From positions 4,569-68,568 of the forward strand of contig CAYWNT010000006.1 in the NCBI GenBank assembly GCA_964459725.1: a stretch of 64,000 nt of DNA. The letters are read 5' to 3'. Below are positions 1 through 64,000 of this stretch, piece by piece. The translations under genes were made by a program, and so were the position numbers. Numbering within the stretch: position 1 is the stretch's first letter; every line of letters starts with the position of its first letter. The notes under the pieces were generated by a model. That model saw only the letters and a list, made by a program, of their open reading frames with translations, was not told the DNA's origin and searched no databases. The DNA is from an uncultured Gammaproteobacteria bacterium (GTDB lineage Bacteria; Patescibacteriota; Patescibacteriia; Patescibacteriales; UBA12075).

Positions 1-1
1 A

Positions 2-1297
2 TTTAGCTTTGGCGGTATTTCTGTTTCTATACGTTTGGCTTTCTTTTTGATTATAATGTTTGTTTGGCTCGGAAAGATGATTCTCCTTTCAAAGAATAAG
101 AGAAAAGAGATGCTAGCTCTTACTAGTTTTAAAAAAACTTACTTGCCTTATCTTGGTTTTTTATTTATTTTTATAGCCTGGGGAGTTCTAGGAGGAGTGC
201 TAAATGGTAATATGCTGTCAAATATTTTTTTCGACGTCAATGGGTGGCTTTACTTTGCTTTAGTTTTTCCTTTGTACTTTACGACTCGAAAGGGGCTTCG
301 ATTCTTCTCTGACTTAAATCAGGTTTTCTGGGCGTCTATGTTGTGGGTTTCTGTTAAGACTTATTTTTTACTGTATATTTTTTCTCATAATATGATATCT
401 ATCATCCCTTCAGTTTATAAATGGGTGAGAGTGACAGGTGTGGGCGAGATCACAAAAATGGATACAGGTTTTAGTAGAATATTTTTTCAATCTCATATAT
501 ATATTTTTATTGCATTCCTGATATTGCTTTCATTTTTAATCTTTAAGAAATACAACAAGAAAGAATTGTTGTGCGGCCTTTCAGCGTTGTCAGCTTTATT
601 TGGTGTGATTTTGATAAGTTATTCGAGAAGTAACTGGGTCGGTCTTTTTTCTGCCCTAGTGTTGTTTGGTCTTTACATATTGGTACAAAAAAAATGGAAA
701 TTGTTTTTCAAAAAAATATCATTTATTTTGATTAGTTTGTTCTTCGGTGTTGTGTTTATTATCGCAGTGATTAGATTTCCAATTCCTTCTTATGACGGAG
801 TGACATTTGATCCAACAGACATAAGTGACAGAGCAGTGCAGATAAGCGGAGAGGCAGGTGTGTCCTCTAGGTGGAAATTACTTCAGCCAATGTTCGATAG
901 TATAAAAACAAATCCTATTCTTGGAAGTGGATACGGATCACTAGTTACATACTATTCTAGCGACCCAAGAGTTTTAGAGAGTGATGCTAGTGGGCGCTAT
1001 ACGACATTCTCTTTTGAGTGGGGTTGGCTTGATATCTGGTTGAAGCTTGGTATTTTTGGCTTTGGAATATATTTGCTGCTTATTTCAAAGATATTATTTA
1101 GAGAAGCTAAAGCGTTATTTTCAGTAAAAATTTTCCAAAACAAGGAAATCTACATATTTTCATTAATAATCTCACTTCTCTTGGTTTCTTTTATTAATTT
1201 TTTCAGCCCATATTTTAATCATCCTTTGGGTATTGGGTTTTTGCTTATTATTAGCTCATTTTTTGATTTTAACAAGCTATTGACTACAAAGAGTTGA
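2..1297 (+). CDS. O-antigen ligase/polymerase-like (Wzy_C-type) polytopic membrane protein; 5' end may lie outside the window
   Basis: Frame is open from nt 2 to the TGA at 1295-1297 (track ORF 35..1297 begins at TTG). Many hydrophobic spans. The SRSNWVGLFSALVLFGL segment is typical of the O-antigen ligase family. Confidence 0.7.
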   Translation, partial: FSFGGISVSIRLAFFLIIMFVWLGKMILLSKNKRKEMLALTSFKKTYLPYLGFLFIFIAWGVLGGVLNGNMLSNIFFDVNGWLYFALVFPLYFTTRKGLRFFSDLNQVFWASMLWVSVKTYFLLYIFSHNMISIIPSVYKWVRVTGVGEITKMDTGFSRIFFQSHIYIFIAFLILLSFLIFKKYNKKELLCGLSALSALFGVILISYSRSNWVGLFSALVLFGLYILVQKKWKLFFKKISFILISLFFGVVFIIAVIRFPIPSYDGVTFDPTDISDRAVQISGEAGVSSRWKLLQPMFDSIKTNPILGSGYGSLVTYYSSDPRVLESDASGRYTTFSFEWGWLDIWLKLGIFGFGIYLLLISKILFREAKALFSVKIFQNKEIYIFSLIISLLLVSFINFFSPYFNHPLGIGFLLIISSFFDFNKLLTTKS

Positions 1298-1417
1298 AAA
1301 AAAAGTACATATGTTGTATAGTAGTTATTAATTGTAAAATATTAATAGACTTGATTGCGTAGTTATTATCTCTAATGAATGATGCTAATTGTGCGCTCAA
1401 GTCTAATGAAAAAAAAT

Positions 1418-1873
1418 ATGTCAGATCAAATTATTTCACAAGAAGGATATGATAAATTAAAAGAGGATCTAGAATATTTAAAAACCACCAAGAGAAGGGA
1501 GATCGCTAACAGGATTCAGCGTGCCAAGGAGATGGGCGATCTAAGTGAGAATGCAGAATATTCAGAAGCAAAAGACGCTCAGGCTTTTAACGAAGGAAGA
1601 GTTGCCGAGATTACACAAATGCTTAAAATTGTTACTGTTGTAGAAGGTGGCAAAAGCGGAAAGATAGGAATGGGTTCTGTGGTTACAGTGAAGTCCAATG
1701 GAAAGCAAAAAATATTTACAATAGTAAGTTTTAATGAGGCTGATCCACTTGAAGGAAAAATATCCAATGAATCACCAATTGGGAGCGCACTCATAGGCAA
1801 AGAAAAGGGTGATAAAGTGGTTATAGAGCTGCCAAAGGGTCAAACTGAGTTTAAGATTACAAAAGTTGCGTAA
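1418..1873 (+). CDS. greA: Transcription elongation factor GreA
   Basis: N-terminal coiled coil with DLSENAEYSEAKDAQAFNEGRVAEI and a C-terminal GreA/B domain. Start placed at ATG 1418 (MSDQIISQEGY); the ORF opens at 1379, so the start is uncertain by up to 13 codons. Confidence 0.9.
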   Translation: MSDQIISQEGYDKLKEDLEYLKTTKRREIANRIQRAKEMGDLSENAEYSEAKDAQAFNEGRVAEITQMLKIVTVVEGGKSGKIGMGSVVTVKSNGKQKIFTIVSFNEADPLEGKISNESPIGSALIGKEKGDKVVIELPKGQTEFKITKVA

Positions 1874-2018
1874 ACTATCATTCCCTAAATCCTGGTATTA
1901 TTGCCTGTTGTATAGCAGACTAAAATATTGGAATTTGGGGTTTTTATATGCTTTACTTTTTTCTAGAAATACTTTAAAATTAAAGAATAAATTAACTAAA
2001 ATTATTAAAAAAACAAAC

Positions 2019-3494
2019 ATGGCAACAGAAAATCGCACTGAACGTGATGATCGTTTGGAAAAACTCGCCAAGCTCAAGGAGGCAGACATAAATCCGTATC
2101 CTGCTAGCGCAAAGCGAACTCACAGCGTCAGCGAAGTAAAAGACGGTTTTTCTGACCTGGAAAAACAAGAAAAAAAAATTATCGTAACTGGAAGACTCAT
2201 GAGCAAGAGAAGTCATGGTAATTTGTCTTTTGCAAATATCTTTGACGGGACAGAAAGAATACAATTAGCTTTTACAAAAAAAGACACTGGAGCAGATGAG
2301 TATAAAAAATTTGTAAAATTAATTGATGTTGGTGATTTTATTGAGGTTACTGGTAAGTGTTTTGTTACTCATAAGGGTGAGAATAGTATTCTCACCTTGT
2401 CTTATAGAATCCTTTCCAAGGCTATCCGACCTCTTCCAGAGAAGTGGCACGGGATAAAGGACGAGGATGATAGATTTAGAAAAAGATATCTTGATATATT
2501 AATGAACCCTGAGACAAGAGAGATGATAGAAAAAAGGTCAAGGTTTTGGAATAGCCTTAGAAATTTTTTAGTAAATAAGGGATTTCTGGAAGTTGAAACT
2601 CCAGCATTGGAGGTGACAGCCGGTGGTGCTGATGCCACACCTTTTATTACTCATCATAATGCTTTGGACATGGATGTGTACTTGCGAATCTCAATGGGGG
2701 AATTGTGGCAAAAGAAATTAATGACAGCAGGATTTCCTAAAACATTTGAAATTGGAAGGCAATTCAGAAATGAGGGCATGAGTCCGGAGCATTTGCAAGA
2801 CTATACTCAAATGGAGTTTTACTGGGCATACGCAGACTATGAAGACGGAATGAGCTTGGTTGAGGAGATGTATAAATATGTTGCCCAAGAGACTTTTGGC
2901 ACATTGAAGTTTAAGATTAGGGGGTTTGATGTGGATTTAGGAAAAAAATGGGAGAGATATGATTATCGCGATACAGTGCTGGAGCATACAGGTGTTGATA
3001 TTTTGAAAGCAGACTTAGTGGAAATAGAGAAAAAATTAAAAGAGCTTGGAGTAAAGTATGATAAAAAAGGTTTTAATATCACAAGAGGAATCGATAATTT
3101 ATGGAAATATTGTCGCAAAAAAATTGGCGGACCTGGATTTTTGGTTGGTGTGCCGGTGAGTGTTTCTCCGTTAGCTAAAAGAGATGACGAAAATCCTGAT
3201 ATCGCTCAACGTTTTCAGCCAATTATTGCAGGCAGCGAACTAGGAAACGGCTATAGCGAGCTCAATGATCCGCTGGACCAATTGGAGAGGTTTAACGAGC
3301 AGCAAAAACTTCGTGATGAGGGAGATGAGGAAGCGCAGATGAAGGATGTTGACTTTGTAGAGGCTCTGGAGTACGGTATGCCACCTACCTGCGGGTTTGG
3401 ACTTAGTGAAAGAGTATTTAGCTTCTTGATGGACAAGACAGCCCGAGAGTGTCAGATATTCCCCTTGATGAAGCCGAAATCACATAACTCATAA
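2019..3494 (+). CDS. lysS: Lysyl-tRNA synthetase, class II
   Basis: N-terminal OB-fold region followed by a class II core (FRNEGMSPEHLQDYTQMEFYWAYADY, GFGLSERVFSF). Start at ATG 2019 (MATENRTERDDRLEKL). The 51 upstream codons of the track ORF look like non-coding leader. Confidence 0.92.
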   Translation: MATENRTERDDRLEKLAKLKEADINPYPASAKRTHSVSEVKDGFSDLEKQEKKIIVTGRLMSKRSHGNLSFANIFDGTERIQLAFTKKDTGADEYKKFVKLIDVGDFIEVTGKCFVTHKGENSILTLSYRILSKAIRPLPEKWHGIKDEDDRFRKRYLDILMNPETREMIEKRSRFWNSLRNFLVNKGFLEVETPALEVTAGGADATPFITHHNALDMDVYLRISMGELWQKKLMTAGFPKTFEIGRQFRNEGMSPEHLQDYTQMEFYWAYADYEDGMSLVEEMYKYVAQETFGTLKFKIRGFDVDLGKKWERYDYRDTVLEHTGVDILKADLVEIEKKLKELGVKYDKKGFNITRGIDNLWKYCRKKIGGPGFLVGVPVSVSPLAKRDDENPDIAQRFQPIIAGSELGNGYSELNDPLDQLERFNEQQKLRDEGDEEAQMKDVDFVEALEYGMPPTCGFGLSERVFSFLMDKTARECQIFPLMKPKSHNS

Positions 3495-3559
3495 CACATA
3501 ACACCCGCTAATACGGCGGGCAGGCCCTCCTGAGCGGCGGGCAAGCATAACTCATAACA
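3481..3559. repeat. Composite intergenic repeat: CATAACN heptamers flanking a GC-rich core
   Basis: cacataactcataacacataaca (3481-3503, overlapping the lysS stop), then GC core cccgctaatacggcgggcaggccctcctgagcggcgggc (3504-3542), then cataactcataaca (3546-3559). The 24-mer cacataactcataacacataacac recurs at 38616-38639. The core matches 49204-49234. Confidence 0.8.
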
Positions 3560-3562
3560 AAT

Positions 3563-3934
3563 ATGGGAATTAAGATTGAATGCAATCCGGATTTGGCGCT
3601 TAGAAATATTTCTGAGTTTAAAAACGGGAATAGAAAAAAAGAAGAGTGTATTCCAGAGATAATAAAGGCTGGGGAAGTTTATGACTTTTTAAAAAGTGAT
3701 CAGAGAAACTATATGTTTCGAAAAGAAATCCCGTTAGTTGAAACTCTTGGAAACGAGAATATCTCAAGGCCGAAAGCAGGTATTTTAATGCTTGAGGCTA
3801 CACATTTTTTAGAGGATGGAAAGATGTATACAAGAGGCAAATACAAGGTGTTGGATGTATTTTTTGATGACAAGATTCACTTTGAAAGTCATGATAGGGT
3901 AGGCGAAAGAGAATCAGCACCCTCGTCCCTTTAG
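3563..3934 (+). CDS. Hypothetical protein (123 aa)
   Basis: Clean ORF between lysS and serS on the same strand. No family recognised. Confidence 0.6.
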   Translation: MGIKIECNPDLALRNISEFKNGNRKKEECIPEIIKAGEVYDFLKSDQRNYMFRKEIPLVETLGNENISRPKAGILMLEATHFLEDGKMYTRGKYKVLDVFFDDKIHFESHDRVGERESAPSSL

Positions 3935-3942
3935 GGGTGCTG
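3915..3942 (+). terminator. Stem-loop at the end of the 123-aa gene (no U-tract)
   Basis: cagcaccc (3915-3922) pairs with gggtgctg (3935-3942). It is followed by an A-run rather than a T-run, so terminator function is uncertain. Confidence 0.35.
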
Positions 3943-3952
3943 AAAAAATATT

Positions 3953-3987
3953 CTTAAATCATAAATCGTTAATCATAAATCATTAAA
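3953..3987. repeat. Heptamer array directly upstream of serS
   Basis: cttaaat cataaat cgttaat cataaat cattaaa, i.e. five tandem 7-mers ending 4 nt before the serS ATG. Related to the CATAACN arrays at 3481 and 38618. Confidence 0.7.
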
Positions 3988-3991
3988 TTAT

Positions 3992-5308
3992 ATGTTAGAC
4001 ATTAAATACATCAGGGACAATGCCGAAAAAATTAAAGAAGCGGCAAAAAATAAAAATATAAACATTGATATTGATCAGTTGCTCGAAATTGATAGCAAGA
4101 GAAGAGAGGCTCAAACCAAGATCGATGAGCTTCGTGCTAAGCGAAATGAGCTAGCTCAGGCCGCCAAGGGAGGTAGGCCGACTGAAGAGCAAATTGCTGA
4201 AGGTAAGAAAGTAAAAGAAGAAATTTCAAATATTGAGGAAGGCTATAAAAAGATCGAAGAAGATTATTTGGCCTTAATGGTGAAAGTCCCAACTATTCCG
4301 TCAGATGATACCCCTGTGGGGAAAGATGAATCTGGAAACATTGAAGCTGAAAAATGGGGTGAGCCGACGAAATTTAACTTTACACCGAAAAGCCATATCG
4401 AAATTGCCAAAGATCTTGATTTGCTTGATTTTGAAAGGGGAGTGAAAGTAGCAGGTTATAGAGGGTATTACGTAAAAAATGAAGCCGCAAGTCTACAAAT
4501 GGCCCTGATGATGTATGCTCTTGAAAGATTAATCGCCAAAGGTTTTACTCCAATGATTCCTCCGACTTTGATACGTGAATTTGCGCTTTTTGGAAGTGGA
4601 TATTTCTCAGGCAAGCAGTTTGATTCAGATGTGGATGAGATTTATAAAATTGAAAACGTTAACAAGGATGCAGAAGGCAAAGCTGTGAAGGAGAATAAGT
4701 TTCTGGTAGGAACAGCAGAGCCATCACTTCTGGCTTATTATTCTGGTGAAGTTTTAGACGAAAGTCAGTTGCCTCTCAAATTATGTGGTTTCTCACCATG
4801 CTATAGGAGTGAGATTGGGAGTTATGGTAAGGACACCAAGGGTCTATACAGAGTACATGAGTTTATGAAAGTAGAGCAGGTGTGTATGACCAAAAACAAT
4901 ATCGAAGATTCTAATAAGATGCATTTAGAAATGGTCGAAATATCTAAAGAGCTTCATGAAGAGTTGAATATTCCTTACAGAGTGTTAAGTATTTGTACTG
5001 GGGACATGAGTGCCGGGAAATACAAAATGTTTGATCTCGAAGCTTGGATGCCTAGTAGAGAGGGGTATGGCGAGACTGGGTCTGCCTCTAATTTTGTTGA
5101 CTGGCAATCACGCCGACTAAATGTTAAATACAAGGATGGTGATGGGAGCAAAAATTTTGTTCATATGATTAATAATACGGCTATCCCATCTCCAAGATTT
5201 ATAATAGCGATATTGGAAAATTATCAGCAAGAAGATGGTAGCGTTGTGGTTCCTGAGCCACTAAGAAAATATATGCCAGGAAACATGGAGATTATTAGAA
5301 AAAAATAA
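3992..5308 (+). CDS. serS: Seryl-tRNA synthetase
   Basis: N-terminal long coiled-coil arm (MLDIKYIRDN...ELRAKRNELAQ) and a class II core (CYRSEIGSYGKDTKGLYRVHEF, TAIPSPRFIIAILENYQ). Confidence 0.93.
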   Translation: MLDIKYIRDNAEKIKEAAKNKNINIDIDQLLEIDSKRREAQTKIDELRAKRNELAQAAKGGRPTEEQIAEGKKVKEEISNIEEGYKKIEEDYLALMVKVPTIPSDDTPVGKDESGNIEAEKWGEPTKFNFTPKSHIEIAKDLDLLDFERGVKVAGYRGYYVKNEAASLQMALMMYALERLIAKGFTPMIPPTLIREFALFGSGYFSGKQFDSDVDEIYKIENVNKDAEGKAVKENKFLVGTAEPSLLAYYSGEVLDESQLPLKLCGFSPCYRSEIGSYGKDTKGLYRVHEFMKVEQVCMTKNNIEDSNKMHLEMVEISKELHEELNIPYRVLSICTGDMSAGKYKMFDLEAWMPSREGYGETGSASNFVDWQSRRLNVKYKDGDGSKNFVHMINNTAIPSPRFIIAILENYQQEDGSVVVPEPLRKYMPGNMEIIRKK

Positions 5309-5329
5309 AGACCGACATGGCCGGTCTTT
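5307..5329. terminator. Bidirectional stem-loop between serS and the convergent small ORF
   Basis: aaagaccg (5307-5314) pairs with cggtcttt (5322-5329). A/T runs form part of both arms. Confidence 0.6.
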
Positions 5330-5356
5330 ATGTGGTTGTTTTTAGGTATTATTACC

Positions 5357-5533
5357 TTACCTTGAAGAATGTAGTATTCCCATATAGGAATCGGCGGTTG
5401 AGGAATTTCTAGTTGAGTTATCGCATTGACCTTGTGGTAAGCTTATTTTTCCACCTTTTGGTGGTTCCTTTTCACTAGCAGTCTTTTCAGCGCTACTAAT
5501 GTTTGAACTATTCTTTTCTTTGGCGCCAGGCAT
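5357..5533 (-). CDS. Small hypothetical protein (58 aa), Shine-Dalgarno-led
   Basis: Below the ORF-track cutoff. Minus-strand ATG (5531-5533) is preceded by aaaggagaatgtc. Translation is MPGAKEKNSSNISSAEKTASEKEPPKGGKISLPQGQCDNSTRNSSTADSYMGILHSSR, which is low-complexity. Confidence 0.4.
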   Translation of the reverse strand: MPGAKEKNSSNISSAEKTASEKEPPKGGKISLPQGQCDNSTRNSSTADSYMGILHSSR

Positions 5534-5688
5534 GACATTCTCCTTTGTTTTTGTTGTTGTCCTTGGTCCGTGAGGGTGTTATACTTCTTTTTTAAAATTT
5601 TAAATTTTACGCATTTTCCCGTTGAACAACCAGGGTCGAATGATTTTTCATTCTATCTTATTATATTATTAATTACCATATTCTGTCA

Positions 5689-6849
5689 ATGGATTTTCCA
5701 AGAACAAAAAATCTCAGACTATCAGTAATAAAAAAAATAGAACTCGAAGCCAGCAAATACCCTGATGTTATCTCTCTCGCGCAGGGTATTCCAAGTTTTG
5801 ACACTCCACCCGGCATTAAACGTAGAGCTGAAAATGCCCTAAGGAGGGGAGTGGTGGCTAAATACTCGCTTTCTCCCGGACTCAAGGAGCTCAGGGAGTT
5901 GATTGAGCTTAATCTGGCCCTGGATAACATGTATTATGATTGGCAAAATGAGATCATAGTTACTGCCGGATCAATCCAAGCAATTACAGCGACCATCCTG
6001 GCACTCACTTCCGCTGGAGATGAGATAATCATACCAGAGCCTACCTACACCTCTTATCGCGAGGTAATAACCCTGGCGGGATGTAAGCCTGTTTATGTTT
6101 CTTTACATGAGGAGAGTGATTGGTCGTTTGATTTGGACAGTTTTGAAAAAGCAATTACTCCTAAAACCAAGGCAATATTTTATTGTAATCCAAATAATCC
6201 CACAGGGACGGTGTATTCCAAGGAGCAGTTGATTGGACTTGCTGAATTGGCGCGAAAACATAGCCTCTATTTAATATCTGACGAGGTGTATAAGGATTTT
6301 ATATTTGATGATGATCAAAAAATATTTAGCCTGGCTGAAATTCCTGAGTACAGAGATATGGTGGTCAGGATTTTTAGTTTTTCCAAAGCATACGCCATGA
6401 CCGGCTGGAGAGTTGGTTATTTGCACACGGATGAGAGAATAGCCAGAGAGATTCTAAAAGTGCACGATAGTTTAGTTACTTGCGCTCCGGTCATTTCTCA
6501 GTACGCTGCCATGGGCGCTCTTGAAATGGGAGAAGAGGATGTGCGAAAGTACAACAAGGAGTATCGCAAAAGAAGAGATCTGATATGCCAAAGACTTGAT
6601 GAGTTGGATGATTATTTTGAATATGTCAGACCAGAGAGTTCATATTTTGTTTTCCCTCGTGTAAAAGAAAAAGGAATAAGTTCTGAAGATTTTTCCTACA
6701 AATTATTACGCGAAGCCCATGTCGCTGTGGTGCCGGGGGTTGCTTTTGGTCCTAATGGTGAAGGCCATGTAAGAATGAATTTTGGAAAAAGTGAGGACGA
6801 AATTAATAACGCTTTTGAGCGAATTGGGAGATTTTTTAAAGCAAAATAG
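5689..6849 (+). CDS. Pyridoxal-phosphate-dependent aminotransferase, class I/II (aspartate aminotransferase-like)
   Basis: Fold-type I motifs: CNPNNPTG, SDEVY, and the SFSKAYAMTGWRVGY PLP-lysine motif. 386 aa. Confidence 0.88.
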   Translation: MDFPRTKNLRLSVIKKIELEASKYPDVISLAQGIPSFDTPPGIKRRAENALRRGVVAKYSLSPGLKELRELIELNLALDNMYYDWQNEIIVTAGSIQAITATILALTSAGDEIIIPEPTYTSYREVITLAGCKPVYVSLHEESDWSFDLDSFEKAITPKTKAIFYCNPNNPTGTVYSKEQLIGLAELARKHSLYLISDEVYKDFIFDDDQKIFSLAEIPEYRDMVVRIFSFSKAYAMTGWRVGYLHTDERIAREILKVHDSLVTCAPVISQYAAMGALEMGEEDVRKYNKEYRKRRDLICQRLDELDDYFEYVRPESSYFVFPRVKEKGISSEDFSYKLLREAHVAVVPGVAFGPNGEGHVRMNFGKSEDEINNAFERIGRFFKAK

Positions 6850-6852
6850 ACT

Positions 6853-7587
6853 ATGAAGTTGATATTTAAAACAATTCTAAAATACTACTTGAAGTTTCTG
6901 GTCAGATTGACTGTTTTTGTGCACAGACCAAAAATTATTGCCATCGCCGGAACTGAAAATAAAACATTTATTAAAAATGATATTTTAGAAACTTTAAAAA
7001 ACAAGGGGGTTAGCGCTAGAGGACATAAAAAAAGCTTCAATACTGAGATTGGTTTGCCTCTAGCTATATTAAATTTGCCTAGTGGTTATAATTTTTATAA
7101 AAAATGGCTACCAATAATTTTCAAGGCTCCTGGTGTTTTATTTTCTAAATTTCCCAAATATTTAGTTTTGGAGTTTGGTGTTTCTGATCCAGGAGATATG
7201 AAATATTTATTGTCCCTTATTAGGCCACAAGTAGTGATTGTTGGGGAAATTACACAGAGATATCTGGATAGTTTTTCTGGTATGGACAAGGTAACAGATG
7301 AGTATCGTTACTTGGTGAAAAGTGTGCCTCGTAATGGGATCGTGATATTTAACACTGACAATAAAAAAATTAAAGAACTTATTAAGGACGCCAGGGCGAG
7401 AAAGGTTTTGGTGGGGGTAGGTGATGGAGTTGATATTAAGGCTGAGGATATTATAAAAACTGCAACCGGGCAGAAATTTAAAATCAAGAAAAAGGGTGAT
7501 GAAAGAGAGGTGAGTATAGGAAAATTTGGACTTCATCATGTGTATTCATATTTAATTTCTGAAGCGATAAATAAATATGTTGACTAA
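6853..7587 (+). CDS. Truncated, divergent Mur ligase (MurF-like central domain only)
   Basis: IIAIAGTENKTFIK...FNTEIGLPLAILNL resembles MurF (GSNGKTT...NNxIGxPLTLL). However it is only 244 aa, lacks the N- and C-terminal domains, and has an altered P-loop (GTENKT). Confidence 0.55.
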   Translation: MKLIFKTILKYYLKFLVRLTVFVHRPKIIAIAGTENKTFIKNDILETLKNKGVSARGHKKSFNTEIGLPLAILNLPSGYNFYKKWLPIIFKAPGVLFSKFPKYLVLEFGVSDPGDMKYLLSLIRPQVVIVGEITQRYLDSFSGMDKVTDEYRYLVKSVPRNGIVIFNTDNKKIKELIKDARARKVLVGVGDGVDIKAEDIIKTATGQKFKIKKKGDEREVSIGKFGLHHVYSYLISEAINKYVD

Positions 7588-8440
7588 GGGCAAAAGAAAA
7601 ATTAGAAAAAAGGGGAGAATGAGCTATGGCTCAAATAATTATTTAAATCCATTTTTCGCAAAAAAGGGAAATAAAATAAATTCTACCACTCTATCCATAC
7701 CGAAAAAAGCTAAGATAGTTTCGTCGATTGTGTTATTGGTGATTTTAGCTTTGTTTATATTTTTATTTTATTCTAGTTACTTTAGAATAAAAAATATTGA
7801 AGTTGAGGGTCAGGGCAATATTGACGATGGAGTTATACAAAAACTGGCCTGGGAGCAAATAAATGGTAATTTTTTTGTATTCTTGCCGCAGAAGAGTATA
7901 AATTTATTTAGCAAATCAAGACTCAGGAGAAATTTGACTGATAAATATTATTTTGACGAGTTAAGCATTGAGAAGGTGTATCCGGATGTCATAAGGATAG
8001 AATATATTGAGAAAAAATATTCTCTTGTCTGGTGTGAGGATGATGTCTATTATTACGCGGATGATGATGGAATTCTACTTTCTGAGGCTAATCTTTTGGA
8101 GATTAATTATAATGACTACCCGGTCGTTGAGAATAAAAGTAGCTTGAAACGCGCCAATCACGAGGCACAAGTAAGTCAGAGTTATATAAAGTATGCTAGA
8201 GAGTTATTCGAGGAATTTAAAAATACAGACATTGTGATTCAGAAATACATAATTGACAATGATGTAAATATTGTTAAAGCCAAGGTTGAGAATGGTCCGC
8301 TTATTTTCTTTAATATCAATGGAGATGTGAAAAAACAGATTGAAAAGCTGGTGATTATAAGAGATGAAAAGTTCAAGGAGAGGTTTAATGAAAAAGAATA
8401 CATAGATGTTAGTGTTGGGGATAGTGTTTATTATAAATAG
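7577..8440 (+). CDS. FtsQ/DivIB-like cell-division protein (TM anchor plus POTRA domain)
   Basis: Basic N-terminus, one TM span, then FRIKNIEVEGQGNIDDGVIQ...YPDVIRIEYIEKKYSLVW, typical of the FtsQ-type POTRA domain. An alternative start is ATG 7619. Confidence 0.7.
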   Translation: MLTKGKRKIRKKGRMSYGSNNYLNPFFAKKGNKINSTTLSIPKKAKIVSSIVLLVILALFIFLFYSSYFRIKNIEVEGQGNIDDGVIQKLAWEQINGNFFVFLPQKSINLFSKSRLRRNLTDKYYFDELSIEKVYPDVIRIEYIEKKYSLVWCEDDVYYYADDDGILLSEANLLEINYNDYPVVENKSSLKRANHEAQVSQSYIKYARELFEEFKNTDIVIQKYIIDNDVNIVKAKVENGPLIFFNINGDVKKQIEKLVIIRDEKFKERFNEKEYIDVSVGDSVYYK

Positions 8441-8510
8441 TTTTTGACTTATTCTATTGCTTTTTTTGAAATATTGTTATAATATGCCAATATTATAAAG
8501 TGGTAAAAAT

Positions 8511-8675
8511 ATGTCTCAAACAATTTTTAAATTATTTTTCTTTTCGGCTCTAATGGTCTTTTGCGTGCTGATAGTGGGTGTATTTTTAGTATTTGTTAAA
8601 ATTGGACTATTGTTTTATCCTGACATTTCTATCATGGGAGTGTCATTTGCCCAGGAAATTTCAGCCGCTTACTAA
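8511..8675 (+). CDS. Small hydrophobic protein (54 aa), hypothetical
   Basis: ATG 8511 to TAA 8673-8675. MSQTIFKLFFFSALMVFCVLIVGVFLVFVKIGLLFYPDISIMGVSFAQEISAAY. An extended -10-like tgttataat lies at 8475-8483. Below the track cutoff. Confidence 0.35.
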   Translation: MSQTIFKLFFFSALMVFCVLIVGVFLVFVKIGLLFYPDISIMGVSFAQEISAAY

Positions 8676-8901
8676 GCGTTTTAGCCAGTATTTTGCGAGG
8701 TTTAATTAAGGTGGAATTGCGATTAAGCCTTTCTATTCGTGCCCATATTTTTAATGTGGGTTTTTTTCTTGATTAATTATAATATTTTTGCTATTATAAC
8801 CAAAAAACCATAAATTTATTTGTTGCATTTAATAGAACATCGATATCTGAAAAGTTATTGGTGTATTTTTAGATTTTGTTGAATGTGGCTAATCGTGATA
8901 A

Positions 8902-10362
8902 ATGTCAAAAGAAAAAGTTGTACTTCGATTTGATGAAGTGAAATTTGAATATCTACATAAAAAACCAGTGCTTAATGAAGCAAATTTTAGTCTGCGAAAA
9001 GGAGACAAGGTTACTTTGATGGGGCAAAATGGGGCTGGGAAAAGCACCCTTTTCAAGCTCATCAAAGGCGAGCTTAAACCAAAGAGTGGAAATGTCTTTA
9101 TTGATGCCGATGCCAAAATTGGAATGGCAGAACAGATGGTGGCCAAAGAGAATCTGAGTCTCTCAGTCCAAAAATACTTTGAAAGAGTCTATGGAGATGG
9201 TGATGTGCCCCATAACGCCCCAGGAGAAATGAAAAAAGTAATGGAGGCAGTTAATTTGAAAGTCGACCTTAATAAAAAGGTAGACGATCTGTCAGGCGGT
9301 CAACAAGCTCGTTTATTGCTTGCTTATGCCTTACTTGAAGAGCCTGATATATTGCTCTTGGATGAGCCCACCAACAATTTGGATAAAGAAGGGATTGATC
9401 ATTTGATTACTTTTTTGATCATGTATGAAAAAACTGTTTTAGTTATTTCTCATGATGCGGATTTCTTGAACTGTTTTACAGAGGGGGTGATTTACTTAGA
9501 TATTTTTACTCACGAGATAGAGCAATATGTGGGTGATTACTATAGTGTGGTCGAAGAAATTGATAAGAGAATTGAGAAGGAGCGGCAAGAGAACGCCAGA
9601 CTTAAGAAGGAGATTCAAGATAGCAAAGAGAAGATGAACTTTTTTTCACATAAGGGTGGAAAAATGAGAAAGCTGGCGAAAAAAATGAGAGATGATATTG
9701 CCGAAGCAGAAGCGGACATGGTGGACGTTAGAAAAGAAGATAAAACAATTAGAAAGTTTGATATTCCTACGCAAGATATTGCTGGCAAACTGATCGAGGT
9801 GAGCAAGGTGACAATCATGAAGGATCATGAGCTTGTAAGTAAGGATTATGATATTATCATTCGAAAGGGGATGCATATGCTAGTAACGGGTCCTAATGGA
9901 ATCGGAAAAAGTACATTTTTAAGAAACTTGATCGAAGGCTCAAATAAGGATGCTAAAATAATGGATGAGGTTAGAATTGGTTATTATAGCCAGGATTTTG
10001 CATCCTTGAATTTTGACCAGACAGTCTATGAGTCTTTAAATGATGCTGTGTCATATGAAATATCCGAACCGGATATGCGTTCACTTGCAGCCGGATTTTT
10101 GCTTTATGGAGATTTAATGCCTAGAAAGATCGGTGAGTTGTCTGAGGGGCAAAAGGGTCTGCTTTCATTTGCGAGATTGGTCTTGATGCAGCCGGGTGTA
10201 ATTGTTCTTGATGAGCCTACTAATCATATCAATTTTAGACATTTACCAATAATCGCTGAAGCGCTTGATAAGTATGAAGGGGCGATGATTTTAGTAAGTC
10301 ATATGCCTGATTTTGTAGAAAAAATTAGGATTGATGAGTATTTAGAGCTAGAGAAAATTTAG
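8902..10362 (+). CDS. ABC-F family ATPase (two tandem ABC domains, no TM domain)
   Basis: Walker A GQNGAGKST and GPNGIGKST, signatures LSGGQQARLLLA and LSEGQKGLLSFA, Walker B LLLDEPTNNLD and VLDEPTNHINF, plus a charged inter-domain linker. Confidence 0.88.
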   Translation: MSKEKVVLRFDEVKFEYLHKKPVLNEANFSLRKGDKVTLMGQNGAGKSTLFKLIKGELKPKSGNVFIDADAKIGMAEQMVAKENLSLSVQKYFERVYGDGDVPHNAPGEMKKVMEAVNLKVDLNKKVDDLSGGQQARLLLAYALLEEPDILLLDEPTNNLDKEGIDHLITFLIMYEKTVLVISHDADFLNCFTEGVIYLDIFTHEIEQYVGDYYSVVEEIDKRIEKERQENARLKKEIQDSKEKMNFFSHKGGKMRKLAKKMRDDIAEAEADMVDVRKEDKTIRKFDIPTQDIAGKLIEVSKVTIMKDHELVSKDYDIIIRKGMHMLVTGPNGIGKSTFLRNLIEGSNKDAKIMDEVRIGYYSQDFASLNFDQTVYESLNDAVSYEISEPDMRSLAAGFLLYGDLMPRKIGELSEGQKGLLSFARLVLMQPGVIVLDEPTNHINFRHLPIIAEALDKYEGAMILVSHMPDFVEKIRIDEYLELEKI

Positions 10363-10406
10363 CAGATTTTAGAATTTTCAAATAGTAACCATAACGATTT
10401 TTATTT

Positions 10407-11462
10407 ATGAACAAGAGGGTTGCAATTATCCTGGGTAATTATAAGCATTATGCGGAAAAATATTTCCCAGATTGTATAAAAAGTATTAGGGATCAGAATT
10501 ACGAGGGGGAAATAAAGATATTTATTTATGACAACGAAACCAGTAGTGGCAGTTTTGAGTTTTTAAGCAAGAATATTCCAGAGGCAGAGTTGGTCTTGAA
10601 TAAAACCAATGACGGCTTTGCGAAGGGCAATAATGACGCCATAAAGCTTGCTTTAGCTGAGGGATTTGATTATGTTATTTTGTTTAATTCAGACACGATA
10701 ATAGAAAAGAGTTGTGTTACAAGAATGGTCGAGGCAGTAGAGGATGGGGAAAGTATTGGCGCAGTTCAAGCCCGCCTCATGTTGCACCCTGAAACAGAAA
10801 AAATAAACAGTGTGGGGAATGCGACTCACTTTTTGGGCTTTGGTTATAGTGAGGGCTATGGAGAGGTCTATGAAGAAACAGAAAAAACTTCCTTAAATAA
10901 TATTGCGTATCCCAGTGGAGCCGCTGTGCTATTTGCCAAGGAGGTTTTAGATGAGGTTGGTTTACTAGATGAAGAGTTTTGGATGTATAATGAGGACCAG
11001 GATTTGGGTTGGAGGATATGGTTAGCCGGGTATAAGTGTGTGGTGGCATCAGGAGCGGTAGTGTATCATAAGTATGAATTTAGTCGTTCAGTTCAGAAAT
11101 ATTATTGGATGGATAGGAATAGAATCATCGCTATTATAAAAAATTATCACATCCTAACTCTGATTTTGATATTGCCTGCATTTTTAATAATGGAACTAGG
11201 TTTGATATTATTCTCTCTTAAGTCAGGCTGGTTCAAGGAAAAGGTCAGGGCTTGGAAGTATTTTTTTACTCCCAAAACACTGAAATACTTATTTAAGGCT
11301 CGTAGAAAAACACAAAAATTACGCAAAGTTAAAGATCGAGATATAGCCACAATGATTACTGGGAAAATTTGGTACCAAGAAATTGACGACTGGAAATTGA
11401 GATTTATTAATCCGGTATTTAATTTTTATTGGAATATTGTCAAGAAAATTATAGTTTGGTAA
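10407..11462 (+). CDS. Glycosyltransferase family 2 with a C-terminal membrane segment
   Basis: GT-A fold motifs (IILGNYK..., FAKGNNDAIK, FNSDT, NEDQDLGWR). Confidence 0.8.
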   Translation: MNKRVAIILGNYKHYAEKYFPDCIKSIRDQNYEGEIKIFIYDNETSSGSFEFLSKNIPEAELVLNKTNDGFAKGNNDAIKLALAEGFDYVILFNSDTIIEKSCVTRMVEAVEDGESIGAVQARLMLHPETEKINSVGNATHFLGFGYSEGYGEVYEETEKTSLNNIAYPSGAAVLFAKEVLDEVGLLDEEFWMYNEDQDLGWRIWLAGYKCVVASGAVVYHKYEFSRSVQKYYWMDRNRIIAIIKNYHILTLILILPAFLIMELGLILFSLKSGWFKEKVRAWKYFFTPKTLKYLFKARRKTQKLRKVKDRDIATMITGKIWYQEIDDWKLRFINPVFNFYWNIVKKIIVW

Positions 11463-11498
11463 ATGATACTTACGTGAAGTGTGATTTTATTTTAAAAT

Positions 11499-12317
11499 AT
11501 GGATTTAAGCATTATAATTCTAAATTTCAAACAAAAAGGTTTTGTTTTAAACTGCGTGAAGTCTATAAAGGAGGCTGGTTTTGAAGTGCATGGTAAAAAA
11601 TTGTCTTATGAAATTATAGTTATAGACAATAATTCTGAAGACGGATTGGGCTCAATACTGGCTTGGCAAAATCCAGAAGTGAAATTTATTCAAAATGATA
11701 AAAATCTGGGGATGGGGGCCGGAAATAATATCGGCATCAGAAAGGCGCAGGGTAAATACGTGGTCATTATGAATCCGGACACTATTGCTTTTCAAGATAC
11801 ATTTGTTGGCCTTTATGAATACATGGAATCCAGAAAGGATGTTGGTATAGTAGGGCCAAAACAACTCAATCCTGATAAGACAGTGCAAAATTCCTGCTAT
11901 CGTTGGCATGGTTTATTTACGCCACTCTACAGGAGGACACCTCTTGGAAAATTTAATTTTGCAAAAAAAGATTTAGATAGATTTCTAATGAAGGATTTTG
12001 ATCATGATAGGGAGAGGGAGGTGGATTGGCTTTTGGGCTCATTTTTCTTTTGCAGAGCGAGCGTTTTAGAAGAGGTAGGATTTTTTGATGAGAGATTTTT
12101 TATGTATTTTGAAGACACTGATCTTTGTCGACGGTTTAGTCATGGAGGCCACAAGGTTGTCTATAATCCAAAGGTGAAAATTATTCATAATCATACTCGT
12201 CAAAGTGCGCAGATAAAATGGTATAAATTTTTTACAAACAAGGCCGCTCGAAATCATATAATTTCCTGGATCAAATATCTAAGAAAATGGGGAATTATGA
12301 ACTTATTCAATAAATAA
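11499..12317 (+). CDS. Glycosyltransferase family 2
   Basis: LSIIILNFK, VIDNNSEDG, GMGAGNNIGIRKA, MNPDT, FEDTDLCRR. Confidence 0.82.
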   Translation: MDLSIIILNFKQKGFVLNCVKSIKEAGFEVHGKKLSYEIIVIDNNSEDGLGSILAWQNPEVKFIQNDKNLGMGAGNNIGIRKAQGKYVVIMNPDTIAFQDTFVGLYEYMESRKDVGIVGPKQLNPDKTVQNSCYRWHGLFTPLYRRTPLGKFNFAKKDLDRFLMKDFDHDREREVDWLLGSFFFCRASVLEEVGFFDERFFMYFEDTDLCRRFSHGGHKVVYNPKVKIIHNHTRQSAQIKWYKFFTNKAARNHIISWIKYLRKWGIMNLFNK

Positions 12318-13640
12318 TTTGTAAACTCCTTTTTCATTCTCAATTTCTGAGTAGAAATATATTGCGCTACCTTCTAATCCCAGGTTGGCGTTTTTTATTT
12401 CATTCAAGTTGATTATTTTTGTAATATTATATTTCTCTCTGACATCAAGTTCAACTATGCTCAGATCTTTGTCAGTTGAGAAAAGGATGTGGCCATTTGT
12501 TGGCAGCCAAAATATGCTTGTTATTTTCCTGCTTATTCTGGTTATGAGTTTCTTTTCTAGGCTGTTTTTATTAAATATCCATATTTCAAAATCATTAGCA
12601 TAGATGAGCTCATCATCGTTTATCCAGGACACCAGAGAAACATTACTAATTGTCTCTTTGAGCGGTCTTATTATTGAATCAGGGTTTATTAAGAAAAGAA
12701 TATTGAAAGACTCATCAAAAAGTGTAATTTGAGATTTTGTTGAATACTTTAATGAATAATCAGAGCGTGGAATATTTACGGTTTTTACAATTGTCTGAGA
12801 TTCTATATCATAAATATTAAAAACAGAAGAGTTGTTAGTCTGAGTTATAAGGTAAAGTGTGTTTCCTAGGGGCAAGTATTCATTTATATCTTTATTTGAA
12901 AATATCATTTTGGCCTCCCGGGAAGACAAGTCGTACATTCCGATTTGTTTATTATTTTGGTAATAAATTTTATCACTATTCTCTGTATCCCATTGAAGGT
13001 TTCTAACATTTTTACCTATAATCTCATCAACCTTTGATATTTTTTCTAGATTATCAGTGTCGATAATATAGTTGTCAATTATAATTTTTTTACTATCTTT
13101 TGACCATATTGGCTCCGAGACAGATGTGGCTATTTTTAAATCCAGAGTAATACCTTCTGGTAGGGTAATAAGTGAAATCTTTTCATTGTTCCAGGCAACC
13201 ATCTTATTTTTGTTCGGAGAGAGCGATAGGCTGGATACATCTTTTTGAAGTAGGATTGGGTGCTCTTTTTTGAATAATTTTATGTTTTCAGCAAACGTTG
13301 ATTGGCCTGCGTAAACATTCAATTTTTTTTCCCATGCCCAATAGTCATCTAGTTCAATTTTTACATGGTACTCACCAGGAAGAAGCCCTTTTATTTTTTG
13401 AGGAGTCAGCTTGAAATTTTCTTTCTTCAGAAATTGATTAATAAAGCTTTGTTGAATTTCATTATCAATATAGACGCGGGCATTTTTAGGCTCAGAATCA
13501 AGAATTAGAATACCTGTTTTTTGGAAGGAGATTCCGTCTTTGAATTTATATCCCAGGGCATAGAAGCTAATTGCCGGAGTGGCAATTAGAAATGTTAGTA
13601 AAAAAAATGAAAATAAAATTTTTCTTCGAAGAGAAACCAT
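12303..13640 (-). CDS. PEGA-domain membrane-anchored protein with a beta-propeller-like C-terminal region
   Basis: N-terminal TM span, then a PEGA-like module (ILILDSEPKNARVYIDNEIQ...LLPGEYHVKIELDDY), then a long beta-rich region. Convergent with the GT2 gene, overlapping it by 15 nt. Confidence 0.65.
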   Translation of the reverse strand: MVSLRRKILFSFFLLTFLIATPAISFYALGYKFKDGISFQKTGILILDSEPKNARVYIDNEIQQSFINQFLKKENFKLTPQKIKGLLPGEYHVKIELDDYWAWEKKLNVYAGQSTFAENIKLFKKEHPILLQKDVSSLSLSPNKNKMVAWNNEKISLITLPEGITLDLKIATSVSEPIWSKDSKKIIIDNYIIDTDNLEKISKVDEIIGKNVRNLQWDTENSDKIYYQNNKQIGMYDLSSREAKMIFSNKDINEYLPLGNTLYLITQTNNSSVFNIYDIESQTIVKTVNIPRSDYSLKYSTKSQITLFDESFNILFLINPDSIIRPLKETISNVSLVSWINDDELIYANDFEIWIFNKNSLEKKLITRISRKITSIFWLPTNGHILFSTDKDLSIVELDVREKYNITKIINLNEIKNANLGLEGSAIYFYSEIENEKGVYKLFIE

Positions 13641-13740
13641 GTCTGTTTAAAATAATTAATTAAAACTTATATGTAATATATATAGTATAACCAATATCGA
13701 TATATTTTCAAGTTTAATTCCTCGTTAATTTGATGGTAAT

Positions 13741-13768
13741 TTGATAATAATGTAAAAAATGGTATAAT
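13741..13768 (+). promoter_or_regulatory. Sigma-70-type promoter with extended -10, probably producing a leaderless mRNA
   Basis: TTGATA (13741-13746), 16-nt spacer, TGgTATAAT (13760-13768). The ATG at 13775 lies 6 nt after the -10 element. Confidence 0.5.
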
Positions 13769-13774
13769 ATACAC

Positions 13775-14173
13775 ATGAAAGAAAAAATATTAATAGTAGA
13801 AGATGATATAAATATAAGTAATGGTTTAGCAGCGAAATTCGCTGTTTCCAATATTAGCTCTGAGGTCTATAATGGCGCTGGGTCTATTTTGAATATTATA
13901 AACAAAATAAAAGTGGATCTTCCTAATTATATAGTGTTAGACTTGATTCTGCCCGACATGAGTGGTTTTGAATTGCTTAATAGAATAAAGGCCGATGAAG
14001 ATATATTTAGTATTCCTGTTTTTGTCTTTTCTGATATGAGCGATGACGATGTAAGGGCTCGTTGTCACAATCTTGGTGCTGATTATTATTTCCTAAAGGA
14101 GGAATTAAACGTGGATGAATTTGTTACAAAGGTGGTTAAAATTTTAAACAACAGAAATAAGATTTTAAAATAA
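13775..14173 (+). CDS. Stand-alone response-regulator receiver domain (CheY-like)
   Basis: ILIVEDD...VLDLILPDMSGFELL...PVFVFSD...GADYYFLK. No output domain. Confidence 0.85.
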   Translation: MKEKILIVEDDINISNGLAAKFAVSNISSEVYNGAGSILNIINKIKVDLPNYIVLDLILPDMSGFELLNRIKADEDIFSIPVFVFSDMSDDDVRARCHNLGADYYFLKEELNVDEFVTKVVKILNNRNKILK

Positions 14174-14174
14174 T

Positions 14175-16067
14175 ATGAAAAAGATAATAATAATTTTTTC
14201 GATTGTGGCAGTAGCTTCTGTTTCTATTATTTTTTTATCGTTATTTAAAAGTGAAAAGCAGGAATATCTAACCGAAAAAGTTGTTAGAGGAAATATTTTG
14301 CAAACAGTGAGTGAAACAGGGACTGTGAAAACAGAGGAGAAAATAGAGTTAGGTTTTTTGAATACTGGTATAATTAGTAAAATCAATGTAGGGACAGGAG
14401 ATTTGGTAAACGAAGGTGATGTTTTAGCAGAGCTTGATTATGAGAGTCTTTTGATTAATAAAAAAGAGGCTCAGGCAAATGTTGACTCAGTAAAGCATAA
14501 TTTGAATAAATTGATAGCGGGAGCGACAAAGGAGGATATTGCCATTTCGAAAGCCCTGGTATCGCAAGCAAAGACTGCCTATGATGCCGCTAAAAATGAT
14601 CTTAAAAATACAAAAAAAACACAAGAAGAAAGAAGCGTGCAGACCGAAAAGACTTTAAGCGACCTAGTATCCAACGATGCTTCAAATGTGACAGCCTATG
14701 AGCAGGCTATTGTTACCGCTGAGACTAATCTCGAAAATATTAAGTCTACCAATAAGTCAAGCGCTGATAATGCCATTGATGATGCTATCATCACCCAAGA
14801 TGACAAACTGGTTGTTTTGAATAATGCCTTGGATGTTTTTGACAGGACTGTAAACGATGATGATGCTGAAGATTTGATAAGTGTGAAAAATAAAGCGTAT
14901 TTAACGAATGCAAAAATATGGTACAACAAATCATTGGAGTTGCTCGTTCAAGCAAATGAGAGTTTAGTGTCGGCAAAAACAGAACATAGCAAAAATACTG
15001 TAATTAACGCGCTAACCGATGCTCACTCTGCGGCTAACTCTACTTATACCGCACTCAATGATTTATTTGGAGCTTTAGAGAACAGCGTAACATCAGCAAA
15101 CTTCACTACAGCTGAACTCGATATTTTAAAAGCAAATATATATTCTCAGCAAACCTTGGTAAGTGCTTCAATTTCAGCTTTGAAGATGGCAGAGCAAAAT
15201 CTTAATAATCAATTCTTGAGTTACGATGTTAATATTGCCGCAGCTGAAGAGGGTTTGTCACAGGCAAAAGCCTCATATAATGATGCAGTAATAGCAGCAA
15301 GAAATGCCATATCAACAGCGCAGGTTACGGGTGAACAACAGATCGCATTATCGCAAGCGCAATTGGATTCTGCCCTTGAGGCCTGGTTGGTGGCGCAAGC
15401 TCAATTTGCCAAAACTATTGCCCCACCAAGTTCTCATGATTTAAACTTAGCTGAATCTGAAGTCCGAAGAGCTGAAGCACAGCTAAACTCTATAGATAAT
15501 CGGATCAAAAATAGTATTATCAAGGCACCTATTTCTGGCATGGTTACAGATATTCTTTTTGAGATTGGAGAGCAAATAAATTCAGGGGCGAAAATGATTA
15601 TTCTTTTAGGAAAAAACAATTTTGAGGTAGAGGTATTGATTTCTGAGTCTGACATTGCTAAACTTAAAAAAGGGGATATGGTAGAGCTAACACTTGATGC
15701 ATTTGGAGATGATGTGAAGTTTGAGGCCATAGTCGACTTTGTGGAACCGGCCGAGACTATTGTCCAAGATGTAATTTACTATAAATCCACAATAAAATTT
15801 GTAGAAGACGAAAAATTAGAAGGAGTAAAATCAGGAATGACTGCAAATATTATTATTACAACCGCCAAAAGGGAAAACGCTTTGCTTATCCCAAGTAGAG
15901 CGATTATCGATAGAGATAAACTAGGGAAGTTTGTTCGGGTGTTAAAGGATAATGAACTGGTAGAGAAAAAAGTTTCCCTGGGTCTGCGTGGAGACAACGG
16001 AAGAGTGGAAGTTGTTTCTGGGGTGAGCGAGGGCGAAGAAGTAATTATAAAAATCATAGAAAAATAA
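14175..16067 (+). CDS. HlyD/MacA-family membrane-fusion (periplasmic adaptor) protein with a very long helical hairpin
   Basis: TM anchor, lipoyl-like halves (GDLVNEGDVLAELD and ISGMVTDI), a C-terminal beta-barrel/MP domain, and about 330 aa of Ala/Asn/Gln/Ser-rich predicted coiled coil in between. Confidence 0.8.
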   Translation: MKKIIIIFSIVAVASVSIIFLSLFKSEKQEYLTEKVVRGNILQTVSETGTVKTEEKIELGFLNTGIISKINVGTGDLVNEGDVLAELDYESLLINKKEAQANVDSVKHNLNKLIAGATKEDIAISKALVSQAKTAYDAAKNDLKNTKKTQEERSVQTEKTLSDLVSNDASNVTAYEQAIVTAETNLENIKSTNKSSADNAIDDAIITQDDKLVVLNNALDVFDRTVNDDDAEDLISVKNKAYLTNAKIWYNKSLELLVQANESLVSAKTEHSKNTVINALTDAHSAANSTYTALNDLFGALENSVTSANFTTAELDILKANIYSQQTLVSASISALKMAEQNLNNQFLSYDVNIAAAEEGLSQAKASYNDAVIAARNAISTAQVTGEQQIALSQAQLDSALEAWLVAQAQFAKTIAPPSSHDLNLAESEVRRAEAQLNSIDNRIKNSIIKAPISGMVTDILFEIGEQINSGAKMIILLGKNNFEVEVLISESDIAKLKKGDMVELTLDAFGDDVKFEAIVDFVEPAETIVQDVIYYKSTIKFVEDEKLEGVKSGMTANIIITTAKRENALLIPSRAIIDRDKLGKFVRVLKDNELVEKKVSLGLRGDNGRVEVVSGVSEGEEVIIKIIEK

Positions 16068-16154
16068 AATAATTTTTAACTCATGCTCTTCATTTTTATT
16101 TAAAAAATAAAAATTTTTTAAATTTTCTTGAAAGATGAGTTATTTGAAAACAAT

Positions 16155-16301
16155 ATGTTTAAATTTGAAACAGAAATAAAGCAAGAGAATTTACGCATAA
16201 AGGGGAAAAACTCTATTACTAATTGTATAGAGAGAATGTGTTCTAATGGTGAGTGTTCTGAAGTCGCCATAGATTTAGCAAAAAAAACTGATCAATTATA
16301 A
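16155..16301 (+). CDS. Small Cys-containing ORF (48 aa), hypothetical
   Basis: MFKFETEIKQENLRIKGKNSITNCIERMCSNGECSEVAIDLAKKTDQL. Its stop lies 2 nt before the next start (16304). No SD. Below the track cutoff. Confidence 0.3.
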   Translation: MFKFETEIKQENLRIKGKNSITNCIERMCSNGECSEVAIDLAKKTDQL

Positions 16302-16303
16302 AT

Positions 16304-16519
16304 ATGATGACAGAATTAAAACAAAAATTTAAAGATTATATTAAAGAATCCAAACTCAGCATGGATCAAAAGATGTTGTGGGGAGTTTTTATATCCAAGG
16401 CGACTCCTGAAGAGGATGAGGCTGTGTTTGAGGCAATCAGTGAAAGTGAGGAGAATTTGTTTTTATTAACAAATCACTTGAGAGACAAGATATTGGAAAT
16501 GGAAAAAAAGAGTTTTTAA
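16304..16519 (+). CDS. Hypothetical acidic helical protein (71 aa)
   Basis: Track ORF. Sits between the adaptor and ATPase genes of the transporter operon. Confidence 0.5.
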
Positions 16520-16547
16520 ATTAAAAATATTAATACAATACTTCAAA

Positions 16548-17267
16548 ATGAGTAGCTTGATAGAAGTAAGGGATTTAAAAAAGGAATTTGTTTCAGATGA
16601 GGTCGTGACAAAGATATTGCACGGCCTTTCTTTTCGTATAGATGATGGAGAGTTTGTTTCAATAATGGGCCCATCTGGATCTGGGAAATCTACCCTTATG
16701 CACATCTTAGGACTTCTTGATAATGTCACCTCACGTTAATATCTTTTAAACGGTGTCGATACTACCATCTTACACGACAAAGAACAAGCAACTCTTAGAA
16801 ATGAGAAGATTGGTTTTGTTTTTCAGTCTTTTAATCTCTTGCCCAGAACAACTGTGCTCGATAATGTAAAGTTGCCCTTGACTTATTCTAGTGATAAGTC
16901 GGATATAGACAAGAGAGCGGCTAATGTCTTGGAAAGTGTTGGGCTGGGGCATAGACTAAATTATTTTACAAATCAGATATCAGGAGGAGAGAAGCAAAGA
17001 GTGGCTATCGCACGAGCCTTGGCAAATAAGCCGTCGGTTATTTTTGCAGATGAGCCAACAGGAAATCTGGATTCCAAGTCCGGGATGCAGATAATGAAAA
17101 TTTTTCAAGATTTAAACAGACAGGGGAATACTATAATTTTAGTTACCCACGAAATGTCTACAGCTGAGCATGCAGACAGGATAATAAAAATTATTGATGG
17201 TAAGATTGTGAGCGATAAGAAGGTGGAAAATAAGAGGGTGGCTAAAGACGGAGAGAAATTGAAATAA
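16548..17267 (+). pseudogene. MacB/LolD-type ABC transporter ATP-binding protein interrupted by one in-frame TAA (16737-16739)
   Basis: Track ORFs 16548..16739 and 16839..17267 are in the same frame. Reading through gives ...[59 protein letters not shown].... Walker A, Q-loop, [26 protein letters not shown] and VTHE are all intact. Confidence 0.8.
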
Positions 17268-17280
17268 AATACAAGAATTT

Positions 17281-18531
17281 ATGTATTTTGAGATAAAAAA
17301 TTCAATCAGACAATCATTTGCTGCACTTCTAGCCAATAAGGTTAGAAGTTTTTTAACAATGCTCGGGATTGTAATTGGAGTTGGTGCAGTTATTCTTATA
17401 ATGTCTGTGGGGGCAGGAGCGCAAAGCTTAATCCTGAATCAAATAGAAACTCTGGGTAGCGATCTCATAGGAGTCCTCCCTGGCAAAACTGAAGAAGGCA
17501 TCCCGGCGACAGCCTATGGGATTGTCATCACAACCCTAACTTACGAAGATGCTTTGGCATTACGAAAAAAAACAAATGTTCCAAACATTACTGATGTGGT
17601 CGCTTATTACAGGGGAGCTTATCCTATCAAGTATCGATCAACCTCATATGATACAAGTGTTAATGGCGTTATGGCTAGCTACCGGGATGTTGAGGGCGGA
17701 GAGATCGATGCTGGCAGATTTTTCAATGAAGATGAGGAAAAGAACCTCTCTAAAATAGTTGTGCTGGGAAGCACGGTAAAAAACGAGCTGTTTGGAGATT
17801 CAAATGCGGTAGGAAAAAAAGTTAAAATTAAAAAACAATCATTTGAAGTTATAGGTGTAATGAAATCGAGAGGAACAGTAGCCCTTCAGGATTATGATGA
17901 TCAAGTTTTGATTCCTATAAAAACCATGCAGAAGTTAATAGCCGGAGTTAATCATGTAAGTATGATAAGGGCAAAAATTGACAATAAAAAAAATTCTGAT
18001 ATGGCCATAGAAGATGTTATCGCAACACTTAGGGAAAGACATGATATTACAGACCAGAGTGGTGCTGATGATGATTTTACAGTAAGAAGTGCAGTTCAGG
18101 CCCTGGAAATGATTACGGTGATTACAAATGCGCTAAAATTCTTTTTAGTCGCAATGGCAGCCATATCTCTAATTGTGGGCGGGGTTGGTATTATGAATAT
18201 TATGCTTATCACTGTTACTGAGCGAACTAGAGAGATTGGCCTAAGGAAAGCAGTCGGGGCTAATAGTGGCAATATATTAAATCAGTTTTTGTTGGAAGCG
18301 ATTATTATTACGGCTCTTGGGGGATTGGTTGGCTTGGTTGGTGGTTCAATAATTTCTTATATAGTTGCATTTGGAGCAAAAACCTTGGGTTATAATTGGG
18401 ATTTTGTTTTGTCACTGTGGTCCATAATTCTTGCTATAAGCGTATCTGCTCTTGTGGGTATAGTTTTTGGACTTTACCCCGCTAGAAAAGCAAGTAAGTT
18501 GGCGCCAGTTGAGGCACTTCGGTATGAGTAA
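17281..18531 (+). CDS. MacB-type ABC transporter permease (MacB_PCD plus FtsX domains)
   Basis: N-terminal TM span, large extracytoplasmic domain, C-terminal FtsX 3-TM bundle, VGGVGIMNIMLITVTERTREIGLRKAVGA. Confidence 0.88.
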   Translation: MYFEIKNSIRQSFAALLANKVRSFLTMLGIVIGVGAVILIMSVGAGAQSLILNQIETLGSDLIGVLPGKTEEGIPATAYGIVITTLTYEDALALRKKTNVPNITDVVAYYRGAYPIKYRSTSYDTSVNGVMASYRDVEGGEIDAGRFFNEDEEKNLSKIVVLGSTVKNELFGDSNAVGKKVKIKKQSFEVIGVMKSRGTVALQDYDDQVLIPIKTMQKLIAGVNHVSMIRAKIDNKKNSDMAIEDVIATLRERHDITDQSGADDDFTVRSAVQALEMITVITNALKFFLVAMAAISLIVGGVGIMNIMLITVTERTREIGLRKAVGANSGNILNQFLLEAIIITALGGLVGLVGGSIISYIVAFGAKTLGYNWDFVLSLWSIILAISVSALVGIVFGLYPARKASKLAPVEALRYE

Positions 18532-18549
18532 TTTTTTAGTTAATTAGTT

Positions 18550-19827
18550 ATGATTTTAGACACTATCAAAACTTCACTTAAATCACTAAAGTCAAACAAG
18601 ACGAGAACAGGACTGACTGTCTTGGGCGTGGTCATAGGAATTGCCAGTATCATTATTGTTTTTGCTGCCGGAGAAGGCCTTAGTGGATTGATTATAGGAC
18701 AAGTCGAGTCATTTGGTACAGATATTGTGGTTACAGAGGTAAGAGTGCCAACAGGGAAAAAGGGGCAGACACAAAAAGAAACACAAAGCGCTACAGCCAT
18801 GATTCAAGGGGTGCAAATTACCACCATGAACCTGGATGATATGAGTGATGTTAATAAGCTGGAAAACGTAAAGGATAGCTATGGTGGAATCATTGGTCAA
18901 GAAAAAATTAGTTATAAAAATGAAAGTAAAAACGCAACTATCTTAGGCGTAAATTCGGAATATATTAATATTGATAAAAGTGAGATAGGTAGGGGTAGGT
19001 ATTATACCGATGAGGAAGATAAGTCTCTTGCTATGGTGGTGGTGTTAGGCACGAAAGTAGCCAAAGATTTGTTTGGGGAAATTGATCCGATAGGAAAAAT
19101 GATCAAGGTTCGCAAGTCAAAGTTTAGAGTAATAGGTGTGCTGGCTGAGAGAGGGGCTGTGGTTGGTCAGGATTATGATAGCTATGTATATATGCCAGTC
19201 CGAACACTTCAGAAAAAACTAATGGGTATAGATCATTTAATTTATATGGTTCATCAAATTTATGATTTGGATAGAGCAGAAGAAACAGCTGAAGAGATCC
19301 GGTATTTACTTAGAGAAAACCACGATATTCCAAATACTGGTTTTGGAGATCCAAATATCAGTGGTGACGATTTTCGTGTAACAACCATGGATGAAATGAT
19401 GAGCATGCTCGATGTAGTTACCGGAGCCTTGACTCTTCTTTTGTTAGCAATAGTTGCTATATCATTATTGGTGGGAGGAGTAGGAATTATGAATATTATG
19501 TATGTGTCTGTAAGTGAGAGGGCGCTAGAAATTGGACTTAGAAAGGCAGTTGGGGCAAGATACGGTGATATAATGAAGCAGTTTTTAATTGAATCAATTA
19601 TTATTACTTTATTGGGAGGCATAATAGGAATAACAATTGGAATTTTAATTTCTTATTTTATTTCGTTTGGAGCAAGTTCTCAGGGGATAGATTGGAAGTT
19701 TAGTGTTCCTCTTCGAGCGTTTGTTACAGCGATTTGTTTCTCTTTGGTTTTTGGAGTAATTTTTGGATTGCTGCCAGCCAAAAAGGCAGCACGTTTAAAT
19801 CCGGTTGACGCCATGAGGAAAACTTAA
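18550..19827 (+). CDS. MacB-type ABC transporter permease, second paralogue
   Basis: Same architecture as the first permease. VGGVGIMNIMYVSVSERALEIGLRKAVGA. Confidence 0.88.
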   Translation: MILDTIKTSLKSLKSNKTRTGLTVLGVVIGIASIIIVFAAGEGLSGLIIGQVESFGTDIVVTEVRVPTGKKGQTQKETQSATAMIQGVQITTMNLDDMSDVNKLENVKDSYGGIIGQEKISYKNESKNATILGVNSEYINIDKSEIGRGRYYTDEEDKSLAMVVVLGTKVAKDLFGEIDPIGKMIKVRKSKFRVIGVLAERGAVVGQDYDSYVYMPVRTLQKKLMGIDHLIYMVHQIYDLDRAEETAEEIRYLLRENHDIPNTGFGDPNISGDDFRVTTMDEMMSMLDVVTGALTLLLLAIVAISLLVGGVGIMNIMYVSVSERALEIGLRKAVGARYGDIMKQFLIESIIITLLGGIIGITIGILISYFISFGASSQGIDWKFSVPLRAFVTAICFSLVFGVIFGLLPAKKAARLNPVDAMRKT

Positions 19828-19863
19828 TACTAAACTTCAATTAACAGGAATAGATTGACTTTC

Positions 19864-19892
19864 TTGTTTTTTTTTATTAAAATTGGTATAAT
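19864..19892 (+). promoter_or_regulatory. Putative promoter with extended -10
   Basis: TTGTTT (19864-19869), 17-nt spacer, TGgTATAAT (19884-19892), upstream of ATG 19924. Confidence 0.4.
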
Positions 19893-19923
19893 ATTCATAT
19901 TAATTTTAATATATATTTATTTA

Positions 19924-21945
19924 ATGTTTGGTAAAAATAATTCAAAAAATATAAATTTTATCAAGGAAGTTGAAGAGGGGGCAAAGAAGGTTTATGATAA
20001 TTTACCATCTACAAAAAAGAGAAGAGGTAGAGAAATATTTGGCAAAGTTCTAAGGATCTTGTGGATAGGGATTGTAGGTATAATTTTATTGTCGCTTGTA
20101 TTTTTAGTGATAAATATAGTTAATATAAAAAACGTATATAATGAAATCAGATTAGGCAAGGAAAACATTGAGCAAGCGGTTTATTTTGCGAAAGTTCAAG
20201 ATTTTCCTACTGCCAAAACCTATGCTGATTTATCTTTTGATAATTTTGGTAAAGCTAGAGAGGTACTTGAAAAATACGAAGAAAATTTTTTAATATCCAG
20301 ACTTGGTTATATAAAGAAACAAGTATCAAATTTGGTGAATTTATCTTCGGCTGCAGAGATGCTTAGTGGTGCCATGGCCGAAGGTGTTCTGTTTGCTTCG
20401 ACCTTAAATGAGGCGCTCAGTGATAAGAAAAATTTTACCAAGCTAACCGATGAAGAAAAGAGCAAGATATTGGGAATTATTTATAATGGCTCTGATGAGC
20501 TCACCAAAATAAAAAATAATATCGACAAAGCAGTTGATGATTTAGGGCAAGTAAAATTTCCCCCCTTTTTGAAAATTGTTAGCACAAAAGTAGAAGGTCT
20601 GAGGGATAAGGTTGTGGAAGCACAGGACATGCTGGGTAAGGCTATCCCACTTTCTAAGATTTTACCAGAAGTGTTTGGATATCCTGATAAGTCGGCCTTT
20701 TTAGTTATTTTACAAAATAGTGACGAACTTAGACCCACAGGAGGATTTATTGGGACATACGGGATTGTTGAAATGGAAAATAGTGATGTGGCAAGACTTG
20801 ATACTCACGATATTTATCACATGGACATGCCTGTCAAAGACAAGATCAGTATTGAGCCACCTCTTCCTCTTAAAGAGTACCTAGGAGTTGATAAGTGGTT
20901 TATGCGTGATTCTAACTGGTCTCCGGACTGGCCCACATCAGCTAAAAAAATAGAAGAGTTTTACGAATTGGAAAATAATTTATTACCGCCACAGAATCAG
21001 ATTAATGATTTTTATGGAAAATTCGATGGTGTAATTGCTGTAAATCCGAGATTTATCACAGATTTAATAAAGTATATCGGCCCAATAGAAATAGAGGGCG
21101 TGAAATACAATGAGAAAAACTTTGTTGATTTACTCGAGTACAGAGTGGAGAAAGGGTATGTGAGCCTGGGTGTGCCAAAATGGCAGAGGAAAGAGGTGAT
21201 AGGCAAGATAGCAAAGGAGATAAAAGTGAGACTACTAGATCTTCCATTTGTTGAAATGTATAAAATAGTAAACGAAATAGACAAGAATTTACTCAGAAAA
21301 GACCTGATGGTTTATTTCAAGGATAATGAATTACAAAATTTGGCCCTTGAACAGGGCTGGGGCGGTAATATGATTAGTACGGAAGGAGATTATTTAATGG
21401 TTGTTGATTCAAATATGGCGAGCTTGAAAACTGATGCTGTAATCAAGAGAAGAATAAATCATGAGGTAGGAGAGGAAATTGATGGACTGTTTTCAAAGTT
21501 AGAAATTAGCTATATGCACAGCGGGTCTTTTGACTGGAAGACAACCAGATATAGGACATATACCAGAGTGTATGTTCCTGAGGGAAGTGAGCTTGTTCAA
21601 GTGGGAGGAGGCAATCCGGAGGAGGTAGAGGTTTATAATGAGTTTGGCAAAACTGTTTTCGCTGTATTTTTCACAGTTGAACCGGGCAAGATTGGCACTT
21701 TGACTTTTAGATATAAGCTGCCAGACAATATACTCAAGGACGATAGTTATTTTTTGTATCTGCAAAAACAGCCAGGCAGTGTTTATGATGGAGTGAATAT
21801 AAGCTTGAACTTTAATGAGGAAATAAAAAGATACACCCCAACAGGATTTTTTGCCAAGAAGGAGAAGGCTGGAAACGTTAAATGGGAAAACGATTTTGAA
21901 ACAGATCTTATTTACAAAGTAGATCTTGCTAATATTATTTATTAA
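19924..21945 (+). CDS. DUF4012 domain-containing membrane-anchored protein
   Basis: LVILQNSDELRPTGGFIGTYGIVEMENSDV core typical of DUF4012, with an N-terminal TM span. The track ORF opens at TTG 19855; ATG 19924 is preferred. Confidence 0.8.
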   Translation: MFGKNNSKNINFIKEVEEGAKKVYDNLPSTKKRRGREIFGKVLRILWIGIVGIILLSLVFLVINIVNIKNVYNEIRLGKENIEQAVYFAKVQDFPTAKTYADLSFDNFGKAREVLEKYEENFLISRLGYIKKQVSNLVNLSSAAEMLSGAMAEGVLFASTLNEALSDKKNFTKLTDEEKSKILGIIYNGSDELTKIKNNIDKAVDDLGQVKFPPFLKIVSTKVEGLRDKVVEAQDMLGKAIPLSKILPEVFGYPDKSAFLVILQNSDELRPTGGFIGTYGIVEMENSDVARLDTHDIYHMDMPVKDKISIEPPLPLKEYLGVDKWFMRDSNWSPDWPTSAKKIEEFYELENNLLPPQNQINDFYGKFDGVIAVNPRFITDLIKYIGPIEIEGVKYNEKNFVDLLEYRVEKGYVSLGVPKWQRKEVIGKIAKEIKVRLLDLPFVEMYKIVNEIDKNLLRKDLMVYFKDNELQNLALEQGWGGNMISTEGDYLMVVDSNMASLKTDAVIKRRINHEVGEEIDGLFSKLEISYMHSGSFDWKTTRYRTYTRVYVPEGSELVQVGGGNPEEVEVYNEFGKTVFAVFFTVEPGKIGTLTFRYKLPDNILKDDSYFLYLQKQPGSVYDGVNISLNFNEEIKRYTPTGFFAKKEKAGNVKWENDFETDLIYKVDLANIIY

Positions 21946-21962
21946 AAAGTAATTACATAAAA

Positions 21963-22970
21963 ATGTTTATTAAAAGAATAGGAATTGATTTAGGCACAAC
22001 TTATACATTGGTTCACTTACCTAAAAGAGGGATTGTTATAAATGAGCCCAGTGTAGTCGCGGTATCAATGACGGACAAAAAGATTTTAGCTGTTGGAAAT
22101 GAGGCCAAGGACATGCTCGGCAGGACTCCTGATTCAATTATAGCTGTTAAGCCTCTAAAGGATGGGGTTATAGCAGATTATAGAACCACAGAGGCCATGC
22201 TTAGATATTTTATAAATAAAGCCGTGGGCGGTGTTAGACTTTTTCGACCAGAGGTAATGGTGGCAGTGCCGGCGGGTATTTCTTCGACCGAGAGAAGGGC
22301 TGTAATTGACGCCACTATTGCGGCTGGCGCAAAAGCAGCCTACATTATAAAAGAGCCGGTTGCGGCTGCCATTGGAGCAGATATACCGATTGGCTCAGCT
22401 TCTGGCCATATGATTGTGGATATTGGAGGTGGGACTGCTGAAATGGCTGTTATTTCTCTTGGCGGTATTGTGTCTGCCACCTCGGTGCGTGTTGGTGGAA
22501 ATAAGTTTGATGCATCAATTATTGAGTACATAAGAAAGAAGTATAATTTATCTATTGGCGAGAGAACCGCAGAGGATATAAAAATAAATATTGGATCCGC
22601 TCTTTATTTAGAGGATAAGCTTTCTATGGAAACAAGAGGGAGAGACATACTGACTGGCTTGCCTCGCAGTATTACTGTTACGAGTAGTGACATAACAGAG
22701 GCCTTACAACACGAATTGGAGTCAATTATATCGGCAGTGAAGAATGTGTTACATGAAACACCACCTGAACTTTCGGCTGACATTATGGACAAGGGCATGG
22801 TTCTGTCAGGTGGGAGCTCTCTACTTAGAAACATAGATCAGCTTTTATTTAGAACAACAGGAGTGCCAGCCTACGTGGCAGACGAATCTCTATTATGTGT
22901 GGCCAAGGGGACAGGAATCGCCCTTGAAAACTTAGATAGCTACAAAAGGAGCATATTAGCAACTAAATAA
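21963..22970 (+). CDS. mreB: Rod-shape-determining protein MreB
   Basis: IGIDLGTTYTLV, VAVPAGISSTERRAV, MIVDIGGGTAEMAVISLGG, VLSGGSSLLRNID. Actin-fold motifs. Confidence 0.93.
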   Translation: MFIKRIGIDLGTTYTLVHLPKRGIVINEPSVVAVSMTDKKILAVGNEAKDMLGRTPDSIIAVKPLKDGVIADYRTTEAMLRYFINKAVGGVRLFRPEVMVAVPAGISSTERRAVIDATIAAGAKAAYIIKEPVAAAIGADIPIGSASGHMIVDIGGGTAEMAVISLGGIVSATSVRVGGNKFDASIIEYIRKKYNLSIGERTAEDIKINIGSALYLEDKLSMETRGRDILTGLPRSITVTSSDITEALQHELESIISAVKNVLHETPPELSADIMDKGMVLSGGSSLLRNIDQLLFRTTGVPAYVADESLLCVAKGTGIALENLDSYKRSILATK

Positions 22971-22975
22971 TTTAT

Positions 22976-24250
22976 ATGATTATTGGGATAGACGCAAGTC
23001 GAGCAAATAAAAAAAGAAAGACAGGGACGGAATGGTACTCTTATTATCTGATTAGACATTTTGCAGAAATTGATGATAAAAATGAATATATACTATATTC
23101 TGATGAGCCTTTTTGTAAAAATTTGCTTGACTTGGGAGGGTGCGACAATAAATCAGGTGAAAAAAAGGAAGGAGAATACGTGAATATAAAAAGTCCTCAT
23201 AATAACTTCAAGGGTAAGATTTTGAAATGGCCAATGAAGTATTTCTGGACACAAGGACGTCTGTCTCTGGAGATGCTTTTTAATAAGCCTGACGTTTTGT
23301 TTGTTCCCTCTCACTCGCTGCCTCTAATTTCTCCTAAAAAGTCAATTGCCACAATCCATGATATTGGATTTGAGAAAAATGCTGATCTTTACAGGTCAGA
23401 CATGATTGGACCAGAAAATAAATATATAAAAAAAATTATCAATTTTTTAGCTCGCTTAGTAACTTTGGGAAAATATACTTCTAGTGTTTTAGATTACTTG
23501 AGGTGGTCAACAGCATTTACACTAAAAAAGGCAGAGAAAATAATTTCTGTGTCTCACTTTACCAAAAGTGAATTAGTAAAATTATACAACGCTGATTCTG
23601 ATAAAATAAGAGTTGTTCATAATGGCTACAATGTGGATCTCTACAAAAAGTATAGCGAAAACGAGCAAGAGGAGGTAAAAAGAAAATACGGTATAGAGGG
23701 ATCATTTTTTCTCTACATAGGGAGATTGGAAAAAAAGAAAAACACGCCAGCCCTTATTGAAGCTTTTGCCTTCCTGAAGGACAAGAAGAAGGATTTAAAT
23801 TTGAAGTTGGTCTTGATTGGAGAAGCGAGTTACGGCTATGATGAGGTAAATTATATGATAAGAGAGTTTGGATTGGATAATGATGTAATTATAACAGGCT
23901 GGATCCCAGAAGTTGATATCCCAAAAATTTGTAGCGCAGCTACTGCTTTTATTTTTCCTTCAATGTATGAAGGTTTTGGGATTCCATTGCTTCAGGCTAT
24001 GTCATGTGAAGTCCCAGTTGCAGCTTCAGACATATCCTCAATTCCAGAAGTGGTTGGTGATGCCGCGTTGTTATTTAGTCCTACCAGCGTATTTTCGATA
24101 TCTAGAGCTATGGAGAAAATCTATGAAGATGAGGGGCTGCGGAATGATTTGATAGAAAAAGGAAAAAGACGGGTGGGGGATTTTAGTTGGCGAATTTGCG
24201 CAGAGGAAACATTGGCTGAGCTCTTGAACAAGAAGAAAAATAGCGACTAA
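22976..24250 (+). CDS. Glycosyltransferase family 4 (GT-B, group 1)
   Basis: C-terminal FIFPSMYEGFGIPLLQAMSCEVPV motif (EX7E type). Confidence 0.82.
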   Translation: MIIGIDASRANKKRKTGTEWYSYYLIRHFAEIDDKNEYILYSDEPFCKNLLDLGGCDNKSGEKKEGEYVNIKSPHNNFKGKILKWPMKYFWTQGRLSLEMLFNKPDVLFVPSHSLPLISPKKSIATIHDIGFEKNADLYRSDMIGPENKYIKKIINFLARLVTLGKYTSSVLDYLRWSTAFTLKKAEKIISVSHFTKSELVKLYNADSDKIRVVHNGYNVDLYKKYSENEQEEVKRKYGIEGSFFLYIGRLEKKKNTPALIEAFAFLKDKKKDLNLKLVLIGEASYGYDEVNYMIREFGLDNDVIITGWIPEVDIPKICSAATAFIFPSMYEGFGIPLLQAMSCEVPVAASDISSIPEVVGDAALLFSPTSVFSISRAMEKIYEDEGLRNDLIEKGKRRVGDFSWRICAEETLAELLNKKKNSD

Positions 24251-24295
24251 AAAAAGTTGTATTATTAACTATTAATATGTTATAATAGAGATGTT

Positions 24296-26194
24296 ATGAA
24301 AAATTTTAAGACATCTTTTTTTTATTTAATAATAGTAATATTTTTATTTGGAGGAGTCTTTTGTGTGTTCAATGAAGACGTAATCGCAAGTGCGCCTAAA
24401 AACAGGGGATTACTCGTGAAATATGAAAATATTCAGGAGGTATTAAGTATTGATAATGTTGACGACGTTGTGTTTGATTCGGAAATTGAGTATATAGAGC
24501 CAAATTTTTTGTATAATGCCTCAATGATACCGTCTGATACTTTTTTGGATAAGCAATGGTATTTAAAGAAAATAAAGGCTTATGAGGCCTGGGATGTTGT
24601 AAGAGAAAGTGAGGATATAATAATAGCCATAATAGATTCAGGTGTTCAAATCAACCATCCCGATTTGAAGGATAATATCTGGATAAATGAGGGGGAGATA
24701 GCTGATAATGGCATAGATGATGATAACAATGGATTCATTGACGATGTTAACGGATGGGATTTTGTAGGTAATGTTTTTGATCCAAATCCTAAATTGGATG
24801 AGGGATTCACAAAGGACGGAGTCATGCACGGTACCATAGTAGCGGGAGTGGCGGCTGCATCTGGTAACAACGCAGCAGGTATTGCCGGTGTTACCTGGAG
24901 GAGCAAGATAATGCCCTTGCGTGTTTTGGATGGGAAAGGAGAGGGTGATACTAAAAATGTTATTCGCGCTATAGATTATGCAATAAAAAATGGAGCCGAT
25001 ATTATCAACTTCAGCTTTGTTGGTTTTGGTTTTAGTCGAAGTCTGGAAGCTGCTATCGAGCGAGCATACAACGCGGGGATAATAATGGTTGCAGCAGCCG
25101 GAAATGATTCAGAGGGCGGGGAAGGTTATTCTCTTGATAAGAATCCGATGTACCCTGTTTGTCACGACGGAAAAAACGGAGAAAATATGGTTATTGGTGT
25201 AGCCGCGACTGACGCTATTGATCAAAAAACATTATTTTCTGGTTATGGAAACAAATGCATAGATCTTTCAGCTCCTGGTATTAGTATTTTTAGTACAGCT
25301 GTAGCCGATAAGAGCTATAATACTCCTCAAATTTCATTTAATTCACTATATGATGGTTACTGGTCAGGTACTTCAATGGCTGTGCCAATAGTTAGTGGGG
25401 CTGTGGCACTAGTTGAAGCTGTTAATCCAAGACTAGGCAGAGATGATGTTGTAAGAGCCATTGTTAACGGCTCGGACAATATAAACAAATTAAACCCAGA
25501 TTATTTAAATCTCCTAGGAAGGGGAAGATTGAATTTGTATAATTCTGTAAATAACGCCTTTAATAGTTTTACAAATGCAGCCGTTAAGCTTATTTTGGCT
25601 CCAAAAAGCAATAAGGAAAGCATAATAAAATTAACCGAAAGAAACGGTGATGAATTTAGAGAGTTTTTCGCCTACAATGAGAATTTCCGTGGTGGGGTGA
25701 ATGTGGCCGTAGGAGATGTTGATGGAGATGGCAAGGATGAAATAGTAACTGGCGCTGGGTTTACCGGAGGACCCCATGTTAGGATATTTAAAGGGAACGG
25801 TTCGATTGAAGGAGGGTTCTTTGCTTATGATAAAAATTTTCGTGGGGGTGTAAATGTGGCTGTGGCAAATTTTGATACCAGCATCAGAAATAGCAAGTCA
25901 AAAATTATAACTAGCCCGGGACCAGGAGGCGGACCCCAGATTAAAATTTTCGATAATCACTCTAGAATTTATGGACAGTTTTTTGCTTACAATGAAAAAT
26001 TCAAAGGAGGCGTAAATATTTATTCTTCAGATATCGACCTGGATGGTAGAGATGAGATAATTACAGGCGCTGGCCCAACTGGCGCTCCTCACGTTAGAGT
26101 TTTTAGAGATGATGGAGTTTTGATAAATTCTTTTTATGGTTTTGAAGAGGAATTTTTAGATGGCATCAATGTAGCAGCTATAGAATTAAATTAA
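24296..26194 (+). CDS. Secreted subtilisin-like S8 serine protease with C-terminal FG-GAP/VCBS-like repeats
   Basis: Signal/TM N-terminus. Catalytic triad contexts IAIIDSGV (Asp), HGTIVAGVAAA (His), GTSMAVPIVSGAVAL (Ser). Four repeats of FFAY(N/D)xNFRGGVNVAxxDxDGDGxDEIxTGAG. Confidence 0.85.
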   Translation: MKNFKTSFFYLIIVIFLFGGVFCVFNEDVIASAPKNRGLLVKYENIQEVLSIDNVDDVVFDSEIEYIEPNFLYNASMIPSDTFLDKQWYLKKIKAYEAWDVVRESEDIIIAIIDSGVQINHPDLKDNIWINEGEIADNGIDDDNNGFIDDVNGWDFVGNVFDPNPKLDEGFTKDGVMHGTIVAGVAAASGNNAAGIAGVTWRSKIMPLRVLDGKGEGDTKNVIRAIDYAIKNGADIINFSFVGFGFSRSLEAAIERAYNAGIIMVAAAGNDSEGGEGYSLDKNPMYPVCHDGKNGENMVIGVAATDAIDQKTLFSGYGNKCIDLSAPGISIFSTAVADKSYNTPQISFNSLYDGYWSGTSMAVPIVSGAVALVEAVNPRLGRDDVVRAIVNGSDNINKLNPDYLNLLGRGRLNLYNSVNNAFNSFTNAAVKLILAPKSNKESIIKLTERNGDEFREFFAYNENFRGGVNVAVGDVDGDGKDEIVTGAGFTGGPHVRIFKGNGSIEGGFFAYDKNFRGGVNVAVANFDTSIRNSKSKIITSPGPGGGPQIKIFDNHSRIYGQFFAYNEKFKGGVNIYSSDIDLDGRDEIITGAGPTGAPHVRVFRDDGVLINSFYGFEEEFLDGINVAAIELN

Positions 26195-26201
26195 TATTAA
26201 T

Positions 26202-27215
26202 ATGTCTAAAAGAGCAATATTTGATAAAAAAAATGTTTTAGTTATCGGTGGAGCCGGCTTTATCGGGTCTCATCTTTGCGATGAGTTAGTGAAGACTTCA
26301 AAGGTTATTTGTTTGGATAATTTTATTACGGGCCAGGAAAAAAACATAGACCATTTACTTTCTGACCCAAATTTTGAGTTTATAAATCATGATATCACAA
26401 AAGACTTGGAGTTGGAGAGCCTTAATGAGTTGCAAAAGTTTAAAATTGATTTTCAAGGCGTGCAAGAGATTTATTATTTAGCTTGTCCGATGTCGGTAAG
26501 TAAGTTTGGCAAAAATCAAATAGAAGTTTTAAATTCGAACTCTACCGGACTTAAGAATGCCTTAGATATGTCCGTGAAATACAATGCAAAATTCCTATTT
26601 TTCTCATCTTCAGTAGTGTATGGTGAGCAGGCAGACGAGAACAAGAGGGTGGATGAGTCACATGTTGGTAAAATTGATAATTTGTCGGGCAGAGCAGTGT
26701 ATGATGTTGGTAAAAGATTCGCAGAAACTATGGTGATGAGCTATAGAAGAGAATATGGAATAGATTCCAAGGTCCTTAGATTGTTTAGAGTGTATGGGCC
26801 CAGGATGCTTATGGATGATGGGCAGATGATACCGGATTTTATAAATAATGCTTTAAGTAATGAGGATTTAACTGTTTATGGTGATGAAAATTTTGCATCT
26901 TCATTTTGTTATGTGAGTGACTCTGTAGAGGCGGCAATAAAAATGATGTCTACAGACATGTCGGGTCCCATCAATATAGGTTCAGACATAAGGATAAATT
27001 TAACAGAATTAGCGAATATGATTATACAGATTCTTGGAGCTGATTCTAGAATTAACTATTCCAAAGAATTATTATTTATGAAACCTTTGAGTTTGCCGGA
27101 TTTAACTAAAGCAAAAAATGAACTTGGCTGGTTGCCCGTGGTAACCTTGAATAAAGGATTAGAACTGACAATAGAAGATTTGCGCGCGAATGTCGGGCTG
27201 AAGGGTATAGGTTAA
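26202..27215 (+). CDS. NAD-dependent epimerase/dehydratase (UDP-glucuronate decarboxylase/UXS-like)
   Basis: VLVIGGAGFIGSHLCDEL Rossmann motif, YDVGKRFAET (YxxxK), RVYGPRM. The upstream catalytic strand reads SSSVVYG instead of the STSEVYG of typical UXS. Confidence 0.8.
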   Translation: MSKRAIFDKKNVLVIGGAGFIGSHLCDELVKTSKVICLDNFITGQEKNIDHLLSDPNFEFINHDITKDLELESLNELQKFKIDFQGVQEIYYLACPMSVSKFGKNQIEVLNSNSTGLKNALDMSVKYNAKFLFFSSSVVYGEQADENKRVDESHVGKIDNLSGRAVYDVGKRFAETMVMSYRREYGIDSKVLRLFRVYGPRMLMDDGQMIPDFINNALSNEDLTVYGDENFASSFCYVSDSVEAAIKMMSTDMSGPINIGSDIRINLTELANMIIQILGADSRINYSKELLFMKPLSLPDLTKAKNELGWLPVVTLNKGLELTIEDLRANVGLKGIG

Positions 27216-27878
27216 ATGAAGGTATTTTGTGTAATTCCGGCTTGGAATGAAGAAAAATCTATAGCAAAAGTGATTAGAGATGTGAAGCCGTATGTGGACG
27301 AGGTGGTTGTTGTTGATGATTGTTCTGCTGATAGCACATACTCTATTTTAGAAAGCCAAGATGTTAATGTTCTTCGTCATGTTGTAAACAGGGGCCAGGG
27401 TGCTGCGCTTCAAACAGGTAACAACTTTGCGCTAGAAAATGGAGCCGATATTGTGGTTCATTTTGATGCAGATGGGCAGTTTCTTGCCAGTGAAATTAAT
27501 GACCTTTTGAATCCTATAAAGAATGATGCTTGTGACGTGGTCTTTGGATCAAGATTTTTAACGAAAAAATCAAAAATGCCCTTCTTGAAGAAAAACGTTC
27601 TTATGCCTATTGGCCGTATAGTGAATAAAATATTTTTTAATATCAATCTGACAGACCCGCAGAGCGGCTTTAGGGCGATGAATAGACGAGCATTAGAGAG
27701 TGTTAGGATTGAGCAGCGAGAAATGGCGCATTGTAGTGAGATAATTGCAAAATCTTTTTCAAGTAAATTAAGAATACAAGAGGTTCCCATAACTGTTATT
27801 TATGAAAATTTTGGGCAGGGGATTGGGGGGGGGATTAGAATAATTAAAGATATTATTATTAGTAAGTTGATAAAATAA
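27216..27878 (+). CDS. Glycosyltransferase family 2 (polyprenyl-phosphate glycosyltransferase, GtrB/DPM1-like)
   Basis: VIPAWNEEKSI, VVVDDCSADST, HFDADGQ, GFRAMNRRAL. ATG overlaps the upstream stop (taaATG). Confidence 0.82.
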   Translation: MKVFCVIPAWNEEKSIAKVIRDVKPYVDEVVVVDDCSADSTYSILESQDVNVLRHVVNRGQGAALQTGNNFALENGADIVVHFDADGQFLASEINDLLNPIKNDACDVVFGSRFLTKKSKMPFLKKNVLMPIGRIVNKIFFNINLTDPQSGFRAMNRRALESVRIEQREMAHCSEIIAKSFSSKLRIQEVPITVIYENFGQGIGGGIRIIKDIIISKLIK

Positions 27879-27882
27879 ATAT

Positions 27883-28230
27883 ATGCTACAACAAGTTATA
27901 GCCATAGTGGTAGTTGCTTATTTTCTTTTTAGATTGATTTGGCAAAAAAAGAAAATGAAAATTTCAAAAATAGAGTTTGTGTTTTGGTTTTTGTTTTGGA
28001 GCTTCTCTCTTCTGGCCGTGATTGGCATAAGGTATATTGATAGTTTTGTGGCAAGACTAGGTTTTTCAGCGGCCGGTGTAGATGTTATTGTTTATTTTGG
28101 GGTTTTGATTCTTTTTTATATGGTATTTAGAATAAGGTTAAGGCAAGAAAGGATTGATAGAGAAATAACAAAAATATCAAGAACAATTGCAATTGATAAC
28201 GCAATTAAATCTGATAAAAAACAAGATTAA
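27883..28230 (+). CDS. Small membrane protein, DUF2304-like (often paired with GtrB-like GT2)
   Basis: Three to four TM spans plus a charged C-terminal helix. Position immediately after the GT2 gene. Confidence 0.55.
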   Translation: MLQQVIAIVVVAYFLFRLIWQKKKMKISKIEFVFWFLFWSFSLLAVIGIRYIDSFVARLGFSAAGVDVIVYFGVLILFYMVFRIRLRQERIDREITKISRTIAIDNAIKSDKKQD

Positions 28231-28231
28231 T

Positions 28232-29368
28232 ATGAAAATAGCACAAGTGGCTTGCACGTTCCCGCCCTACAAAGGCGGTATCGGTAACGTTGCAAGGTGG
28301 TATAGTGAGGTATTGTCAGAGAAAAATGATGTAACCGTGTTTACACCAAAATACGATAATGATTCATTATCCAACCACAAAAAGGAAAAATACAAAATAA
28401 CAAGAATAAAATCTTTGTTAAAATACGGGAATGGGGCATTACTGCCTCAATTATTTTTTTTAGCTAAAAGGTTTGACGTTGTTCACCTGCATTATCCATT
28501 CTTTGGCGGGGCTGAGGTGTTGTGGTTTGCTAAAATTATATTTCCAAAGAGATTTAAACTGGTTTTACATTTCCATATGGACACAGGCAGCTTGCCACTT
28601 ATCCCGAGATTATTGAGTTTTCCGTCAAAATTAATCAAAAACTCTTTATTTAAAAACGCAGACGCAATTACATGCGCCAGCCTTGATTATGTCAAAAATT
28701 CTTCACTTAAACGTATTTATAATAAAAACAAAAATAAATTTTATGAAATTCCATTTGGAGTGGATGTAGACAGGTTTTACCCTCAAGAAAATAAAAATAC
28801 TCAAAAATTTAAAATACTTTTTGTTGGCGGACTTGATAAGGCGCACGATTTTAAGGGGTTGGAGTTTTTGCTATCAGCGGTTGCTGACTTGGAATTCTCC
28901 AATTGGGAATTAGATATTGTAGGGAGTGGGGATAATAAGGAGCGTTATGAAAAATATTGCCGGACAAAAAAAATTGAAAATAAAGTTAACTTTTTAGGGG
29001 GTGTTAGTGATGAAGAATTGCCCAAGGTTTATCAGGGTGCTCATGTATTTGCTTTGCCTTCTATAAATAGTCACGAGGCATTTGGGGTGGTACTTTTGGA
29101 GGCAATGGCTAGCGGATTACCAGTTATCGCCTCCGATCTTTATGGTGTTAGGAAGGTGTTTGTTGACGGAGTCCAAGGATATTATTCTCATCCAGGTGAT
29201 GTGGGTAGTATCAAGGAGAAAATTGAGAAGATATTATTAAACGATAATCTGAGAAGTAAGATGGGGGAGGCATCAAGAGATTTGGCAGTTAATAAATATA
29301 ATATTTCAAAAGTGAATAATCAACTTTTAGATTTTTATGAAAATTTGCTTGATAAACAATCTATATAA
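28232..29368 (+). CDS. Glycosyltransferase family 4
   Basis: MKIAQVACTFPPYKGGIGNV N-terminus and FALPSINSHEAFGVVLLEAMASGLPV. Start at ATG 28232 rather than the track start 28187. Confidence 0.82.
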   Translation: MKIAQVACTFPPYKGGIGNVARWYSEVLSEKNDVTVFTPKYDNDSLSNHKKEKYKITRIKSLLKYGNGALLPQLFFLAKRFDVVHLHYPFFGGAEVLWFAKIIFPKRFKLVLHFHMDTGSLPLIPRLLSFPSKLIKNSLFKNADAITCASLDYVKNSSLKRIYNKNKNKFYEIPFGVDVDRFYPQENKNTQKFKILFVGGLDKAHDFKGLEFLLSAVADLEFSNWELDIVGSGDNKERYEKYCRTKKIENKVNFLGGVSDEELPKVYQGAHVFALPSINSHEAFGVVLLEAMASGLPVIASDLYGVRKVFVDGVQGYYSHPGDVGSIKEKIEKILLNDNLRSKMGEASRDLAVNKYNISKVNNQLLDFYENLLDKQSI

Positions 29369-30470
29369 ACCCTACGTTCGTGGAGGGGCGGAAAAAATAG
29401 TAGAAGCTGTAAGCTTGGAGCTTGAAAGACAAGGCCATCAAGTTTTTATCATTAGCACTAAACCAAGAAAGAGAGAAGTCACCGGCTTGGACCAGGGCGT
29501 GTTTAGGATTAATTCTTTATATTTTAATCTATCAAATATTCCAAGGTTTTTTAGATTGTTTTGGCACTTTTACGATTTGTTTAATTTAATCAACGCCCTA
29601 AAAGTGTGGAAAATTTTAAAAAAAGAAAAACCGAATTTAGTTATTACCAACAACCTGAAGGGGATTGGTATGCTTACACCCTTTGTGATCAAGAAGCAAA
29701 AGATAAAGCATATTCACATACTTCACGATATTCAGTTGTTGCATCCATCAGGGTTGATGATGGCCGGGGAGGAGGCAAAAATTAATAGTTTTTTTTCTCG
29801 TACTTATCAAGCAATTTGTAGAAAATTACTAGTCTCTCCTTGTCGGATAGTTTCACCTTCTGAGTGGCTCCTTGTTGAGCACCTTAAAAAAGGTTTTTTT
29901 AAGAAATCAGACTATAAAGTGCTCTTTAATCCTTTGATGGGAGAAAAAATGCGGGATAAAAAAAGGGCTAAAGGCGACAATTTTTTATTCGTTGGCCAAA
30001 TAGAGGAGCACAAGGGGATTGGTCTGTTGGTGTCGGCCTTTGCCAGAAATCCTAATTTAACCATCGATGTCATTGGGGATGGAGCTGATTATTCTTATTT
30101 TAAAAAGAGAGGAGAAAAATATCCTAATATAAAATTTTGGGGAAGACTTGATTCAGAAAGGGTTAGGACGATGATGAGGAGTGCTCATTGCTTGATAGTG
30201 CCCTCGATTTGCTATGAAAATTCGCCAACAGTTGTGTATGAGGCAGCAAGTGAGGCTTTGCCTGTCTTAGCATCTTCTCTAGGGGGCACAAAAGAGTTGG
30301 TTGAGGAAGTTGGTGGAGTTTTATTTTCGCCCAACCTAGAGAGAGACCTAGAAGATAAAATAAATTGGATAACAAAAAATTCCACAGAGGTGGAAAGAAT
30401 TGGAGAGAGGATGCGAGAAAGAATAATCAAAAATAATATATCTGACTATATACTAAAAGTACTAGAATGA
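29337..30470 (+). CDS. Glycosyltransferase family 4
   Basis: MKICLINNLYKPYVRGGAEKIV and LIVPSICYENSPTVVYEAASEALPV. Overlaps the previous gene by 32 nt. Confidence 0.8.
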   Translation: MKICLINNLYKPYVRGGAEKIVEAVSLELERQGHQVFIISTKPRKREVTGLDQGVFRINSLYFNLSNIPRFFRLFWHFYDLFNLINALKVWKILKKEKPNLVITNNLKGIGMLTPFVIKKQKIKHIHILHDIQLLHPSGLMMAGEEAKINSFFSRTYQAICRKLLVSPCRIVSPSEWLLVEHLKKGFFKKSDYKVLFNPLMGEKMRDKKRAKGDNFLFVGQIEEHKGIGLLVSAFARNPNLTIDVIGDGADYSYFKKRGEKYPNIKFWGRLDSERVRTMMRSAHCLIVPSICYENSPTVVYEAASEALPVLASSLGGTKELVEEVGGVLFSPNLERDLEDKINWITKNSTEVERIGERMRERIIKNNISDYILKVLE

Positions 30471-30472
30471 TT

Positions 30473-30748
30473 TTAGTAGAATATATTATTTAACTCTTTT
30501 ACTTTTTTAGCGCTACTATTTTTATAGTTTATTTCATTGATTATGGAGTCAAATTTCTCCATATCAACCTTGATCTCTTTTGCTGAAATTTGATCTTTGA
30601 ATATTTTTTCATCTGAATAAATCGGCTTGATTACATTTTTATTAATAAAAATAAAAAGTGATACTATTGCAACTAAATTAATTACACCAATAAAGATAAG
30701 CGCGTAAAAGAATATTTTTTTTGGATTTTGACTAAGGTCTGTTTTCAT
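30473..30748 (-). CDS. Small single-pass membrane protein, last gene of the pilus cluster
   Basis: 91 aa with one TM span. Its start lies 2 nt from the stop of the upstream PilO-like gene. Confidence 0.5.
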   Translation of the reverse strand: MKTDLSQNPKKIFFYALIFIGVINLVAIVSLFIFINKNVIKPIYSDEKIFKDQISAKEIKVDMEKFDSIINEINYKNSSAKKVKELNNIFY

Positions 30749-30749
30749 A

Positions 30750-31331
30750 TTATTTCCAATAAGTAGTAGCTGATATTTTAAGTGTTATTGTCTCAGACTG
30801 TTCAGCTCCCCCTGAAGAGCTGAGGGTGTTTGAATTTGAGTTGCTGTTTTTTGAAAAAACAGCAGAATTTATATTAAAGTAGTAGTTTAACGAATTTATG
30901 TCAGCCAAGTACTTCACTATACTTTGAAAATCTCCATCGGCAGTAATGTTTATTAGGGATTTGTTTGATTTTTTGATATCTTCCGGGGTGTTTAGATCCA
31001 TTTTTTGGTTTATATTATTTTTACTGGCAAGATTTTCAAGTGTCGTAATAAGTTCTAGCTCTCTGTTGGTATTGATATAGATATTGTTAAGCTTTTTTAG
31101 CTTTGGCTCTGTTTTGGATAATTCTTTCTTTAGCTCAATTTGTCCTTTTTCGAAAATTTTGTGTTTTTCAATATTAATTTTTTCCTTTATTATCTTTTCA
31201 CCTGTTTTAGTGATCCTGTCTATAGTGGGCAATATCAAAAAATAAGACGCAACAAAGAGAAATAAGAGAAAAAATATTATCAGATTCCTTATTTTAGCAT
31301 TAGTTTTTGTTTTTTGTTTATTTGAATTCAT
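30750..31331 (-). CDS. PilO-like pilus assembly membrane protein
   Basis: N-terminal TM span plus coiled coil plus C-terminal alpha/beta region. Position after pilM/pilN. ATG 31331 preferred over the TTG at 31352. Confidence 0.5.
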   Translation of the reverse strand: MNSNKQKTKTNAKIRNLIIFFLLFLFVASYFLILPTIDRITKTGEKIIKEKINIEKHKIFEKGQIELKKELSKTEPKLKKLNNIYINTNRELELITTLENLASKNNINQKMDLNTPEDIKKSNKSLINITADGDFQSIVKYLADINSLNYYFNINSAVFSKNSNSNSNTLSSSGGAEQSETITLKISATTYWK

Positions 31332-31851
31332 AGGAGTTGAATTTGGCACCAATTTTAAAATTAATATCCTCCTTTTTTAGTAGATTCTCTATAGGGAAAT
31401 CAACGTCTTTTAAAAACTTTGCCTCATCTAAGTATTTTTTTAGACTGAGCAGTGCTTCTCTGGATTTAGAATTTCCAATAAGAGAAAGACCATCTTCTTT
31501 GCTGAAGGAAATTTTAGAGAATTTTATATCTTGCTTTGTGGAATTGGAAATTTCCTCAATTAAGCTGACCCAGTTTATAAATTCTTTTTGTATTTTACTA
31601 GTTTCTTCAATTTTAGAATTTATTTCAGAAATATTTTCAATAGTTTTGTTTTGCTCACTGTCGGACTTGGCTGATTTTATAGCAATAATTTCATAGTGAT
31701 TACCTAGGGTGAAATCAGCGATTAAAAGAACTATAGAATAAATAATCACAAAAAGGATTGTTATGTAAACAATTTTTTTTAAAGATTTAAAAATGTTTTT
31801 TAATTTTATCTCTTTTTTGAGGTCTGAAGAGATAATATTTAGAGTTAGCAT
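31318..31851 (-). CDS. PilN-like pilus assembly membrane protein
   Basis: Short cytoplasmic N-terminus, TM span, coiled coil. Immediately follows pilM. Confidence 0.55.
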   Translation of the reverse strand: MLTLNIISSDLKKEIKLKNIFKSLKKIVYITILFVIIYSIVLLIADFTLGNHYEIIAIKSAKSDSEQNKTIENISEINSKIEETSKIQKEFINWVSLIEEISNSTKQDIKFSKISFSKEDGLSLIGNSKSREALLSLKKYLDEAKFLKDVDFPIENLLKKEDINFKIGAKFNSYEFK

Positions 31852-31854
31852 AGT

Positions 31855-33012
31855 CTAATTATTATTCAAAAATATTCCCCGGAGAGCCAGTCCGATAGCT
31901 GTTGCGTATTCAGAGCTTGTATCTTGTTTGATACTCAGCTCTGCGGTTTTGATTTTTTTTATAGAATTAGTTTTTAGGTTATAGGTTTTTATTAGGCTTT
32001 TAGAAAATTTGTCACTTAATTTTTGATCGATGTGCACAAATACGTCTCCTTTTGTTGTTTTAATTGATGTGGCAATGTTTATTATTTCAGCAATGTTTTT
32101 TATGTTTACTTCTGTGCCAGTTAGCAGTATTTCGTTTATTGGGCCTCGTTCTGGAAAATGTGAATAATAAAACTCTATGCCTGATTTTATTCTTTCATTA
32201 AGCTTTTTTGTGCTATCAGCAAGTATTTTTTTTATTATGCCTTTTGCTATTTTATCGTCGAATCCACAAATAATTTTTGCTTTTTCAGCCTGGTCTTGAT
32301 TTATTTCGAGATCTTTTGAAATTTGATCAGTGATTTCGTTGCCGGAAATTGGAATACTAATAGAAAGAACTATGGAGTTTTTTGAATAAATTATCAGATT
32401 GGTTGAATTCTCTGTGATATTTATGATGGCGAAGTTTTTAAATTGATTATCTTTCGTTTTTGGAGATTCTTCGGTAAGAAGAGCGCGACAAATCGCAGTT
32501 GATTCTGTTTCCAGGCCCAGGACAGACAAGTTTGCCATGTTGAATGCGGATATGTATTGGTTCACAATAGTTTTTGGGGCAGCACCTATCAAAACATCAT
32601 GATGAGAATTTTTTTCTTGGATGCTTTTTATTTCTTGCCAGTCATAAAACATATCGTTAATCGAAATTGGGATATTTTTTTCTATTTCATCCTCAATTAA
32701 ATCCGATAATTTATTCGAGCTTTTCCCAATCTTTATAAGCTCTACGTAGGATTTTGATTCAGGAAGACAGGCAATAATTTCGTTTGTTGTGATATTGCCG
32801 AATTTTGGATTAGAAAAAACTTCTTTTAGGGCAGTTAAAAAAAGTTTTTTATTTAATATTTCTCCGTTTTTCATGGCGCCCTCCGGTAGATTTACTTTAT
32901 TCAGTGCTTGGATTTTTATCTTGTTTCTCCCCTTTTTTAGCTGTATGAGCCTTATTGCTCCTTGAGAAATATCTAAACCAATTGGAATGTTTGATTGTCT
33001 GGTTATGAACAT
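31855..33012 (-). CDS. pilM: Type IV pilus assembly protein PilM (actin-like ATPase fold)
   Basis: IGLDISQGAIRLIQLKK start and overall FtsA/PilM-like organisation. 385 aa. Confidence 0.8.
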   Translation of the reverse strand: MFITRQSNIPIGLDISQGAIRLIQLKKGRNKIKIQALNKVNLPEGAMKNGEILNKKLFLTALKEVFSNPKFGNITTNEIIACLPESKSYVELIKIGKSSNKLSDLIEDEIEKNIPISINDMFYDWQEIKSIQEKNSHHDVLIGAAPKTIVNQYISAFNMANLSVLGLETESTAICRALLTEESPKTKDNQFKNFAIINITENSTNLIIYSKNSIVLSISIPISGNEITDQISKDLEINQDQAEKAKIICGFDDKIAKGIIKKILADSTKKLNERIKSGIEFYYSHFPERGPINEILLTGTEVNIKNIAEIINIATSIKTTKGDVFVHIDQKLSDKFSKSLIKTYNLKTNSIKKIKTAELSIKQDTSSEYATAIGLALRGIFLNNN

Positions 33013-33055
33013 ATAGTTTTTGGCTGGCTTTGTGTTGGATTTATTATACCATTAT

Positions 33056-34591
33056 TTAGTCTTCATTCCAAGATATAAACGTGTATTCGCCTGTTGTCGG
33101 GAAATGCGGAGGAGGACTAAAGGTGAGATTGCCGTCGTAGTTTAAGTTTCTGTTGACATATCCTGTTCCGTCTGTCCATGCGAAGCCATATCGCTCTCTT
33201 GTGGCAATCGAGCCGTTTATAGTTATTGTTGATCTTGTGTCATATTCATCATCACAGTTATAGTTGTTTGTATTGGGGAAATAGTCTCTACCCACTCTGC
33301 CGTTCTTGGCTATAAGAGCAGCATCAATATGCAAATCATCTTCACTATATAGTCCTATCGCAATATTTCTCTGAGCGATTAGTCCGATTGAGTCGGTTCC
33401 GTCATGGTTTGTGTACAGGATGTCGTTGTTGATAACAATATCACTGGCATTACCTCCCAGCGGTTCTTCAAAAGCAAGTATGGTGATTCTGTTCCCATCA
33501 ATTTGTCCATCTACCCAAACACGATCCTTAGCAAAGATTATTCCATTTGTTGGCGTTGAGGTGCTTAAAGCATAGTTGGTTTCAGATAAAATTTGGTAAG
33601 TTTCGTTGTATTCGTAAGTCTTGCACCATCCCCATGAGTGATATGAAATGCAGTCACCTCTACAGGTGGGAGAAATTAACGTTACTACTTTTATGTCTAT
33701 TGTATCATCTGTTTTTAAAGATATGTGATAACCTTCGTTGCCGGAGTTTTCCAGGACTATTCCTTCATTTTCAGCTTTTATTAAAGTGTCGCTAACATAA
33801 TTATCCAAAAGATCAAAGCTGATTATGGGCTGAGGAAATTCACGGCCCGATAAAAACACATCGTCTTGTTGTGGTGGGTTTGGAGGGTTGCTTCCGTTAC
33901 TTACTTCATTTGGGTCATAATTGCTGATTTCATCGTGGTGAGTATGAACTCCATATTCATTGGGGTGGTCCCAGATTGTACCCTCTAATGAGCCTCCTGG
34001 ATGGTCAGGGTCATTATACTCTAGCATTCCAGAGGTTATGATATTGTGCGAAACGCCATCAAATCTTATCCCGCCATTTGAGTGTAGAGGCCCCCATACT
34101 TCAGTACCAGCTCCAAACCTAACATCGGAGTTTGACAGAGTGGAATAGGTTGACCATGATGGGATACCACATTTTACTTCAATGGTTCTTTTTATTGTCG
34201 GATAATCCAATGTCCAGCCGACAGATTTTATATTTACAATTGTCGAGCCGTTGGGCGGGGGAGTTATGTAGAGCTCATATTGCCCTGTTATAGTTCCTGT
34301 TTCATCAGTATAGTTATATGGCCCATATGGCCCATAGTCTGGCTCAGGTAGACAAGTCTCATTATTGCAATAATCTTCATGGTTGTGATAAAGCACCCAT
34401 CTATAGTAGTTAACGCCAGCCTCAGCTATGTGGATAGCCTGATTTCTAGATACTTTTGTTAAATTTAGCTTTTGCTGTAGTAGCGCAAGATTGATGGCTC
34501 CAAAAAGTGCAAATAGAAAGATAGTGGTAGCAATCAGTGACACAATAAGCATTGCGCCATTTTTATTTTTTAAAATTTGCTTACTTGTCAT
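33056..34591 (-). CDS. PilX-N-terminal-domain-like large pilus-associated protein
   Basis: NGAMLIVSLIATTIFLFALFGAINLALLQQ...AIHIAEAGVNYY resembles the PilX_N domain. A large beta-rich extracellular part follows. Confidence 0.6.
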   Translation of the reverse strand: MTSKQILKNKNGAMLIVSLIATTIFLFALFGAINLALLQQKLNLTKVSRNQAIHIAEAGVNYYRWVLYHNHEDYCNNETCLPEPDYGPYGPYNYTDETGTITGQYELYITPPPNGSTIVNIKSVGWTLDYPTIKRTIEVKCGIPSWSTYSTLSNSDVRFGAGTEVWGPLHSNGGIRFDGVSHNIITSGMLEYNDPDHPGGSLEGTIWDHPNEYGVHTHHDEISNYDPNEVSNGSNPPNPPQQDDVFLSGREFPQPIISFDLLDNYVSDTLIKAENEGIVLENSGNEGYHISLKTDDTIDIKVVTLISPTCRGDCISYHSWGWCKTYEYNETYQILSETNYALSTSTPTNGIIFAKDRVWVDGQIDGNRITILAFEEPLGGNASDIVINNDILYTNHDGTDSIGLIAQRNIAIGLYSEDDLHIDAALIAKNGRVGRDYFPNTNNYNCDDEYDTRSTITINGSIATRERYGFAWTDGTGYVNRNLNYDGNLTFSPPPHFPTTGEYTFISWNED

Positions 34592-34592
34592 A

Positions 34593-35183
34593 TTATAAGT
34601 TGTCTTTTAGGTTTCTTAGATGGATATCAGTTTCAACGTAAACATCATTTGGGGCAATTTCGGGTGTAACATTAATTTTTAAATTAATATTTATCATTCT
34701 AACTTCATTTATGTTGGAAGTTGTGCTGTTATCAGAGTCAAAATATGTAAAGATTGGTTCGGTTTGATTGTTCATATAATTTGCCAGGGTGGTAGTAGAG
34801 ATGGCTCCAGTATAGTCATTTGATGGTCCTGGCTCAGTCAGAACTTTTTTTAGGTTATTGTCTTCTAGAATGTATTGAATTTTTTCTGTCTGGTTGTCCT
34901 GGTCAACATCGCAAAAATAAATAAACTCATGAGTGTCTATTTTGTTTAGAGCATAGGCACCCTGGACAGAGGAATTTGCACCTCTGACATCTTTGGTGAT
35001 AAGACTCATTGAATCTCTGGCAATTTTAATTGCAGTACCTTGTTCTGAGTCAAATCTGATAGATTTGAATCCGGTGACAAGAAAATTTGATCCTATTGTA
35101 ACAACAAAGCCAAGAATAGTAAGGGCAACCAGTATTTCGATTAGAGTAAAGCCATGTATTTTTTTTGTTTTTAGTTTCATCAT
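34593..35183 (-). CDS. Minor pilin/pseudopilin (prepilin-type N-terminal methylation motif)
   Basis: KIHGFTLIEILVALTILGFVV class III signal sequence. Confidence 0.8.
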   Translation of the reverse strand: MMKLKTKKIHGFTLIEILVALTILGFVVTIGSNFLVTGFKSIRFDSEQGTAIKIARDSMSLITKDVRGANSSVQGAYALNKIDTHEFIYFCDVDQDNQTEKIQYILEDNNLKKVLTEPGPSNDYTGAISTTTLANYMNNQTEPIFTYFDSDNSTTSNINEVRMININLKINVTPEIAPNDVYVETDIHLRNLKDNL

Positions 35184-37444
35184 TACTTTAGATATAAGTT
35201 TATTTCTTTGGTTACACCAGGCAGTAAATCAATAGGCATGGTGGGTTGGCAAAATATAAGTTCATAAACCGAAGAACTTGCAGTTATGGTGTAGCCTGGA
35301 TTATCCCATTCCACCTGGATATCAAGTTCGCCGTTTGTATCTGTTTGTAAATCTTTGTTATATTCGTAGATTACCGGGTTGTCGCCAATTTTTTTTGTTC
35401 CTGTTACATTAAGATCTATGTTTGGAATATTGGTTACGCTTCCGTACTCTTCAAATGAAGAAATAAAAATATCATTGTCTCCATTTACGTTACTTTCCCA
35501 GGTGACATATGGAGTATCGGGGGCTGTTGAGACATCGATAGTAACAGACGGATTATATTCGTTTGATGTTCCAAGGCTAATATTAACTCGAACGTCGTCT
35601 GTCCATAACTTGGTTCCAGAAATATCAATTTTTTGGGCATAAATATCAGGATTGCCTTCACGTTCGTCGGTCCAAGCAATATAAATATTATCACTTGTAT
35701 CAATTGCAAAACTTGATGAGTATTGGTCTGTTGTGTTTGTGTTTGAGTTAACTTTGATTTCCCAAGTTTGAGATCCGTCAACTGGATTGTATTTAGCTAA
35801 ATATATATTTTTATTTCCATCACGTTCGTCAGTCCAGGTAATGTATGGATTATTAGAGCTGTCTACGGCCAGCTCTGCCATATATTGATTTGTGGATCCA
35901 CCATTTGTCGTCATTCTTACATTGGATCCTCCCCAGAGCGGATTCCCATTTCTATCAAATTTTGCTGCATATATATTCAAGTCCCCGTCACGCTCATCTG
36001 TCCAGCCGACATAGAAATTATCATTACTATCTGATTGAATGACTCCGTCGTATTGATTGAATCCATCAGAAGCAACTAGGTCAATTACTCTAATTTCAGA
36101 TTCACTTACAGTATGTCCTGTCGTCCAGATAGGATTACCGTTAATGTAGTCATATTGTTGTATAAATATGTCTGAATCTGTGTTTCTGTTGTCTTGCCAC
36201 ACAACAGTAGTGGTAGCATTGGAACTTTGATTTAGAAGAGTTAATCTTATATACTCCTGATTATAATTATCAGCCCCATCTGTGTTTATTTTTTTTTCGC
36301 CACCCCAGCGATTAGATCCATTGGAAGAATTTAAGCTTATTAAGTAAGCCTCTCTATTTCCAACAGCTTGATCATGCCAAGCTGCATAAAGATTCCCATT
36401 TGAATCAATCTTGATATCGGGCAGAACGGTATCGCTTGCGTTGGCTATTTCCTGATCGGATGGAGAAATGGTATTTGGCCATTGTCCGCCACTTGTTGGG
36501 TTGTATTTTTGAGCATAAATTTTTGGTTTATTGGATACTCTATAGTCTTGCCAGACAGTATAAACATAGCCGGCGGAATCAAATGCGATTCTGGAATTTG
36601 TTTGATCAGTGCCAGCAGTGTCAGAGTCTCCGGATTGCCAGTTATTTGGTAATCCTTGAGATATTGTATTTATTTCGAGATTGGAAAGTAGGTCAATCTG
36701 AAAACTTTCTTCTCTTTTATTCCCAGCGGTAGCTGTCAGGTGGCGTTTAGAGGGATTGGGGTTTTCTGCGGTAATAGGGTGTGTTTTATCTGTCCCGTAA
36801 CCTGCTTTTGTAACCAAAACTTCGTATTCAGCGGGAACAACAGATTCTACAACGAGCCCATTAGCATCAGATATTCTATCAACAAAACCACCTCCGACAG
36901 TATCTGTTATCTTTACATTTGCGCCAGGAAAAGGGTTATTGTTTGCATCAATTATAAAAAGCTTAAGAAGGCCGTTGCCAGAGGGAATTTCTTCCGTTCT
37001 TGGAATTACTTTTGAAAAAACAGTAACATCTTTTTGTCCAAAATTACTTTGCCAACTTACTTTGATTGTTACAATTTTATAGTCATCCCAAATAGTGTCG
37101 GGAGATGTTGATCCCGCTGTTGAGTCATATGGATCATCTTCAAAAGACACATCAGTGTAAACAGTGTATTCATTGCTTTTGGTAATAATTTCAGTTTGAG
37201 GAATGGGGCCTGGAACTCCTACCGTAGGCGTTGTCCCAACATCATCATATGACATATTTCTAATTCTCTCCATTTTTTTGTTTGCCAGATTCATTGCTTC
37301 AATATACCCCTTGTTGTCACCTGATATTTTTAAAGAAAAGATTATTAAGCTAAAAATCCCCATTGTGATTATGGAAATAGTTAATATAGAAACAAGCAAT
37401 TCTATTAGAGTGAATCCTGAGTTGTTTTTTGTTATTTTTGTCAT
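35183..37444 (-). CDS. Giant pilin-like protein: prepilin N-terminus plus CarboxypepD_reg-like domain plus seven-blade propeller-like repeats
   Basis: NSGFTLIELLVSILTISI prepilin motif. LKLFIIDANNNPFPGANVKITD...YEVLVTKAGYG. Seven repeats of the type YI(A/T)WTDER(D/E)GNxxIYxxK(Y/F)xxxGxxxW. Confidence 0.8.
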   Translation of the reverse strand: MTKITKNNSGFTLIELLVSILTISIITMGIFSLIIFSLKISGDNKGYIEAMNLANKKMERIRNMSYDDVGTTPTVGVPGPIPQTEIITKSNEYTVYTDVSFEDDPYDSTAGSTSPDTIWDDYKIVTIKVSWQSNFGQKDVTVFSKVIPRTEEIPSGNGLLKLFIIDANNNPFPGANVKITDTVGGGFVDRISDANGLVVESVVPAEYEVLVTKAGYGTDKTHPITAENPNPSKRHLTATAGNKREESFQIDLLSNLEINTISQGLPNNWQSGDSDTAGTDQTNSRIAFDSAGYVYTVWQDYRVSNKPKIYAQKYNPTSGGQWPNTISPSDQEIANASDTVLPDIKIDSNGNLYAAWHDQAVGNREAYLISLNSSNGSNRWGGEKKINTDGADNYNQEYIRLTLLNQSSNATTTVVWQDNRNTDSDIFIQQYDYINGNPIWTTGHTVSESEIRVIDLVASDGFNQYDGVIQSDSNDNFYVGWTDERDGDLNIYAAKFDRNGNPLWGGSNVRMTTNGGSTNQYMAELAVDSSNNPYITWTDERDGNKNIYLAKYNPVDGSQTWEIKVNSNTNTTDQYSSSFAIDTSDNIYIAWTDEREGNPDIYAQKIDISGTKLWTDDVRVNISLGTSNEYNPSVTIDVSTAPDTPYVTWESNVNGDNDIFISSFEEYGSVTNIPNIDLNVTGTKKIGDNPVIYEYNKDLQTDTNGELDIQVEWDNPGYTITASSSVYELIFCQPTMPIDLLPGVTKEINLYLK

Positions 37445-37446
37445 TT

Positions 37447-38592
37447 TTAAATTGCAGAACTAATACTAAACATGGGCATGACTATTGCCAGTGCTACACC
37501 ACCTACGCCCAGACCCAGCATCAGAATCAGGACAGGTTCGATGATGGTTGGCAGATTTTCCATTATTTGATCTATTTCTTCTTCGTAAAATTCAGCCAGC
37601 TCTACAAGTATGGTATCGAGTTCACCGGTTTCTTCACCAATGGCAATCATCTGAGCAACAACAGGAGTAAAAAGATTCGGATAGTTGTTTATAGCTTCAC
37701 TTATTTTTCCTCCGTCTTTTATGTTTTCTGCCATTTCCTTTATGGATTTTTTGTAGTGAACATTGGAGAGAACATCCGCAGTTATTCCAAATGATTTGAT
37801 TATCATAATATCAGTCTGGAGAAGTGAGCTTATGTTTCTAGAAAATCGAGCTAAATTAATTTTTTTAATAATGGTGCCGAAAATAGGTGTTTTGAGAAGT
37901 ATGGCCTGAAAAATAAATTTACCTTTAGCAGTTTTTAGGGCGTTTACAAGGGCAGTTATAAATACAATCAAACCAATCACCACCAGAATGCCATTATTTA
38001 CTATGGCATCACTCATTGAAATCAGTATTTTGGTGGCAATAGGAAGTTCTGCGCCTAGCTCAGAAAACATGGAAGTAATTTTTGGGACAATAACAACAAG
38101 CATAAATGTTCCAATTCCTATCATGGCAAAGATAATTACACTCGGGTAGGTAAGTGCGCCTTTTACTTTGGAGATCAGGTGGTGCTCCTTTTTCATTTGG
38201 ATGAAAAGCTGATTCAAAACATCTTCGAGCTTACCGGAGATTTCACCGGCGTTTATCATAGAAGTGAACATTTCTCCAAAAACTTTTTCGTGAGGTTCGA
38301 GTGCTTCAGCAAAACTTGACCCTTCCTCAACTTTTTTTGCGGTTTGAGTGAGAATATCCTGAAAACGTTTGTTGGAGGATTGTATGGCTAGTGTTTTTAG
38401 GGCTCTGGAAAGTGATATTCCAGATTTAAGCATTAGTCCTAAGTGCTGAACAAAAAATAGCTTTTCTTTCAGAGGGACTCTTGAAAATCTCAAAAGATAC
38501 TGATTTACTTTATCCATCGTTAAATTAGTTTTTTTGCTGCTGTTATTTTCTGCTTCGGGTTCAGAAGCTTGCTGGTTAAGTCTAACGACCAT
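37447..38592 (-). CDS. pilC: Type IV pilus platform protein PilC (GspF family)
   Basis: Two T2SSF repeats, FFVQHLGLMLKSGISLSRAL and FSRNISSLLQTDIMIIKSF, with 3 TM segments. Confidence 0.88.
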   Translation of the reverse strand: MVVRLNQQASEPEAENNSSKKTNLTMDKVNQYLLRFSRVPLKEKLFFVQHLGLMLKSGISLSRALKTLAIQSSNKRFQDILTQTAKKVEEGSSFAEALEPHEKVFGEMFTSMINAGEISGKLEDVLNQLFIQMKKEHHLISKVKGALTYPSVIIFAMIGIGTFMLVVIVPKITSMFSELGAELPIATKILISMSDAIVNNGILVVIGLIVFITALVNALKTAKGKFIFQAILLKTPIFGTIIKKINLARFSRNISSLLQTDIMIIKSFGITADVLSNVHYKKSIKEMAENIKDGGKISEAINNYPNLFTPVVAQMIAIGEETGELDTILVELAEFYEEEIDQIMENLPTIIEPVLILMLGLGVGGVALAIVMPMFSISSAI

Positions 38593-38617
38593 ATATTTTA
38601 AAATAGTTTATAATACA

Positions 38618-38666
38618 CATAACTCATAACACATAACACGTAACACATAACTCGTAATTCTTAATT
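38618..38666. repeat. Seven tandem CATAACN-type heptamers filling the pilB-pilC spacer
   Basis: cataact cataaca cataaca cgtaaca cataact cgtaatt cttaatt. The first 21 nt are identical to 3483-3503. Confidence 0.85.
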
Positions 38667-38671
38667 CACAC

Positions 38672-40408
38672 TTAGTCTTTGGTGACTCTCATAATTTCTT
38701 CTATTGTGGTTATACCGTTTTTGGCTTTGATAAATCCGTCTTCGCTGATTGTAAGCATGCCATCCATGATTGCTTGTCTGTTAATTTCTTGAGCACTCGC
38801 GTTTTTTATAATTAAACTGGAAAGCTTTTCAGAATTTTCCAATATTTCATAAATACCGATTCGGCCTTTATAACCACTGTTATTGCATTGCTTGCATCCT
38901 TTCCCGCGATAAAAGAGTAGGGAATCAAGCCCTTTTTTGGCGCTGATTATTTGCTTTTCTTTTTCTAGGGTTTTAAGAATACTTTCGATGTCGAGTTGTT
39001 TTTCCAGTTCAGCAATTGTTTCTTTGTCTAGGTTGTAACTCTGAATACAGCTACTGCATATTTTTCTCACAAGTCGTTGAGCGATAATTATGTTTACGGT
39101 TGTGGAAATCAAGAAGGAGGGAACACCCATTTCAGAAAGGCGGGGCATTGTTCCAGCGGCACTGTTGGTGTGAATAGTGGAAAGCACTGAGTGTCCGGTC
39201 ATGGCAGCATGAATAGCTATTTCAGCAGTTTCTTGATCTCGAATTTCCCCAACCATAATAACATCCGGATCTTGTCTTAGAAAGGCTCTAAGACCTGAGG
39301 CAAATGTAAAACCGATTTTAGAGTTTACTTGTGATTGGTTGATGTTGGACATTCGGTATTCGATAGGGTCTTCAATGGTGGAAATATTTACTTCCGGCCT
39401 GTTCAAAATATTTAAAACAGTATAGAGTGTGGTTGTCTTTCCAGAACCCGTTGGTCCGGTTACGAGGATGATGCCATGTGGTTTTTTTATGTTTCTTTTG
39501 ACAACATCCAGTGGGCCGGCCTGAAAACCAAGCTGCTCCAGCGTCAAAACTTGTGCTTTTTCATTTAGGAGTCTTAGTACTATTTTTTCACCATCAAATG
39601 TTGGCATGATCGAAACACGAAAGGCAACCTTGTATTCATTGCTAGCGATCTTGAACCTGCCGTCCTGGGGGAGTCGGTGTTCGTCAACTTTTAGATTAGC
39701 CAAGATTTTGATACGAGCCACAATTCCAGACTGGACGTTTTTTGGGAGAACCATGACGTTTTTTAGCACACCGTCAATACGGTAGCGTACCAAAACGTCT
39801 TTTTCTTCTGGTTCTATGTGGATATCACTTGCTCCTTCGATGATGGAGTATTCAAGTAGGGTATCAACAATGCGAACAACAGGCAGATCCTCAGCTAGTT
39901 TTTTCAAATCCTTATTTCCGTCTAAATTTTCCAGCTCTCCCTTCTGGTCTTCTTCAAGATAATTAAACTCAGCTTTTAGACTTTTATGGTATTGCTTGAG
40001 TGTTTCTTTTATATTGGCTGGTGTAGTGATGTGAAGAATTGGGGTGATCCCTGTCTTTTTTTTGATAAACTCAAAAATTTGAACATTTTCTGGATCAACA
40101 ACAGCCAGTTTTATTTCCTTGTCAGTAGCATCAAAGGCTATTATTTTATGGGTGGTGGCGACTGGTTCAGGCAACAAAAAAAGAACATCTTTCCTGATGT
40201 TTTGGTTTTTTAAGTCAATAAACGGAAGCTTGTAAAAACTTGCAACATTTTCGTATAAAACTAGGGGAGAGATAACCTTTTTTTCTATCAAATAAGATTC
40301 GGTTTTTTTCCCTAGCGATTTTGCCTCCTTTGAGTATTGTTCGAAGTTAGCTTCAGATAGGATATCTGAAGCTATAACTACTTTTTTTAATTGTGCCTCT
40401 GTGAGCAT
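38672..40408 (-). CDS. pilB: Type IV pilus assembly ATPase PilB (GspE family)
   Basis: N-terminal T2SSE_N region, Walker A VTGPTGSGKTTT, Asp box, Walker B IMVGEIRD, His box, and a tetracysteine motif CSSC...CKQC. Confidence 0.92.
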   Translation of the reverse strand: MLTEAQLKKVVIASDILSEANFEQYSKEAKSLGKKTESYLIEKKVISPLVLYENVASFYKLPFIDLKNQNIRKDVLFLLPEPVATTHKIIAFDATDKEIKLAVVDPENVQIFEFIKKKTGITPILHITTPANIKETLKQYHKSLKAEFNYLEEDQKGELENLDGNKDLKKLAEDLPVVRIVDTLLEYSIIEGASDIHIEPEEKDVLVRYRIDGVLKNVMVLPKNVQSGIVARIKILANLKVDEHRLPQDGRFKIASNEYKVAFRVSIMPTFDGEKIVLRLLNEKAQVLTLEQLGFQAGPLDVVKRNIKKPHGIILVTGPTGSGKTTTLYTVLNILNRPEVNISTIEDPIEYRMSNINQSQVNSKIGFTFASGLRAFLRQDPDVIMVGEIRDQETAEIAIHAAMTGHSVLSTIHTNSAAGTMPRLSEMGVPSFLISTTVNIIIAQRLVRKICSSCIQSYNLDKETIAELEKQLDIESILKTLEKEKQIISAKKGLDSLLFYRGKGCKQCNNSGYKGRIGIYEILENSEKLSSLIIKNASAQEINRQAIMDGMLTISEDGFIKAKNGITTIEEIMRVTKD

Positions 40409-40566
40409 GGTAGATAAACTCTTTTACACAGTTTTATAGTTGTTATTATTATAACATAATTTAGGAAAAATCAGAAATTTTTTGAAAAAAGTTTCGCTAA
40501 TTTTTAATATAGCTTATATTTGAATTTTTATAGTTTTATGATAAAGTATAGTTATAGCAAAAAATT

Positions 40567-40977
40567 ATGTTAGCTAAGGCAATAGACTATTTATCAATAA
40601 AACAATACAAGCTAAAAGAGCTTGTAAAAGAAATGTTCCGAAGCCCTGGATTCGGGATATTTTTAATTTCTTTTTTATTGGTCAATTCGCTTTGTTGGTA
40701 TGCAGCTTTCAAGCTAAATAAATACGCAGAAGGATCTCAGATTGCCCTGCATTACAGCGTAGATGCCGGTATTGACTACTATGGCGAATCGAAAAATATC
40801 TTTATTTTACCGTTTCTGGGGTTAGTTGTTTTTTTTGTTAATCTGATTGTTTTTGTGATTAGTTTCAAGCACAAGGACAAATCATTTATATCTTACTTAT
40901 TGTTTGTTTCCGCGGTTTTGGTAAATGTGGTGCTACTTACTGCGATTACTTCAATATATTTTGTTAATTTTAAATAG
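40567..40977 (+). CDS. Hypothetical membrane protein (136 aa)
   Basis: Three predicted TM spans. Directly upstream of mraY. Confidence 0.55.
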   Translation: MLAKAIDYLSIKQYKLKELVKEMFRSPGFGIFLISFLLVNSLCWYAAFKLNKYAEGSQIALHYSVDAGIDYYGESKNIFILPFLGLVVFFVNLIVFVISFKHKDKSFISYLLFVSAVLVNVVLLTAITSIYFVNFK

Positions 40978-40988
40978 ATCTTTTTTAT

Positions 40989-42038
40989 ATGGATTTTTAC
41001 TTAATTAAAATTTTGTTTTTTGCCGCGTTGGCTTTTATTTTTACTATTTTGTGGACACCTTTGTTTACGCATTTTTTGTACAAGCATAAACTGGGAAAAA
41101 GCATTAGAGACAATGGATCCACTCCGATATTTTCAAAGTTACATGCCCACAAGGCTGGTACCCCAACTATGGGAGGGGTATTAATATGGATGACGGTGTT
41201 GGTGCTTAGTCTTGTTTTTTATTATCTGGCAAAATTTCTTCCTTTTGAAATTCTAAAAGATCTTAATTTCTTATCAAGACAAGAAACTTTATTGCCCCTA
41301 GGTGCACTGGTTGCTAGTGCTTTGGTTGGCTTATTTGATGATTTTCTAGACGTGAGGCAGAAAGGTGTAAAAGGTGGGGGAGGACTAAACATGAAGCATA
41401 GATTGCTTATTTATACAGCTATAGCAATCATCGGAGCTTCATGGTTTTATTTTAAATTAGACTGGGACGTTTTTCATATTCCATTTTTCGGAAATATTGA
41501 GCTAGGATTTTCCTATATTTTAATTTTTATCTTTGTAATTGTTGCGACTTCTTTTTCTGTAAATGAAACTGATGGACTCGATGGCCTGGCTGGCGGAGCT
41601 TTGCTTACTTCATTTGCATCTTACGCTGCGATTGCCTTTGTTTTAGGCAAGTACGATTTAGCTGTTTTTTGTGCTGTGATCGTTGGCGCCTTGTTGGCCT
41701 TTTTGTGGTTCAACATTCAACCAGCCAGATTCTACATGGGAGACACCGGTTCTATGAGCCTGGGTGTTACCCTGGGTATCATTGCCATGCTGACTAACAG
41801 TGCTCTAATCCTTCCTGTTATCGGACTTATATTTGTTATTGAATCTCTCTCTGTTATTGTCCAGCTGACATCTAAAAAGCTAAGAAACGGAAAAAAGATT
41901 TTTCATTCAACTCCAATTCATCATCATTTTGAGGCCCTAGGATGGCCGGAGGGGAAAATTGTAATGCGTTTTTGGATTATCTCCGGAGTGTCCGCAGTGG
42001 CTGGGCTTATTTTCTTCTTATTGGACAATATTGTTTAA
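40989..42038 (+). CDS. mraY: Phospho-N-acetylmuramoyl-pentapeptide transferase MraY
   Basis: KAGTPTMGGVLIW, DDFLDV, NETDGLDGLAGG, MGDTGSMSLG, PIHHHFE. Confidence 0.93.
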   Translation: MDFYLIKILFFAALAFIFTILWTPLFTHFLYKHKLGKSIRDNGSTPIFSKLHAHKAGTPTMGGVLIWMTVLVLSLVFYYLAKFLPFEILKDLNFLSRQETLLPLGALVASALVGLFDDFLDVRQKGVKGGGGLNMKHRLLIYTAIAIIGASWFYFKLDWDVFHIPFFGNIELGFSYILIFIFVIVATSFSVNETDGLDGLAGGALLTSFASYAAIAFVLGKYDLAVFCAVIVGALLAFLWFNIQPARFYMGDTGSMSLGVTLGIIAMLTNSALILPVIGLIFVIESLSVIVQLTSKKLRNGKKIFHSTPIHHHFEALGWPEGKIVMRFWIISGVSAVAGLIFFLLDNIV

Positions 42039-42062
42039 ATTTAAATATTCTCTTAATAAATA

Positions 42063-43178
42063 ATGAGGAACGACAATAAAAAACCAGGTTATCACGAAGG
42101 TGATAAATGGTTAATTATTTCTATATTTGTAATTTTGGTATTCGGGCTAGTGAGTCTTTCGAGTGCATCATCAGTGGTTGCATATGACAAGTTCGGAGAT
42201 GCTTATTATTATTTCAAGCATCAATTATTCGGACTCGGAATAGGGCTCGTTGCATTTTGGTTTTTTGCCTCAACTGATTATCGGCGATGGAAGAAGTTTG
42301 CCGTTGGCTTTCTGCTGTTTTCGATTATATTGCTTTTACTAGTTTTTATACCTGGATTGAGTGCATCTTACGGCAAAGCCAGGAGTTGGATTAATGTTTT
42401 TGGCTTTTCTTTGCAACCCTCGGAATTTGTGAAGTTGTCATTTCTGCTTTATTTGGCGGCCTGGCTTGAAGCCAAGAAGAAGGATCTCTACGATGTGTAC
42501 CAGGGGATTGGACCATTTATGGTCGTGCTTGGTTTTGTAGCTTTTTTAATGATACTTCAGCCTGACATTGGAACCCTGTCTATCCTCGGTATTACATCTC
42601 TGATTGTGTATTTTGTGGGTGGAGGAAGCAAGAGGCATATTTTGCTTATTATGCTTTTTGGGATTCTGGCTTTTGGGATAATGGTGCAGCTCAAACCCTA
42701 TCAGCTAAATAGATTCAAGTGCATGATTGATCCAACATATAGCGCTAATGATATTTGTTATCAGATCAACCAGTCATTGATTGCAGTCGGCTCAGGAGGT
42801 TTTCTAGGGAGGGGACTGGGGGCGAGTAGACAGAAGTTTATGTACTTACCAGAAGTGTCAGGAGATTCGATTTTTGCTATCATAGCGGAGGAGACTGGAA
42901 TGGTGGTCAGTGTTTCTCTGATTGGACTCTATATGTTCTTATTTTATCGTGGATACATTATCGCACAGAACGCTCCAGACGATTTTGGTAAAATCCTGGC
43001 AATTGGTATTGTCAGTTGGATAGTTGTTCAGGCTATGATTAATATTGGAGGAATAATAGGGGTAATGCCGATGACCGGAGTGCCTCTACCACTCATAAGC
43101 TACGGCGGCTCTGCAATACTTACTGCTCTGGCTGCCCTTGGTGTGCTTGTAAACATTTCTAAGCAGACTATTAAGTAG
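42063..43178 (+). CDS. ftsW: SEDS-family peptidoglycan glycosyltransferase (FtsW/RodA)
   Basis: QPSEFVKL, LQPDIGT, LPEVSGDSIFAIIAEETG, GVPLPLISYGGSA. Called ftsW only because it follows mraY; RodA cannot be excluded. Confidence 0.85.
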   Translation: MRNDNKKPGYHEGDKWLIISIFVILVFGLVSLSSASSVVAYDKFGDAYYYFKHQLFGLGIGLVAFWFFASTDYRRWKKFAVGFLLFSIILLLLVFIPGLSASYGKARSWINVFGFSLQPSEFVKLSFLLYLAAWLEAKKKDLYDVYQGIGPFMVVLGFVAFLMILQPDIGTLSILGITSLIVYFVGGGSKRHILLIMLFGILAFGIMVQLKPYQLNRFKCMIDPTYSANDICYQINQSLIAVGSGGFLGRGLGASRQKFMYLPEVSGDSIFAIIAEETGMVVSVSLIGLYMFLFYRGYIIAQNAPDDFGKILAIGIVSWIVVQAMINIGGIIGVMPMTGVPLPLISYGGSAILTALAALGVLVNISKQTIK

Positions 43179-43234
43179 ATAATCTGATAATTGCAGCATT
43201 AGCACAAAATTATATTTAAAAATAAAATAAGTCT

Positions 43235-43729
43235 ATGCAAGAAGTAAAATTAAATGTCCGGGTTATTACACTCACAGTTATTATCACAGTCATCATTATG
43301 GGTGGAGGTTTTTATTACTTTCAAAAAAGTACAATATTGGCAGGATGTCCTGTTTCTGAAAGCACGAACGAAGAAACATCCGCAGAGATGGCTGCGCCTG
43401 TTTCACAAAAATCATTAGTTGAATATTATAAAACACAGTTGGATTTTCACACGTCGGGAGAAGATAACAGCTTTAAAAGAAAATCACCAGAAGAATTGGG
43501 ATTAAAAGAGATAACTACAGTAGGGGTTTTGTGTCCAGAAAATCCGGATGGACCTTGTGGTTTTGACTTAATTATTGTATCAAAAGAGACATTACATTCA
43601 GGAATTCAAGAATTTTACTTTGCGTACATGGGCGGAGTCGGCTACAATTACTTTGGTCCATTTACTGATGATCTTGAAAGACTAGTTGATGAAAGTAAAT
43701 ACATTGAAGCACTTAAAGAAGTTTATTAA
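43235..43729 (+). CDS. Hypothetical membrane-anchored protein (164 aa)
   Basis: One N-terminal TM span. No family recognised. Confidence 0.55.
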   Translation: MQEVKLNVRVITLTVIITVIIMGGGFYYFQKSTILAGCPVSESTNEETSAEMAAPVSQKSLVEYYKTQLDFHTSGEDNSFKRKSPEELGLKEITTVGVLCPENPDGPCGFDLIIVSKETLHSGIQEFYFAYMGGVGYNYFGPFTDDLERLVDESKYIEALKEVY

Positions 43730-43771
43730 AAAATAATATAATTAAAATTTTGTAGCGTATAAAGAAAAAAG

Positions 43772-43801
43772 CCTCTGCATAATCCGAAGATTACGCAGAG
43801 G
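43772..43801 (-). terminator. Rho-independent terminator (minus-strand U-tract; may act bidirectionally)
   Basis: cctctgcataatc (43772-43784), cgaa loop, gattacgcagagg (43789-43801), 13 bp with one mismatch. The preceding A-run on the plus strand gives a U-tract for the minus-strand small-gene operon. Confidence 0.75.
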
Positions 43802-43844
43802 TTGTATTACTTAATAGGTGTATTTTGCAAAGTAAGGGCAAATT

Positions 43845-44066
43845 TTACATTCTAAGTAATTGCGGTACAGGTGTCATTATATGGCCATTTTTGGCTAATT
43901 GCCATAGCGCTTGAAAGCTCACGGCAATGGACAATGTTGTGCCAGATAAACAAGCACCAATCGTTATTGTCGTTATTGAATCAAATATAGCAAGGGCTAA
44001 TAACAACAACATAAAACTGACAGCTATAGAGCCAGAAACTAGAATTCTAATTGCGTATTTTCTCAT
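43845..44066 (-). CDS. Small two-TM membrane protein (73 aa), SD-led
   Basis: ccaaaaaggaggtaagagATG. Hydrophobic sequence. Overlaps the end of the upstream 55-aa ORF. Confidence 0.65.
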   Translation of the reverse strand: MRKYAIRILVSGSIAVSFMLLLLALAIFDSITTITIGACLSGTTLSIAVSFQALWQLAKNGHIMTPVPQLLRM

Positions 44067-44214
44067 CTCTTACCTCCTTTTTGGTAAAGAAGTAAAGAAT
44101 TAATGCCAAGATCCACGGAGACCAGTATAACAATGAAAGCCATACCGAGGGTTGCTGCGTGCTCAAATGAGAATTGTGTTGTGTCGCCAGATATGCCCAT
44201 CCGTAATATGCCAT
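44047..44214 (-). CDS. Small Trp/Tyr-rich membrane protein (55 aa), SD-led
   Basis: Below the track cutoff. tcaaggagaaaaaattATG. MAYYGWAYLATQHNSHLSTQQPSVWLSLLYWSPWILALILYFFTKKEVRDEKIRN. Confidence 0.5.
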   Translation of the reverse strand: MAYYGWAYLATQHNSHLSTQQPSVWLSLLYWSPWILALILYFFTKKEVRDEKIRN

Positions 44215-44260
44215 AATTTTTTCTCCTTGATTTGTTGAATGAACTCTTTTTGAAACTTAA

Positions 44261-44500
44261 TCACGGAATAACTGAGCTCTGGTTAATTTCTGGATATTTA
44301 TCCATAGAATATTTCGAGCCATCATCTTTTTCTAAATAGTAAGAAACTGCTTTGCCGCCAAGGGGCAGTTCCCATTCCTGTGCGCTAGTTATTTTCATTT
44401 TAATGCTCTCGGCGATATTTTCTGGACTGTTTCCGCTTATAACGCCTAACTGAATTTGTCTGTGCCCACCGTCTACTGATTTATTTAAAATCAAGATCAT
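44261..44500 (-). CDS. Hypothetical protein (79 aa), SD-led
   Basis: caaatggaggtgggttATG. First gene of a three-gene minus-strand unit. Confidence 0.65.
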   Translation of the reverse strand: MILILNKSVDGGHRQIQLGVISGNSPENIAESIKMKITSAQEWELPLGGKAVSYYLEKDDGSKYSMDKYPEINQSSVIP

Positions 44501-44735
44501 AACCCACCTCCATTTGTGATTATTGGTTAATTAGCTGATTTAACATACTATCATAATAATTTTTTAAGTCAAGCTTTATACGATGTTTAATTTAAAAGCA
44601 TACCAATAATAAGGAAAATTATTATAAAATTTTCTTTCACATTCATCCAATTCGGCAGACAGGTTTTTAAAATTCTGATATAATTAGGAGTGTAATTTGA
44701 TTTACAAATTTTTATAATTTTATAAATACAATATT

Positions 44736-45425
44736 ATGCCACACATACATGACAAAATTGATTTTTGTTCAGAGACTTTCATTGTCTACAAAGACACCGT
44801 CCTTCTAAGAAAACATGATAAACTAAAGATTTGGCTTAGTGTTGGTGGGCATATTGAGCTAGATGAGGATCCAAATGAAGCAGCGATAAGAGAGGTGAGA
44901 GAAGAGGTCGGACTAGATGTAGAGCTCTATAGCGAGGAAAATAAGCAACCAGTTTTCAAGAGTGATCTAAAGTCGCTTATTCCACCCCAGTATTTAAACA
45001 GGCACAATATAACAGACGAGCATGAACATGTTGAATTTGTGTATTTTGCAAAATCAAAAACCGATAAGCTACAATTATCTGATACAGAAATAACTGACGA
45101 GTGTAAATGGTTTACAAGAGAAGAGCTAGTCAAAAATGATCATGGCATACCAGGTGATGTTCAGTTGTATGCGTTAGAGGCTCTTGAAAAATTATCAGAG
45201 AATCCTGCAGGTGAAACAGGTTTAAAGAAAGATGTCATAAAAAAAGATGTGTTTGACCGTGAAATTACTCTGTGTAAGAATCTGGCAAAAGAAAATGGCA
45301 ATAAATGTAATTGGGGATCCTGCGAGAAGTGTGGCGTATTGCCGCTCCTGATCAAACTTCATGAGGGTCGTTTACTTGAAGACTCTGATGAAATAGTTGA
45401 AGTGAAAAATAAAACAATCTTTTAA
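44736..45425 (+). CDS. NUDIX hydrolase with a Cys-rich C-terminal extension
   Basis: Nudix box GGHIELDEDPNEAAIREVREEVGL. The C-terminal ~60 aa carry C-x11-C-x4-C-x2-C (CKNLAKENGNKCNWGSCEKCG). Confidence 0.85.
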   Translation: MPHIHDKIDFCSETFIVYKDTVLLRKHDKLKIWLSVGGHIELDEDPNEAAIREVREEVGLDVELYSEENKQPVFKSDLKSLIPPQYLNRHNITDEHEHVEFVYFAKSKTDKLQLSDTEITDECKWFTREELVKNDHGIPGDVQLYALEALEKLSENPAGETGLKKDVIKKDVFDREITLCKNLAKENGNKCNWGSCEKCGVLPLLIKLHEGRLLEDSDEIVEVKNKTIF

Positions 45426-45431
45426 AACTTC

Positions 45432-45512
45432 GGCGGGTTTATCCACTGGGAGGTGGGCAGGCATTCCATAGCACATTCCATAGCACATTCTACCTGTGGC
45501 AGAATTGTGTTG
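45432..45512. repeat. GC-rich intergenic repeat, copy A
   Basis: ggcgggtttatccactgggaggtgggcaggcattccatagcacattccatagcacattctacctgtggcagaattgtgttg. Aligns with 49229-49297 with about 6 transitions/substitutions and a 12-nt internal duplication (cattccatagca x2). Confidence 0.85.
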
Positions 45513-45598
45513 TTAAAATTCTTTGCGCACTAATTTTCGCCTAATGGTGCTTATTTGATTACGTCAATAACATAAATAAATTATTTCAAATAAAAAAA

Positions 45599-45632
45599 CC
45601 GCCGACCTAGATAGTAATCTAGGGCACGGCGG
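45599..45632. terminator. Strong stem-loop with an A-run upstream (U-tract only on the minus strand)
   Basis: ccgccg (45599-45604) pairs with cggcgg (45627-45632), with an inner stem cctagat/atctagg. On the minus strand it reads as a canonical terminator, but no minus-strand ORF precedes it. Confidence 0.45.
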
Positions 45633-45755
45633 AGTTTGGAGAAAAATTTTTCACCTTACAGAGGAGCGTCAGGTCGGCAAAAAAATTTCTTTTTCTCATA
45701 TTCCTCTCATAATATAAAACCTATAATATAATTACTTTAAAAGTAATTTTAACTT

Positions 45756-46427
45756 ATGCAAATTCTCATCATAGAAGACGAACAGCGTCTGGCGCAAAGT
45801 ATTCAAAAAGGACTAAAGGCGGAAAATTTTTCTGTAGATGTTGCTAATGACGGCGAACAAGGATTAAAAATGATGATCAATAAATACGATTTGATTATTC
45901 TTGATCTCATGCTGCCAAAAGTGAGTGGGTTGGAAATCTTAGAACATTTGCGAACAGAAAAAAACAAAATCCCAATATTAATCTTAACTGCCAAAGGCTC
46001 AACAGATGATAAGGTGAAAGGGCTTAATTTGGGGGCTGATGATTATTTAGCAAAGCCATTTGATTTCGAAGAGCTATTGGCGCGTGTTTACGCTCTTATA
46101 CGCCGTTCAACCAATAGTGATGTGAAATTAAAAATTGACAATTTGGAACTTAATCCACGCAAAAAAGAAGTCACCAGAGCCGGAAAAATAATAAAACTCT
46201 CCGGTACGGAATATAGATTATTGGAATACTTAGTGAGACATCCTCACCATGTCATGAGTGAAACAGATCTTTTGGAGCATGTTTGGGATCATAATTATGA
46301 TGGGCTTTCCAATATTGTTTCTGTGTATATTCGCTACCTTCGAAACAAGATAGATAAACCTTTTACCACAGAAAAACCACTCATTCATACTGTGCGCGGC
46401 TTAGGCTATAAAATTTGCGATAAATAA
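45756..46427 (+). CDS. OmpR-family response regulator (receiver plus winged-helix DNA-binding domain)
   Basis: ILIIEDE...DLIILDLMLPKVSGLEIL...ILILTAKG...GADDYLAKPF and the C-terminal LSGTEYRLLEYLV...TVRGLGYK. Confidence 0.92.
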   Translation: MQILIIEDEQRLAQSIQKGLKAENFSVDVANDGEQGLKMMINKYDLIILDLMLPKVSGLEILEHLRTEKNKIPILILTAKGSTDDKVKGLNLGADDYLAKPFDFEELLARVYALIRRSTNSDVKLKIDNLELNPRKKEVTRAGKIIKLSGTEYRLLEYLVRHPHHVMSETDLLEHVWDHNYDGLSNIVSVYIRYLRNKIDKPFTTEKPLIHTVRGLGYKICDK

Positions 46428-46436
46428 TAAACTCCT

Positions 46437-47687
46437 ATGAAATACACTACCAAAAAAAAATGGCAATTTACTTTTATTTATTTTTTTCCTGTTTTTATTA
46501 TTTTTTCCTGTTTCTCAATTTTTATCCATTATTCTTATTCAGAAAAAATATACGAAATTGATGACACTATCTCAGAAATGGCTTTTGGCACTAGTGAGTA
46601 TAGAGAATTTAATGAATATAAAGAATACAAAGAAGCACCCAATACAATTATTGCTGAGCAGGACTGGAACACTCTTTCTATGGAGGAAATTGATAAAAAA
46701 CTTATTGAAAATGGATTGGAACCTATTGGCAACTCAAAGGACCCTTTTTATTATCTAACTCCAAAAGAAATCAAAGAAAAATTAAACAAAGAAGCTATTT
46801 TTTGGGGCTCAAATCCTGATGGAGGTGTTGTCTACACAGAAGTAGGGCATGATCTGCCTTATATTTCCTTGGAGCAAATTGAAGAAGTTCAAGACACAAT
46901 TAGTCAATCATCACTTATGACTATTATTGTTACTTTGTTTGGAGTTACTTTGGCGTTTGCGTTTTTAGCTTATTATTTTGCCGGCAAAGCCATTAAACCA
47001 CTCCAAGATTCCATTGAAAAGCAAAAACAATTTGTCTCTGATTCTTCCCATGAAATAAAAACACCCTTGGCGCTGATAAAATCAGAGGCTGAAGTTTTAC
47101 TGCGAGATAAAAATTCGTCAATTAATGAATATCAAAGTTTTGCCAAAAATACAGTAGAAGATGTCAATCGTTTGGACACTTTGGCTGATAGTCTTTTATG
47201 GCTGGCTCAATTGGATCAGAAGAAAAAAGATTTTGCTTTGGAAAAAATAAATCTCAGTGCGCTGATTCAAAAAATAGCCAACTCCTTCGGGCAAGTAGCG
47301 CTTAAAAAGAAAATTACTATTAATGCAGACATTGAAAAGGATATTTTTGCTTCCGCAAATAGAGATGCTACTTATCAAGTATTGAATATCATTCTTGATA
47401 ATGCTCTAAAATTTAGTCCGGAAAAAAGTAAAATTGACATTTACATCAAACAAGAGCTCCAATCAATTATAGTGAATATCAAGGATTGTGGTATTGGTAT
47501 TTCCAAAAAAGATTTAAGTCATATCTTTGATCGTTTTTACCGTGCCTCAGAAGATCGTCATGAAAAAGGTTATGGTTTGGGATTAGCCATTGCCAAAGAA
47601 GCTATGCTTGCTCAAGGCGGCAATATCAAAATCAAGAGCGCATTAAAAAGAGGAACGATCGTAGAATTGCGGTTTAAAAAAGGGTAA
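46437..47687 (+). CDS. Sensor histidine kinase (two TM spans, ~125-aa extracytoplasmic domain, HisKA, HATPase_c)
   Basis: H-box FVSDSSHEIKTPLALI, N-box NIILDNALKFSP, G-boxes DCGIGI and GYGLGLAIAKE. Confidence 0.9.
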   Translation: MKYTTKKKWQFTFIYFFPVFIIFSCFSIFIHYSYSEKIYEIDDTISEMAFGTSEYREFNEYKEYKEAPNTIIAEQDWNTLSMEEIDKKLIENGLEPIGNSKDPFYYLTPKEIKEKLNKEAIFWGSNPDGGVVYTEVGHDLPYISLEQIEEVQDTISQSSLMTIIVTLFGVTLAFAFLAYYFAGKAIKPLQDSIEKQKQFVSDSSHEIKTPLALIKSEAEVLLRDKNSSINEYQSFAKNTVEDVNRLDTLADSLLWLAQLDQKKKDFALEKINLSALIQKIANSFGQVALKKKITINADIEKDIFASANRDATYQVLNIILDNALKFSPEKSKIDIYIKQELQSIIVNIKDCGIGISKKDLSHIFDRFYRASEDRHEKGYGLGLAIAKEAMLAQGGNIKIKSALKRGTIVELRFKKG

Positions 47688-47714
47688 TTTTTTATCAAAA
47701 TTCAAAAAAGCAAA

Positions 47715-47746
47715 AACTCTCATCTTCTACTCATGGGAGTTTTTTT
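47715..47746 (+). terminator. Rho-independent terminator after the kinase gene
   Basis: aactctcat (47715-47723) pairs with atgggagtt (47733-47741), followed by a T-run to 47746. Confidence 0.7.
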
Positions 47747-47955
47747 ATAATAATGGTATTCATTAATTAATCAAATCAAGCCATGGAGAGGTGACAAAAA
47801 ATAATCATAAATTCTCACCTTGCTCTCATGCAGTATTTATTACAATGAATATATTCAATGATAAAAAAGATTAAAACAACCAGCGCGCAAACTTTTTCCT
47901 TTTTCATCAGAGAAACAAACTATTTTGATTATTTTGTAAAATTAGTGAAAGCTCT

Positions 47956-48024
47956 ACCAAGGCTATTGGTCCAAAATAATTTATCATTACATTTTACAAG
48001 AAATCAAAAACTTTTTAATTTAAT
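47956..48024 (+). promoter_or_regulatory. Conserved upstream element, copy 1 (before the 98-aa gene)
   Basis: accaaggctattggtccaaaataatttatcattacattttacaagaaatcaaaaacttt... matches 48401-48468 with 2 substitutions and 1 single-nt indel over about 58 nt. Confidence 0.7.
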
Positions 48025-48048
48025 TTAATTTATTATGAAAACAACAAA

Positions 48049-48345
48049 ATGAAAACTACAGCCATAATAACTGTCATATCATTTTTGATACTAACAGCAA
48101 TTATCGTATTAATCAGATCTGTTTCAACAGATAATTACAACCCAGAAAAACCAGGCTATAAAGAGCTGTCTGAGTATCAAAAAGGAAAGACTAACGAATA
48201 TAAAGAGATGCCTGGGGATCTAAAAGGAAAAACTAACGAATATAAAAAGATGCCTGGAAATCCAGCAGGAAAAACTACCGAATATAAAGAGCTGTCTGGG
48301 AATGATGAATATACAGAAAAAGGAGGCATTACTAATTACCGATAA
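48049..48345 (+). CDS. Membrane-anchored/secreted repeat protein (98 aa) with three 14-aa GKTNEYKEMPG-type repeats
   Basis: N-terminal signal-anchor MKTTAIITVISFLILTAIIVLI. Three tandem 42-nt repeats at 48181-48306. The N- and C-termini are homologous to the 202-aa neighbour. Confidence 0.7.
   Translation: MKTTAIITVISFLILTAIIVLIRSVSTDNYNPEKPGYKELSEYQKGKTNEYKEMPGDLKGKTNEYKKMPGNPAGKTTEYKELSGNDEYTEKGGITNYR
48181..48306 (+). repeat. 3 x 42-nt in-frame tandem repeat
   Basis: KGKTNEYKEMPGDL / KGKTNEYKKMPGNP / AGKTTEYKELSGND, with near-identical nucleotide units. Confidence 0.85.
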
Positions 48346-48400
48346 AAGATTGAAAAGCAATTGATAAAAAGCGCGAAGAGCTATATGGGTATAAAAATAT

Positions 48401-48468
48401 ACCAAGGCTATTAGTCCAAAATAATTTATCAGTACATTTTCAAGAAATCAAAAACTTTATAATTTAAA
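48401..48468 (+). promoter_or_regulatory. Conserved upstream element, copy 2 (before the 202-aa gene)
   Basis: accaaggctattagtccaaaataatttatcagtacattttcaagaaatcaaaaacttt... See copy 1. Confidence 0.7.
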
Positions 48469-48479
48469 TTACAATATTT

Positions 48480-49088
48480 ATGAAAACTACAAAAAAAACT
48501 ACAGCTATAATAGCTATCACATCACTTTTAGTGCTAACATCACTTATTGTATTATCCAGATCTGTTTTGGCAGATAATTACAAACCCGAAAAACAAGATA
48601 TAGTATTTTCTGAAAACTATTCCGAAGAAGACTTTGATACAGGATTTTATTTTTCCCCTTCTGAAGATATAACCGAGGGTATTATCTCAGAAGAAGATTG
48701 GAACACTCTTTCCATGAAACAAATTGACGAAAAATTAAAAGCTGCAGGAATAGAAACAGAACTTGTTGATCATCGCGATCCGCTTTACAACCTAACTCCG
48801 GCCGAGATGGATAAATTGACAGAAGCTCAGTGGGAGGAAATTGATAAGAAGTTGATTGAAATTTATGGAGAAGATTTTTTTTACGAAGATTTTGAATGCG
48901 AAGATGAAGATTGTGAAATTGAATTTTATAAATCAGCAGGAGAGGTAAGCAGCACTAATTTTTATTCTCATCCAACTCAATACAGCACAACTGACGGTAA
49001 AAATTACGTTGAATATACTGGTGACGAAGAAATAACCGGAGTTAACGAATATACAGAAAAAGGAGTCAATACTTATTATCGAAAATAG
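48480..49088 (+). CDS. Membrane-anchored acidic protein (202 aa), paralogous to the kinase sensor domain
   Basis: Signal-anchor MKTTKKTTAIIAITSLLVLTSLIVL. IISEEDWNTLSMKQIDEKLKAAGIETELVDHRDPLYNLTPAEMDKL matches kinase residues ~71-116. A second WEEIDKKLIE copy is present. The tail NEYTEKGVNTYYRK matches the 98-aa protein. Confidence 0.75.
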   Translation: MKTTKKTTAIIAITSLLVLTSLIVLSRSVLADNYKPEKQDIVFSENYSEEDFDTGFYFSPSEDITEGIISEEDWNTLSMKQIDEKLKAAGIETELVDHRDPLYNLTPAEMDKLTEAQWEEIDKKLIEIYGEDFFYEDFECEDEDCEIEFYKSAGEVSSTNFYSHPTQYSTTDGKNYVEYTGDEEITGVNEYTEKGVNTYYRK

Positions 49089-49113
49089 ATTAACCAACCG
49101 TGCTGATTTAAAA

Positions 49114-49141
49114 AACCTCTCACTTTGTGTGGGAGGTTTTT
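49114..49141 (+). terminator. Rho-independent terminator after the 202-aa gene
   Basis: aacctctcac (49114-49123) pairs with gtgggaggtt (49129-49138), followed by a T-run. Confidence 0.75.
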
Positions 49142-49173
49142 GACATAGATACATTCTCTATAAAATGGAATTT

Positions 49174-49297
49174 CCTCCCAAGGCGGACAGGCACTCTCCA
49201 TGGCGACGGGCAGGCCCTCCTGCTGCGCGGCGGGTTTATCCACCGGGAGGCGGGCAGGCATTCCATAGTATATTCTACCTGCGGCAGAAGTGTGTTG
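49174..49297. repeat. GC-rich intergenic repeat, copy B (longest copy)
   Basis: cctcccaaggcggacaggcactctccatggcgacgggcaggccctcctgctgcgcggcgggtttatccaccgggaggcgggcaggcattccatagtatattctacctgcggcagaagtgtgttg. The 3' part equals copy A and the middle part equals the core at 3517-3544. It looks like about four degenerate 22-24-nt units starting GCGG(G)CAGGC. Confidence 0.85.
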
Positions 49298-49307
49298 ATA
49301 AATAAAA

Positions 49308-49331
49308 AAGGCCATCGAATTCAATGGCCTT
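49308..49331 (-). terminator. Rho-independent terminator for the minus-strand small-gene unit
   Basis: aaggccat pairs with atggcctt. The A-run on the plus side gives a U-tract on the minus strand. Confidence 0.7.
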
Positions 49332-49361
49332 GTACTTAAAATATTACGAAGGTAGTTTTAT

Positions 49362-49553
49362 TTAACCGCCTTCTTTGATAATCAGCGCAATCGCTTTTGC
49401 GTTTTTGTCATCTGGGGTGGTTTTTTTTAGAAAAGCTTCCAGCTCTTCAATTGTAAGATCTCCCAGGAGCACGAAAAATGCTCCAAAAACACTCATGGGA
49501 GTTGCCCCAGGCTCTCCGTTAACACTCTGCCGAAAAGCATCTCTTATTTTCAT
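49362..49553 (-). CDS. Hypothetical protein (63 aa), SD-led
   Basis: aaaaacaggagggagttATG (start 49553, inside track ORF 49362..49577). MKIRDAFRQSVNGEPGATPMSVFGAFFVLLGDLTIEELEAFLKK... Confidence 0.6.
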   Translation of the reverse strand: MKIRDAFRQSVNGEPGATPMSVFGAFFVLLGDLTIEELEAFLKKTTPDDKNAKAIALIIKEGG

Positions 49554-49605
49554 AACTCCCTCCTGTTTTTCCTTCAATCAACGGAAAGAAATATAGTTAT
49601 TTGGG

Positions 49606-49806
49606 CTAGTCGAGCGGTGTTTCACCGATTGAAACTGCTTCGTCGAATTCAACTTCGTCTCGCATCTGATCAACGAGTTTCTGAGAAATTTTAGCAGCTA
49701 CAGACATTTTTACCTTGTCTCTCTTTGTAATTGTTACTTTATGCTTTAGTAGAAATTCAATTACTTTGTCATAATCATCATGGCAGCAAGTGTCAATATA
49801 TCGCAT
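49606..49806 (-). CDS. Small protein (66 aa), SD-led; paralogue of 49965..50171
   Basis: acaaggaggataaatATG. MRYIDTCCHDDYDKVIEFLLKHKVTITKRDKVKMSVAAKISQKL... Confidence 0.65.
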   Translation of the reverse strand: MRYIDTCCHDDYDKVIEFLLKHKVTITKRDKVKMSVAAKISQKLVDQMRDEVEFDEAVSIGETPLD

Positions 49807-49913
49807 ATTTATCCTCCTTGTTGTGCGCCTTATCAATAATTTTGGTTTATTATTCTTTTTAGCATAAGATTTGAAAAAAATCAATACATTTGTACGGATT
49901 CACTATAAAAAAA

Positions 49914-49942
49914 CCGCCTCTATACTTTTCAGCATGAGGCGG
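49914..49942 (-). terminator. Rho-independent terminator between the two paralogues
   Basis: ccgcctc (49914-49920) pairs with gaggcgg (49936-49942). The A-run at 49906-49913 gives a minus-strand U-tract. Confidence 0.75.
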
Positions 49943-49964
49943 GAGCAGTTGGTCTGCTTAGTCC

Positions 49965-50171
49965 TTATTGTTGCCAGAGCGGAGCTTTTCCAATGGTAAA
50001 GTTGTGCATGAGCTTAATTTCGTTTTCCATCCGGTTAGTAAGGCTCTTAGGCACCTTCGCGGCTATTGTCATCCTTAGCTTGTCTCTTGCGGCAATTGTT
50101 ACATTGTTTTTTTGCAAAAAACTGATTACTTTTCCAAAATCTCCATCTGAGCAAGTGTCAAAGTACGTCAT
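49965..50171 (-). CDS. Small protein (68 aa), SD-led; paralogue of 49606..49806
   Basis: atatggagggtaatcATG. MTYFDTCSDGDFGKVISFLQKNNVTIAARDKLRMTIAAKVPKSL... Confidence 0.65.
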   Translation of the reverse strand: MTYFDTCSDGDFGKVISFLQKNNVTIAARDKLRMTIAAKVPKSLTNRMENEIKLMHNFTIGKAPLWQQ

Positions 50172-50278
50172 GATTACCCTCCATATTCTTTTACTTCTTT
50201 ATTGTTATACGATAAACAACAGCCACTCTTATCAGAATTATGATAAACGACTGTTAGTAAAATGGTGTTACTCCTTGG

Positions 50279-50419
50279 TTATTTTTGTTTTTTTTGAAAT
50301 TTTACAATTTCTCCGTTATTAACCACAACTTCTATTTTGTTGGTGAAGTGAGCCATTGGGATAAAAATAATACATGCTGCAATCGATACAGCAAAAGTAA
50401 AAAGGACCAAGTTTTTCAT
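50279..50419 (-). CDS. Small signal-peptide-like protein (46 aa), SD-led
   Basis: Below the track cutoff. caaggggggaaacaATG. MKNLVLFTFAVSIAACIIFIPMAHFTNKIEVVVNNGEIVKFQKKQK. Confidence 0.45.
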   Translation of the reverse strand: MKNLVLFTFAVSIAACIIFIPMAHFTNKIEVVVNNGEIVKFQKKQK

Positions 50420-50551
50420 TGTTTCCCCCCTTGTTTTATTATCTATAATTTATCACTCAGCTCGAAGAAAGTCAAATGAGGGCCTTGTTTTTATGAATTA
50501 GGCCGAAATTAAGCGGAAAAACATTATGTGAAGTGCCGACTAGATTGGTGA

Positions 50552-50579
50552 CTTGCAAAACTTCTTGTTATTATTAGAA
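50552..50579 (+). promoter_or_regulatory. Putative promoter of the four-ORF cassette
   Basis: TTGCAA (50552-50557), 16-nt spacer, TAGAAT (50574-50579). It lies upstream of, and outside, the left inverted repeat. Confidence 0.4.
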
Positions 50580-50606
50580 TTTAGTGATAAATTAAAAGTG
50601 TTCTTA

Positions 50607-50630
50607 AAAAATTAAAAAATCAGAATTGGG
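50607..50630. repeat. Left arm of a perfect 24-bp inverted repeat
   Basis: aaaaattaaaaaatcagaattggg is the exact reverse complement of 51611-51634. Confidence 0.9.
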
Positions 50631-50655
50631 CTTAAAACATAAGAGGAGGTTAATT

Positions 50656-50916
50656 ATGTCTGATGAAATAAATAGTTTTCTTTTAAAGAGAGTTTTGAGT
50701 GCGAAATTTATTGGATTCCCGACTGATAATGCAACCATTGAAAGAGTAAAAACACTGTTGCCAGCTTCATCCAGACATTTGCTTTGTGAAACAGATCTGC
50801 AAATTGGAATTGACGATGATGTTTTAGATGATATTAATATGACTCTTTCTTTGCACGATGGCAGACTGGATTCATTTTCAGAAAAAATTAGCTCAGTGCT
50901 TAAAGAAAGGAAATAG
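50656..50916 (+). CDS. Hypothetical acidic protein (86 aa), SD-led; cassette ORF 1
   Basis: ataagaggaggttaattATG. The track ORF opens at TTG 50626. Confidence 0.65.
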   Translation: MSDEINSFLLKRVLSAKFIGFPTDNATIERVKTLLPASSRHLLCETDLQIGIDDDVLDDINMTLSLHDGRLDSFSEKISSVLKERK

Positions 50917-50933
50917 CAGAAGGAGATAATGTA

Positions 50934-51152
50934 ATGGGAAAGTTGAAAGACTTAAATCTGTCAGGCAAGACTGCTGTTCTCGGCAAGGACGAATCAGAGG
51001 TTGGAAGTTTAAGTGATAAAGGTTGGAGGCGAGTCGTTAGGTGTGGGAGCTTTTTAGGATGGCTTCCGCCGACATGGACAGGGGATAATACCACTATGCA
51101 CACAACTGAAACAGCAGTTGAGGCACAGAGATTTTATGAGTCCAGGTATTAG
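50934..51152 (+). CDS. Hypothetical protein (72 aa), SD-led; cassette ORF 2
   Basis: agaaggagataatgtaATG. Trp-rich (GWRRVVRCGSFLGWLPPTWTG). Locally high GC. Confidence 0.65.
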   Translation: MGKLKDLNLSGKTAVLGKDESEVGSLSDKGWRRVVRCGSFLGWLPPTWTGDNTTMHTTETAVEAQRFYESRY

Positions 51153-51202
51153 AAACGCTTTTTGTCAGTCATAACAAATTTTATCCAAACAGAGAGGGCA
51201 CC

Positions 51203-51343
51203 ATGAAAGGAATAATTAGTTTTTTCAAAGAGTTCTTTATGGAAAAAGAATTGCTGCGCTGTCCAAAGTCGGGCGAGCTGGAAATAGATCCTGATGAACT
51301 CACAGATTGCGTTGATTGCTCTAGAGAATATTATGGAAAATAA
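51203..51343 (+). CDS. Small Cys-containing protein (46 aa); cassette ORF 3
   Basis: Below the track cutoff. agagagggcaccATG. MKGIISFFKEFFMEKELLRCPKSGELEIDPDELTDCVDCSREYYGK. Confidence 0.4.
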   Translation: MKGIISFFKEFFMEKELLRCPKSGELEIDPDELTDCVDCSREYYGK

Positions 51344-51377
51344 AAAATGAACTTAGTAATAAAAAGTGGGGTGTGTT

Positions 51378-51575
51378 ATGAGTATAAGAGAAAAGAAAAC
51401 AATTATTGCATTTTTGCCAGTAACCTTGCTTGTTCAACTTTTCATAGTAATTTTATCTGTGACGTATTATGGTGAAACTCCGAAAATTTCCGTATGCTAT
51501 TTTATTGGCGCATCATTAGTTTTGTGGTTTCTCGCCCTGGTAGACCCCCTAAGAATTGAAAGGGGCGACGGATAG
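51378..51575 (+). CDS. Small two-TM membrane protein (65 aa); cassette ORF 4
   Basis: ATG 51378 (the track ORF opens at GTG 51366). MSIREKKTIIAFLPVTLLVQLFIVILSV... Confidence 0.55.
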   Translation: MSIREKKTIIAFLPVTLLVQLFIVILSVTYYGETPKISVCYFIGASLVLWFLALVDPLRIERGDG

Positions 51576-51585
51576 TATTTAAAAA

Positions 51586-51611
51586 GCGTGAACGCAATCC
51601 TGCGTTCACGC
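51586..51611 (+). terminator. Perfect 10-bp GC-rich stem-loop at the cassette end
   Basis: gcgtgaacgc (51586-51595), loop aatcct, gcgttcacgc (51602-51611). Its last base is the first base of the right inverted-repeat arm. Confidence 0.6.
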
Positions 51612-51634
51612 CCAATTCTGATTTTTTAATTTTT
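51611..51634. repeat. Right arm of a perfect 24-bp inverted repeat
   Basis: cccaattctgattttttaattttt is the exact reverse complement of 50607-50630. Confidence 0.9.
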
Positions 51635-51674
51635 ATAATTAGATTAATATAATTAATAATTAATCGAAAAAAAT

Positions 51675-51956
51675 ATGAACAAATTTTGTCAAAGTTGCGG
51701 CATGCCGCTAAAAAAAGACCCTCAAAACGGAGGGACTGAAGCAGACGGAATAAAGAACCTTAAGTATTGCTCTTATTGTTATGAGGGCGGTGAGTTCAAA
51801 AGTCCAGAAATAGACACTCCGGAAAAAATGCAGAAATTTTGCATTGCGAAAATGAAAGAGCAGGGAATCCCAAGATTCATTGCCTGGGCTTTTACTCGAG
51901 GAATTCCAAGACTGGAAAGATGGAAAAAGAATGAGCCGTCTGATAAAAATAGCTAG
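51675..51956 (+). CDS. Zinc-ribbon domain protein (Zn_ribbon_2-like)
   Basis: CQSCGMPL...YCSYCYEGGEF N-terminal CxxC...CxxC. No SD. Confidence 0.7.
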   Translation: MNKFCQSCGMPLKKDPQNGGTEADGIKNLKYCSYCYEGGEFKSPEIDTPEKMQKFCIAKMKEQGIPRFIAWAFTRGIPRLERWKKNEPSDKNS

Positions 51957-52100
51957 GTAAATCCATTCAGCAAGATAGACTTTACAAAATAAAAAAGCAT
52001 GATAATGTCATAGATCAATCTATAAGCATTAATATAAATGTTTATATTTGGATATTTTTGCATTGAGTTTTATTATTCAAAAAATCCAAAGGAGGGGAAA

Positions 52101-52325
52101 ATGGCTGCAAAAAAATGTGCGGCTTATGTAATTGGATATTGGCGGAAAGGTCCTCGTTATTATGTTTGCACCGGTGAAAAACATGTGAAGGTAGACTACG
52201 ATGACGATATCGATCAAGTTTGCTATGCCAGAATAATAGGTTCATGTGACGGAATTGTATGCAAAGCGCCAAAACCGTTTACACCTAACCATATCAAATT
52301 CGCAGCTTTTACTGCCAAGTGGTAG
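52101..52325 (+). CDS. Hypothetical Cys-rich protein (74 aa), SD-led
   Basis: ccaaaggaggggaaaATG. Start inside track ORF 52038..52325. Confidence 0.6.
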   Translation: MAAKKCAAYVIGYWRKGPRYYVCTGEKHVKVDYDDDIDQVCYARIIGSCDGIVCKAPKPFTPNHIKFAAFTAKW

Positions 52326-52413
52326 CAGCTGTAACTGGAGGTATTGACTTGCTCAATGTCTCCTTTTTTATTTAAATAATCAATGATTATATATTTGTTT
52401 TTTAAAAAGAAAA

Positions 52414-52441
52414 AGAGCCTTGCATTGTTCTACAAGACTCT
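52414..52441. terminator. Bidirectional stem-loop between convergent small genes
   Basis: agagccttg pairs with caagactct (one mismatch). A-run upstream and T-run downstream. Confidence 0.5.
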
Positions 52442-52456
52442 GTTTTTTGAAAGATT

Positions 52457-52690
52457 TTAGTCTTTTTCCCAGTCAACTGGTAACCCATACTCTGGCCAGT
52501 AGACTCGAGGAATAACCTCAATTTCTTCGTCTGGATAAATATTTATATCATCCTTGGTGCGAGAGATAACTCCATTAACTATTGGAAAATGAAAAGTAAC
52601 TTGCCCCCATGCGGTAGCATAGTAAAACTTACCCTTGTGTACAAAAAAGCCATTTTGAAGATTAGCAAATGGCATCTTTTTGGTGGGCAT
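52457..52690 (-). CDS. Hypothetical protein (77 aa), SD-led
   Basis: ctaaaaaggaggattgaaATG. Start inside track ORF 52457..52768. Confidence 0.6.
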   Translation of the reverse strand: MPTKKMPFANLQNGFFVHKGKFYYATAWGQVTFHFPIVNGVISRTKDDINIYPDEEIEVIPRVYWPEYGLPVDWEKD

Positions 52691-52952
52691 TTCAATCCTC
52701 CTTTTTAGAACATCTATGTTAAAATTAGTAATTTGCGTGCAAATATTAACTATGATAACATTTTGCATTTTTTATGCCTTTCAAAATTGTAGCACGAAAT
52801 TAAACTTGTATCAAGTTAGGGAAGATTCAAGTTTTGTTATTTTTTTGCCTCTTTTGTTTTTAATGTTATAATTGAAAAGGCAAGACAATTAATCGTCCAA
52901 AAGGGGGTCAATAGGAAGATTTTGAAAAATATTCTTAATATAACCAAACATT

Positions 52953-53477
52953 ATGACACACCTAAATATTGAAATAAAGGCAAAATCAAATAACCATGAT
53001 AAGATTAGGGAAATTTTAAAATTGAAAAACGCTGAGTTCAAGGGCATTGATCATCAAATTGATACTTATTTTAAGGTAGATTTTGGTAGATTGAAATTAA
53101 GAGAAGGAAAAATTGAAAATTTTCTCATTCATTATCAACGAGAGAATAAAGAAGGGCCAAAACAATCAGATATAACCTTGTTTAAGTCCGAACCTGAATC
53201 TTCATTGAAAGAAATTTTAACAAAAGCATTAGGCGTTCTGGTTGTAGTTGATAAGAAAAGAGAAATATATTTTATTGATAATGTGAAGTTTCATATAGAC
53301 ATAGTTGAAAATCTGGGAACGTTTGTGGAGATTGAGGCAATTGACAATGATGGAAGTATTGGTAGGGATAAACTACTGGAACAATGCCAGTCTTTTCTTG
53401 ATTTATTTAATATTTCAAAGGAGGATTTGGTTTCAGTTTCTTATAGTGATTTGCTATTGGATCAAGATAGCACATAG
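52953..53477 (+). CDS. CYTH-domain protein / class IV adenylate cyclase (CyaB-like)
   Basis: N-terminal NIEIKAK (ExExK) signature, RLKLRE, FHIDIVENLGTFVEIEA, C-terminal SYSDLL. About 175 aa, as for CyaB-type enzymes. Confidence 0.8.
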   Translation: MTHLNIEIKAKSNNHDKIREILKLKNAEFKGIDHQIDTYFKVDFGRLKLREGKIENFLIHYQRENKEGPKQSDITLFKSEPESSLKEILTKALGVLVVVDKKREIYFIDNVKFHIDIVENLGTFVEIEAIDNDGSIGRDKLLEQCQSFLDLFNISKEDLVSVSYSDLLLDQDST

Positions 53478-53485
53478 AATAAATT

Positions 53486-54583
53486 ATGGATACCAGAAAA
53501 ATAAATAAAATGCTTCTAACAGGAGGTGGAACCGGAGGTTCGGTTTCGCCGCTTTTGGCTATTGTTGATGAGATTAGAGCCAGGGAAGAGGAGGTTGGAA
53601 ATTGTGAATTTGCCTGGATTGGAACAAGGAAGGGGATAGAGAGAGGAATGGTGGAGCGAGAGAATATAAGATTCAAGTGGATTTTCTCTGGAAAGATGAG
53701 GAGGTATTTTTCTTTTATGAACTTTATTGATCCTATTTTTATCCTAATGGGCGCTGTGCAGGTATTTTTTATCATGCTCTTTTGGCGACCGAAGATCGTC
53801 CTGACTGCCGGTAGCTTCGTCAGCGTGCCAGTGGTGTGGGCAGCATGGCTCCTGAGGATCCCGGTGCTTGTCCATCAGCAAGACGTGAGACCAGGCTTGG
53901 CTAATGTCTTGATGGCACCATTTGCCAGGGTAGTCACAGTTGTTTTTGAAAAATCCATGATTGATTATGGTCAAAAGGCAGTCTGGACTGGAAATCCAGT
54001 GAGGAGTAACTTTGTAAATATTAAAACAACTAAAAACGAGGCTATCGATAGTCTTGGAGTGAGCGCAGAAAGGCCAGTAGTTTTGGTTATGGGTGGCGGA
54101 ACAGGAGCAGAAGGAGTTAATAAGCTCGTTGCCGATTCTCGGAAGACGTTAGAAGGAGCTTGTAGTATTATTCATATAACAGGAAGTAATAAATTAATCC
54201 CTAGGACCACATCTTCAGGTTACAAATCTTTTGAATTTTTGGATACTGCTAGATTGATAGAGGTGTTAGTGACAGCAGACGTAGTGGTGTCACGAGCAGG
54301 TATGGGAGCGCTCACTGATTTGTCATTTTTGGAAAAGCCCTCAATTCTCATCCCAATGCCAGACTCCCACCAGGAAGAAAATGTGATACCATTCAGAGAA
54401 AATGATGCCGCCATGATTCTAGATCAGAAAGAATTAACCTCTGAAAATTTCGCAGATGAGATATTGGGCCTTTTAAAGAACCAGGAAAAACAAGGCAGGT
54501 ACAAACAAAACATGAGCAAGGTAATGAAGACAGGCGCAAATAAAAAAATCTTGGAAATAATAAAAAAGCAAGGAAGGCTATAA
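53486..54583 (+). CDS. murG: Undecaprenyldiphospho-muramoylpentapeptide beta-N-acetylglucosaminyltransferase MurG
   Basis: LLTGGGTGGSVSPLLAIVDEI G-loop, HQQDVRPGLAN, VLVMGGGTGA, VVSRAGMGALTDL. Confidence 0.9.
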   Translation: MDTRKINKMLLTGGGTGGSVSPLLAIVDEIRAREEEVGNCEFAWIGTRKGIERGMVERENIRFKWIFSGKMRRYFSFMNFIDPIFILMGAVQVFFIMLFWRPKIVLTAGSFVSVPVVWAAWLLRIPVLVHQQDVRPGLANVLMAPFARVVTVVFEKSMIDYGQKAVWTGNPVRSNFVNIKTTKNEAIDSLGVSAERPVVLVMGGGTGAEGVNKLVADSRKTLEGACSIIHITGSNKLIPRTTSSGYKSFEFLDTARLIEVLVTADVVVSRAGMGALTDLSFLEKPSILIPMPDSHQEENVIPFRENDAAMILDQKELTSENFADEILGLLKNQEKQGRYKQNMSKVMKTGANKKILEIIKKQGRL

Positions 54584-54666
54584 TAAAAAAACAAAAGAGG
54601 TTTTATGACTTTATAGACCCAGTCATGCGACCGGGCATGCTTTACAGGCTTTCGACTAATAAATAT

Positions 54667-56085
54667 ATGAATTTAGATAAAATAAGAAAAATATACATGA
54701 TCGGCATCAAGGGGGTTGGGATGACTATGCTTGCTCAGTTCCTGAAGGATAATGGCAAGGATGTTTCAGGCTCTGATATTGATGAGAAGTTTATGACCGA
54801 CGAAGTGCTTGAGAAGTCGGGGATTGAAGTTTTCGAAGGTTTTGATAAAGAGAATATTCCCGGAGATGTTGATTTGATTATTTATTCTACTGCCTACAAC
54901 GAGGACAACAACGAAGAGCTTGCTCACGCCCTTAGATCGAAAATAAAAACCGTGAAATATGCCGAAGCCATGGGAGAGGTGTTCAATAGGAAGTATGGAA
55001 TAGCTGTTGCCGGTTCTCATGGTAAGACAACTACCTCAGCCTGGCTTGGTTATGTATTGAAAAAGTCAGAAAAGTCTCCAAGTGTCATGGTGGGAGCCGC
55101 GGTTCCTCAGCTCGGGGGTGCCTCAATAACAGGGTATTCGGATTATTTAGTAATAGAGGCAGATGAGTATCAAAATAAATTACAATATTTCAATCCTAAA
55201 ATGGCACTTCTAAATAACATTGATTATGATCATCCGGATTATTTCCCAACAGAGGATGACTACCTACAAGTGTTTATTGATTTTATAAAAAAGATTCCAG
55301 GCAAGGGGTTTTTGGTTGCAAATTTTGACGACAAAAATATAGCCAAGATCGCCAATGTGAATTGTCTAGGCAAGGTGATCAGCTACGGCATAGATGAATC
55401 AGCAGATTTTGTCGCTTATGACATACGTCAGATTCGAGATAAGCAGGTGTTTAGGGTAAAGATGGGCTCTTCTGGTTTTGATGAGGACGATGAGTTGTCA
55501 GATTCAGATCTGGGAGAATTCAGTATAGAGATGACTGGCAGGCATAATATTTACAATGCTCTAGCAGTGATTGCAGCTTGCCTTGAGCTTGGTGTAGACT
55601 TGGTTGACATTAGAACCCACCTTGAGTCATTTCAGGGTACAGCAAGACGCATGGAAGTAATGGGCAAGTTTAGGGGCGCTACAATAATTGATGATTATGC
55701 CCATCATCCAACAGAGATAAAAACTACCCTAGAAGGAGCCAGGAAGAAATACGCTGATAAAAAAATTAAAGTAGTTTTCCACCCACACACATTTACCAGG
55801 ACCAAGGCACTCTTAAATGAATTTGCAGAGAGCTTTGAAAGTGCTGACGAGCTCATAGTTCTGGATATTTACGGATCAGCTAGAGAGGAGCATGGCGGAG
55901 TCCACTCTAGGGATATAATTGAGATCATAAAAAAATCAGAATTTGAAATAAAAAATTCATGCAAATATATCCCAACTCTTGATGAATGTGAGCTGTATTT
56001 GCGAGAAACAATCGAGAGGGACGACATAGTAATGCTCATCGGCGCCGGCGACGTATTTAGGATTGGAGAAAAGCTCGTAGAATAA
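54667..56085 (+). CDS. murC: UDP-N-acetylmuramate--L-alanine ligase MurC
   Basis: IYMIGIKGVGMTMLAQFLKDNGKDVSGSD, VAGSHGKTTTSAWL, DDYAHHPTEI. ATG 54667 preferred over the track start 54625. Confidence 0.9.
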   Translation: MNLDKIRKIYMIGIKGVGMTMLAQFLKDNGKDVSGSDIDEKFMTDEVLEKSGIEVFEGFDKENIPGDVDLIIYSTAYNEDNNEELAHALRSKIKTVKYAEAMGEVFNRKYGIAVAGSHGKTTTSAWLGYVLKKSEKSPSVMVGAAVPQLGGASITGYSDYLVIEADEYQNKLQYFNPKMALLNNIDYDHPDYFPTEDDYLQVFIDFIKKIPGKGFLVANFDDKNIAKIANVNCLGKVISYGIDESADFVAYDIRQIRDKQVFRVKMGSSGFDEDDELSDSDLGEFSIEMTGRHNIYNALAVIAACLELGVDLVDIRTHLESFQGTARRMEVMGKFRGATIIDDYAHHPTEIKTTLEGARKKYADKKIKVVFHPHTFTRTKALLNEFAESFESADELIVLDIYGSAREEHGGVHSRDIIEIIKKSEFEIKNSCKYIPTLDECELYLRETIERDDIVMLIGAGDVFRIGEKLVE

Positions 56086-56160
56086 ATGTAACGAAATTGT
56101 TTTTCGATCGTATTCTATAGCAGAGGGGTACACGCCCTCTGTTTTGATTTTTAAAGAATT

Positions 56161-57927
56161 ATGGAAAAAAATAAAAAAACAAGAAAAGATTTTTGGAAAA
56201 AACTATGGAATTTATTACAGCCTTCTCAGGGAAAAATGAAGGTGATTTTGTTTTTGACAATAGCTCTTGAAATTTCCAGACTGATGGGCCCGTATTTTTT
56301 GAAGCTTATTTTTGATAAATTGGCAGTGTTTACTCCAGAGGAAGTTATACCCATCTTGATCCTCGTAGGTGCAATGTTTCTTAGTGATCAGATGAATTCG
56401 ATAATTAATTATTATAAAGACAGAAAAATATTTGGATCAATGGTTGAAATTGAAAACTATATTTTGAAAATGGCCCAGGAAAAGCTGGTTTATTTATCCC
56501 TTAATTACCATGAAAAGGAAAATACCGGAAATAAGATTTCCAAGATTGAAAGCGGGAAGCAAAAGATTACAGATCTTTTTTTGAATATGTCATGGGAAGT
56601 TGTGCCGACACTTTTTCAATTGGTGATAACATTGGTTGTTCTATTTGTTGTTGATTGGAGGTTTGGTACTATATTTTTGTTTTTTTCTCCTTTATTTATC
56701 TATTTGACTTTCAAAGTAAATACAGAATTGAGACCTATAAGAAAGAAGAGATATAGACAATACGAAGAATCTTTTGGTTTTTTGGGGCAGGCTATAATCA
56801 ACATAAACACAGTCAAATCTTTTACACAAGAAAAAAGAGAAATAAAGAAATATGGTTCGCTCAGAGATAATATTGCAAATAAAGAGATAAAAGAATGGAT
56901 GACTTTATTGAATTATAATATTTTTAGAGGGCTTGTAATCGGTGTAGGTCGTATGGCCATTATACTTTTTGGAGTGTATCTGGCGTGGAAGAGTAGTATT
57001 ACAATTGGTTCCTTGGTATTTGTAATCACTCTCTCTGAAAAGGCTTATTTTTCAATGTACAGGTTGACTAGATTTTATGACAAAATGGAAGAGGGAGCAG
57101 AAGCAGTGGAGAGATTCACCGGTCTTCTTGGCGAAAAGCAGGATATCGAGAATCCAAAAAACGGCTTGATTCCTGACGGAGTTATTGGTGGTATAAAGTT
57201 TAAGAATGTAAATTTTAGTTATAATCATGACAATGCGAAAGCCTTGGATGACGTGAATTTGAAAATTTCTTCAGGTTGCGTTACCGCCCTAGTCGGTCCC
57301 TCTGGTGGAGGAAAGACAACTCTAGCTAGGATGATCTACAGGCATTATGATCCTCAAAGAGGGGAAGTACTCCTAGATGATAAAAGTTTGAAAGAATATG
57401 ATCTTTATGGATTTAGAAAATTCATATCGATTGTGCCGCAAGAGGTTGAGATATTCAATCTGACCGTAGAAGAAAATATAGCCTATGCAAATCCTGATGC
57501 CAGTTCGGATGAGATTATGGCTGCAGCGCGTATTGCTAATGCTCATGAGTTTATTGAGAAACTGAAAGACGGTTATGATACAGAAGTGGGAGAGAGAGGC
57601 GTGAAGCTCTCAGGTGGACAACGGCAGAGAATTGGAATTGCCAGAGCGATACTCGCCAATCCAAAAATTTTGATTTTTGATGAAGCAACAAGTAGTTTGG
57701 ATAGTTATAGTGAGCGATTAATTCAGGAAGCGATGGAGAGAATCGTGAAGAACAGAACAACTATAGTTATAGCTCACAGGTTGAGCACGATAAAAAAGGC
57801 TGATAAAATAGTGGTACTTGAAGACGGTAAGGTGGCAGAAGAAGGAAGTCACTTAGAGTTATCTAGGGCAGACAGAGGATTGTACGCCAAACTTCTCAAG
57901 CTGCAAAAACTGGGAGATGTAGAATAA
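56161..57927 (+). CDS. ABC exporter, fused TMD-NBD half transporter (MsbA/multidrug type)
   Basis: Six-TM ABC_membrane domain, then GPSGGGKTT, LSGGQRQRIGIARA, LIFDEATSSLD, IAHRLST. Confidence 0.88.
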   Translation: MEKNKKTRKDFWKKLWNLLQPSQGKMKVILFLTIALEISRLMGPYFLKLIFDKLAVFTPEEVIPILILVGAMFLSDQMNSIINYYKDRKIFGSMVEIENYILKMAQEKLVYLSLNYHEKENTGNKISKIESGKQKITDLFLNMSWEVVPTLFQLVITLVVLFVVDWRFGTIFLFFSPLFIYLTFKVNTELRPIRKKRYRQYEESFGFLGQAIININTVKSFTQEKREIKKYGSLRDNIANKEIKEWMTLLNYNIFRGLVIGVGRMAIILFGVYLAWKSSITIGSLVFVITLSEKAYFSMYRLTRFYDKMEEGAEAVERFTGLLGEKQDIENPKNGLIPDGVIGGIKFKNVNFSYNHDNAKALDDVNLKISSGCVTALVGPSGGGKTTLARMIYRHYDPQRGEVLLDDKSLKEYDLYGFRKFISIVPQEVEIFNLTVEENIAYANPDASSDEIMAAARIANAHEFIEKLKDGYDTEVGERGVKLSGGQRQRIGIARAILANPKILIFDEATSSLDSYSERLIQEAMERIVKNRTTIVIAHRLSTIKKADKIVVLEDGKVAEEGSHLELSRADRGLYAKLLKLQKLGDVE

Positions 57928-57950
57928 GTAAGTAATCTTAAAGGTAGAAA

Positions 57951-57977
57951 AGCTGCGCGTAAAGCGTAGCTTTTTTT
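57951..57977 (+). terminator. Rho-independent terminator after the ABC exporter
   Basis: agctgcgc pairs with gcgtagct (one G-U pair), followed by a T7 run. Confidence 0.75.
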
Positions 57978-58054
57978 ATTGTATAATTTATGATAAAATT
58001 ACTTATAATAGATAATATAAAGATCCTGCTCTGTTGACGGGTTTCAATAAATTT

Positions 58055-59191
58055 ATGATGAGTAAAAATAAAAAAACAATCGGAATTGATGCCAGGATGT
58101 ATGGCGGGAATGTTGCTGCCGGACTTGGAAGATATGTAAAGGAGGTGGTAGACAGAATTGTAGAGATGGATGATGAGAATAGGTATGTTGTTTTCTTGAG
58201 TAAAGACAATTTTGACGATTTCCAGTCTGAGAAAAAAAATATAAAAAAAGTATTAGTAAAAACTAGATGGTATACGTTTATGGAGCAAATCGTTATGCCG
58301 TTTTTTATTTTCCGCGAGAAGATTAATCTTATGTTCTTTCTTCATTTTAATGTGCCCGTCTTTAGTCGTACAAAATTTGTAGTCACTATCCATGACCTTA
58401 TTCTAATAACTCATCCTTCAAAGCGAGCTACAACCCTGAATGGCTTTTTCTATAGAATTAAAAACTTAGCCTATCGTTTTGTTATTAGGCATGCAGTTCA
58501 GAGGTCAGAAAAAGTCATTGCAGTTTCTGAGTTTACTAAGAAAGATATCCTGGAGAATTTTCGTACGAATGAAGATAAAATTAAAGTTATTTATGAGGGG
58601 GTTTTTGATAAAAAATCAGCCCAAAACAATTTGGACAATAGCTCCTTTTTAAGGTATAATATAACACAACCTTACTTGTTATATGTGGGTAACGCATTTC
58701 CCCATAAAAATCTGGAAGCACTAATACAAGTATTTAAAAAAATATCCAAAACAAGAGACGATTTAAGCCTTGTTTTTGTAGGAAAAGAAGACTTTTTTTA
58801 CAAAAGATTAAAAAGTGAAGCAGGAGATACTCCCAAGATTAAGTTTTTAGGATTTGTCCCAGATGATGACTTGGTGCATGTGTATAAAAATGCTTCAATC
58901 TATGTGTTTCCTTCAAAATACGAAGGTTTTGGCATACCTCCGCTAGAGGCAATGAGAGAGGGGTGTCCGGTGGCAAGTTCCAATGCAAGCTGTATGCCTG
59001 AAGTATTGGGTTCAGCCGCCTCCTATTTCGACCCCAACAACCTTGATGAAATGCAAAAAACCATTGAAGGCTTGATCGATAACCAATCCTTAAAGGAGGA
59101 TTTGATAGAAAAAGGATTCATACAAACAAAAAAATATAGCTGGGATGATTGCGCCAAGACCGTTTTGGAAGAGGTGAAAAAATATTCATAA
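58055..59191 (+). CDS. Glycosyltransferase family 4
   Basis: IGIDARMYG... start and [26 protein letters not shown] 58055 preferred over TTG 58034. Confidence 0.82.
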
Positions 59192-59221
59192 AAATTGAGA
59201 CCTAAAATATTAGATTTTTTC

Positions 59222-61759
59222 ATGAGTGAAAAAAAACAAAAATTAGACATAGTAGTAAATAAGAGAGATAGGAGCTCTTGTTTTTTGGTTGACCTTAAAA
59301 AGGCGGAAAAGCTGAAGGCAGACGAAGACAAAAACACTTCTGATAGAAACTTTTTATTATTTCTTGAGACGTCTGTAAGTAGAGCTCGAAGTTTTTTTAA
59401 TTCATATTCTGGTGTTTATAAAAATCGATTAAAGAGTTTGGCGATTGTGTCCTTTTTGAAATCAGTTTTATTATCATTATTCTGGGTGCTAAAAAAGATT
59501 AATATTGTATTTTACAAAGTAGGCTACTCAGTTATATACGTTGCCAGATTTTTGGTATTTTTGGTTTTGCCTTTATTTAAATCTCTCAAGCAGCTACCTC
59601 TAAGTGCCAGGGGGTCTTTCTTGGGATTTCTCCAATTAAGTTTTAAAAAATTAACCAAAGCTTTTCACGGTGTAATGACCTTTAGAATTGATTTCAGCAA
59701 AGCGGTGCCAAAGTTTAATTTAGGTATAGTAAAACAGGCTGCAATTCTGATCCCGCTTATATTTATTCTTGTTTTGCCTTTCAAGGTTTTTACGTATTTC
59801 AAGGACATTAGCGAGTTCAAGGGTAGAGTAATGGGTATCTCCGAAAAAGGAATTGATAATTTATTGAGCGCCTCTGACGTTGCTAGCGATATGAATTTTG
59901 CACGCGCCAAAGAGTCCTTTCTTTCAGCAGAGAAAAATTTTTATTTAGCTCGAAACGAGGTAAAGGAAATAAGCTCTTTACTTTCCTATGTAAAGCCGAT
60001 CATTCCAAGTGAGACATTGCGTGCTGCGGCAGAGTCTGAGAAGATTTTGCGAGCGGCAGAGCTTAGCGCTCTCCTAGGTGAGCAGTTCTCATCTCTACTT
60101 TTCGATCTTTCAGAGATGAATAATGACCTCTACGCTATTTTAAACAAGATTGATGATTTTTCTGATGACGCTATGAGCATGGCTCGAGAAACCACTGATG
60201 CGATTAACAGTATTGATGTTTCGGCTATTCCTGAGGAAGCTAGAGATAACTTTTTACTTGCGCAGGAAAAATCAAATGACGTTGTGGTTATCATGGAAGA
60301 GCTATTTGATATTGTAGGCAATATTAAATCTTTCTTAGGATTTAAAAATGACAAGAGGTATTTATTTGTGTTTCAAAATAATTCTGAAATGAGAGGGAGT
60401 GGTGGATTTGTTGGCAGTTATGCTTTGGTTGATTTCCGAAATGGAAAAATAAAAAACATGGAAGTGCCTGGTGGGGGAAGCTACGATACCGAGGCCGGTC
60501 TTTATTATAATGTCCTAGCTCCAGCTCCGCTTCACCTGGTGAATCCTTTGTGGCATTTTTGGGATGCTAATTGGTGGCCAGACTGGAAAAAGTCAGCTCA
60601 GAAATTGATGTGGTTTTTTGAGAAAAGCGATGGCCCAAGTGTCGATGGCGTGATTGCTATCACGCCTAACCTGGTAGAGGATTTACTTGATATAGTTGGA
60701 CCTATTGATATGACAGAGAAGTATGGCGAGGTGATATCATCTGATAATTTTTGGGAGGTTACCCAGGCAATCGTTGAGGAAAAGGAGGCGACCTCTACCA
60801 TGGATGTCCCTGAAGGAGAATTGACCGCAGAAGAAAAACACGAACCTAAAAAAATAATCGGGGACATGATAGATGTCTTGAGTAAAAAAATATTTGATAA
60901 TGTAAGCCAGGATTTACTTTTTAAGTATCTAGGTGCTCTAAACAAAAATTTGAATGAAAAGCATGTTTTATTTTATTTTAATGATGAGAATTTGCAAAAT
61001 TGGTCAGAGAGACAGGGTTGGGCAGGAAGAATCAAGCAATCGGACGGTGATTATTTGATGGTGGTAAATTCAAATATTGCCGGTCAGAAAACTGACAGAG
61101 AAATCGATGAAGTGATAAGTCATAAAATTGAGATCCAAGAAGATGGGAGTGTTATAGACACCGTTAATATAAAAAGAAAACATAATGCTATAAGAGGAAC
61201 AGAATTTACTGGCGTCAGAAATGTTGATTGGATGCGAATATATGTACCACTTGGAAGCAGGTTGGTTTCTTCTACAGGGTTTAAAGCTCCAGGCAGCCAC
61301 CATTTTGAAAAATATGACGGAGAATATGAGACAGACAAATGGGTAGAAGCAGAGGAAAATGATGCCTTAGTTGATATAAAAAGTGGAACTAGAACATACA
61401 ACGAATCAGGCAAAACTGTTTTTGCTAATTGGTCACAGGTTGATCCTGGAGAAACTGTAGAGATCGAACTTGTATATCGTCTGCCATTTGAAATTGAGCT
61501 GATTTCAGACAATGACCAGCTTTTTGAAAAAATTGATGAAATTTTTGATATAAAAAATATCGAGCTATCACCATTCAAGTTATTAATCCAGAAGCAACCA
61601 GGGTCATATAGAACTGAAATAAAAAGTGAGCTGGTTTTGCCTGGAAATTTTGAGAATGTATGGCAGACAAGAAACCTAGAAGAAAAAGATAGTGGATGGG
61701 TTATTGAGGGTGACTTAAATGAAGATGTTTATTTGGGAATATTATTAAAAAAGATATAA
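59222..61759 (+). CDS. DUF4012 domain-containing membrane protein (second paralogue, ~845 aa)
   Basis: LFVFQNNSEMRGSGGFVGSYALVDFRNGKI core plus several N-terminal TM spans. ATG 59222 preferred over TTG 59195. Confidence 0.8.
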   Translation: MSEKKQKLDIVVNKRDRSSCFLVDLKKAEKLKADEDKNTSDRNFLLFLETSVSRARSFFNSYSGVYKNRLKSLAIVSFLKSVLLSLFWVLKKINIVFYKVGYSVIYVARFLVFLVLPLFKSLKQLPLSARGSFLGFLQLSFKKLTKAFHGVMTFRIDFSKAVPKFNLGIVKQAAILIPLIFILVLPFKVFTYFKDISEFKGRVMGISEKGIDNLLSASDVASDMNFARAKESFLSAEKNFYLARNEVKEISSLLSYVKPIIPSETLRAAAESEKILRAAELSALLGEQFSSLLFDLSEMNNDLYAILNKIDDFSDDAMSMARETTDAINSIDVSAIPEEARDNFLLAQEKSNDVVVIMEELFDIVGNIKSFLGFKNDKRYLFVFQNNSEMRGSGGFVGSYALVDFRNGKIKNMEVPGGGSYDTEAGLYYNVLAPAPLHLVNPLWHFWDANWWPDWKKSAQKLMWFFEKSDGPSVDGVIAITPNLVEDLLDIVGPIDMTEKYGEVISSDNFWEVTQAIVEEKEATSTMDVPEGELTAEEKHEPKKIIGDMIDVLSKKIFDNVSQDLLFKYLGALNKNLNEKHVLFYFNDENLQNWSERQGWAGRIKQSDGDYLMVVNSNIAGQKTDREIDEVISHKIEIQEDGSVIDTVNIKRKHNAIRGTEFTGVRNVDWMRIYVPLGSRLVSSTGFKAPGSHHFEKYDGEYETDKWVEAEENDALVDIKSGTRTYNESGKTVFANWSQVDPGETVEIELVYRLPFEIELISDNDQLFEKIDEIFDIKNIELSPFKLLIQKQPGSYRTEIKSELVLPGNFENVWQTRNLEEKDSGWVIEGDLNEDVYLGILLKKI

Positions 61760-61761
61760 AT

Positions 61762-63852
61762 ATGAGCAAGAATAAAAAAGAAAAAAAAATAGACAAAGAA
61801 GAAAATGATGACATTACTATAAACTTGAAAGAGTCGAGTATTACCGAGTTCACCAAAAGAGAACTTCCAACCGAAGAGGAAGTGAAGAGATTTGAAGAAG
61901 TGATTTCATCAGAGTCTGATGTCGAAGTAAGCACTGATGAGCAGCTTACCACCCCAGAGATTCACGATGAAGCCTACGAAGAAGAAATTGCAGAAAGTTT
62001 AAACGAGATTTATCATGACGACAAAGGAGAGCTGGTGGATGTGAAAAAGTTTAAAATTTTAAAAAAGAGAGGATTTTTCTTTTTTCTTTTTGTTTTTACT
62101 TTTGTCGTTGCTTCATTGTCAGGCGCGGCTTATTTTGCTTATATTAATTTTTTTGCAGGCGAAGGGTCAGACGCTACAGCTGTTAACTTCACAGTTGAGG
62201 GGAAATACAGTGTTGTATCTGGAGAGGAGTTCTTTTATACATTGAACTACAAGAATTCTTCAGGAGTCACCATGACTAGGCCAAGGATTGAGATTAATTA
62301 TCCTGATAATTATTTGTTTATAGAAGGTGAGCCAGCGGCAAGCAAAAAAAATATTATCTGGGACCTAGAAGATATAGCTCCGAACGCTACAGGGCAGATT
62401 AAAATTAGAGGCAAGATGATTGGCCCTGAAGATAGTTCTGGAATTCTCATGGCGAGCCTGGCCTATACTCCTGAGAACTTTTCTTCCGAGTTCAAGAAAA
62501 ACACAACTATAACAACAACAGTTGATGATGTTGGTATGAAATTTGCTTTTGATTTTTCTAATAATATTCTCGTTGACGAGGATAACGAGCTCTTACTTGG
62601 AATAAGCTCCAAGGAGAAAAACTATACTAACAATATGAGGGTAACCATTTCGGCAGGTGACAATGTTTCTATAGTCGAGGATGGTGATTCAACAGCCCCT
62701 GAAGAAGAAATTATAAAAAATAAGGCAGTACGTCCCGGGGTTTGGGTAATAGATGAAATTTTAGAGGAGGAGAAGATTCTGCCTATTATTTTCAAATACA
62801 CCAACAAGGAGGAAGACCAGGAGAAGATTTCAATTATTTTTGAAACCCTCTCTGACTCAAGTGGCGATGACGATTCTGAAAAAATAGAGGAGAGATATGT
62901 TGAGTTTTTCAGGAAGGATCTTGAATTTGAGGTGGTGAAAAGCGACTTAAACCTTACTCTGATTGCGAATGGATCCCGAGAGGATCAGGCAGTGAACTTT
63001 GGAGATACTATGAACTACTCACTGGTCTATAAAAACAAGGGGGAGTCAGAAATGAAAGATGTGGTGATAATGGCTGTTCTGGAAAGCGATTTTTTGGACT
63101 GGACTACACTTACTGATGAGTTTGCCGGAACCCAGAAGGGGAATGCTATTATTTGGACCAAGGAAGAGCTACCAGATCTTGAGCTGGTTGAACAGGACCA
63201 AGAAGGTGTTATAGATTTTTCGATCAAGTTGATGGATGTTGGAAATACAGACACAACCAGTGATTATGATGTAAAAAGTTATGCCCAGTTTAATATTGGG
63301 AAGTCAGAGGACGATTTGGAAGACACGGAGGCAAATGAGAACAACAAAAGTAACACAATCGTAAGCAAGATAAACAGCGACATTAAACTCGATGAGCAAA
63401 TCAGATACTTCAGCGAAGATAATGTCCCAGTTGGAACCGGCCCACACCCACCAAAAGCAGGAGAGGAGACAAGTTATAAAGTGTACTGGAAATTAACAAA
63501 TAGCCTTCATGAGTTGAAGGATTTGAAAATAGTTTCTCGATTACCTGACTACGTGTCTTGGGCCGGAAAAGTAAATGTGTCTGTGGGTGAAATATCATTT
63601 GACGACGATAAACATGAAATAGAATGGAATATCGGACGTCTGCCAATTACTGTTTTTGAAACAGAAGCAGAATTTAGCATCAGCATAAAGCCAGAAGAAG
63701 ATAACAGGAATAAGATAATGGTTATCATGACAGGATCCAAAGTTACAGCTACTGACAGAGAAACCGACTTTGATATCGAGTTAAAAACTAAAGCCAAGAC
63801 AACAAAACTAGAGGATGATGACATAGCGTCAGGTGACGGTATTGTGGAATAA
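61762..63852 (+). CDS. Large membrane-anchored surface protein with DUF11/CARDB-like Ig-fold repeats
   Basis: Acidic N-terminus and one TM span, then repeated modules beginning VNFTVEGKYSVVSGEEFFYTLNYKN and VNFGDTMNYSLVYKNKGESEMKDV. Start lies 2 nt after the DUF4012 stop. Confidence 0.65.
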   Translation: MSKNKKEKKIDKEENDDITINLKESSITEFTKRELPTEEEVKRFEEVISSESDVEVSTDEQLTTPEIHDEAYEEEIAESLNEIYHDDKGELVDVKKFKILKKRGFFFFLFVFTFVVASLSGAAYFAYINFFAGEGSDATAVNFTVEGKYSVVSGEEFFYTLNYKNSSGVTMTRPRIEINYPDNYLFIEGEPAASKKNIIWDLEDIAPNATGQIKIRGKMIGPEDSSGILMASLAYTPENFSSEFKKNTTITTTVDDVGMKFAFDFSNNILVDEDNELLLGISSKEKNYTNNMRVTISAGDNVSIVEDGDSTAPEEEIIKNKAVRPGVWVIDEILEEEKILPIIFKYTNKEEDQEKISIIFETLSDSSGDDDSEKIEERYVEFFRKDLEFEVVKSDLNLTLIANGSREDQAVNFGDTMNYSLVYKNKGESEMKDVVIMAVLESDFLDWTTLTDEFAGTQKGNAIIWTKEELPDLELVEQDQEGVIDFSIKLMDVGNTDTTSDYDVKSYAQFNIGKSEDDLEDTEANENNKSNTIVSKINSDIKLDEQIRYFSEDNVPVGTGPHPPKAGEETSYKVYWKLTNSLHELKDLKIVSRLPDYVSWAGKVNVSVGEISFDDDKHEIEWNIGRLPITVFETEAEFSISIKPEEDNRNKIMVIMTGSKVTATDRETDFDIELKTKAKTTKLEDDDIASGDGIVE

Positions 63853-63855
63853 TTT

Positions 63856-64000
63856 ATGTTCAAAATTAACAGAAAATCAAAAATAAGCAAAGCTAGAGCC
63901 GGAACTATAAAAACACCTCATGGAGATGTGTCTACGCCTCTTTTTATGCCTGATGCTACCAGAGGGTATATAAAACTCACAGACAATGAAGAGCTGAAGG
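63856..64000 (+). CDS. tgt: tRNA-guanine transglycosylase (queuine tRNA-ribosyltransferase), 5' fragment running off the window
   Basis: MFKINRKSKISKARAGTIKTPHGDVSTPLFMPDATRGYIK matches the conserved Tgt N-terminus (ARxGxxxTxHGxxxTPxFMP). Confidence 0.8.
   Translation, partial: MFKINRKSKISKARAGTIKTPHGDVSTPLFMPDATRGYIKLTDNEELK

What the first reader, a model, noticed from the sequence alone, without database searches (positions are those of the whole stretch)
43845..52690. Sharp Shine-Dalgarno dichotomy: SD-less core genes versus about 13 strongly SD-led ORFs under 100 aa
The 20 nt upstream of the housekeeping and envelope starts I checked show no GGAGG-like motif. Examples are greA, lysS, serS, mreB, mraY, ftsW, murG, murC, pilB/C/M, the transporters, the GTs, and also NUDIX, RR, HK and CYTH. 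In contrast the small ORFs at 43845, 44047, 44261, 49362, 49606, 49965, 50279, 50656, 50934, 52101 and 52457 all have AAGGAGG/GGAGGG/GAGGAGG 4-8 nt before the ATG. The ORFs at 51203 and 51378 have weaker versions, and 5357 lies outside the island. They also look GC-richer than their surroundings. This argues that the small ORFs are real genes. It also suggests they were acquired from, or are tuned to, a different translational regime (phage, plasmid or host-derived), or form a specially translated regulon.
Basis: seen in the sequence. Interest (0 to 1): 0.7.

Follow-up and report, generated by a model that had tools for sequence, protein, structure and literature searches.

The report
Shine-Dalgarno-led small genes in SD-less bacterium
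In a tiny-genome (CPR/Patescibacteria) bacterium whose housekeeping genes start translation without the classical ribosome-binding (Shine-Dalgarno, SD) motif, a 10-kb insertion in the cell-wall gene cluster carries 13 small, real genes that each have a textbook motif, and for one of these gene families the motif is conserved wherever the family occurs.

Summary
Of 50 long-ORF starts, 48 show no SD pairing (median dG +0.2 kcal/mol). An unbiased scan finds 13 SD-led ORFs of 46-86 aa. Twelve lie in 43845-52704; a fourteenth ORF (J) is weaker. Shuffled sequence gives 0.07 where 10 are seen.

The region 43.2-53.5 kb is an insertion between ftsW and murG, which are adjacent in most relatives.

The small ORFs are genes. 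They have positive coding scores and their own terminators. Paralogs E and F belong to a family of about 48 clusters under purifying selection, with a confident ferredoxin-like fold.

All 10 family members with DNA available keep a strong SD, in CPR-like contigs whose neighbouring genes lack one. The SD is therefore selected, not a relic.

- "Under 100 aa" is a window artefact. The flanks hold SD-led genes of up to 487 aa, also in clusters.
- "GC-richer" is real but small (0.396 vs 0.360).
- The small ORFs use core-like codons.
- No phage, plasmid or host donor was found.

The organism's 16S anti-SD could not be reached. Best reading: two initiation modes coexist, with SD reserved for an accessory, island-borne gene class.

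The parts
43179..53485 (.). Insertion of about 10.3 kb between ftsW (42063-43178) and murG (53486-54583). It is a mosaic of SD-less accessory genes and two clusters of SD-led small genes.
   Evidence: ftsW and murG are adjacent (gaps of about 15-170 nt) in 7 relatives. None of the island genes has a homolog at that place. There is no integrase, tRNA or flanking repeat. The stretch is identical in three independent assemblies.
44261..44512 (-). ORF C, 79 aa, with SD TGGAGGTG. It is the first gene of the C-B-A operon.
   Evidence: dG -10.6, spacer 4. Coding score +0.20. No Pfam, PHROG or PADLOC hit.
44047..44229 (-). ORF B, 55 aa, predicted membrane peptide, with SD CAAGGAGA. It overlaps the start of A by 20 nt.
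   Evidence: dG -8.5, spacer 7. It is the weakest candidate, with coding score -0.04.
43845..44080 (-). ORF A, 73 aa, predicted membrane protein, with SD AAAGGAGGTA.
   Evidence: dG -12.9, spacer 4.
43772..43801 (-). Intrinsic terminator that closes the C-B-A operon.
   Evidence: Stem of 13 bp followed by a T run.
50279..50433 (-). ORF G, 46 aa, with a hydrophobic N-terminus and SD CAAGGGGGG. A promoter-like TTGACT-17-TAAATT lies at 50475-50447.
   Evidence: dG -11.0, spacer 5. Promoter scan.
49965..50183 (-). ORF F, 68 aa, a member of the E/F small-protein family, with SD TGGAGGG. Its own terminator lies around 49905-49950.
   Evidence: dG -9.8. 45% identical to E. AF2 pLDDT 87 with a beta-alpha-beta-beta-alpha-beta fold.
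49606..49820 (-). ORF E, 66 aa, a member of the E/F family, with SD CAAGGAGGA.
   Evidence: dG -11.4. 63% identical to P0016, with synonymous sites saturated (pS 0.89, pN 0.22).
49362..49565 (-). ORF D, 63 aa, with SD CAGGAGGG. It is followed by the terminator at 49308-49331.
   Evidence: dG -10.8. Terminator.
50642..50916 (+). ORF H, 86 aa, with SD AGAGGAGGTT. It is the first gene of the H-I-J-K unit.
   Evidence: dG -12.7, spacer 4.
50919..51152 (+). ORF I, 72 aa, with SD GAAGGAGA.
   Evidence: dG -8.8, spacer 7. GC 0.46, the GC-richest of the set.
51190..51343 (+). ORF J, 46 aa, with a weak SD CAGAGAGGG.
51363..51575 (+). ORF K, 65 aa, two predicted transmembrane helices, with an SD-like AAAGTGGGGTG. 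A hairpin and T tail follow at 51589-51640.
   Evidence: dG -8.2. Sequence read.
52088..52325 (+). ORF M, 74 aa, Cys-rich, with SD AAAGGAGGG. Its terminator is at 52337-52363.
   Evidence: dG -12.1. Terminator.
52457..52704 (-). ORF N, 77 aa, with SD AAAGGAGGA. Its terminator is at 52414-52441.
   Evidence: dG -11.6. Terminator. The single-sequence AF2 model has low confidence.
51675..51956 (+). SD-less small gene L, 93 aa, Zn_ribbon_2. It is an internal control showing that small size alone does not require an SD.
   Evidence: dG +0.1. PF12674.
44736..49088 (+). SD-less accessory genes inside the island. They are NUDIX 44736-45425, response regulator 45756-46427, histidine kinase 46437-47687, and secreted paralogs 48049-48345 and 48480-49088. 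CYTH at 52953-53477 and a 164-aa protein at 43235-43729 are further SD-less island genes outside this range.
   Evidence: All have dG > -1.1. Pfam assignments.
5357..5546 (-). Isolated SD-led ORF outside the island, 58 aa, low-complexity, with SD AAAGGAGA.
   Evidence: dG -8.7. Coding score +0.12.

Best explanation
The organism is a Patescibacteria (CPR) bacterium. Its vertically inherited genes initiate translation without a Shine-Dalgarno sequence. Their leaders are A/U-rich and G-poor, usually with U at -1.

A minority class of genes uses a canonical strong SD with a 4-7 nt spacer. These genes are accessory, mostly without detectable relatives, and arranged in clusters.

In the window this class is 13 small genes of 46-86 aa. 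They lie in at least six short, separately terminated transcription units. The units sit inside a 10.3-kb insertion between ftsW and murG.

The SD is a selected, heritable part of these genes and not a leftover. It follows that the host ribosome can still pair with an SD through its 16S tail. Two initiation modes therefore coexist in one cell.

My inference for why: these genes belong to a fast-turnover accessory pool that moves among CPR lineages differing in SD use. A strong SD, together with the gene's own promoter and terminator, gives context-independent, competitive ribosome recruitment. Native genes have shifted to SD-independent initiation.

- **Shown:** the dichotomy, the insertion, the coding status, and SD conservation in one family.
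- **Inferred:** a functional anti-SD, the portability rationale, and expression.
For: **Dichotomy**
- 48 of 50 long-ORF starts have no SD.
- 13 SD-led small ORFs are found, 12 of them in 9 kb.
- Shuffles give 0.07 where 10 are observed.

**Lineage**
- Relatives are Patescibacteria, Parcubacteria and Falkowbacteria MAGs.
- In the relatives, 0 of 160 conserved or partly conserved genes of at least 90 aa have an SD.
- By contrast, 6 of 108 locus-unique genes do.

**Insertion**
- ftsW and murG are adjacent in 7 relatives.
- Other relatives have different inserts at ftsW|murG or murG|murC, some containing SD-led ORFs.

**Real genes**
- Coding score is 0.143, against -0.077 for shadow ORFs (p = 2e-8).
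- Terminators follow the transcription units.
- E and F are 45% identical.
- E versus P0016: pN 0.22, pS 0.89.
- The family has 48 clusters.
- The AF2 model has pLDDT 87.

**SD selected**
- All 10 E/F-family genes with DNA available carry GGAG(G) 4-8 nt upstream: E, F, L022, L027, L028, L030, L032, L033, L034 and L035.
- The rest of their leaders does not align.
- In L028 the family gene is the only one of 22 genes scored there with dG <= -8.
- In L030 it is the only one of 14.

**Class is wider than small ORFs**
- The flanks of the same genome hold clusters of SD-led genes of 99-487 aa.
- SD-led genes are slightly GC-richer, 0.396 vs 0.360, p = 3e-4.

**Small size is not the cause**
- SD-less genes of 91-123 aa exist, for example 51675, 30473 and 48049.

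**Hint of a functional anti-SD in the lineage**
- rpsB of relative L009 has AAGGAG while its neighbours do not.
Against:
- Tsurumaki et al. 2022 (PMC9297842) detected the anti-SD motif in only 48% of Parcubacteria 16S genes.
- SD-like motifs are not depleted inside core coding sequence (z about 0 to +2). This gives no independent sign that ribosomes here sense an SD.
- Family-level SD conservation could be shown for one family only. The other 11 small ORFs have no relatives to compare.
- Mobility is not demonstrated. The island has no recombinase, tRNA or repeats.
- In L028/L029 the genes of a bona fide recombinase-bearing element lack an SD. "Mobile implies SD" is therefore not a rule.
- No expression data were available.
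Confidence: 0.55

Rival explanations
1. Passive relic. The SD-led genes were recently imported from an SD-dependent donor (phage, plasmid, or the bacterial host of this episymbiont). They simply still carry the donor's ribosome-binding sites, which have no particular role here.
For: - The genes sit in an insertion relative to relatives.
- SD-led genes are slightly GC-richer.
- The flanking 395-aa SD-led gene has GC 0.46 and strongly atypical codon use (z = -5.5).
- The SD-led genes have no relatives in the neighbouring genomes.
Against: - No homolog was found in phage or plasmid records or in viral contigs.
- The pooled small ORFs use core-like synonymous codons (z = -1.0).
- The 395-aa gene has no homolog among 5.8 billion proteins.
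- The E/F family keeps its SD across synonymous saturation in ten genes in SD-poor contexts. A neutral relic would not do that.
Confidence: 0.15
2. Dedicated SD regulon. The ribosome's anti-SD is normally unavailable, for example sequestered as in Bacteroidia by bS21/bS18/bS6. SD-led mRNAs are then translated only by a ribosome sub-population or under particular conditions, so the SD-led genes form a co-regulated set.
For: - The genome-wide pattern (A-rich, SD-less core leaders) resembles Bacteroidia (PMC9976891 and PMC13000453 abstracts).
- The SD is conserved in a specific family while adjacent genes lack it.
- bS21 is variably present in CPR (PMC9297842).
Against: - Nothing here bears on ribosome composition.
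- About a quarter of the genes in 84 kb are SD-led. In Flavobacterium johnsoniae only one gene has a strong SD (PMC13000453 abstract).
- No shared promoter or operator motif was seen upstream of the units.
- rpsU is not in the window.
Confidence: 0.15
3. The purine-rich motif is not read as an SD in this organism, because the 16S lacks the anti-SD as reported for part of the Parcubacteria. It serves another purpose, such as mRNA stability or a protein-binding site, or none.
For: - PMC9297842 reports the anti-SD motif undetected in about half of Parcubacteria 16S genes.
- There is no avoidance of SD-like words inside core genes.
Against: - The motif matches the 16S tail complement, has canonical 4-7 nt spacing and always precedes an ATG.
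- It is conserved at that spacing in 10 of 10 family members.
- The closest relatives by murG are Falkowbacteria-like. Whether they fall in the uL1-lacking subgroup in which that paper found the loss was not determined here.
Confidence: 0.08
4. Chance motifs upstream of spurious ORFs.
For: - ORF B has a slightly negative coding score, and J has only a weak motif.
Against: - Shuffles give 0.07 events against 10 observed.
- 13 of 14 coding scores are positive.
- Terminators follow the units.
- The E/F family is under purifying selection and has a confident fold.
Confidence: 0.02

Closest known systems
Bacteroidia-type SD-independent initiation with a rare SD-led gene (rpsU/bS21 autoregulation in Flavobacterium johnsoniae; PMC9976891, PMC13000453)
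   Same: - Housekeeping genes lack an SD and have A-rich leaders.
- A minority of genes carry a strong, evolutionarily conserved SD in that background.
   Different: - The phylum is different (Patescibacteria).
- Here the SD-led set is large: 23 of 84 genes in 84 kb.
- It is accessory, mostly without detectable relatives, and clustered in islands. It is not a single ribosomal-protein gene.
- Anti-SD sequestration is not tested.
GeneMarkS-2 genome classes B and X (non-SD or weak RBS genomes in which some genes still have an SD RBS; bioRxiv 10.1101/193490)
   Same: A genome whose dominant start context is not SD, with a subset of SD-led genes.
   Different: - That work, as far as I read it, names no CPR genomes.
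- It does not link the SD-led subset to islands or to specific conserved small-protein families.
Genomic islands and hypervariable accessory regions
   Same: - The region is an insertion into conserved synteny (the dcw cluster).
- Its content is strain- or lineage-specific.
- Relatives carry different cargo at the same junctions.
   Different: - There is no integrase, tRNA target or flanking repeats.
- The composition shift is only slight.
- Half of the island's coding length is native-style SD-less genes.
Anti-SD loss in part of the Parcubacteria (Tsurumaki et al. 2022, PMC9297842)
   Same: It concerns the same broad group and the same question: whether CPR ribosomes use SD pairing.
   Different: - That paper reports rRNA features only.
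- The present locus argues from the mRNA side that SD pairing is still under selection, at least for some genes in some Parcubacteria-like lineages.

Membership tests
Canonical Shine-Dalgarno ribosome-binding site | Purine-rich motif complementary to the 16S 3' tail (core GGAGG) | tested here: met
   dG is -8.2 to -12.9 kcal/mol for 12 island ORFs. Eight have a perfect GGAGG.
Canonical Shine-Dalgarno ribosome-binding site | Spacing of about 4-9 nt to the start codon | tested here: met
   Spacers are 4-7 nt in all 13 ORFs, and all starts are ATG.
Canonical Shine-Dalgarno ribosome-binding site | Anti-SD (CCUCC) present at the 3' end of the organism's own 16S rRNA | not testable with these tools
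   There is no rRNA in the window, in the 10-kb flanks, or in any fetched locus. The literature shows it is variable in Parcubacteria.
Canonical Shine-Dalgarno ribosome-binding site | Motif conserved among homologs while the surrounding leader diverges | tested here: met
   This holds for 10 of 10 E/F-family genes. It could not be tested for the other ORFs, which have no homologs.
Bacteroidia-type SD-blind translation system | Genome-wide paucity of SD with A-rich leaders | tested here: met
Bacteroidia-type SD-blind translation system | Strong SD confined to one or very few genes (rpsU) | tested here: not met
   23 of 84 genes in 84 kb are SD-led. rpsU is not in the window.
Bacteroidia-type SD-blind translation system | Anti-SD sequestered by bS21/bS18/bS6 | not testable with these tools
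   This needs the ribosomal protein genes and a structure.
Horizontally acquired genomic island | Insertion relative to conserved synteny in relatives | tested here: met
   ftsW-murG adjacency is seen in L004, L005 and L010-L014.
Horizontally acquired genomic island | Atypical base composition or codon use | tested here: inconclusive
   For the small ORFs, GC is 0.389 vs 0.363 (p = 0.05) and codon z = -1.0. The signal is clearer only for the flanking large SD-led genes.
Horizontally acquired genomic island | Mobility genes, tRNA target or flanking direct repeats | tested here: not met
Prophage or phage remnant | Phage hallmark genes or homologs in phage genomes | tested here: not met
   PHROGs gave only E >= 0.02. 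There was no tblastn hit in phage records. Viral contig scans were negative or spurious.
Known anti-phage defence or toxin-antitoxin modules | Match to PADLOC or Pfam models | tested here: not met
   Searches gave only sub-threshold noise.

The most novel reading that the evidence does not exclude
Parcubacteria-like CPR bacteria run a two-tier translation-initiation system. Housekeeping mRNAs are SD-independent. A conserved class of small accessory proteins, including the 66-aa ferredoxin-like E/F family, is kept under strict SD control. Availability of the 16S anti-SD (ribosome heterogeneity, sequestration, or competition in cells that probably hold few ribosomes) would then gate a whole accessory regulon. 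This would be a multi-gene analogue of the Bacteroidia bS21 circuit.
Probability: 0.15. Interest if true: 0.8.

Novelty: new variant of a known kind. Interest (0 to 1): 0.55.

Why it matters
How CPR/Patescibacteria ribosomes choose start codons is essentially unstudied. These ribosomes lack several proteins and rRNA segments, and in some lineages reportedly lack the anti-SD.

This locus provides mRNA-side evidence that SD pairing is still under selection in an otherwise SD-less CPR genome, but only for a specific gene class.

Three uses follow:
- **Annotation.** A strong SD becomes a reliable flag for real small genes and for accessory islands in such MAGs, where gene callers trained on the bulk of genes will mis-start or miss them.
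- **Experiment.** The locus supplies a defined reporter pair, an SD-led and an SD-less leader from one genome, for testing CPR translation.
- **Evolution.** It raises the question of whether an SD serves as a portable expression signal for genes that move between lineages with different initiation regimes.

Tried and rejected
**Searches that found nothing or failed**
- A concatenated 870-aa query of all small ORFs in the search for homologous proteins returned nothing, not even self hits. It is uninformative and cost one search.
- Pfam, PHROGs and PADLOC on the small ORFs gave nothing above noise.
- tblastn of the concatenated small ORFs against phage and plasmid records gave no match.
- tblastn of the concatenated flanking SD-led proteins against plasmids gave only remote MFS and HD hits, with no donor signal.
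- The flanking 395-aa SD-led protein has no homolog.
- The viral scan for N gave one hit. It is a short chance motif inside a 668-aa phage structural protein.
- Viral scans for M, H and the E/F family were negative.
- The first metagenome scan with the 3-sequence E/F alignment found nothing.

**Attempts to reach the 16S rRNA**
- There is no rRNA in the window, in the fetched loci, or evident in the 10-kb flanks, where only called protein genes are listed.
- Further walking is not possible with these tools.

**Other tests**
- SD-motif avoidance inside core coding sequence: no depletion. The test has low power and I treat it as inconclusive.
- Leaderless hypothesis for the SD-less genes: -10-like hexamers are scattered at all distances in this AT-rich DNA, so the result is inconclusive.
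- Function of E/F: Foldseek against PDB gave only generic ferredoxin-like hits (protease propeptides, ACT domains) with E >= 0.03. A profile against PDB sequences gave nothing. Weak sub-threshold matches to PF11123 in 3 of 39 members were rejected.
- The AF2 model of ORF N has low confidence.
- The GC-rich repeat as a structured RNA: no Rfam family, and folding z-scores of -1.5 and +0.6.
- Flanking direct or inverted repeats of the island: none.

Full report
**What the window is**

The window is low-GC DNA (about 36%). It carries housekeeping and envelope genes, including a dcw cluster: mraY 40989-42038, ftsW 42063-43178, murG 53486-54583 and murC.

The same sequence occurs at 100% identity in independent ENA, JGI and Logan assemblies, so it is not an assembly artefact.

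The nearest species representatives by MurG are at most 55% identical. They are MAGs labelled Patescibacteria group, Candidatus Parcubacteria and Candidatus Falkowbacteria. The organism is therefore a CPR bacterium. The window holds no tRNA and no Rfam family, and in particular no rRNA.

**Checking the observation**

I computed duplex energies between the upstream region and ACCUCCUUA.
- 48 of 50 long-ORF starts are weaker than -5 kcal/mol, with a median of +0.2. This includes NUDIX, RR, HK and CYTH.
- The result does not depend on start choice. Only 4 of 51 long genes have a downstream in-frame start preceded by an SD-like word. Each sits inside coding sequence, for example IGIKGVGM in MurC.
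- Core starts have a context of their own. They are A/T-rich, G is only 0-14% at -12 to -1, and T occupies -1 in 70%.

An unbiased scan asked for an ATG start, dG <= -8, 40-119 aa, and no overlap with a long gene. It returns 13 ORFs: 12 in 43845-52690 and one at 5357-5533.
- Energies are -8.2 to -12.9 and spacers are 4-7 nt.
- J (51203) is weaker at -7.0.
- K uses GTGGGG and G uses GGGGGG.
- Eight ORFs have a perfect GGAGG 5-6 nt before the ATG. Outside the island, that pattern with a long open frame occurs only in frame inside long genes.
- Dinucleotide shuffles of the two segments give 0.07 +/- 0.28 such events against 10 observed.

**Are the ORFs genes?**

- A log-odds codon score (in-frame core codons against the other five frames) is positive for 13 of 14 small ORFs. 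The mean is 0.143. Shadow ORFs of the same size average -0.077 (p = 2e-8) and core 65-codon chunks average 0.215.
- Intrinsic terminators follow A, D, M, N, F and K. The ORFs therefore form short units: C-B-A, G, F, E-D, H-I-J-K, M and N.
- E and F are full-length paralogs at 45% identity.
- An exhaustive profile search finds 48 clusters of relatives. Nearly all are stand-alone proteins of 61-76 aa.
- E compared with P0016 has 63% amino-acid identity. Synonymous sites are saturated (pS 0.89) and pN is 0.22, which means purifying selection.
- AlphaFold2 on a three-sequence alignment gives pLDDT 87 and a beta-alpha-beta-beta-alpha-beta fold.
- Structure and profile searches give only generic ferredoxin-like matches, so the family is uncharacterised.

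**What the region is**

In seven relatives ftsW and murG are adjacent. None of the window's 43.2-53.5 kb genes has a homolog at that place. Other relatives carry different inserts at ftsW|murG or murG|murC, and several of those contain SD-led ORFs.

The region is therefore a lineage-specific insertion at a recurrent insertion point. It has no integrase, tRNA or flanking repeats.

It is a mosaic. NUDIX, RR-HK, two secreted paralogs, a Zn-ribbon protein and CYTH have native-style SD-less starts. The SD-led ORFs form two clusters, 43845-44512 and 49362-52704.

**The key result: the SD travels with the gene family**

DNA was obtainable for ten E/F-family genes: E, F, L022, L027, L028, L030, L032, L033, L034 and L035.
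- All ten have GGAG(G) 4-8 nt before the start, with dG from -9.1 to -12.3. The rest of their leaders does not align.
- The backgrounds range from 31 to 52% GC.
- In L028, from a Minisyncoccia MAG, the family gene is the only one of 22 genes scored there with dG <= -8. This is so although it lies next to an MTase-DndB-serine recombinase element.
- In L030 it is the only one of 14.

Because synonymous sites in the family are saturated, a neutral motif would have decayed. The SD is under selection in SD-poor CPR hosts.

Ten kb on each side of the window in the same genome hold two further clusters of SD-led genes.
- Upstream are a 395-aa protein with no detectable relative, a PL14 lyase lipoprotein, a 487-aa HD_5 protein and a 164-aa protein.
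- Downstream are an MFS transporter and four proteins of 99-153 aa.

Across the 84 kb, 23 SD-led genes are compared with 61 SD-less genes.
- The SD-led genes are slightly GC-richer (0.396 vs 0.360, p = 3e-4).
- GC3 is 0.370 vs 0.331 (p = 0.009).
- Two to three of the flanking genes have atypical codon use. The pooled small ORFs do not (z = -1.0).

In the relatives, 0 of 160 conserved or partly conserved genes of at least 90 aa have an SD, against 6 of 108 locus-unique genes. SD-less genes of 91-123 aa exist, so shortness is not the cause.

**Origin**

No donor could be identified.
- There are no matches in phage or plasmid records or in viral contigs.
- Each small protein is a singleton at 90% identity.
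- The most compositionally deviant flanking gene has no homolog among 5.8 billion proteins.
- The only traceable family lives in CPR-like contigs.

The genes are accessory and inserted. Their SD is maintained by selection rather than inherited passively.

**The unresolved point**

This matters. Tsurumaki et al. 2022 detected the anti-SD motif in only 48% of Parcubacteria 16S genes, mostly missing in the uL1-lacking subgroup (PMC9297842).

Indirect evidence for a functional anti-SD:
- SD conservation in the E/F family.
- An AAGGAG SD on rpsB in a Falkowbacteria-like relative whose neighbouring genes lack one.

Against it, core coding sequence shows no avoidance of SD-like words. That test is weak.

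**Comparison with what is known**

SD-less genomes with A-rich leaders are known, namely Bacteroidia and GeneMarkS-2 classes B and X. In Flavobacterium johnsoniae one gene, rpsU, keeps a strong SD as part of a bS21 autoregulatory circuit.

The present case resembles that logic, a selected SD in an SD-blind background. It differs in phylum, in the number of genes, and in their nature, which is accessory and island-borne. I found no paper describing SD use in CPR beyond the rRNA observation.

I rate it a new variant of a known kind, of moderate interest. The mechanism (portable strong RBS or gated regulon) is inferred, not shown.

Noticed in passing
window 50607-50636 and 51605-51634: A 30-nt inverted repeat (93% complementary) brackets the H-I-J-K unit. 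The 5' arm lies just upstream of H's SD. The 3' arm is the T-rich tail after K's terminator hairpin. It could be 5'-3' mRNA end pairing, a cassette boundary, or shared promoter and terminator DNA.
   Followed up: partly
window 45431-45530 and 49228-49330 (partial relative near 3520-3545): A GC-rich repeat of about 100 nt (92% identical over 48 nt) lies downstream of NUDIX and of the 202-aa secreted protein. It contains GGGAGG/CCUCCC words. It has no Rfam family, and folding is not better than shuffles (z -1.5 and +0.6).
   Followed up: partly
L024 1-4700 and L025 14696-19127 (same genome, 10 kb on either side of the window): These are two further clusters of SD-led genes, including large ones: a 395-aa protein with no detectable relative (GC 0.46), a PL14 lyase lipoprotein, a 487-aa HD_5 protein, and an MFS transporter. 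SD-led genes therefore come in islands and are not restricted to small ORFs.
   Followed up: partly
L009 12977-13714: In a Falkowbacteria-like relative, rpsB (uS2) has an AAGGAG SD (dG -8.7). The adjacent tsf, pyrH and frr do not. This is a possible conserved SD on a ribosomal-protein gene in an SD-poor lineage.
   Followed up: no
L028 4270-10204 and L029 41-7566: In a Minisyncoccia MAG, the E/F-family gene sits next to an element carrying an N6/N4 methyltransferase, DndB, small ORFs and a large serine recombinase. The element's own genes lack an SD.
   Followed up: partly
window 46647-46700 vs 48681-48734; 47948-48154 vs 48393-48597; 48157-48303: - The extracytoplasmic part of the histidine kinase shares a motif (EEDWNTLSM..IDKK) with the 202-aa secreted protein.
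- The 98-aa and 202-aa secreted proteins are paralogs with duplicated upstream DNA.
- The 98-aa protein contains three 42-nt tandem repeats.
   Followed up: no
window 3481-3504 and 38616-38667: Short arrays of a 14-nt CACATAAC(T/A)C(A/G)TAA-type repeat occur in two intergenic regions 35 kb apart.
   Followed up: no
relatives L006, L007, L008, L014, L019, L020 (between ftsW, murG and murC): The ftsW|murG and murG|murC junctions of the dcw cluster are recurrent insertion points in this lineage. Each relative carries different cargo: a MutT-like protein and a GIY-YIG protein, a DNA methyltransferase fragment, an SPFH protein, and small Cys-rich SD-led ORFs.
   Followed up: partly
window, all core starts: Core start codons have T at -1 in 70% of cases, no G at -1, and A of about 50% at -8 to -2. 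This is a distinct non-SD start context that could be modelled for gene calling.
   Followed up: partly
loci L015-L018 (labelled Saccharibacteria and Doudnabacteria): SD use among long genes differs between CPR lineages. The fraction with dG <= -6 reaches 0.42 in a Doudnabacteria locus and is about 0 in the window's closest relatives.
   Followed up: no

Follow-up and report, generated by a model that had tools for sequence, protein, structure and literature searches.

The locus described here raises the question of why the extracytoplasmic region of a histidine kinase should resemble a small protein encoded beside it. It lies in a stretch of DNA of 64 kb, called the window below, for which the original prediction was that the kinase sensor domain is paralogous to two adjacent membrane-anchored small proteins. 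The reading that we favour as a whole, with moderate confidence, is that a common ligand-recognising module is present in the sensor and in the secreted outputs induced by its response regulator.

Overall architecture of the cassette

The ORF calls agree with the gene coordinates given in the original prediction. The genes and flanking elements are as follows:

45431-45517, + strand: left copy of a ~90-nt GC-rich direct repeat bracketing the cassette (repeat search families D5/D8 and pattern search)
45756-46427, + strand: OmpR/PhoB-family response regulator (RR), 223 aa (Pfam)
46437-47687, + strand: sensor histidine kinase (HK), 416 aa, with TM1, ectodomain, TM2, HisKA and HATPase_c (Pfam, hydropathy)
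48049-48345, + strand: P98, with signal peptide, DNYNPEK, tandem repeats and the tail DEYTEKGGITNYR (BLASTP; repeat search D1, D2, D7)
48480-49088, + strand: P202, with signal peptide, one full module, an acidic Cys/Tyr-rich region and the tail NEYTEKGVNTYYRK (ORF call, hydropathy, BLASTP)
49106-49146, + strand: hairpin and T-run 3' of P202 (AAAAAACCTCTCAC / GTGGGAGGTTTTT) (inverted repeat I15)
49228-49302, + strand: right copy of the GC-rich direct repeat (repeat search and pattern search)

The RR stop codon is separated from the HK start by 9 nt. It is a reasonable, moderately confident reading that the locus is a self-contained signalling cassette, in which an OmpR/PhoB-type RR and a two-TM HK are followed by a downstream P98-P202 transcription unit; sensor, regulator, predicted operator, promoter geometry and target gene are all located inside 3.8 kb. 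The hairpin and T-run behind P202 are the probable terminator of the P98-P202 unit. The two copies of the GC-rich repeat, the only ones in the window, are ~90% identical; the left copy has no Rfam match and the right copy no credible one, and the minus strand of 49147-49345, which spans the right copy, folds with z=-3.4.

A HisKA and HATPase_c kinase beside a receiver and Trans_reg_C regulator is the composition of a classical two-component system. The RR matches Pfam Response_reg (2.8e-30) and the winged-helix Trans_reg_C (4.4e-25), and its orthologues are 46-80% identical with a nearly invariant recognition helix, LSNIVSVYIRYLRNKID. Against the NCBIfam equivalogs it falls under every cut-off, the top matches being CopR/SilR, RppA and PhoB. 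It is not a PhoB equivalog (TIGR02154, 203.7 bits vs a cut-off of 296.2), and the CopR/SilR and RppA models outscore PhoB yet stay under their own cut-offs too. For both RR and HK, a distant likeness to the WalK/CpxA/BaeS classes stays under all NCBIfam cut-offs.

The HK matches HisKA (1.5e-10) and HATPase_c (3e-23) in Pfam and contains the H-box SHEIKTP. Hydropathy places TM1 at aa 10-35 and TM2 at aa 155-174, and neither a HAMP nor a PAS domain was detected with Pfam; in the AF2 model, TM2 passes almost directly into the DHp helix. The model of HK 1-210 has a pLDDT of 70.8, with 80-88 in the region of the module described below and disorder at residues 119-141. The HK ectodomain, P202 and the relatives of P202 have no Pfam or NCBIfam match, which for the ectodomain includes PAS/PDC/Cache, 4HB_MCP, CHASE, NIT, PBP-like and PepSY domains, and a PDB profile search returned nothing credible.

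A helical module common to the kinase and P202

Two segments of the HK ectodomain are relevant to its likeness with the neighbouring proteins:

46590-46637, + strand: Tyr/Glu/Lys-rich stretch directly preceding the module, TSEYREFNEYKEYKEA, HK aa 52-67 (motif count, AF2)
46638-46790, + strand: module in the HK ectodomain, HK aa ~68-118, PNTIIAEQDWNTLSMEEIDKKLIENGLEPIGNSKDPFYYLTPKEIKEKLN (BLASTP vs P202, profile match)

About half of the positions had been judged identical by eye between the kinase ectodomain and the 202-aa neighbour, and the alignment bears this paralogy out: HK 71-112 and P202 68-110 are 53% identical (composition-adjusted BLASTP, E=1e-11). The original prediction had asked whether such a match would stay significant beyond low complexity, and it does with composition correction; since the similarity also defines a profile family and a fold modelled at pLDDT 95, it is not a low-complexity artefact.

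A profile search of 1.84e9 proteins found 43 members of the module family, 39 of them below 1e-10. Eleven are histidine kinases with one or two copies between TM1 and TM2, and most of the others are signal-peptide proteins with one to three tandem copies. In addition, the family contains an anti-sigma-like membrane protein (P0013, locus L015), whose gene directly follows that of an ECF sigma factor and which carries the module in its ectodomain, with no anti-sigma domain recognised by Pfam, and a protein (P0015) in which the module is fused to a Peptidase_Mx1-like metallopeptidase HExxH domain. The HK module itself matches the profile at 1.3e-26 and is most closely related to those of other kinases (P0010, P0038, P0034 and P0027). 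Relative to its counterpart in the secreted protein, it is a truncated form without the long final helix.

The AF2 model of P202 aa 63-133 (pLDDT 95.4, pTM 0.80) has four helices, and the module is, by confident fold prediction, an all-helical four-helix domain of ~55-70 aa. No match was found in Pfam, NCBIfam, solved structures or viral predicted structures, in agreement with the original prediction, which could not match the locus to any characterised system, and the two structure sets provide no analogue from which a function could be borrowed. Nor does the module resemble SLH, LysM, PG_binding or other wall-binding folds. Its most strongly conserved residues mostly look like helix caps and core positions, with no obvious binding-site signature.

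Between the HK and P202 modules, pN is 0.21 and pS is 0.8, so that synonymous divergence is saturated, and the HK modules of different loci cluster together. The similarity is therefore not a recent conversion, and the two copies, as judged from these sequences, diverged anciently. Kinase modules resemble those of their own neighbours no more than unrelated ones; the cognate partner ranks 5th to 41st of 50.

P202 and the derived gene P98

P202 has a Sec-type signal peptide at aa 1-31, with cleavage predicted between VLA and DNY, and its module spans aa 63-133 (nt 48666-48878). The small proteins had been described as membrane-anchored, which is unlikely for P202 and its homologues: AxA-type signal-peptidase sites, judged by eye, follow VLA in P202 and ASA, VYA or AFA in relatives, and these proteins look secreted rather than tethered. 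A second copy of WEEIDKKLIE does exist in P202, as had been reported; family comparison and the AF2 model place it in the conserved last helix of the same module, and it does not mark a second module.

The leader in front of P98 recurs before P202:

47955-48048, + strand: leader segment upstream of P98, duplicated before P202 at 48400-48479 and ~93% identical (alignment, repeat search)

The leaders were compared over ~85 nt. The predicted kinship between P98 and P202 holds in the signal region (67% identity over 33 aa, E=1e-12) and in the C-terminal tail (58% over 19 aa, E=5e-4). P98 further contains three 14-aa (42-nt) tandem repeats, (G)KTNEYKEMPG, at 48157-48303, and no copy of the kinase module. 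Only one neighbour is therefore paralogous to the sensor domain: the claim of two such neighbours stands for P202 and fails for P98, which has just the signal peptide, leader and tail in common with P202. P98 is an orphan that retrieved only itself among 5.8 billion clusters, and a P98-like gene is absent from all other loci examined. Its ancestral start codon is frame-shifted and it has an internal deletion; the pN/pS against P202, ~0.64 over 52 codons, is uninformative. On sequence comparison, P98 is an orphan derived from a duplicate of P202 by loss of the module, through the internal deletion, and by repeat expansion.

An echo of the EYKE repeats of P98 had also been seen in the kinase. 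The stretch TSEYREFNEYKEYKEA, modelled as a helix (H62-71), holds three EY[KR]E motifs vs two in ~16,900 other long-ORF residues. The broader EY[KRTQ][EK] occurs six times in the 17,484 residues of the long ORFs of the window, three times in HK and once in P202, and P98 adds five. The near confinement of the motif to HK, P98 and P202 in the window upholds the echo, whereas the alignment of HK with P98 is weak (BLASTP, E=0.04); by these counts the echo is real but lineage-specific.

Conservation of the gene arrangement

At seven of the eight informative loci (the window, L006, L007/8, L010, L012, L013 and L014), a gene for a secreted module protein comes after that of a module-bearing kinase on the same strand, which answers in the affirmative whether homologous kinases co-occur with such paralogues. 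In the case of L017, a two-module kinase precedes a secreted HExxH protein that has no module and is a homologue of the C-terminal part of P0015. In L001, the orthologous kinase has lost a recognisable module and the box described below and a three-module secreted protein are kept, so the circuit can run without the sensor module. The association in L005 is not counted as support, because its RR is non-orthologous and the box is absent. SLH-domain proteins adjoin the cassette in L011 and L012, that is, in 2 of ~10 loci, and are absent from the window.

By sequence comparison, at least eight further uncultivated bacteria of low GC content have conserved the cassette. The distinct genomes with the arrangement, at least eight, include ones with a different genetic code, and several relatives read TGA as glycine. 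This recoding is characteristic of Gracilibacteria/Absconditabacteria within the Candidate Phyla Radiation, which is the likely lineage.

A candidate operator in front of both transcription units

A pho-box-like direct repeat, TTCTCAT-N4-YTCTCAT, is located upstream of the RR-HK operon and of the secreted gene. Three such boxes are present in the cassette:

45694-45727, + strand: box 1, TCTCATATTCCTCTCAT (45694-45710), 11-nt gap, TATAAT (45722-45727) (exact pattern match)
47718-47751, + strand: box 2a, TCTCATCTTCTACTCAT, one mismatch, 11-nt gap, TATAAT (47746-47751) (pattern search)
47813-47846, + strand: box 2b, TCTCACCTTGCTCTCAT, 11-nt gap, TACAAT (47841-47846) (exact pattern match)

Scanned as the exact pattern TCTCAY-N5-TCTCAT, the box has 15 sites in 157 kb vs 0.06 expected. 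All 15 lie on the gene strand, either upstream of RR or between HK and the secreted gene, and elsewhere in the 64-kb window only a single match with one mismatch occurs, inside a gene. The gap between box and -10-like hexamer is mostly 9-11 nt (range 9-20) and is exactly 11 nt at all three boxes of the window.

Box 1 is predicted to be the RR-dependent promoter of the RR-HK operon, which would be autoregulated, and the orthologous RR genes of L001, L007, L012 and L017 are preceded by the same box in an equivalent position. Box 2a overlaps a hairpin just 3' of the HK stop codon; tandem boxes are also present in L006 (3017, 3116) and L017 (6339, 6350). Box 2b is the predicted RR-dependent promoter of P98-P202. 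In L001, L006, L010, L012, L013, L014 and L017 the interval from HK to the secreted gene contains a homologous box, and in L007/L008 one precedes the module gene. The box is thus present in the window and eight other distinct loci. From this comparative footprinting we infer that the box is the operator of the RR and acts in activation. Synteny and the common box together support a functional link between the kinase and its secreted neighbour.

Comparison with known systems

In the RsgI/SigI system of Clostridium thermocellum, a transmembrane sensor displays a binding module that is also found in the secreted proteins it regulates (PMC6852018, PMC10328401). Similarly, the HK ectodomain module is homologous to a module of the secreted protein under its predicted control, and in a relative (L015, not the window) the module occurs in the anti-sigma-like protein beside an ECF sigma factor. 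However, the window has a HisKA kinase and an OmpR-type regulator instead of a proteolysed anti-sigma factor, with no RsgI_N/SigI pair, and its module is an unrelated all-helical domain of ~60 aa, whereas those of RsgI are CBM or PA14 domains.

The PHO box consists of 7-bp direct repeats with a 4-bp spacer and replaces the -35 element (PMC4415409), and PhoP of M. tuberculosis likewise recognises 7-bp repeats with a 4-bp spacer (PMC4832192). The box described here likewise comprises a pair of 7-bp direct repeats at an 11-bp period (TTCTCAT vs CTGTCAT in E. coli), and the predicted operator sits ~10-11 bp upstream of the -10 in place of a -35, a likeness of architecture only and not of membership. 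The RR and PhoB belong to the same winged-helix family. Identity with the PhoR/PhoB phosphate regulon was rejected: the RR is under the TIGR02154 cut-off, the HK has a large ectodomain and no PAS domain, and no pst or phoU is present among the called genes of any locus; nothing ties the cassette to phosphate.

CpxP is a regulon-encoded periplasmic inhibitor of its own sensor in CpxA/CpxR, and MgrB-PhoQ is a second example; neither CpxP nor MgrB is homologous to the sensor domain it acts on. As in these systems, the product of the predicted target gene here is an extracytoplasmic protein with the potential for feedback on its sensor, and the predicted regulon link is the box upstream of P98-P202 and of homologous genes in eight loci. 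In contrast to CpxP and MgrB, output and sensor have a domain in common, and no cassette protein matches the CpxP/LTXXQ family in Pfam or NCBIfam. BlaR1/MecR1 have a sensor domain homologous to penicillin-binding/beta-lactamase proteins, and for them, as for the soluble decoy receptors of eukaryotes, induced soluble copies can damp the signal. Homologous domains in sensor and soluble effector for the same ligand would be an analogy of logic only, as signalling chemistry, fold and ligand differ. Peptide quorum sensing of the Agr/Com type was rejected, the outputs being Sec-type proteins with folded domains, the cassette having no exporter or AgrB-like gene, and the kinase being a two-TM HisKA rather than a polytopic HPK10 enzyme.

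Proposed circuit and alternatives

We propose that the module serves outside the cytoplasm to recognise an extracellular or cell-envelope ligand, presumably the same one for sensor and output, which the kinase would detect via its own module. The phosphorylated RR would bind TTCTCAT-N4-YTCTCAT head-to-tail over the -35 region and turn on its own operon and the secreted-protein gene(s). The secreted proteins would then bind, capture or act on the ligand through the same module; in relatives, the outputs are acidic proteins with modules in tandem, a fusion of the module to a metallopeptidase, or a peptidase that has no module. With one recognition module in both sensor and output, the latter could compete with the sensor for ligand, with a possible built-in negative feedback.

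A rather unlikely alternative is homotypic signalling, in which the secreted module binds the kinase module and the output serves as a CpxP-like inhibitor, a co-receptor or a self/quorum cue. Sensor and output are of one domain type and always adjacent, outputs with two or three modules could cross-link kinase dimers, and the output gene has the same box as the RR-HK operon, which would close the loop. However, the cognate module pairs show the low ranks given above, the L001 kinase has no module beside a retained box and three-module gene, and the two-module kinase of L017 controls a module-less protein, all of which is evidence against an obligate module-to-module lock; the anti-sigma-like protein and the peptidase fusion likewise carry the module with no partner module gene shown. 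We also think it unlikely that the unit is a self-sensing loop, in which the kinase module would bind the identical module of its own induced secreted protein, so that the cell gauges how much of its exported protein is present locally, as a diffusion/confinement or quorum cue or as negative feedback by a soluble decoy. This would be a receptor/decoy pair made from a single, hitherto unknown domain and moving as a mobile unit among ultra-small bacteria that are probably attached to hosts. We are not aware of any bacterial two-component system whose induced extracellular product is a paralogue of the sensor domain with a direct action upon it.

Envelope anchoring, in which the module would bind the cell's own wall or S-layer polymer and localise the kinase loop and the secreted proteins, would make the kinase an envelope-integrity sensor and the outputs structural. 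The SLH-domain neighbours, the tandem repeats and acidic tails typical of wall-associated proteins, and the sub-threshold likeness of RR and HK to WalK/CpxA/BaeS point in this direction. The dissimilarity of the module to wall-binding folds and the rarity of SLH neighbours speak against it, and we consider it quite improbable as a separate explanation; with the cell's own envelope as ligand, it is a special case of the favoured reading.

It is very improbable that, in this genome only, the module recognises as short linear ligands the (T/N)EY(K/T)E motifs found five times in P98, in the tail of P202 and in the juxtamembrane stretch of HK, with P98 as a multivalent competitor or agonist. The motif distribution, the position of the HK stretch immediately beside the module and the common promoter region of P98 and P202 would suit such a role. 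Against it, the motif alignment is weak, P98 is without homologue or counterpart at other loci and resembles a decaying or neo-functionalising duplicate with its frame-shifted start, internal deletion and pN/pS, and the conserved cassette works without P98. Finally, chance or compositional similarity or a recent gene-conversion accident, which K/E-rich proteins, an AT-rich genome and a 29-nt stretch 86% identical between HK and P202 (D9) might suggest, is refuted by the composition-adjusted E value, the family profile, the fold, the synteny in at least eight distinct genomes and the saturated pS.

Implications

The favoured reading, a ligand-recognising module common to the sensor and its secreted outputs, would extend the logic of cellulosome regulation, with one recognition module in sensor and effectors, to classical two-component systems. 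The module is an uncharacterised extracytoplasmic addition to the small set of bacterial sensor domains, and a near-complete predicted circuit that could be moved to a heterologous host is rare for unculturable organisms. Bacteria of the Gracilibacteria/Absconditabacteria type have very few regulators and are thought to be host-attached; a unit that senses outside and secretes a binder of the same type would therefore be a good candidate for reading or manipulating their surroundings.

Gene content of the cassette

Four ORFs, all on one strand, lie between 45756 and 49088:

45756-46427 (+), response regulator (RR) of the OmpR/PhoB type, 223 aa, Response_reg and Trans_reg_C domains
46437-47687 (+), histidine kinase (HK), 416 aa, HisKA and HATPase_c domains, two TM segments
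48049-48345 (+), P98, a protein of 98 aa
48480-49088 (+), P202, a secreted-type protein of 202 aa

The original prediction held that the HK ectodomain is paralogous to both small neighbors. For P202 this was borne out, with 53% identity between HK 71-112 and P202 68-110 (composition-adjusted BLASTP, E = 1e-11). A chance or low-complexity origin of this likeness was excluded by the BLASTP E-value, by a profile family of 43 proteins, and by the AlphaFold2 (AF2) fold. The kinase module is absent from P98, which is thus not a second paralogue of the sensor domain. The supposed second WEEIDKKLIE copy in P202 is the final helix of its one module and not an extra module, and the proposed EYKE echo in the kinase aligns weakly (E = 0.04), but the motif is almost confined to HK, P98, and P202 within the window.

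The common ends predicted for P98 and P202 were confirmed: the first 33 residues are 67% identical (E = 1e-12), the last 19 residues form a common tail (E = 5e-4), and the upstream leaders (~85 nt) are ~93% identical. Judging from these sequences, P98 is a duplicate of P202 in which the middle was swapped for three 42-nt tandem repeats and the ancestral start codon was frame-shifted. A 2-nt insertion (within 48036-48051) puts the ancestral ATG (48036, aligned with the P202 start) out of frame, and the same insertion makes the current in-frame ATG at 48049 and restores the MKTT N-terminus. No P98 homologue was found among 5.8 billion protein clusters, and its pN/pS is about 0.64 over 52 codons, a value that fits a functional gene as well as a decaying one.

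A predicted helical module in kinases and putatively secreted proteins

Two relatives of P202 carry three tandem units each after their signal peptides. A profile built from eight units was searched exhaustively against 1.84 billion representatives and recovered 43 proteins, 39 of them at <1e-10. Eleven of the 43 are HisKA kinases, whose one or two units lie between TM1 and TM2; most non-kinase members start with a signal peptide and carry one to three units, often together with a very acidic tail. In three members, a single TM segment separates a cytoplasmic N-terminus from an ectodomain that bears the units, and in one member (P0015) the units are fused to a Peptidase_Mx1-like HExxH domain. 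No model in Pfam or NCBIfam covers the module. A second helical repeat (..I..L..ID.ED.FF..LD..YEL.....Y) follows the module in P0018, P0021, P0023, P0025, P0026, and P0015, and had no Pfam match. The GC-rich (57%) locus L016 is an outlier in context; its three-module protein P0008 (4180-5190) has no signal peptide and lies among metabolic genes with no two-component genes nearby, and P0011 is similar.

The AF2 model of P202 63-133, built with 55 aligned units, contains four helices (pLDDT 95.4, pTM 0.80) and a long ordered loop that bears the conserved motif G..PIGD..DP.Y. Foldseek searches against the PDB and BFVD gave no match below E = 4, and a sequence-profile search of the PDB gave no credible match. 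The AF2 model of HK 1-210 (pLDDT 70.8) has long helices close to the membrane that extend TM1 and TM2, with the module placed between them as a small helical unit; residues 119-141 form a disordered linker, and TM2 continues directly into the DHp helix.

The last helix of the module is mostly missing from the kinase versions. The earliest-branching kinase, P0039, has a full-length module that keeps this helix, which fits a derivation of the kinase module from a secreted-type one. A comparison of the HK module with that of P202 gave a pN of 0.21 and a pS of 0.8, which is saturation at synonymous sites, and the modules closest to that of the window HK are found in other kinases rather than in P202. 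We conclude that the two modules diverged long ago under purifying selection and do not reflect a recent capture; recent HK-P202 gene conversion is excluded by the same pS and by the grouping of HK modules with one another. Pair-specific co-evolution was not seen in the similarity ranking, where the module of the cognate neighbor ranks 5th to 41st of 50 secreted modules in similarity to the kinase module.

Conservation of gene order

The synteny survey covered about ten distinct loci (L numbers; P numbers denote their proteins); a related-locus search with the core module alignment yielded only two loci, one from a genome and one from a metagenome.

Gene order at the surveyed loci (module counts in parentheses)
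Window (= L002-L004): RR, HK (1), P98, P202 (1)
L001: RR, HK (0), P0002 (3)
L006: HK (1), P0018 (1)
L007/L008: RR, HK (2), two genes, then a signal-peptide module protein
L010: HK (1), P0006 (2)
L011: HK (1); contig end too close to be informative
L012: RR, HK (1), P0004 (3), SLH protein
L013: RR, HK (1), P0009 (2)
L014: RR, HK (1), P0005 (3)
L017: RR, HK (2), then a secreted HExxH protein without module

A secreted module protein follows the module-bearing kinase on the same strand in seven of the eight informative loci. At L017, from the TGA-recoded genome GCA_964523635.1, the two-module kinase is followed by a box-preceded gene (6350-7731) whose secreted HExxH product is homologous to the Peptidase_Mx1-like C-terminal domain of the module-bearing P0015. 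The L001 kinase has no detectable module; it nests within the module-bearing kinases as the sister of P0035 (56% identity in the cytoplasmic part), a placement that points to secondary loss or decay of its module. Locus L005, with a module protein and then an RR, was discounted as synteny support because this RR is non-orthologous (33-37% identity), has a different recognition helix, and has no box.

In L005, L006, and L017, in-frame TGA codons align with conserved RR glycines (e.g., LTAK-G and L-G-ADDYL), and these loci therefore use genetic code 25, presumably as relatives of the Gracilibacteria/Absconditabacteria type; the code is the standard one in the window and at most other loci. Possible envelope-related neighbors flank the cassette at four loci, namely SLH-domain proteins in L011 (92-871) and L012 (5847-6596) and GDYXXLXY-domain proteins in L014 (4101-4673) and L017 (469-1194).

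The gene neighborhoods around the cassette vary from locus to locus, and in the window the cassette is bracketed by ~90-nt GC-rich direct repeats (45431-45517 and 49228-49302, ~90% identical); the cassette therefore behaves as a portable unit. Against a background of 36%, the GC content of the repeats is clearly raised; they contain CGGGCAGGC sub-repeats, and a longer GC-rich tract spans 49150-49305. The minus strand of 49147-49345 has a folding z of -3.4, and an Rfam search of the repeats found nothing credible. A public contig of the same genome (L004) begins inside the repeat, which suggests a multi-copy element; the repeat may be what remains of a mobile element, a REP-like repeat, or a small RNA of unassigned family. 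Beyond it lie two small adjacent paralogous ORFs, 49606-49884 (-) and 49965-50171 (-), of 92 and 68 aa (45% identity over 65 aa, E = 3e-22), which have no Pfam family.

A direct-repeat box at predicted promoters

Comparison of upstream regions revealed a direct repeat (the box) with the consensus TTCTCAT-N4-YTCTCAT. A total of 15 exact TCTCAY-N5-TCTCAT sites, all on the gene strand, were counted in non-redundant sequence of 157 kb, where 0.06 would be expected; the shuffled controls gave at most one (300 shuffles).

Box positions
Upstream of the RR gene: window 45694, L001, L007, L012, L017
Between the kinase and the secreted gene: window 47813, L001, L006 (twice), L007/8, L010, L012, L013, L014, L017

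The window has a further one-mismatch box at 47718 with the geometry of the exact boxes; the only other match in the 64 kb is intragenic, with one mismatch (21215). All three window boxes end exactly 11 nt before TATAAT or TACAAT, and at the other loci the nearest -10-like hexamer lies mostly 9-11 nt and at most 20 nt away. Direct repeats of 7 bp with a 4-bp spacer in place of the -35 element are the PHO-box architecture of the OmpR/PhoB family (PMC4415409, PMC4832192), and by this analogy the boxes have an arrangement typical of activator-dependent promoters. A scan for sigma-70 promoters was uninformative (17 sites against 16.3 expected).

The RRs from every box-bearing locus are orthologous (46-80% identity), and their recognition helix, LSNIVSVYIRYLRNKID, is nearly invariant. 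From this comparative footprint, we infer that the RR acts through the box to switch on both its own operon and the secreted gene or genes. No terminator-like element was found between P98 and P202, and a hairpin with a T-run lies 3' of P202; P98 and P202 thus probably form a single unit under the control of the boxes at 47718 and 47813. A separate motif, (A/G)GCGCGCA(A/T)AAA, recurs in several AT-rich loci, close to the boxes or to the leaders of the secreted genes, and may be a second regulatory element. Its GCGCGC-containing sites are at ~47880-47892 in the window, ~385-400 in L005, ~4160-4175 in L012, and ~2375-2390 in L013, where it is in the loop of a small hairpin.

Possible role of the module in signaling

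At L015 (936-3008), the 448-aa P0013, with a cytoplasmic N-terminus, one TM segment, and two modules, is directly downstream of an ECF sigma factor, so the module seems to serve sigma/anti-sigma signaling too; P0031 and P0043 share this architecture. The module thus occurs in two kinds of transmembrane sensor, the kinases and the L015 membrane protein, and in effectors, as tandem arrays or fused to a peptidase. The best-studied recognition modules common to sensors and the proteins they control are the CBM and PA14 domains of RsgI anti-sigma factors and cellulosomal proteins (PMC6852018, PMC10328401). Since the distribution of the module matches theirs, we favor a model of a shared ligand, to which we give an even chance. 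The module would bind an extracellular or envelope ligand, which the HK would detect by means of its own module; the RR would then induce secreted proteins for binding or processing this ligand, and this output would compete with the sensor, giving automatic negative feedback. A role of the module in envelope anchoring would be a special case of this model, with modest support from the SLH neighbors in L011 and L012.

The main rival, that the module of the secreted protein binds the kinase module directly as a feedback inhibitor, co-receptor, or self-cue, appears unlikely to us: kinase and neighbor modules show no pair-specific similarity, the L001 kinase has no module to be bound, and the L017 target has none to bind with. 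The idea that the EYKE motifs act as a tethered ligand is specific to the window genome and depends on the orphan gene P98, which, at a pN/pS of about 0.64, may be decaying.

Relation to known systems

Both two-component proteins are unremarkable for their classes, OmpR/PhoB for the RR and HisKA for the HK, and score below every named equivalog cut-off. The promoter architecture resembles the PHO box of PhoRB, but the system is not PhoRB because there is no PAS domain, there are no pst/phoU genes, and the PhoB score is below the cut-off. The circuit logic is like that of RsgI/SigI and the possible feedback like that of CpxP/CpxA, although the cassette lacks the defining features of either family. 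The signaling chassis is classical, so the cassette is not categorically new. Three things are new: the module domain, its confinement to a small group of low-GC bacteria that have not been cultivated, and the sharing of this domain by a two-component sensor and its predicted target within a conserved, compact cassette.

Follow-up and report, generated by a model that had tools for sequence, protein, structure and literature searches.

Several described systems bear comparison with the sequences considered here. REP elements have as their unit an imperfect palindrome, 20-40 nt long, whose foot carries a conserved GTAG/CTAC tetranucleotide, and in BIMEs such units alternate in orientation; there are tens to hundreds of copies per genome, accompanied by a RAYT (TnpA_REP) gene. 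Miniature elements of the MITE kind, such as Correia, RUP and ERIC/IRU, are small non-coding intergenic insertions that can carry promoter- or terminator-like sequence. Outside the bacteria, yeast mitochondrial genomes contain GC clusters, GC-rich modules of 30-50 nt distributed across AT-rich intergenic DNA, which are lineage-specific insertions, mosaic in structure and variable between strains; most of them are palindromes, and in some classes a short target is duplicated. Finally, GC-rich intergenic regions in AT-rich bacteria hold structured non-coding RNAs, which is the basis of the GC-IGR search strategy (PMC11109978). In this study we describe a small family of GC-rich intergenic sequences that recalls each of these systems in part.

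The family lies in a 64,000-nt stretch of chromosomal DNA, referred to as the window, from an uncultured bacterium seen solely in metagenome assemblies; the sequence recurs identically in JGI 3300009008, in two ENA 'SUTE22-1' assemblies and in the Logan assemblies of SRR8062320 and SRR8062321. By seryl-tRNA synthetase (SerRS), the nearest named relatives are Candidatus Parcubacteria and Falkowbacteria, at no more than 84% identity, and the gene content (MraY, FtsW, MurG, Mur ligases, type IV pilus genes and many glycosyltransferases) matches a Parcubacteria-like group. Over the 82.5 kb of this genome that we considered, GC content is 36% (36.8% in coding sequence). Pfam searches found no transposase, RAYT-type transposase, Y1-transposase or integrase among the genes of the window and its flank, and no tRNA or tmRNA was found. 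A Shine-Dalgarno-like motif occurs at positions -22 to -4 of just one among 44 gene starts, upstream regions being A/T-rich instead, and this suggests that translation initiation in this Parcubacteria-like genome is independent of Shine-Dalgarno pairing. Ahead of the longest member of the family lie a 98-aa gene (48049-48345) and a 202-aa gene (48480-49088), paralogues that have upstream, 5' and 3' sequence in common (47948-49091) and no Pfam match; in the former, a tandem repeat of 42 nt (14 residues) occupies 48157-48303. Beyond it, around twelve short ORFs of 46-109 aa are distributed over the two strands of the interval 49362-52768, with one Zn_ribbon_2 as the sole Pfam match, and two of these neighbours, of 92 aa (49606-49884) and 68 aa (49965-50171), resemble paralogues.

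The three sequences, here called A, B and C, were found where an initial annotation of this DNA had put them, and they do form one repeat family as it proposed, being alike well above chance. B and C have approximately 75 nt in common at about 90% identity, a stretch that is broken in C by a 12-nt tandem duplication; their alignment consists of a 48-nt block at 92% and a 44-nt block at 89% identity, and the offset between them is the duplication of CATTCCATAGCA. A corresponds to the middle of B, with 26 of 29 aligned positions matching: an exact run of 16 nt (CGGGCAGGCCCTCCTG) is followed by a single 3-nt indel and then by GCGGCGGG. An 11-nt core, GGCGGGCAGGC, has nine matches in the window when two or fewer mismatches are allowed, all of them on the + strand, compared with 2.6 ± 1.5 in shuffled sequence, where none of 100 shuffles reached nine; at one mismatch or fewer there are six occurrences, again all on the + strand and confined to the three loci. 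A DNA-uptake sequence was considered and rejected, since the core clusters at three loci in one orientation and is not spread genome-wide.

Among 29 tabulated spacers of at least 40 nt, the two highest 40-nt GC peaks belong to the spacers of B (0.78) and A (0.75), while that of C (0.62) ties for third; the remaining spikes of 65% GC or more in the window are all intragenic, leaving A and B as the sole non-coding ones. All three copies are intergenic and, as had been remarked, trail a gene end, in each case that of a + strand gene. A begins 10 nt past the stop codon of lysyl-tRNA synthetase (LysRS) and C directly past that of a NUDIX gene; B begins 70-85 nt past the stop codon of the 202-aa gene, beyond that gene's terminator. 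Differences between copies had been described as mostly C/T transitions, which agrees with five of the seven substitutions between B and C (read on the + strand). B is base-for-base identical across three independent assemblies and so is not an assembly artefact. Whereas A matches the middle of B, C matches its right two thirds; because the end points differ and the sub-segments overlap, the family is mosaic. To speak of a 'dispersed repeat family' is to generalise from few examples, since only three loci were found in 82.5 kb, the 18.5 kb of extra flank containing no additional copy.

The features of the three loci are collected in Table 1. B had been read as four degenerate units of 22-24 nt, of which three clear cores and one partial core can be recognised; a regular array cannot, since Tandem Repeats Finder reported nothing for B and its autocorrelation peaks at z of only about 2.5, at lags of 19-25. 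Core spacings in B are 23 and 44 nt. The family contains no tandem-repeat or CRISPR-like array, and its one true tandem repeat is the 12-mer of C, a duplication that had been noticed before and was seen again here. In B, a 30-nt tail follows the GC-rich body and its bracketing inverted repeat; the inverted repeat stops at 49272 and homology with C extends to 49302. Short local hairpins are also present, for example GCAGG-CCCT-CCTGC, and just ahead of B the + strand carries TTGACA (49140-49145) and TAAAAT (49161-49166), separated by a spacer of only 15 nt.

Table 1. Positions in the window of the three copies and of the features within and around them.
Feature	Position	Strand	Remarks
Heptamer tract (CATAACW) left of A	3481-3504	+	Insertion target; overlaps LysRS stop codon
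Copy A	3505-3546	+	42-nt GC-rich insertion; homologous to B 49205-49234; cores at 3515-3525 and 3536-3546
Heptamer tract right of A	3547-3559	+	Excising 3505-3546 restores a seamless five-unit tract
Copy C	45426-45517	+	Corresponds to B from 49228 on; start abuts NUDIX stop codon
Core motif copy GGTGGGCAGGC in C	45452-45462	+	Motif search
12-nt tandem duplication CATTCCATAGCA in C	45462-45490	+	2.4 copies; repeat search
Promoter-like match TTAACA-18-TAGAAT	45487-45516	-	Homologous to the site in B
Terminator-like hairpin after 202-aa gene	49106-49146		Bidirectional; A-run before, T-run after; would also stop a minus-strand transcript of B
Copy B	49159-49302	+	Longest copy; GC-rich body 49174-49259, 13-nt imperfect inverted repeat around body, then tail common to C
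Inverted repeat of B, left arm TATAAAATGGAAT	49159-49171		13 nt, 85% complementary, 88 nt between arms
Inverted repeat of B, right arm ATTCCATAGTATA	49260-49272		Within B/C homology, not at its end
Core motif copy GGCGGACAGGC	49182-49192	+	Motif search
Core motif copy GACGGGCAGGC	49205-49215	+	Opens the segment in common with A
Core motif copy GGCGGGCAGGC	49249-49259	+	Motif search
Tail hairpin	49266-49297	+	13 pairs, in B and C; consensus fold
Sigma-70-like promoter match TTATCA-18-TAGAAT	49272-49301	-	Directed into GC-rich body
Intrinsic terminator of convergent gene	49308-49331	-	Right bound of B

Two further observations concern the surroundings and the stability of C. The Logan assemblies of SRR8062321 (at the end of contig L001) and SRR8062320 (at the start of L192) break within its 12-mer from opposite sides, overlapping by some 28-30 nt; as two assemblies break at the same spot, the population probably varies in 12-mer copy number. 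Between C and the response-regulator gene that follows, a GC-rich hairpin (CCGCCG...CGGCGG) occupies 45594-45637. With an A-run ahead of it this hairpin resembles a minus-strand terminator, and no minus-strand gene adjoins it; its 5' arm could also pair with the complementary sequence at the start of C (45430-45440), as an alternative structure.

Comparison with related genomes indicates that copy A is a precise, lineage-specific insertion of 42 nt into a pre-existing tract. Its GC-rich bases fall exactly between units 3 and 4 of a series of CATAACW heptamers. In the relative L154 (78% SerRS identity), the LysRS stop codon is followed by five CATAACW-like heptamers and then by the ATG of the next gene, with no GC-rich segment; gene order is the same as in the window (GreA, LysRS, 122-aa gene, SerRS, aminotransferase, Mur ligase), as is the context of the start codon, and once A is removed there are five heptamers in each. 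A closer relative, L152/L153 (84% SerRS identity), also has heptamers at the LysRS stop codon and lacks the GC-rich segment, and the window itself contains a second tract without an insert, at 38616-38667, the first 24 nt of which are identical to the tract at A. Deletion of the segment in the relatives, instead of insertion in the window, would be the less parsimonious explanation. No sequences like A, B or C were found in the relatives. Regarding the heptamers themselves, tracts of 5-7 units occur at 3481-3559 and 38616-38667 in the window, at 6478-6515 in L154 and at about 4715-4735 in L152; the position at the LysRS stop codon, just ahead of the next gene, is conserved in two related genomes, and the second tract of the window, located between pilB and pilC, has the reverse orientation with respect to the genes.

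An inverted-repeat search returned no pairs at all for A, so that terminal inverted repeats are absent, and a target duplication is not recognisable on either side. A duplication of 7 or 14 nt would be indistinguishable here, because the tract is itself periodic at 7 nt, but the presence of five units in both the window and L154 favours there having been none. That A is an insertion agrees with one part of an earlier suggestion, that the family is MITE-like; the defining features of a MITE are nevertheless wanting, given the missing terminal inverted repeats, the lack of a recognisable target duplication and the position of the inverted repeat of B, which is not at the end of the B/C homology.

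In proposing an explanation for the family we begin with what the alignments demonstrate: the copies are related, their structure is mosaic, and at A a copy has been inserted. Our preferred account, to which we give somewhat less than even confidence, is that A, B and C represent a lineage-specific, mosaic and decaying GC-rich dispersed repeat that is tolerated after gene ends. Its building block would be a degenerate unit, about 22 nt long, containing the core, in copies that are unequal in length and in their ends. New copies would be made from an existing copy and placed into AT-rich intergenic DNA, either through copying by recombination or repair, as in gene conversion or template switching, or through the trans action of a single-strand transposase such as those that mobilise REP and IS200/IS605-type elements. 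We infer these two routes from the combination of no terminal inverted repeats with no recognisable target duplication; a DDE cut-and-paste mechanism fits poorly. Copies would persist after gene ends because insertions there are harmless, and decay would follow, as might be seen in C, which is truncated, has a 12-nt duplication attributable to slippage and differs from B mostly by transitions. Any effects on the cell, such as hairpins at the 3' ends of transcripts, would be incidental. Since B and C are only 3.8 kb apart, local duplication could account for that pair instead of the spread of an element.

What counts against the repeat account, besides the lack of any transposase or integrase gene in the DNA covered, is that the promoter-like tail on the minus strand, the framing terminators and the fold of B would together resemble a real small RNA gene. 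Were B such a gene, with C a shorter paralogue and A a dead fragment, its predicted transcript would start approximately 7 nt after TAGAAT, near 49265, continue through the C-rich body and stop at 49119-49142, a length of about 150 nt. B sits between two terminators, so any transcription would require a promoter of its own, and promoter-like matches are indeed homologously placed in B and C, while a T-run follows the terminator hairpin on the minus strand. The minus-strand RNA from 49266 to 49112 has a folding energy of -56.5 kcal/mol (z = -3.3, with one of 200 shuffles as stable) and a 7-bp closing stem, AUGGAAU/AUUCCAU, surrounds the body; this stretch includes the terminator hairpin, however, which supplies part of the z-score, and the equivalent RNA from C is no more stable than shuffled sequence (z = -0.11). 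Promoter-like matches occur in the window at a rate near chance (24 against 18.4 expected), and those of B and C, being homologous, are not independent evidence. The tail hairpin of B would have A-C mismatches on the minus strand where the + strand pairs G-U. Moreover, the usual role of a C-rich small RNA is to mask ribosome-binding sites by Shine-Dalgarno pairing, and with Shine-Dalgarno sites so rare in this genome it would have no obvious target. The Rfam scan recommended in the initial annotation gave no match at gathering score anywhere in the window: the best match at the GC-rich body of B reaches 15.1 bits against a gathering score of 37.8, the best at the flanking terminator no more than 22.2 against 57, and in a permissive scan of the three loci everything fell far below gathering. 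Fragments of RNase P, SRP RNA and tmRNA, entertained on the strength of short motif resemblances, were dropped as cmscan produced no such match. Of the earlier suggestion of a small non-coding RNA, then, the promoter-like site, the terminator and the stable fold on the minus strand of B speak in its favour, and the Rfam result, the + strand energies and the want of compensatory changes speak against it; we consider a small RNA gene at B unlikely, although it is the foremost alternative to the repeat account. An RNA element on the other strand, that is, a 3' UTR or intercistronic element with, for example, an mRNA-stabilising or protein-binding role, has its own evidence. All cores and copies are oriented as the upstream gene and are 0-85 nt past its stop codon, on the + strand the fold of A is more stable than that of shuffled sequence (z = -2.7), and three of the seven B/C substitutions retain pairing (G-U or G-C) in the + strand consensus fold, two of them being C/T differences in the tail hairpin that sit opposite G (U-G in B, C-G in C). 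Yet the 'structured-looking' appearance first attributed to these sequences finds no support in the + strand folding of B (z = +0.93) and C (z = -0.12), neither of which improves on dinucleotide shuffles; B is situated past the intrinsic terminator of its upstream gene; three copies would share one orientation by chance with a probability of around 1 in 4; and no predicted pair is altered on both sides, in a comparison of B with C that, as the only two alignable sequences, is too small to show covariation. A, as a recent insertion absent in relatives, is dispensable for the LysRS operon, which tells further against this explanation, and we see only a slim chance of it being correct. The minus-strand promoter and fold and the + strand pairing would in any case support opposite strands, neither of them strongly.

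Readings in which the DNA itself is functional, or is simply foreign, fare less well than a dispersed repeat. The direct repeats of the core, 21-23 bp (two helical turns) apart, could constitute a DNA-binding array, with the adjacent OmpR-family response regulator (45756-46427) as putative binder, or could act in the manner of iterons. Cores do occur as direct repeats on one strand, at spacings of 23 nt and 21 nt, and C is about 240-330 nt upstream of the response regulator/histidine kinase operon with B 1.5 kb downstream; but A, an insertion, belongs to an unrelated housekeeping operon 42 kb away, the periodicity of the units is weak, and the contigs of the nearest histidine kinase homologues (43-48% identity) contain no GC-rich elements near these two-component genes. 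We therefore regard a binding array as very improbable, and a recombination site, also put forward initially, found no support. Alternatively, the sequences could be captured DNA, whether filler from a GC-rich source or decayed gene fragments. Their composition is far from that of the host, at up to 78% GC in 40 nt compared with 36% for the genome, and a B-like reading frame in C runs on in frame past the NUDIX stop codon. Against this, of the seven substitutions between B and C a single one is synonymous in the frame they share, the internally repeated 11-nt core speaks for a repeat and not for a gene fragment, and the ORFs over B (49076-49324 on the minus strand and 49127-49339 on the + strand) are the artefacts they had been taken for, with no credible homologues and no Pfam match. 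The 82-aa minus-strand ORF finds itself alone among 5.8 billion proteins. An exhaustive HMMER search of 1.84 billion representatives with the 70-aa + strand ORF yielded two marginal matches to repetitive proteins, which were rejected because the score is a sum over repeats of 23 bits each. Public gene calls (NCBI, JGI, ENA and Logan) place a 79-aa protein (P0001) on the minus-strand frame, again without a homologue; here the GC-rich repeat has almost certainly provoked a false call. Nucleotide searches were similarly unproductive. BLAST found no similar DNA in plasmid or phage collections, and four viral scans gave chance matches of seed length or nothing; in a scan of 596 Gb of genome collections with GGGCAGGCATTCCATRG, almost all of the matches listed were chance occurrences in GC-rich genomes, and the species of the window was absent from them. 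A metagenome scan with a gapped 19-base pattern produced 16 matches, 15 by chance and one, L135, related not to the window but to another contig, L070, discussed below. Captured DNA is, by our estimate, the least probable of the explanations weighed here.

This study has identified a repeat family that is real but small and lineage-restricted, for which one insertion, but no function, is demonstrated. In the candidate phyla radiation (CPR), repeats and non-coding RNAs are almost unstudied, as these genomes are metagenome-derived, small and poor in repeats. A bolder proposal would be that Parcubacteria (CPR) harbour undescribed GC-rich 'cluster' elements, which enter AT-rich simple-sequence tracts with precision, have no terminal repeats, leave no target duplication and would be the bacterial counterpart of mitochondrial GC clusters, or else that B is a lineage-specific C-rich small RNA gene that has spawned fragments; we think this quite unlikely. 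Should the full genome prove to have many copies, the family would help to trace the spread of short elements through genomes of this kind, its variable 12-mer would be a practical marker for strain typing, and there would be a caution for gene callers, which now annotate a 79-aa protein over B.

Returning to known systems, the structural features of the family have partial analogues in each. It shares with MITEs the character of small non-coding intergenic insertions that can carry promoter- and terminator-like sequence, and B has its 13-nt imperfect inverted repeat, but the copies here are fragments with differing ends and not full-length elements. The signal exploited by the GC-IGR strategy is also present, in that the GC peaks of B and A exceed those of the other spacers of the window; there is neither an Rfam match, nor covariation, nor a + strand folding signal, and A is absent in relatives. 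A resemblance of another sort is seen in arrays on the contigs L070 (Bacteroidales MAG GH48) and L135, which have GGGCAGGCATTCCATRG, a CACTGGG box and an upstream inverted ATGGAAT in common with our family and are likewise intergenic, just past a gene end, in DNA of 31% GC. Their contiguous match to the window is merely 17-18 nt, the level of chance for a 596-Gb scan, so that we treat the link as a lead, short of a result, and their units differ in being hairpins of 35-45 nt. These units, GTGAAAT...ATTTCAC ending in GGGCAGGCATTCCATGGGGCAGG, are found on the minus strands of L070 (1740-1990) and L135 (2390-2640); L135 also carries a (ATGGAAAA)n microsatellite, and the L070 array adjoins an IS5-like DDE_Tnp_4 transposase gene. 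The two arrays may be a separate MITE-like family.

The likeness to REP and BIME elements is more extensive: these too are short GC-rich extragenic repeats after gene ends, forming mosaics of variable unit number, they insert without target duplication, no recognisable one being present at A, and their function is often unclear or incidental. The differences lie in the unit and in its abundance. The core GGCGGGCAGGC is non-palindromic and all its copies are direct repeats, so that neither the REP palindrome nor its foot is present, the CTAC of the tail hairpin being within the stem and not at the foot; and we have three loci, with no RAYT gene in 82.5 kb. As the family fails the defining tests of both REP elements and MITEs, we file it under neither. 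With yeast mitochondrial GC clusters it has in common the GC-rich mosaic insertions, although it shows neither their palindromes nor their target duplications, and they belong to another domain of life and another kind of genome, with no sequence relation. By analogy, nonetheless, it is REP/BIME elements and mitochondrial GC clusters that the A/B/C family would seem most to resemble in its behaviour.
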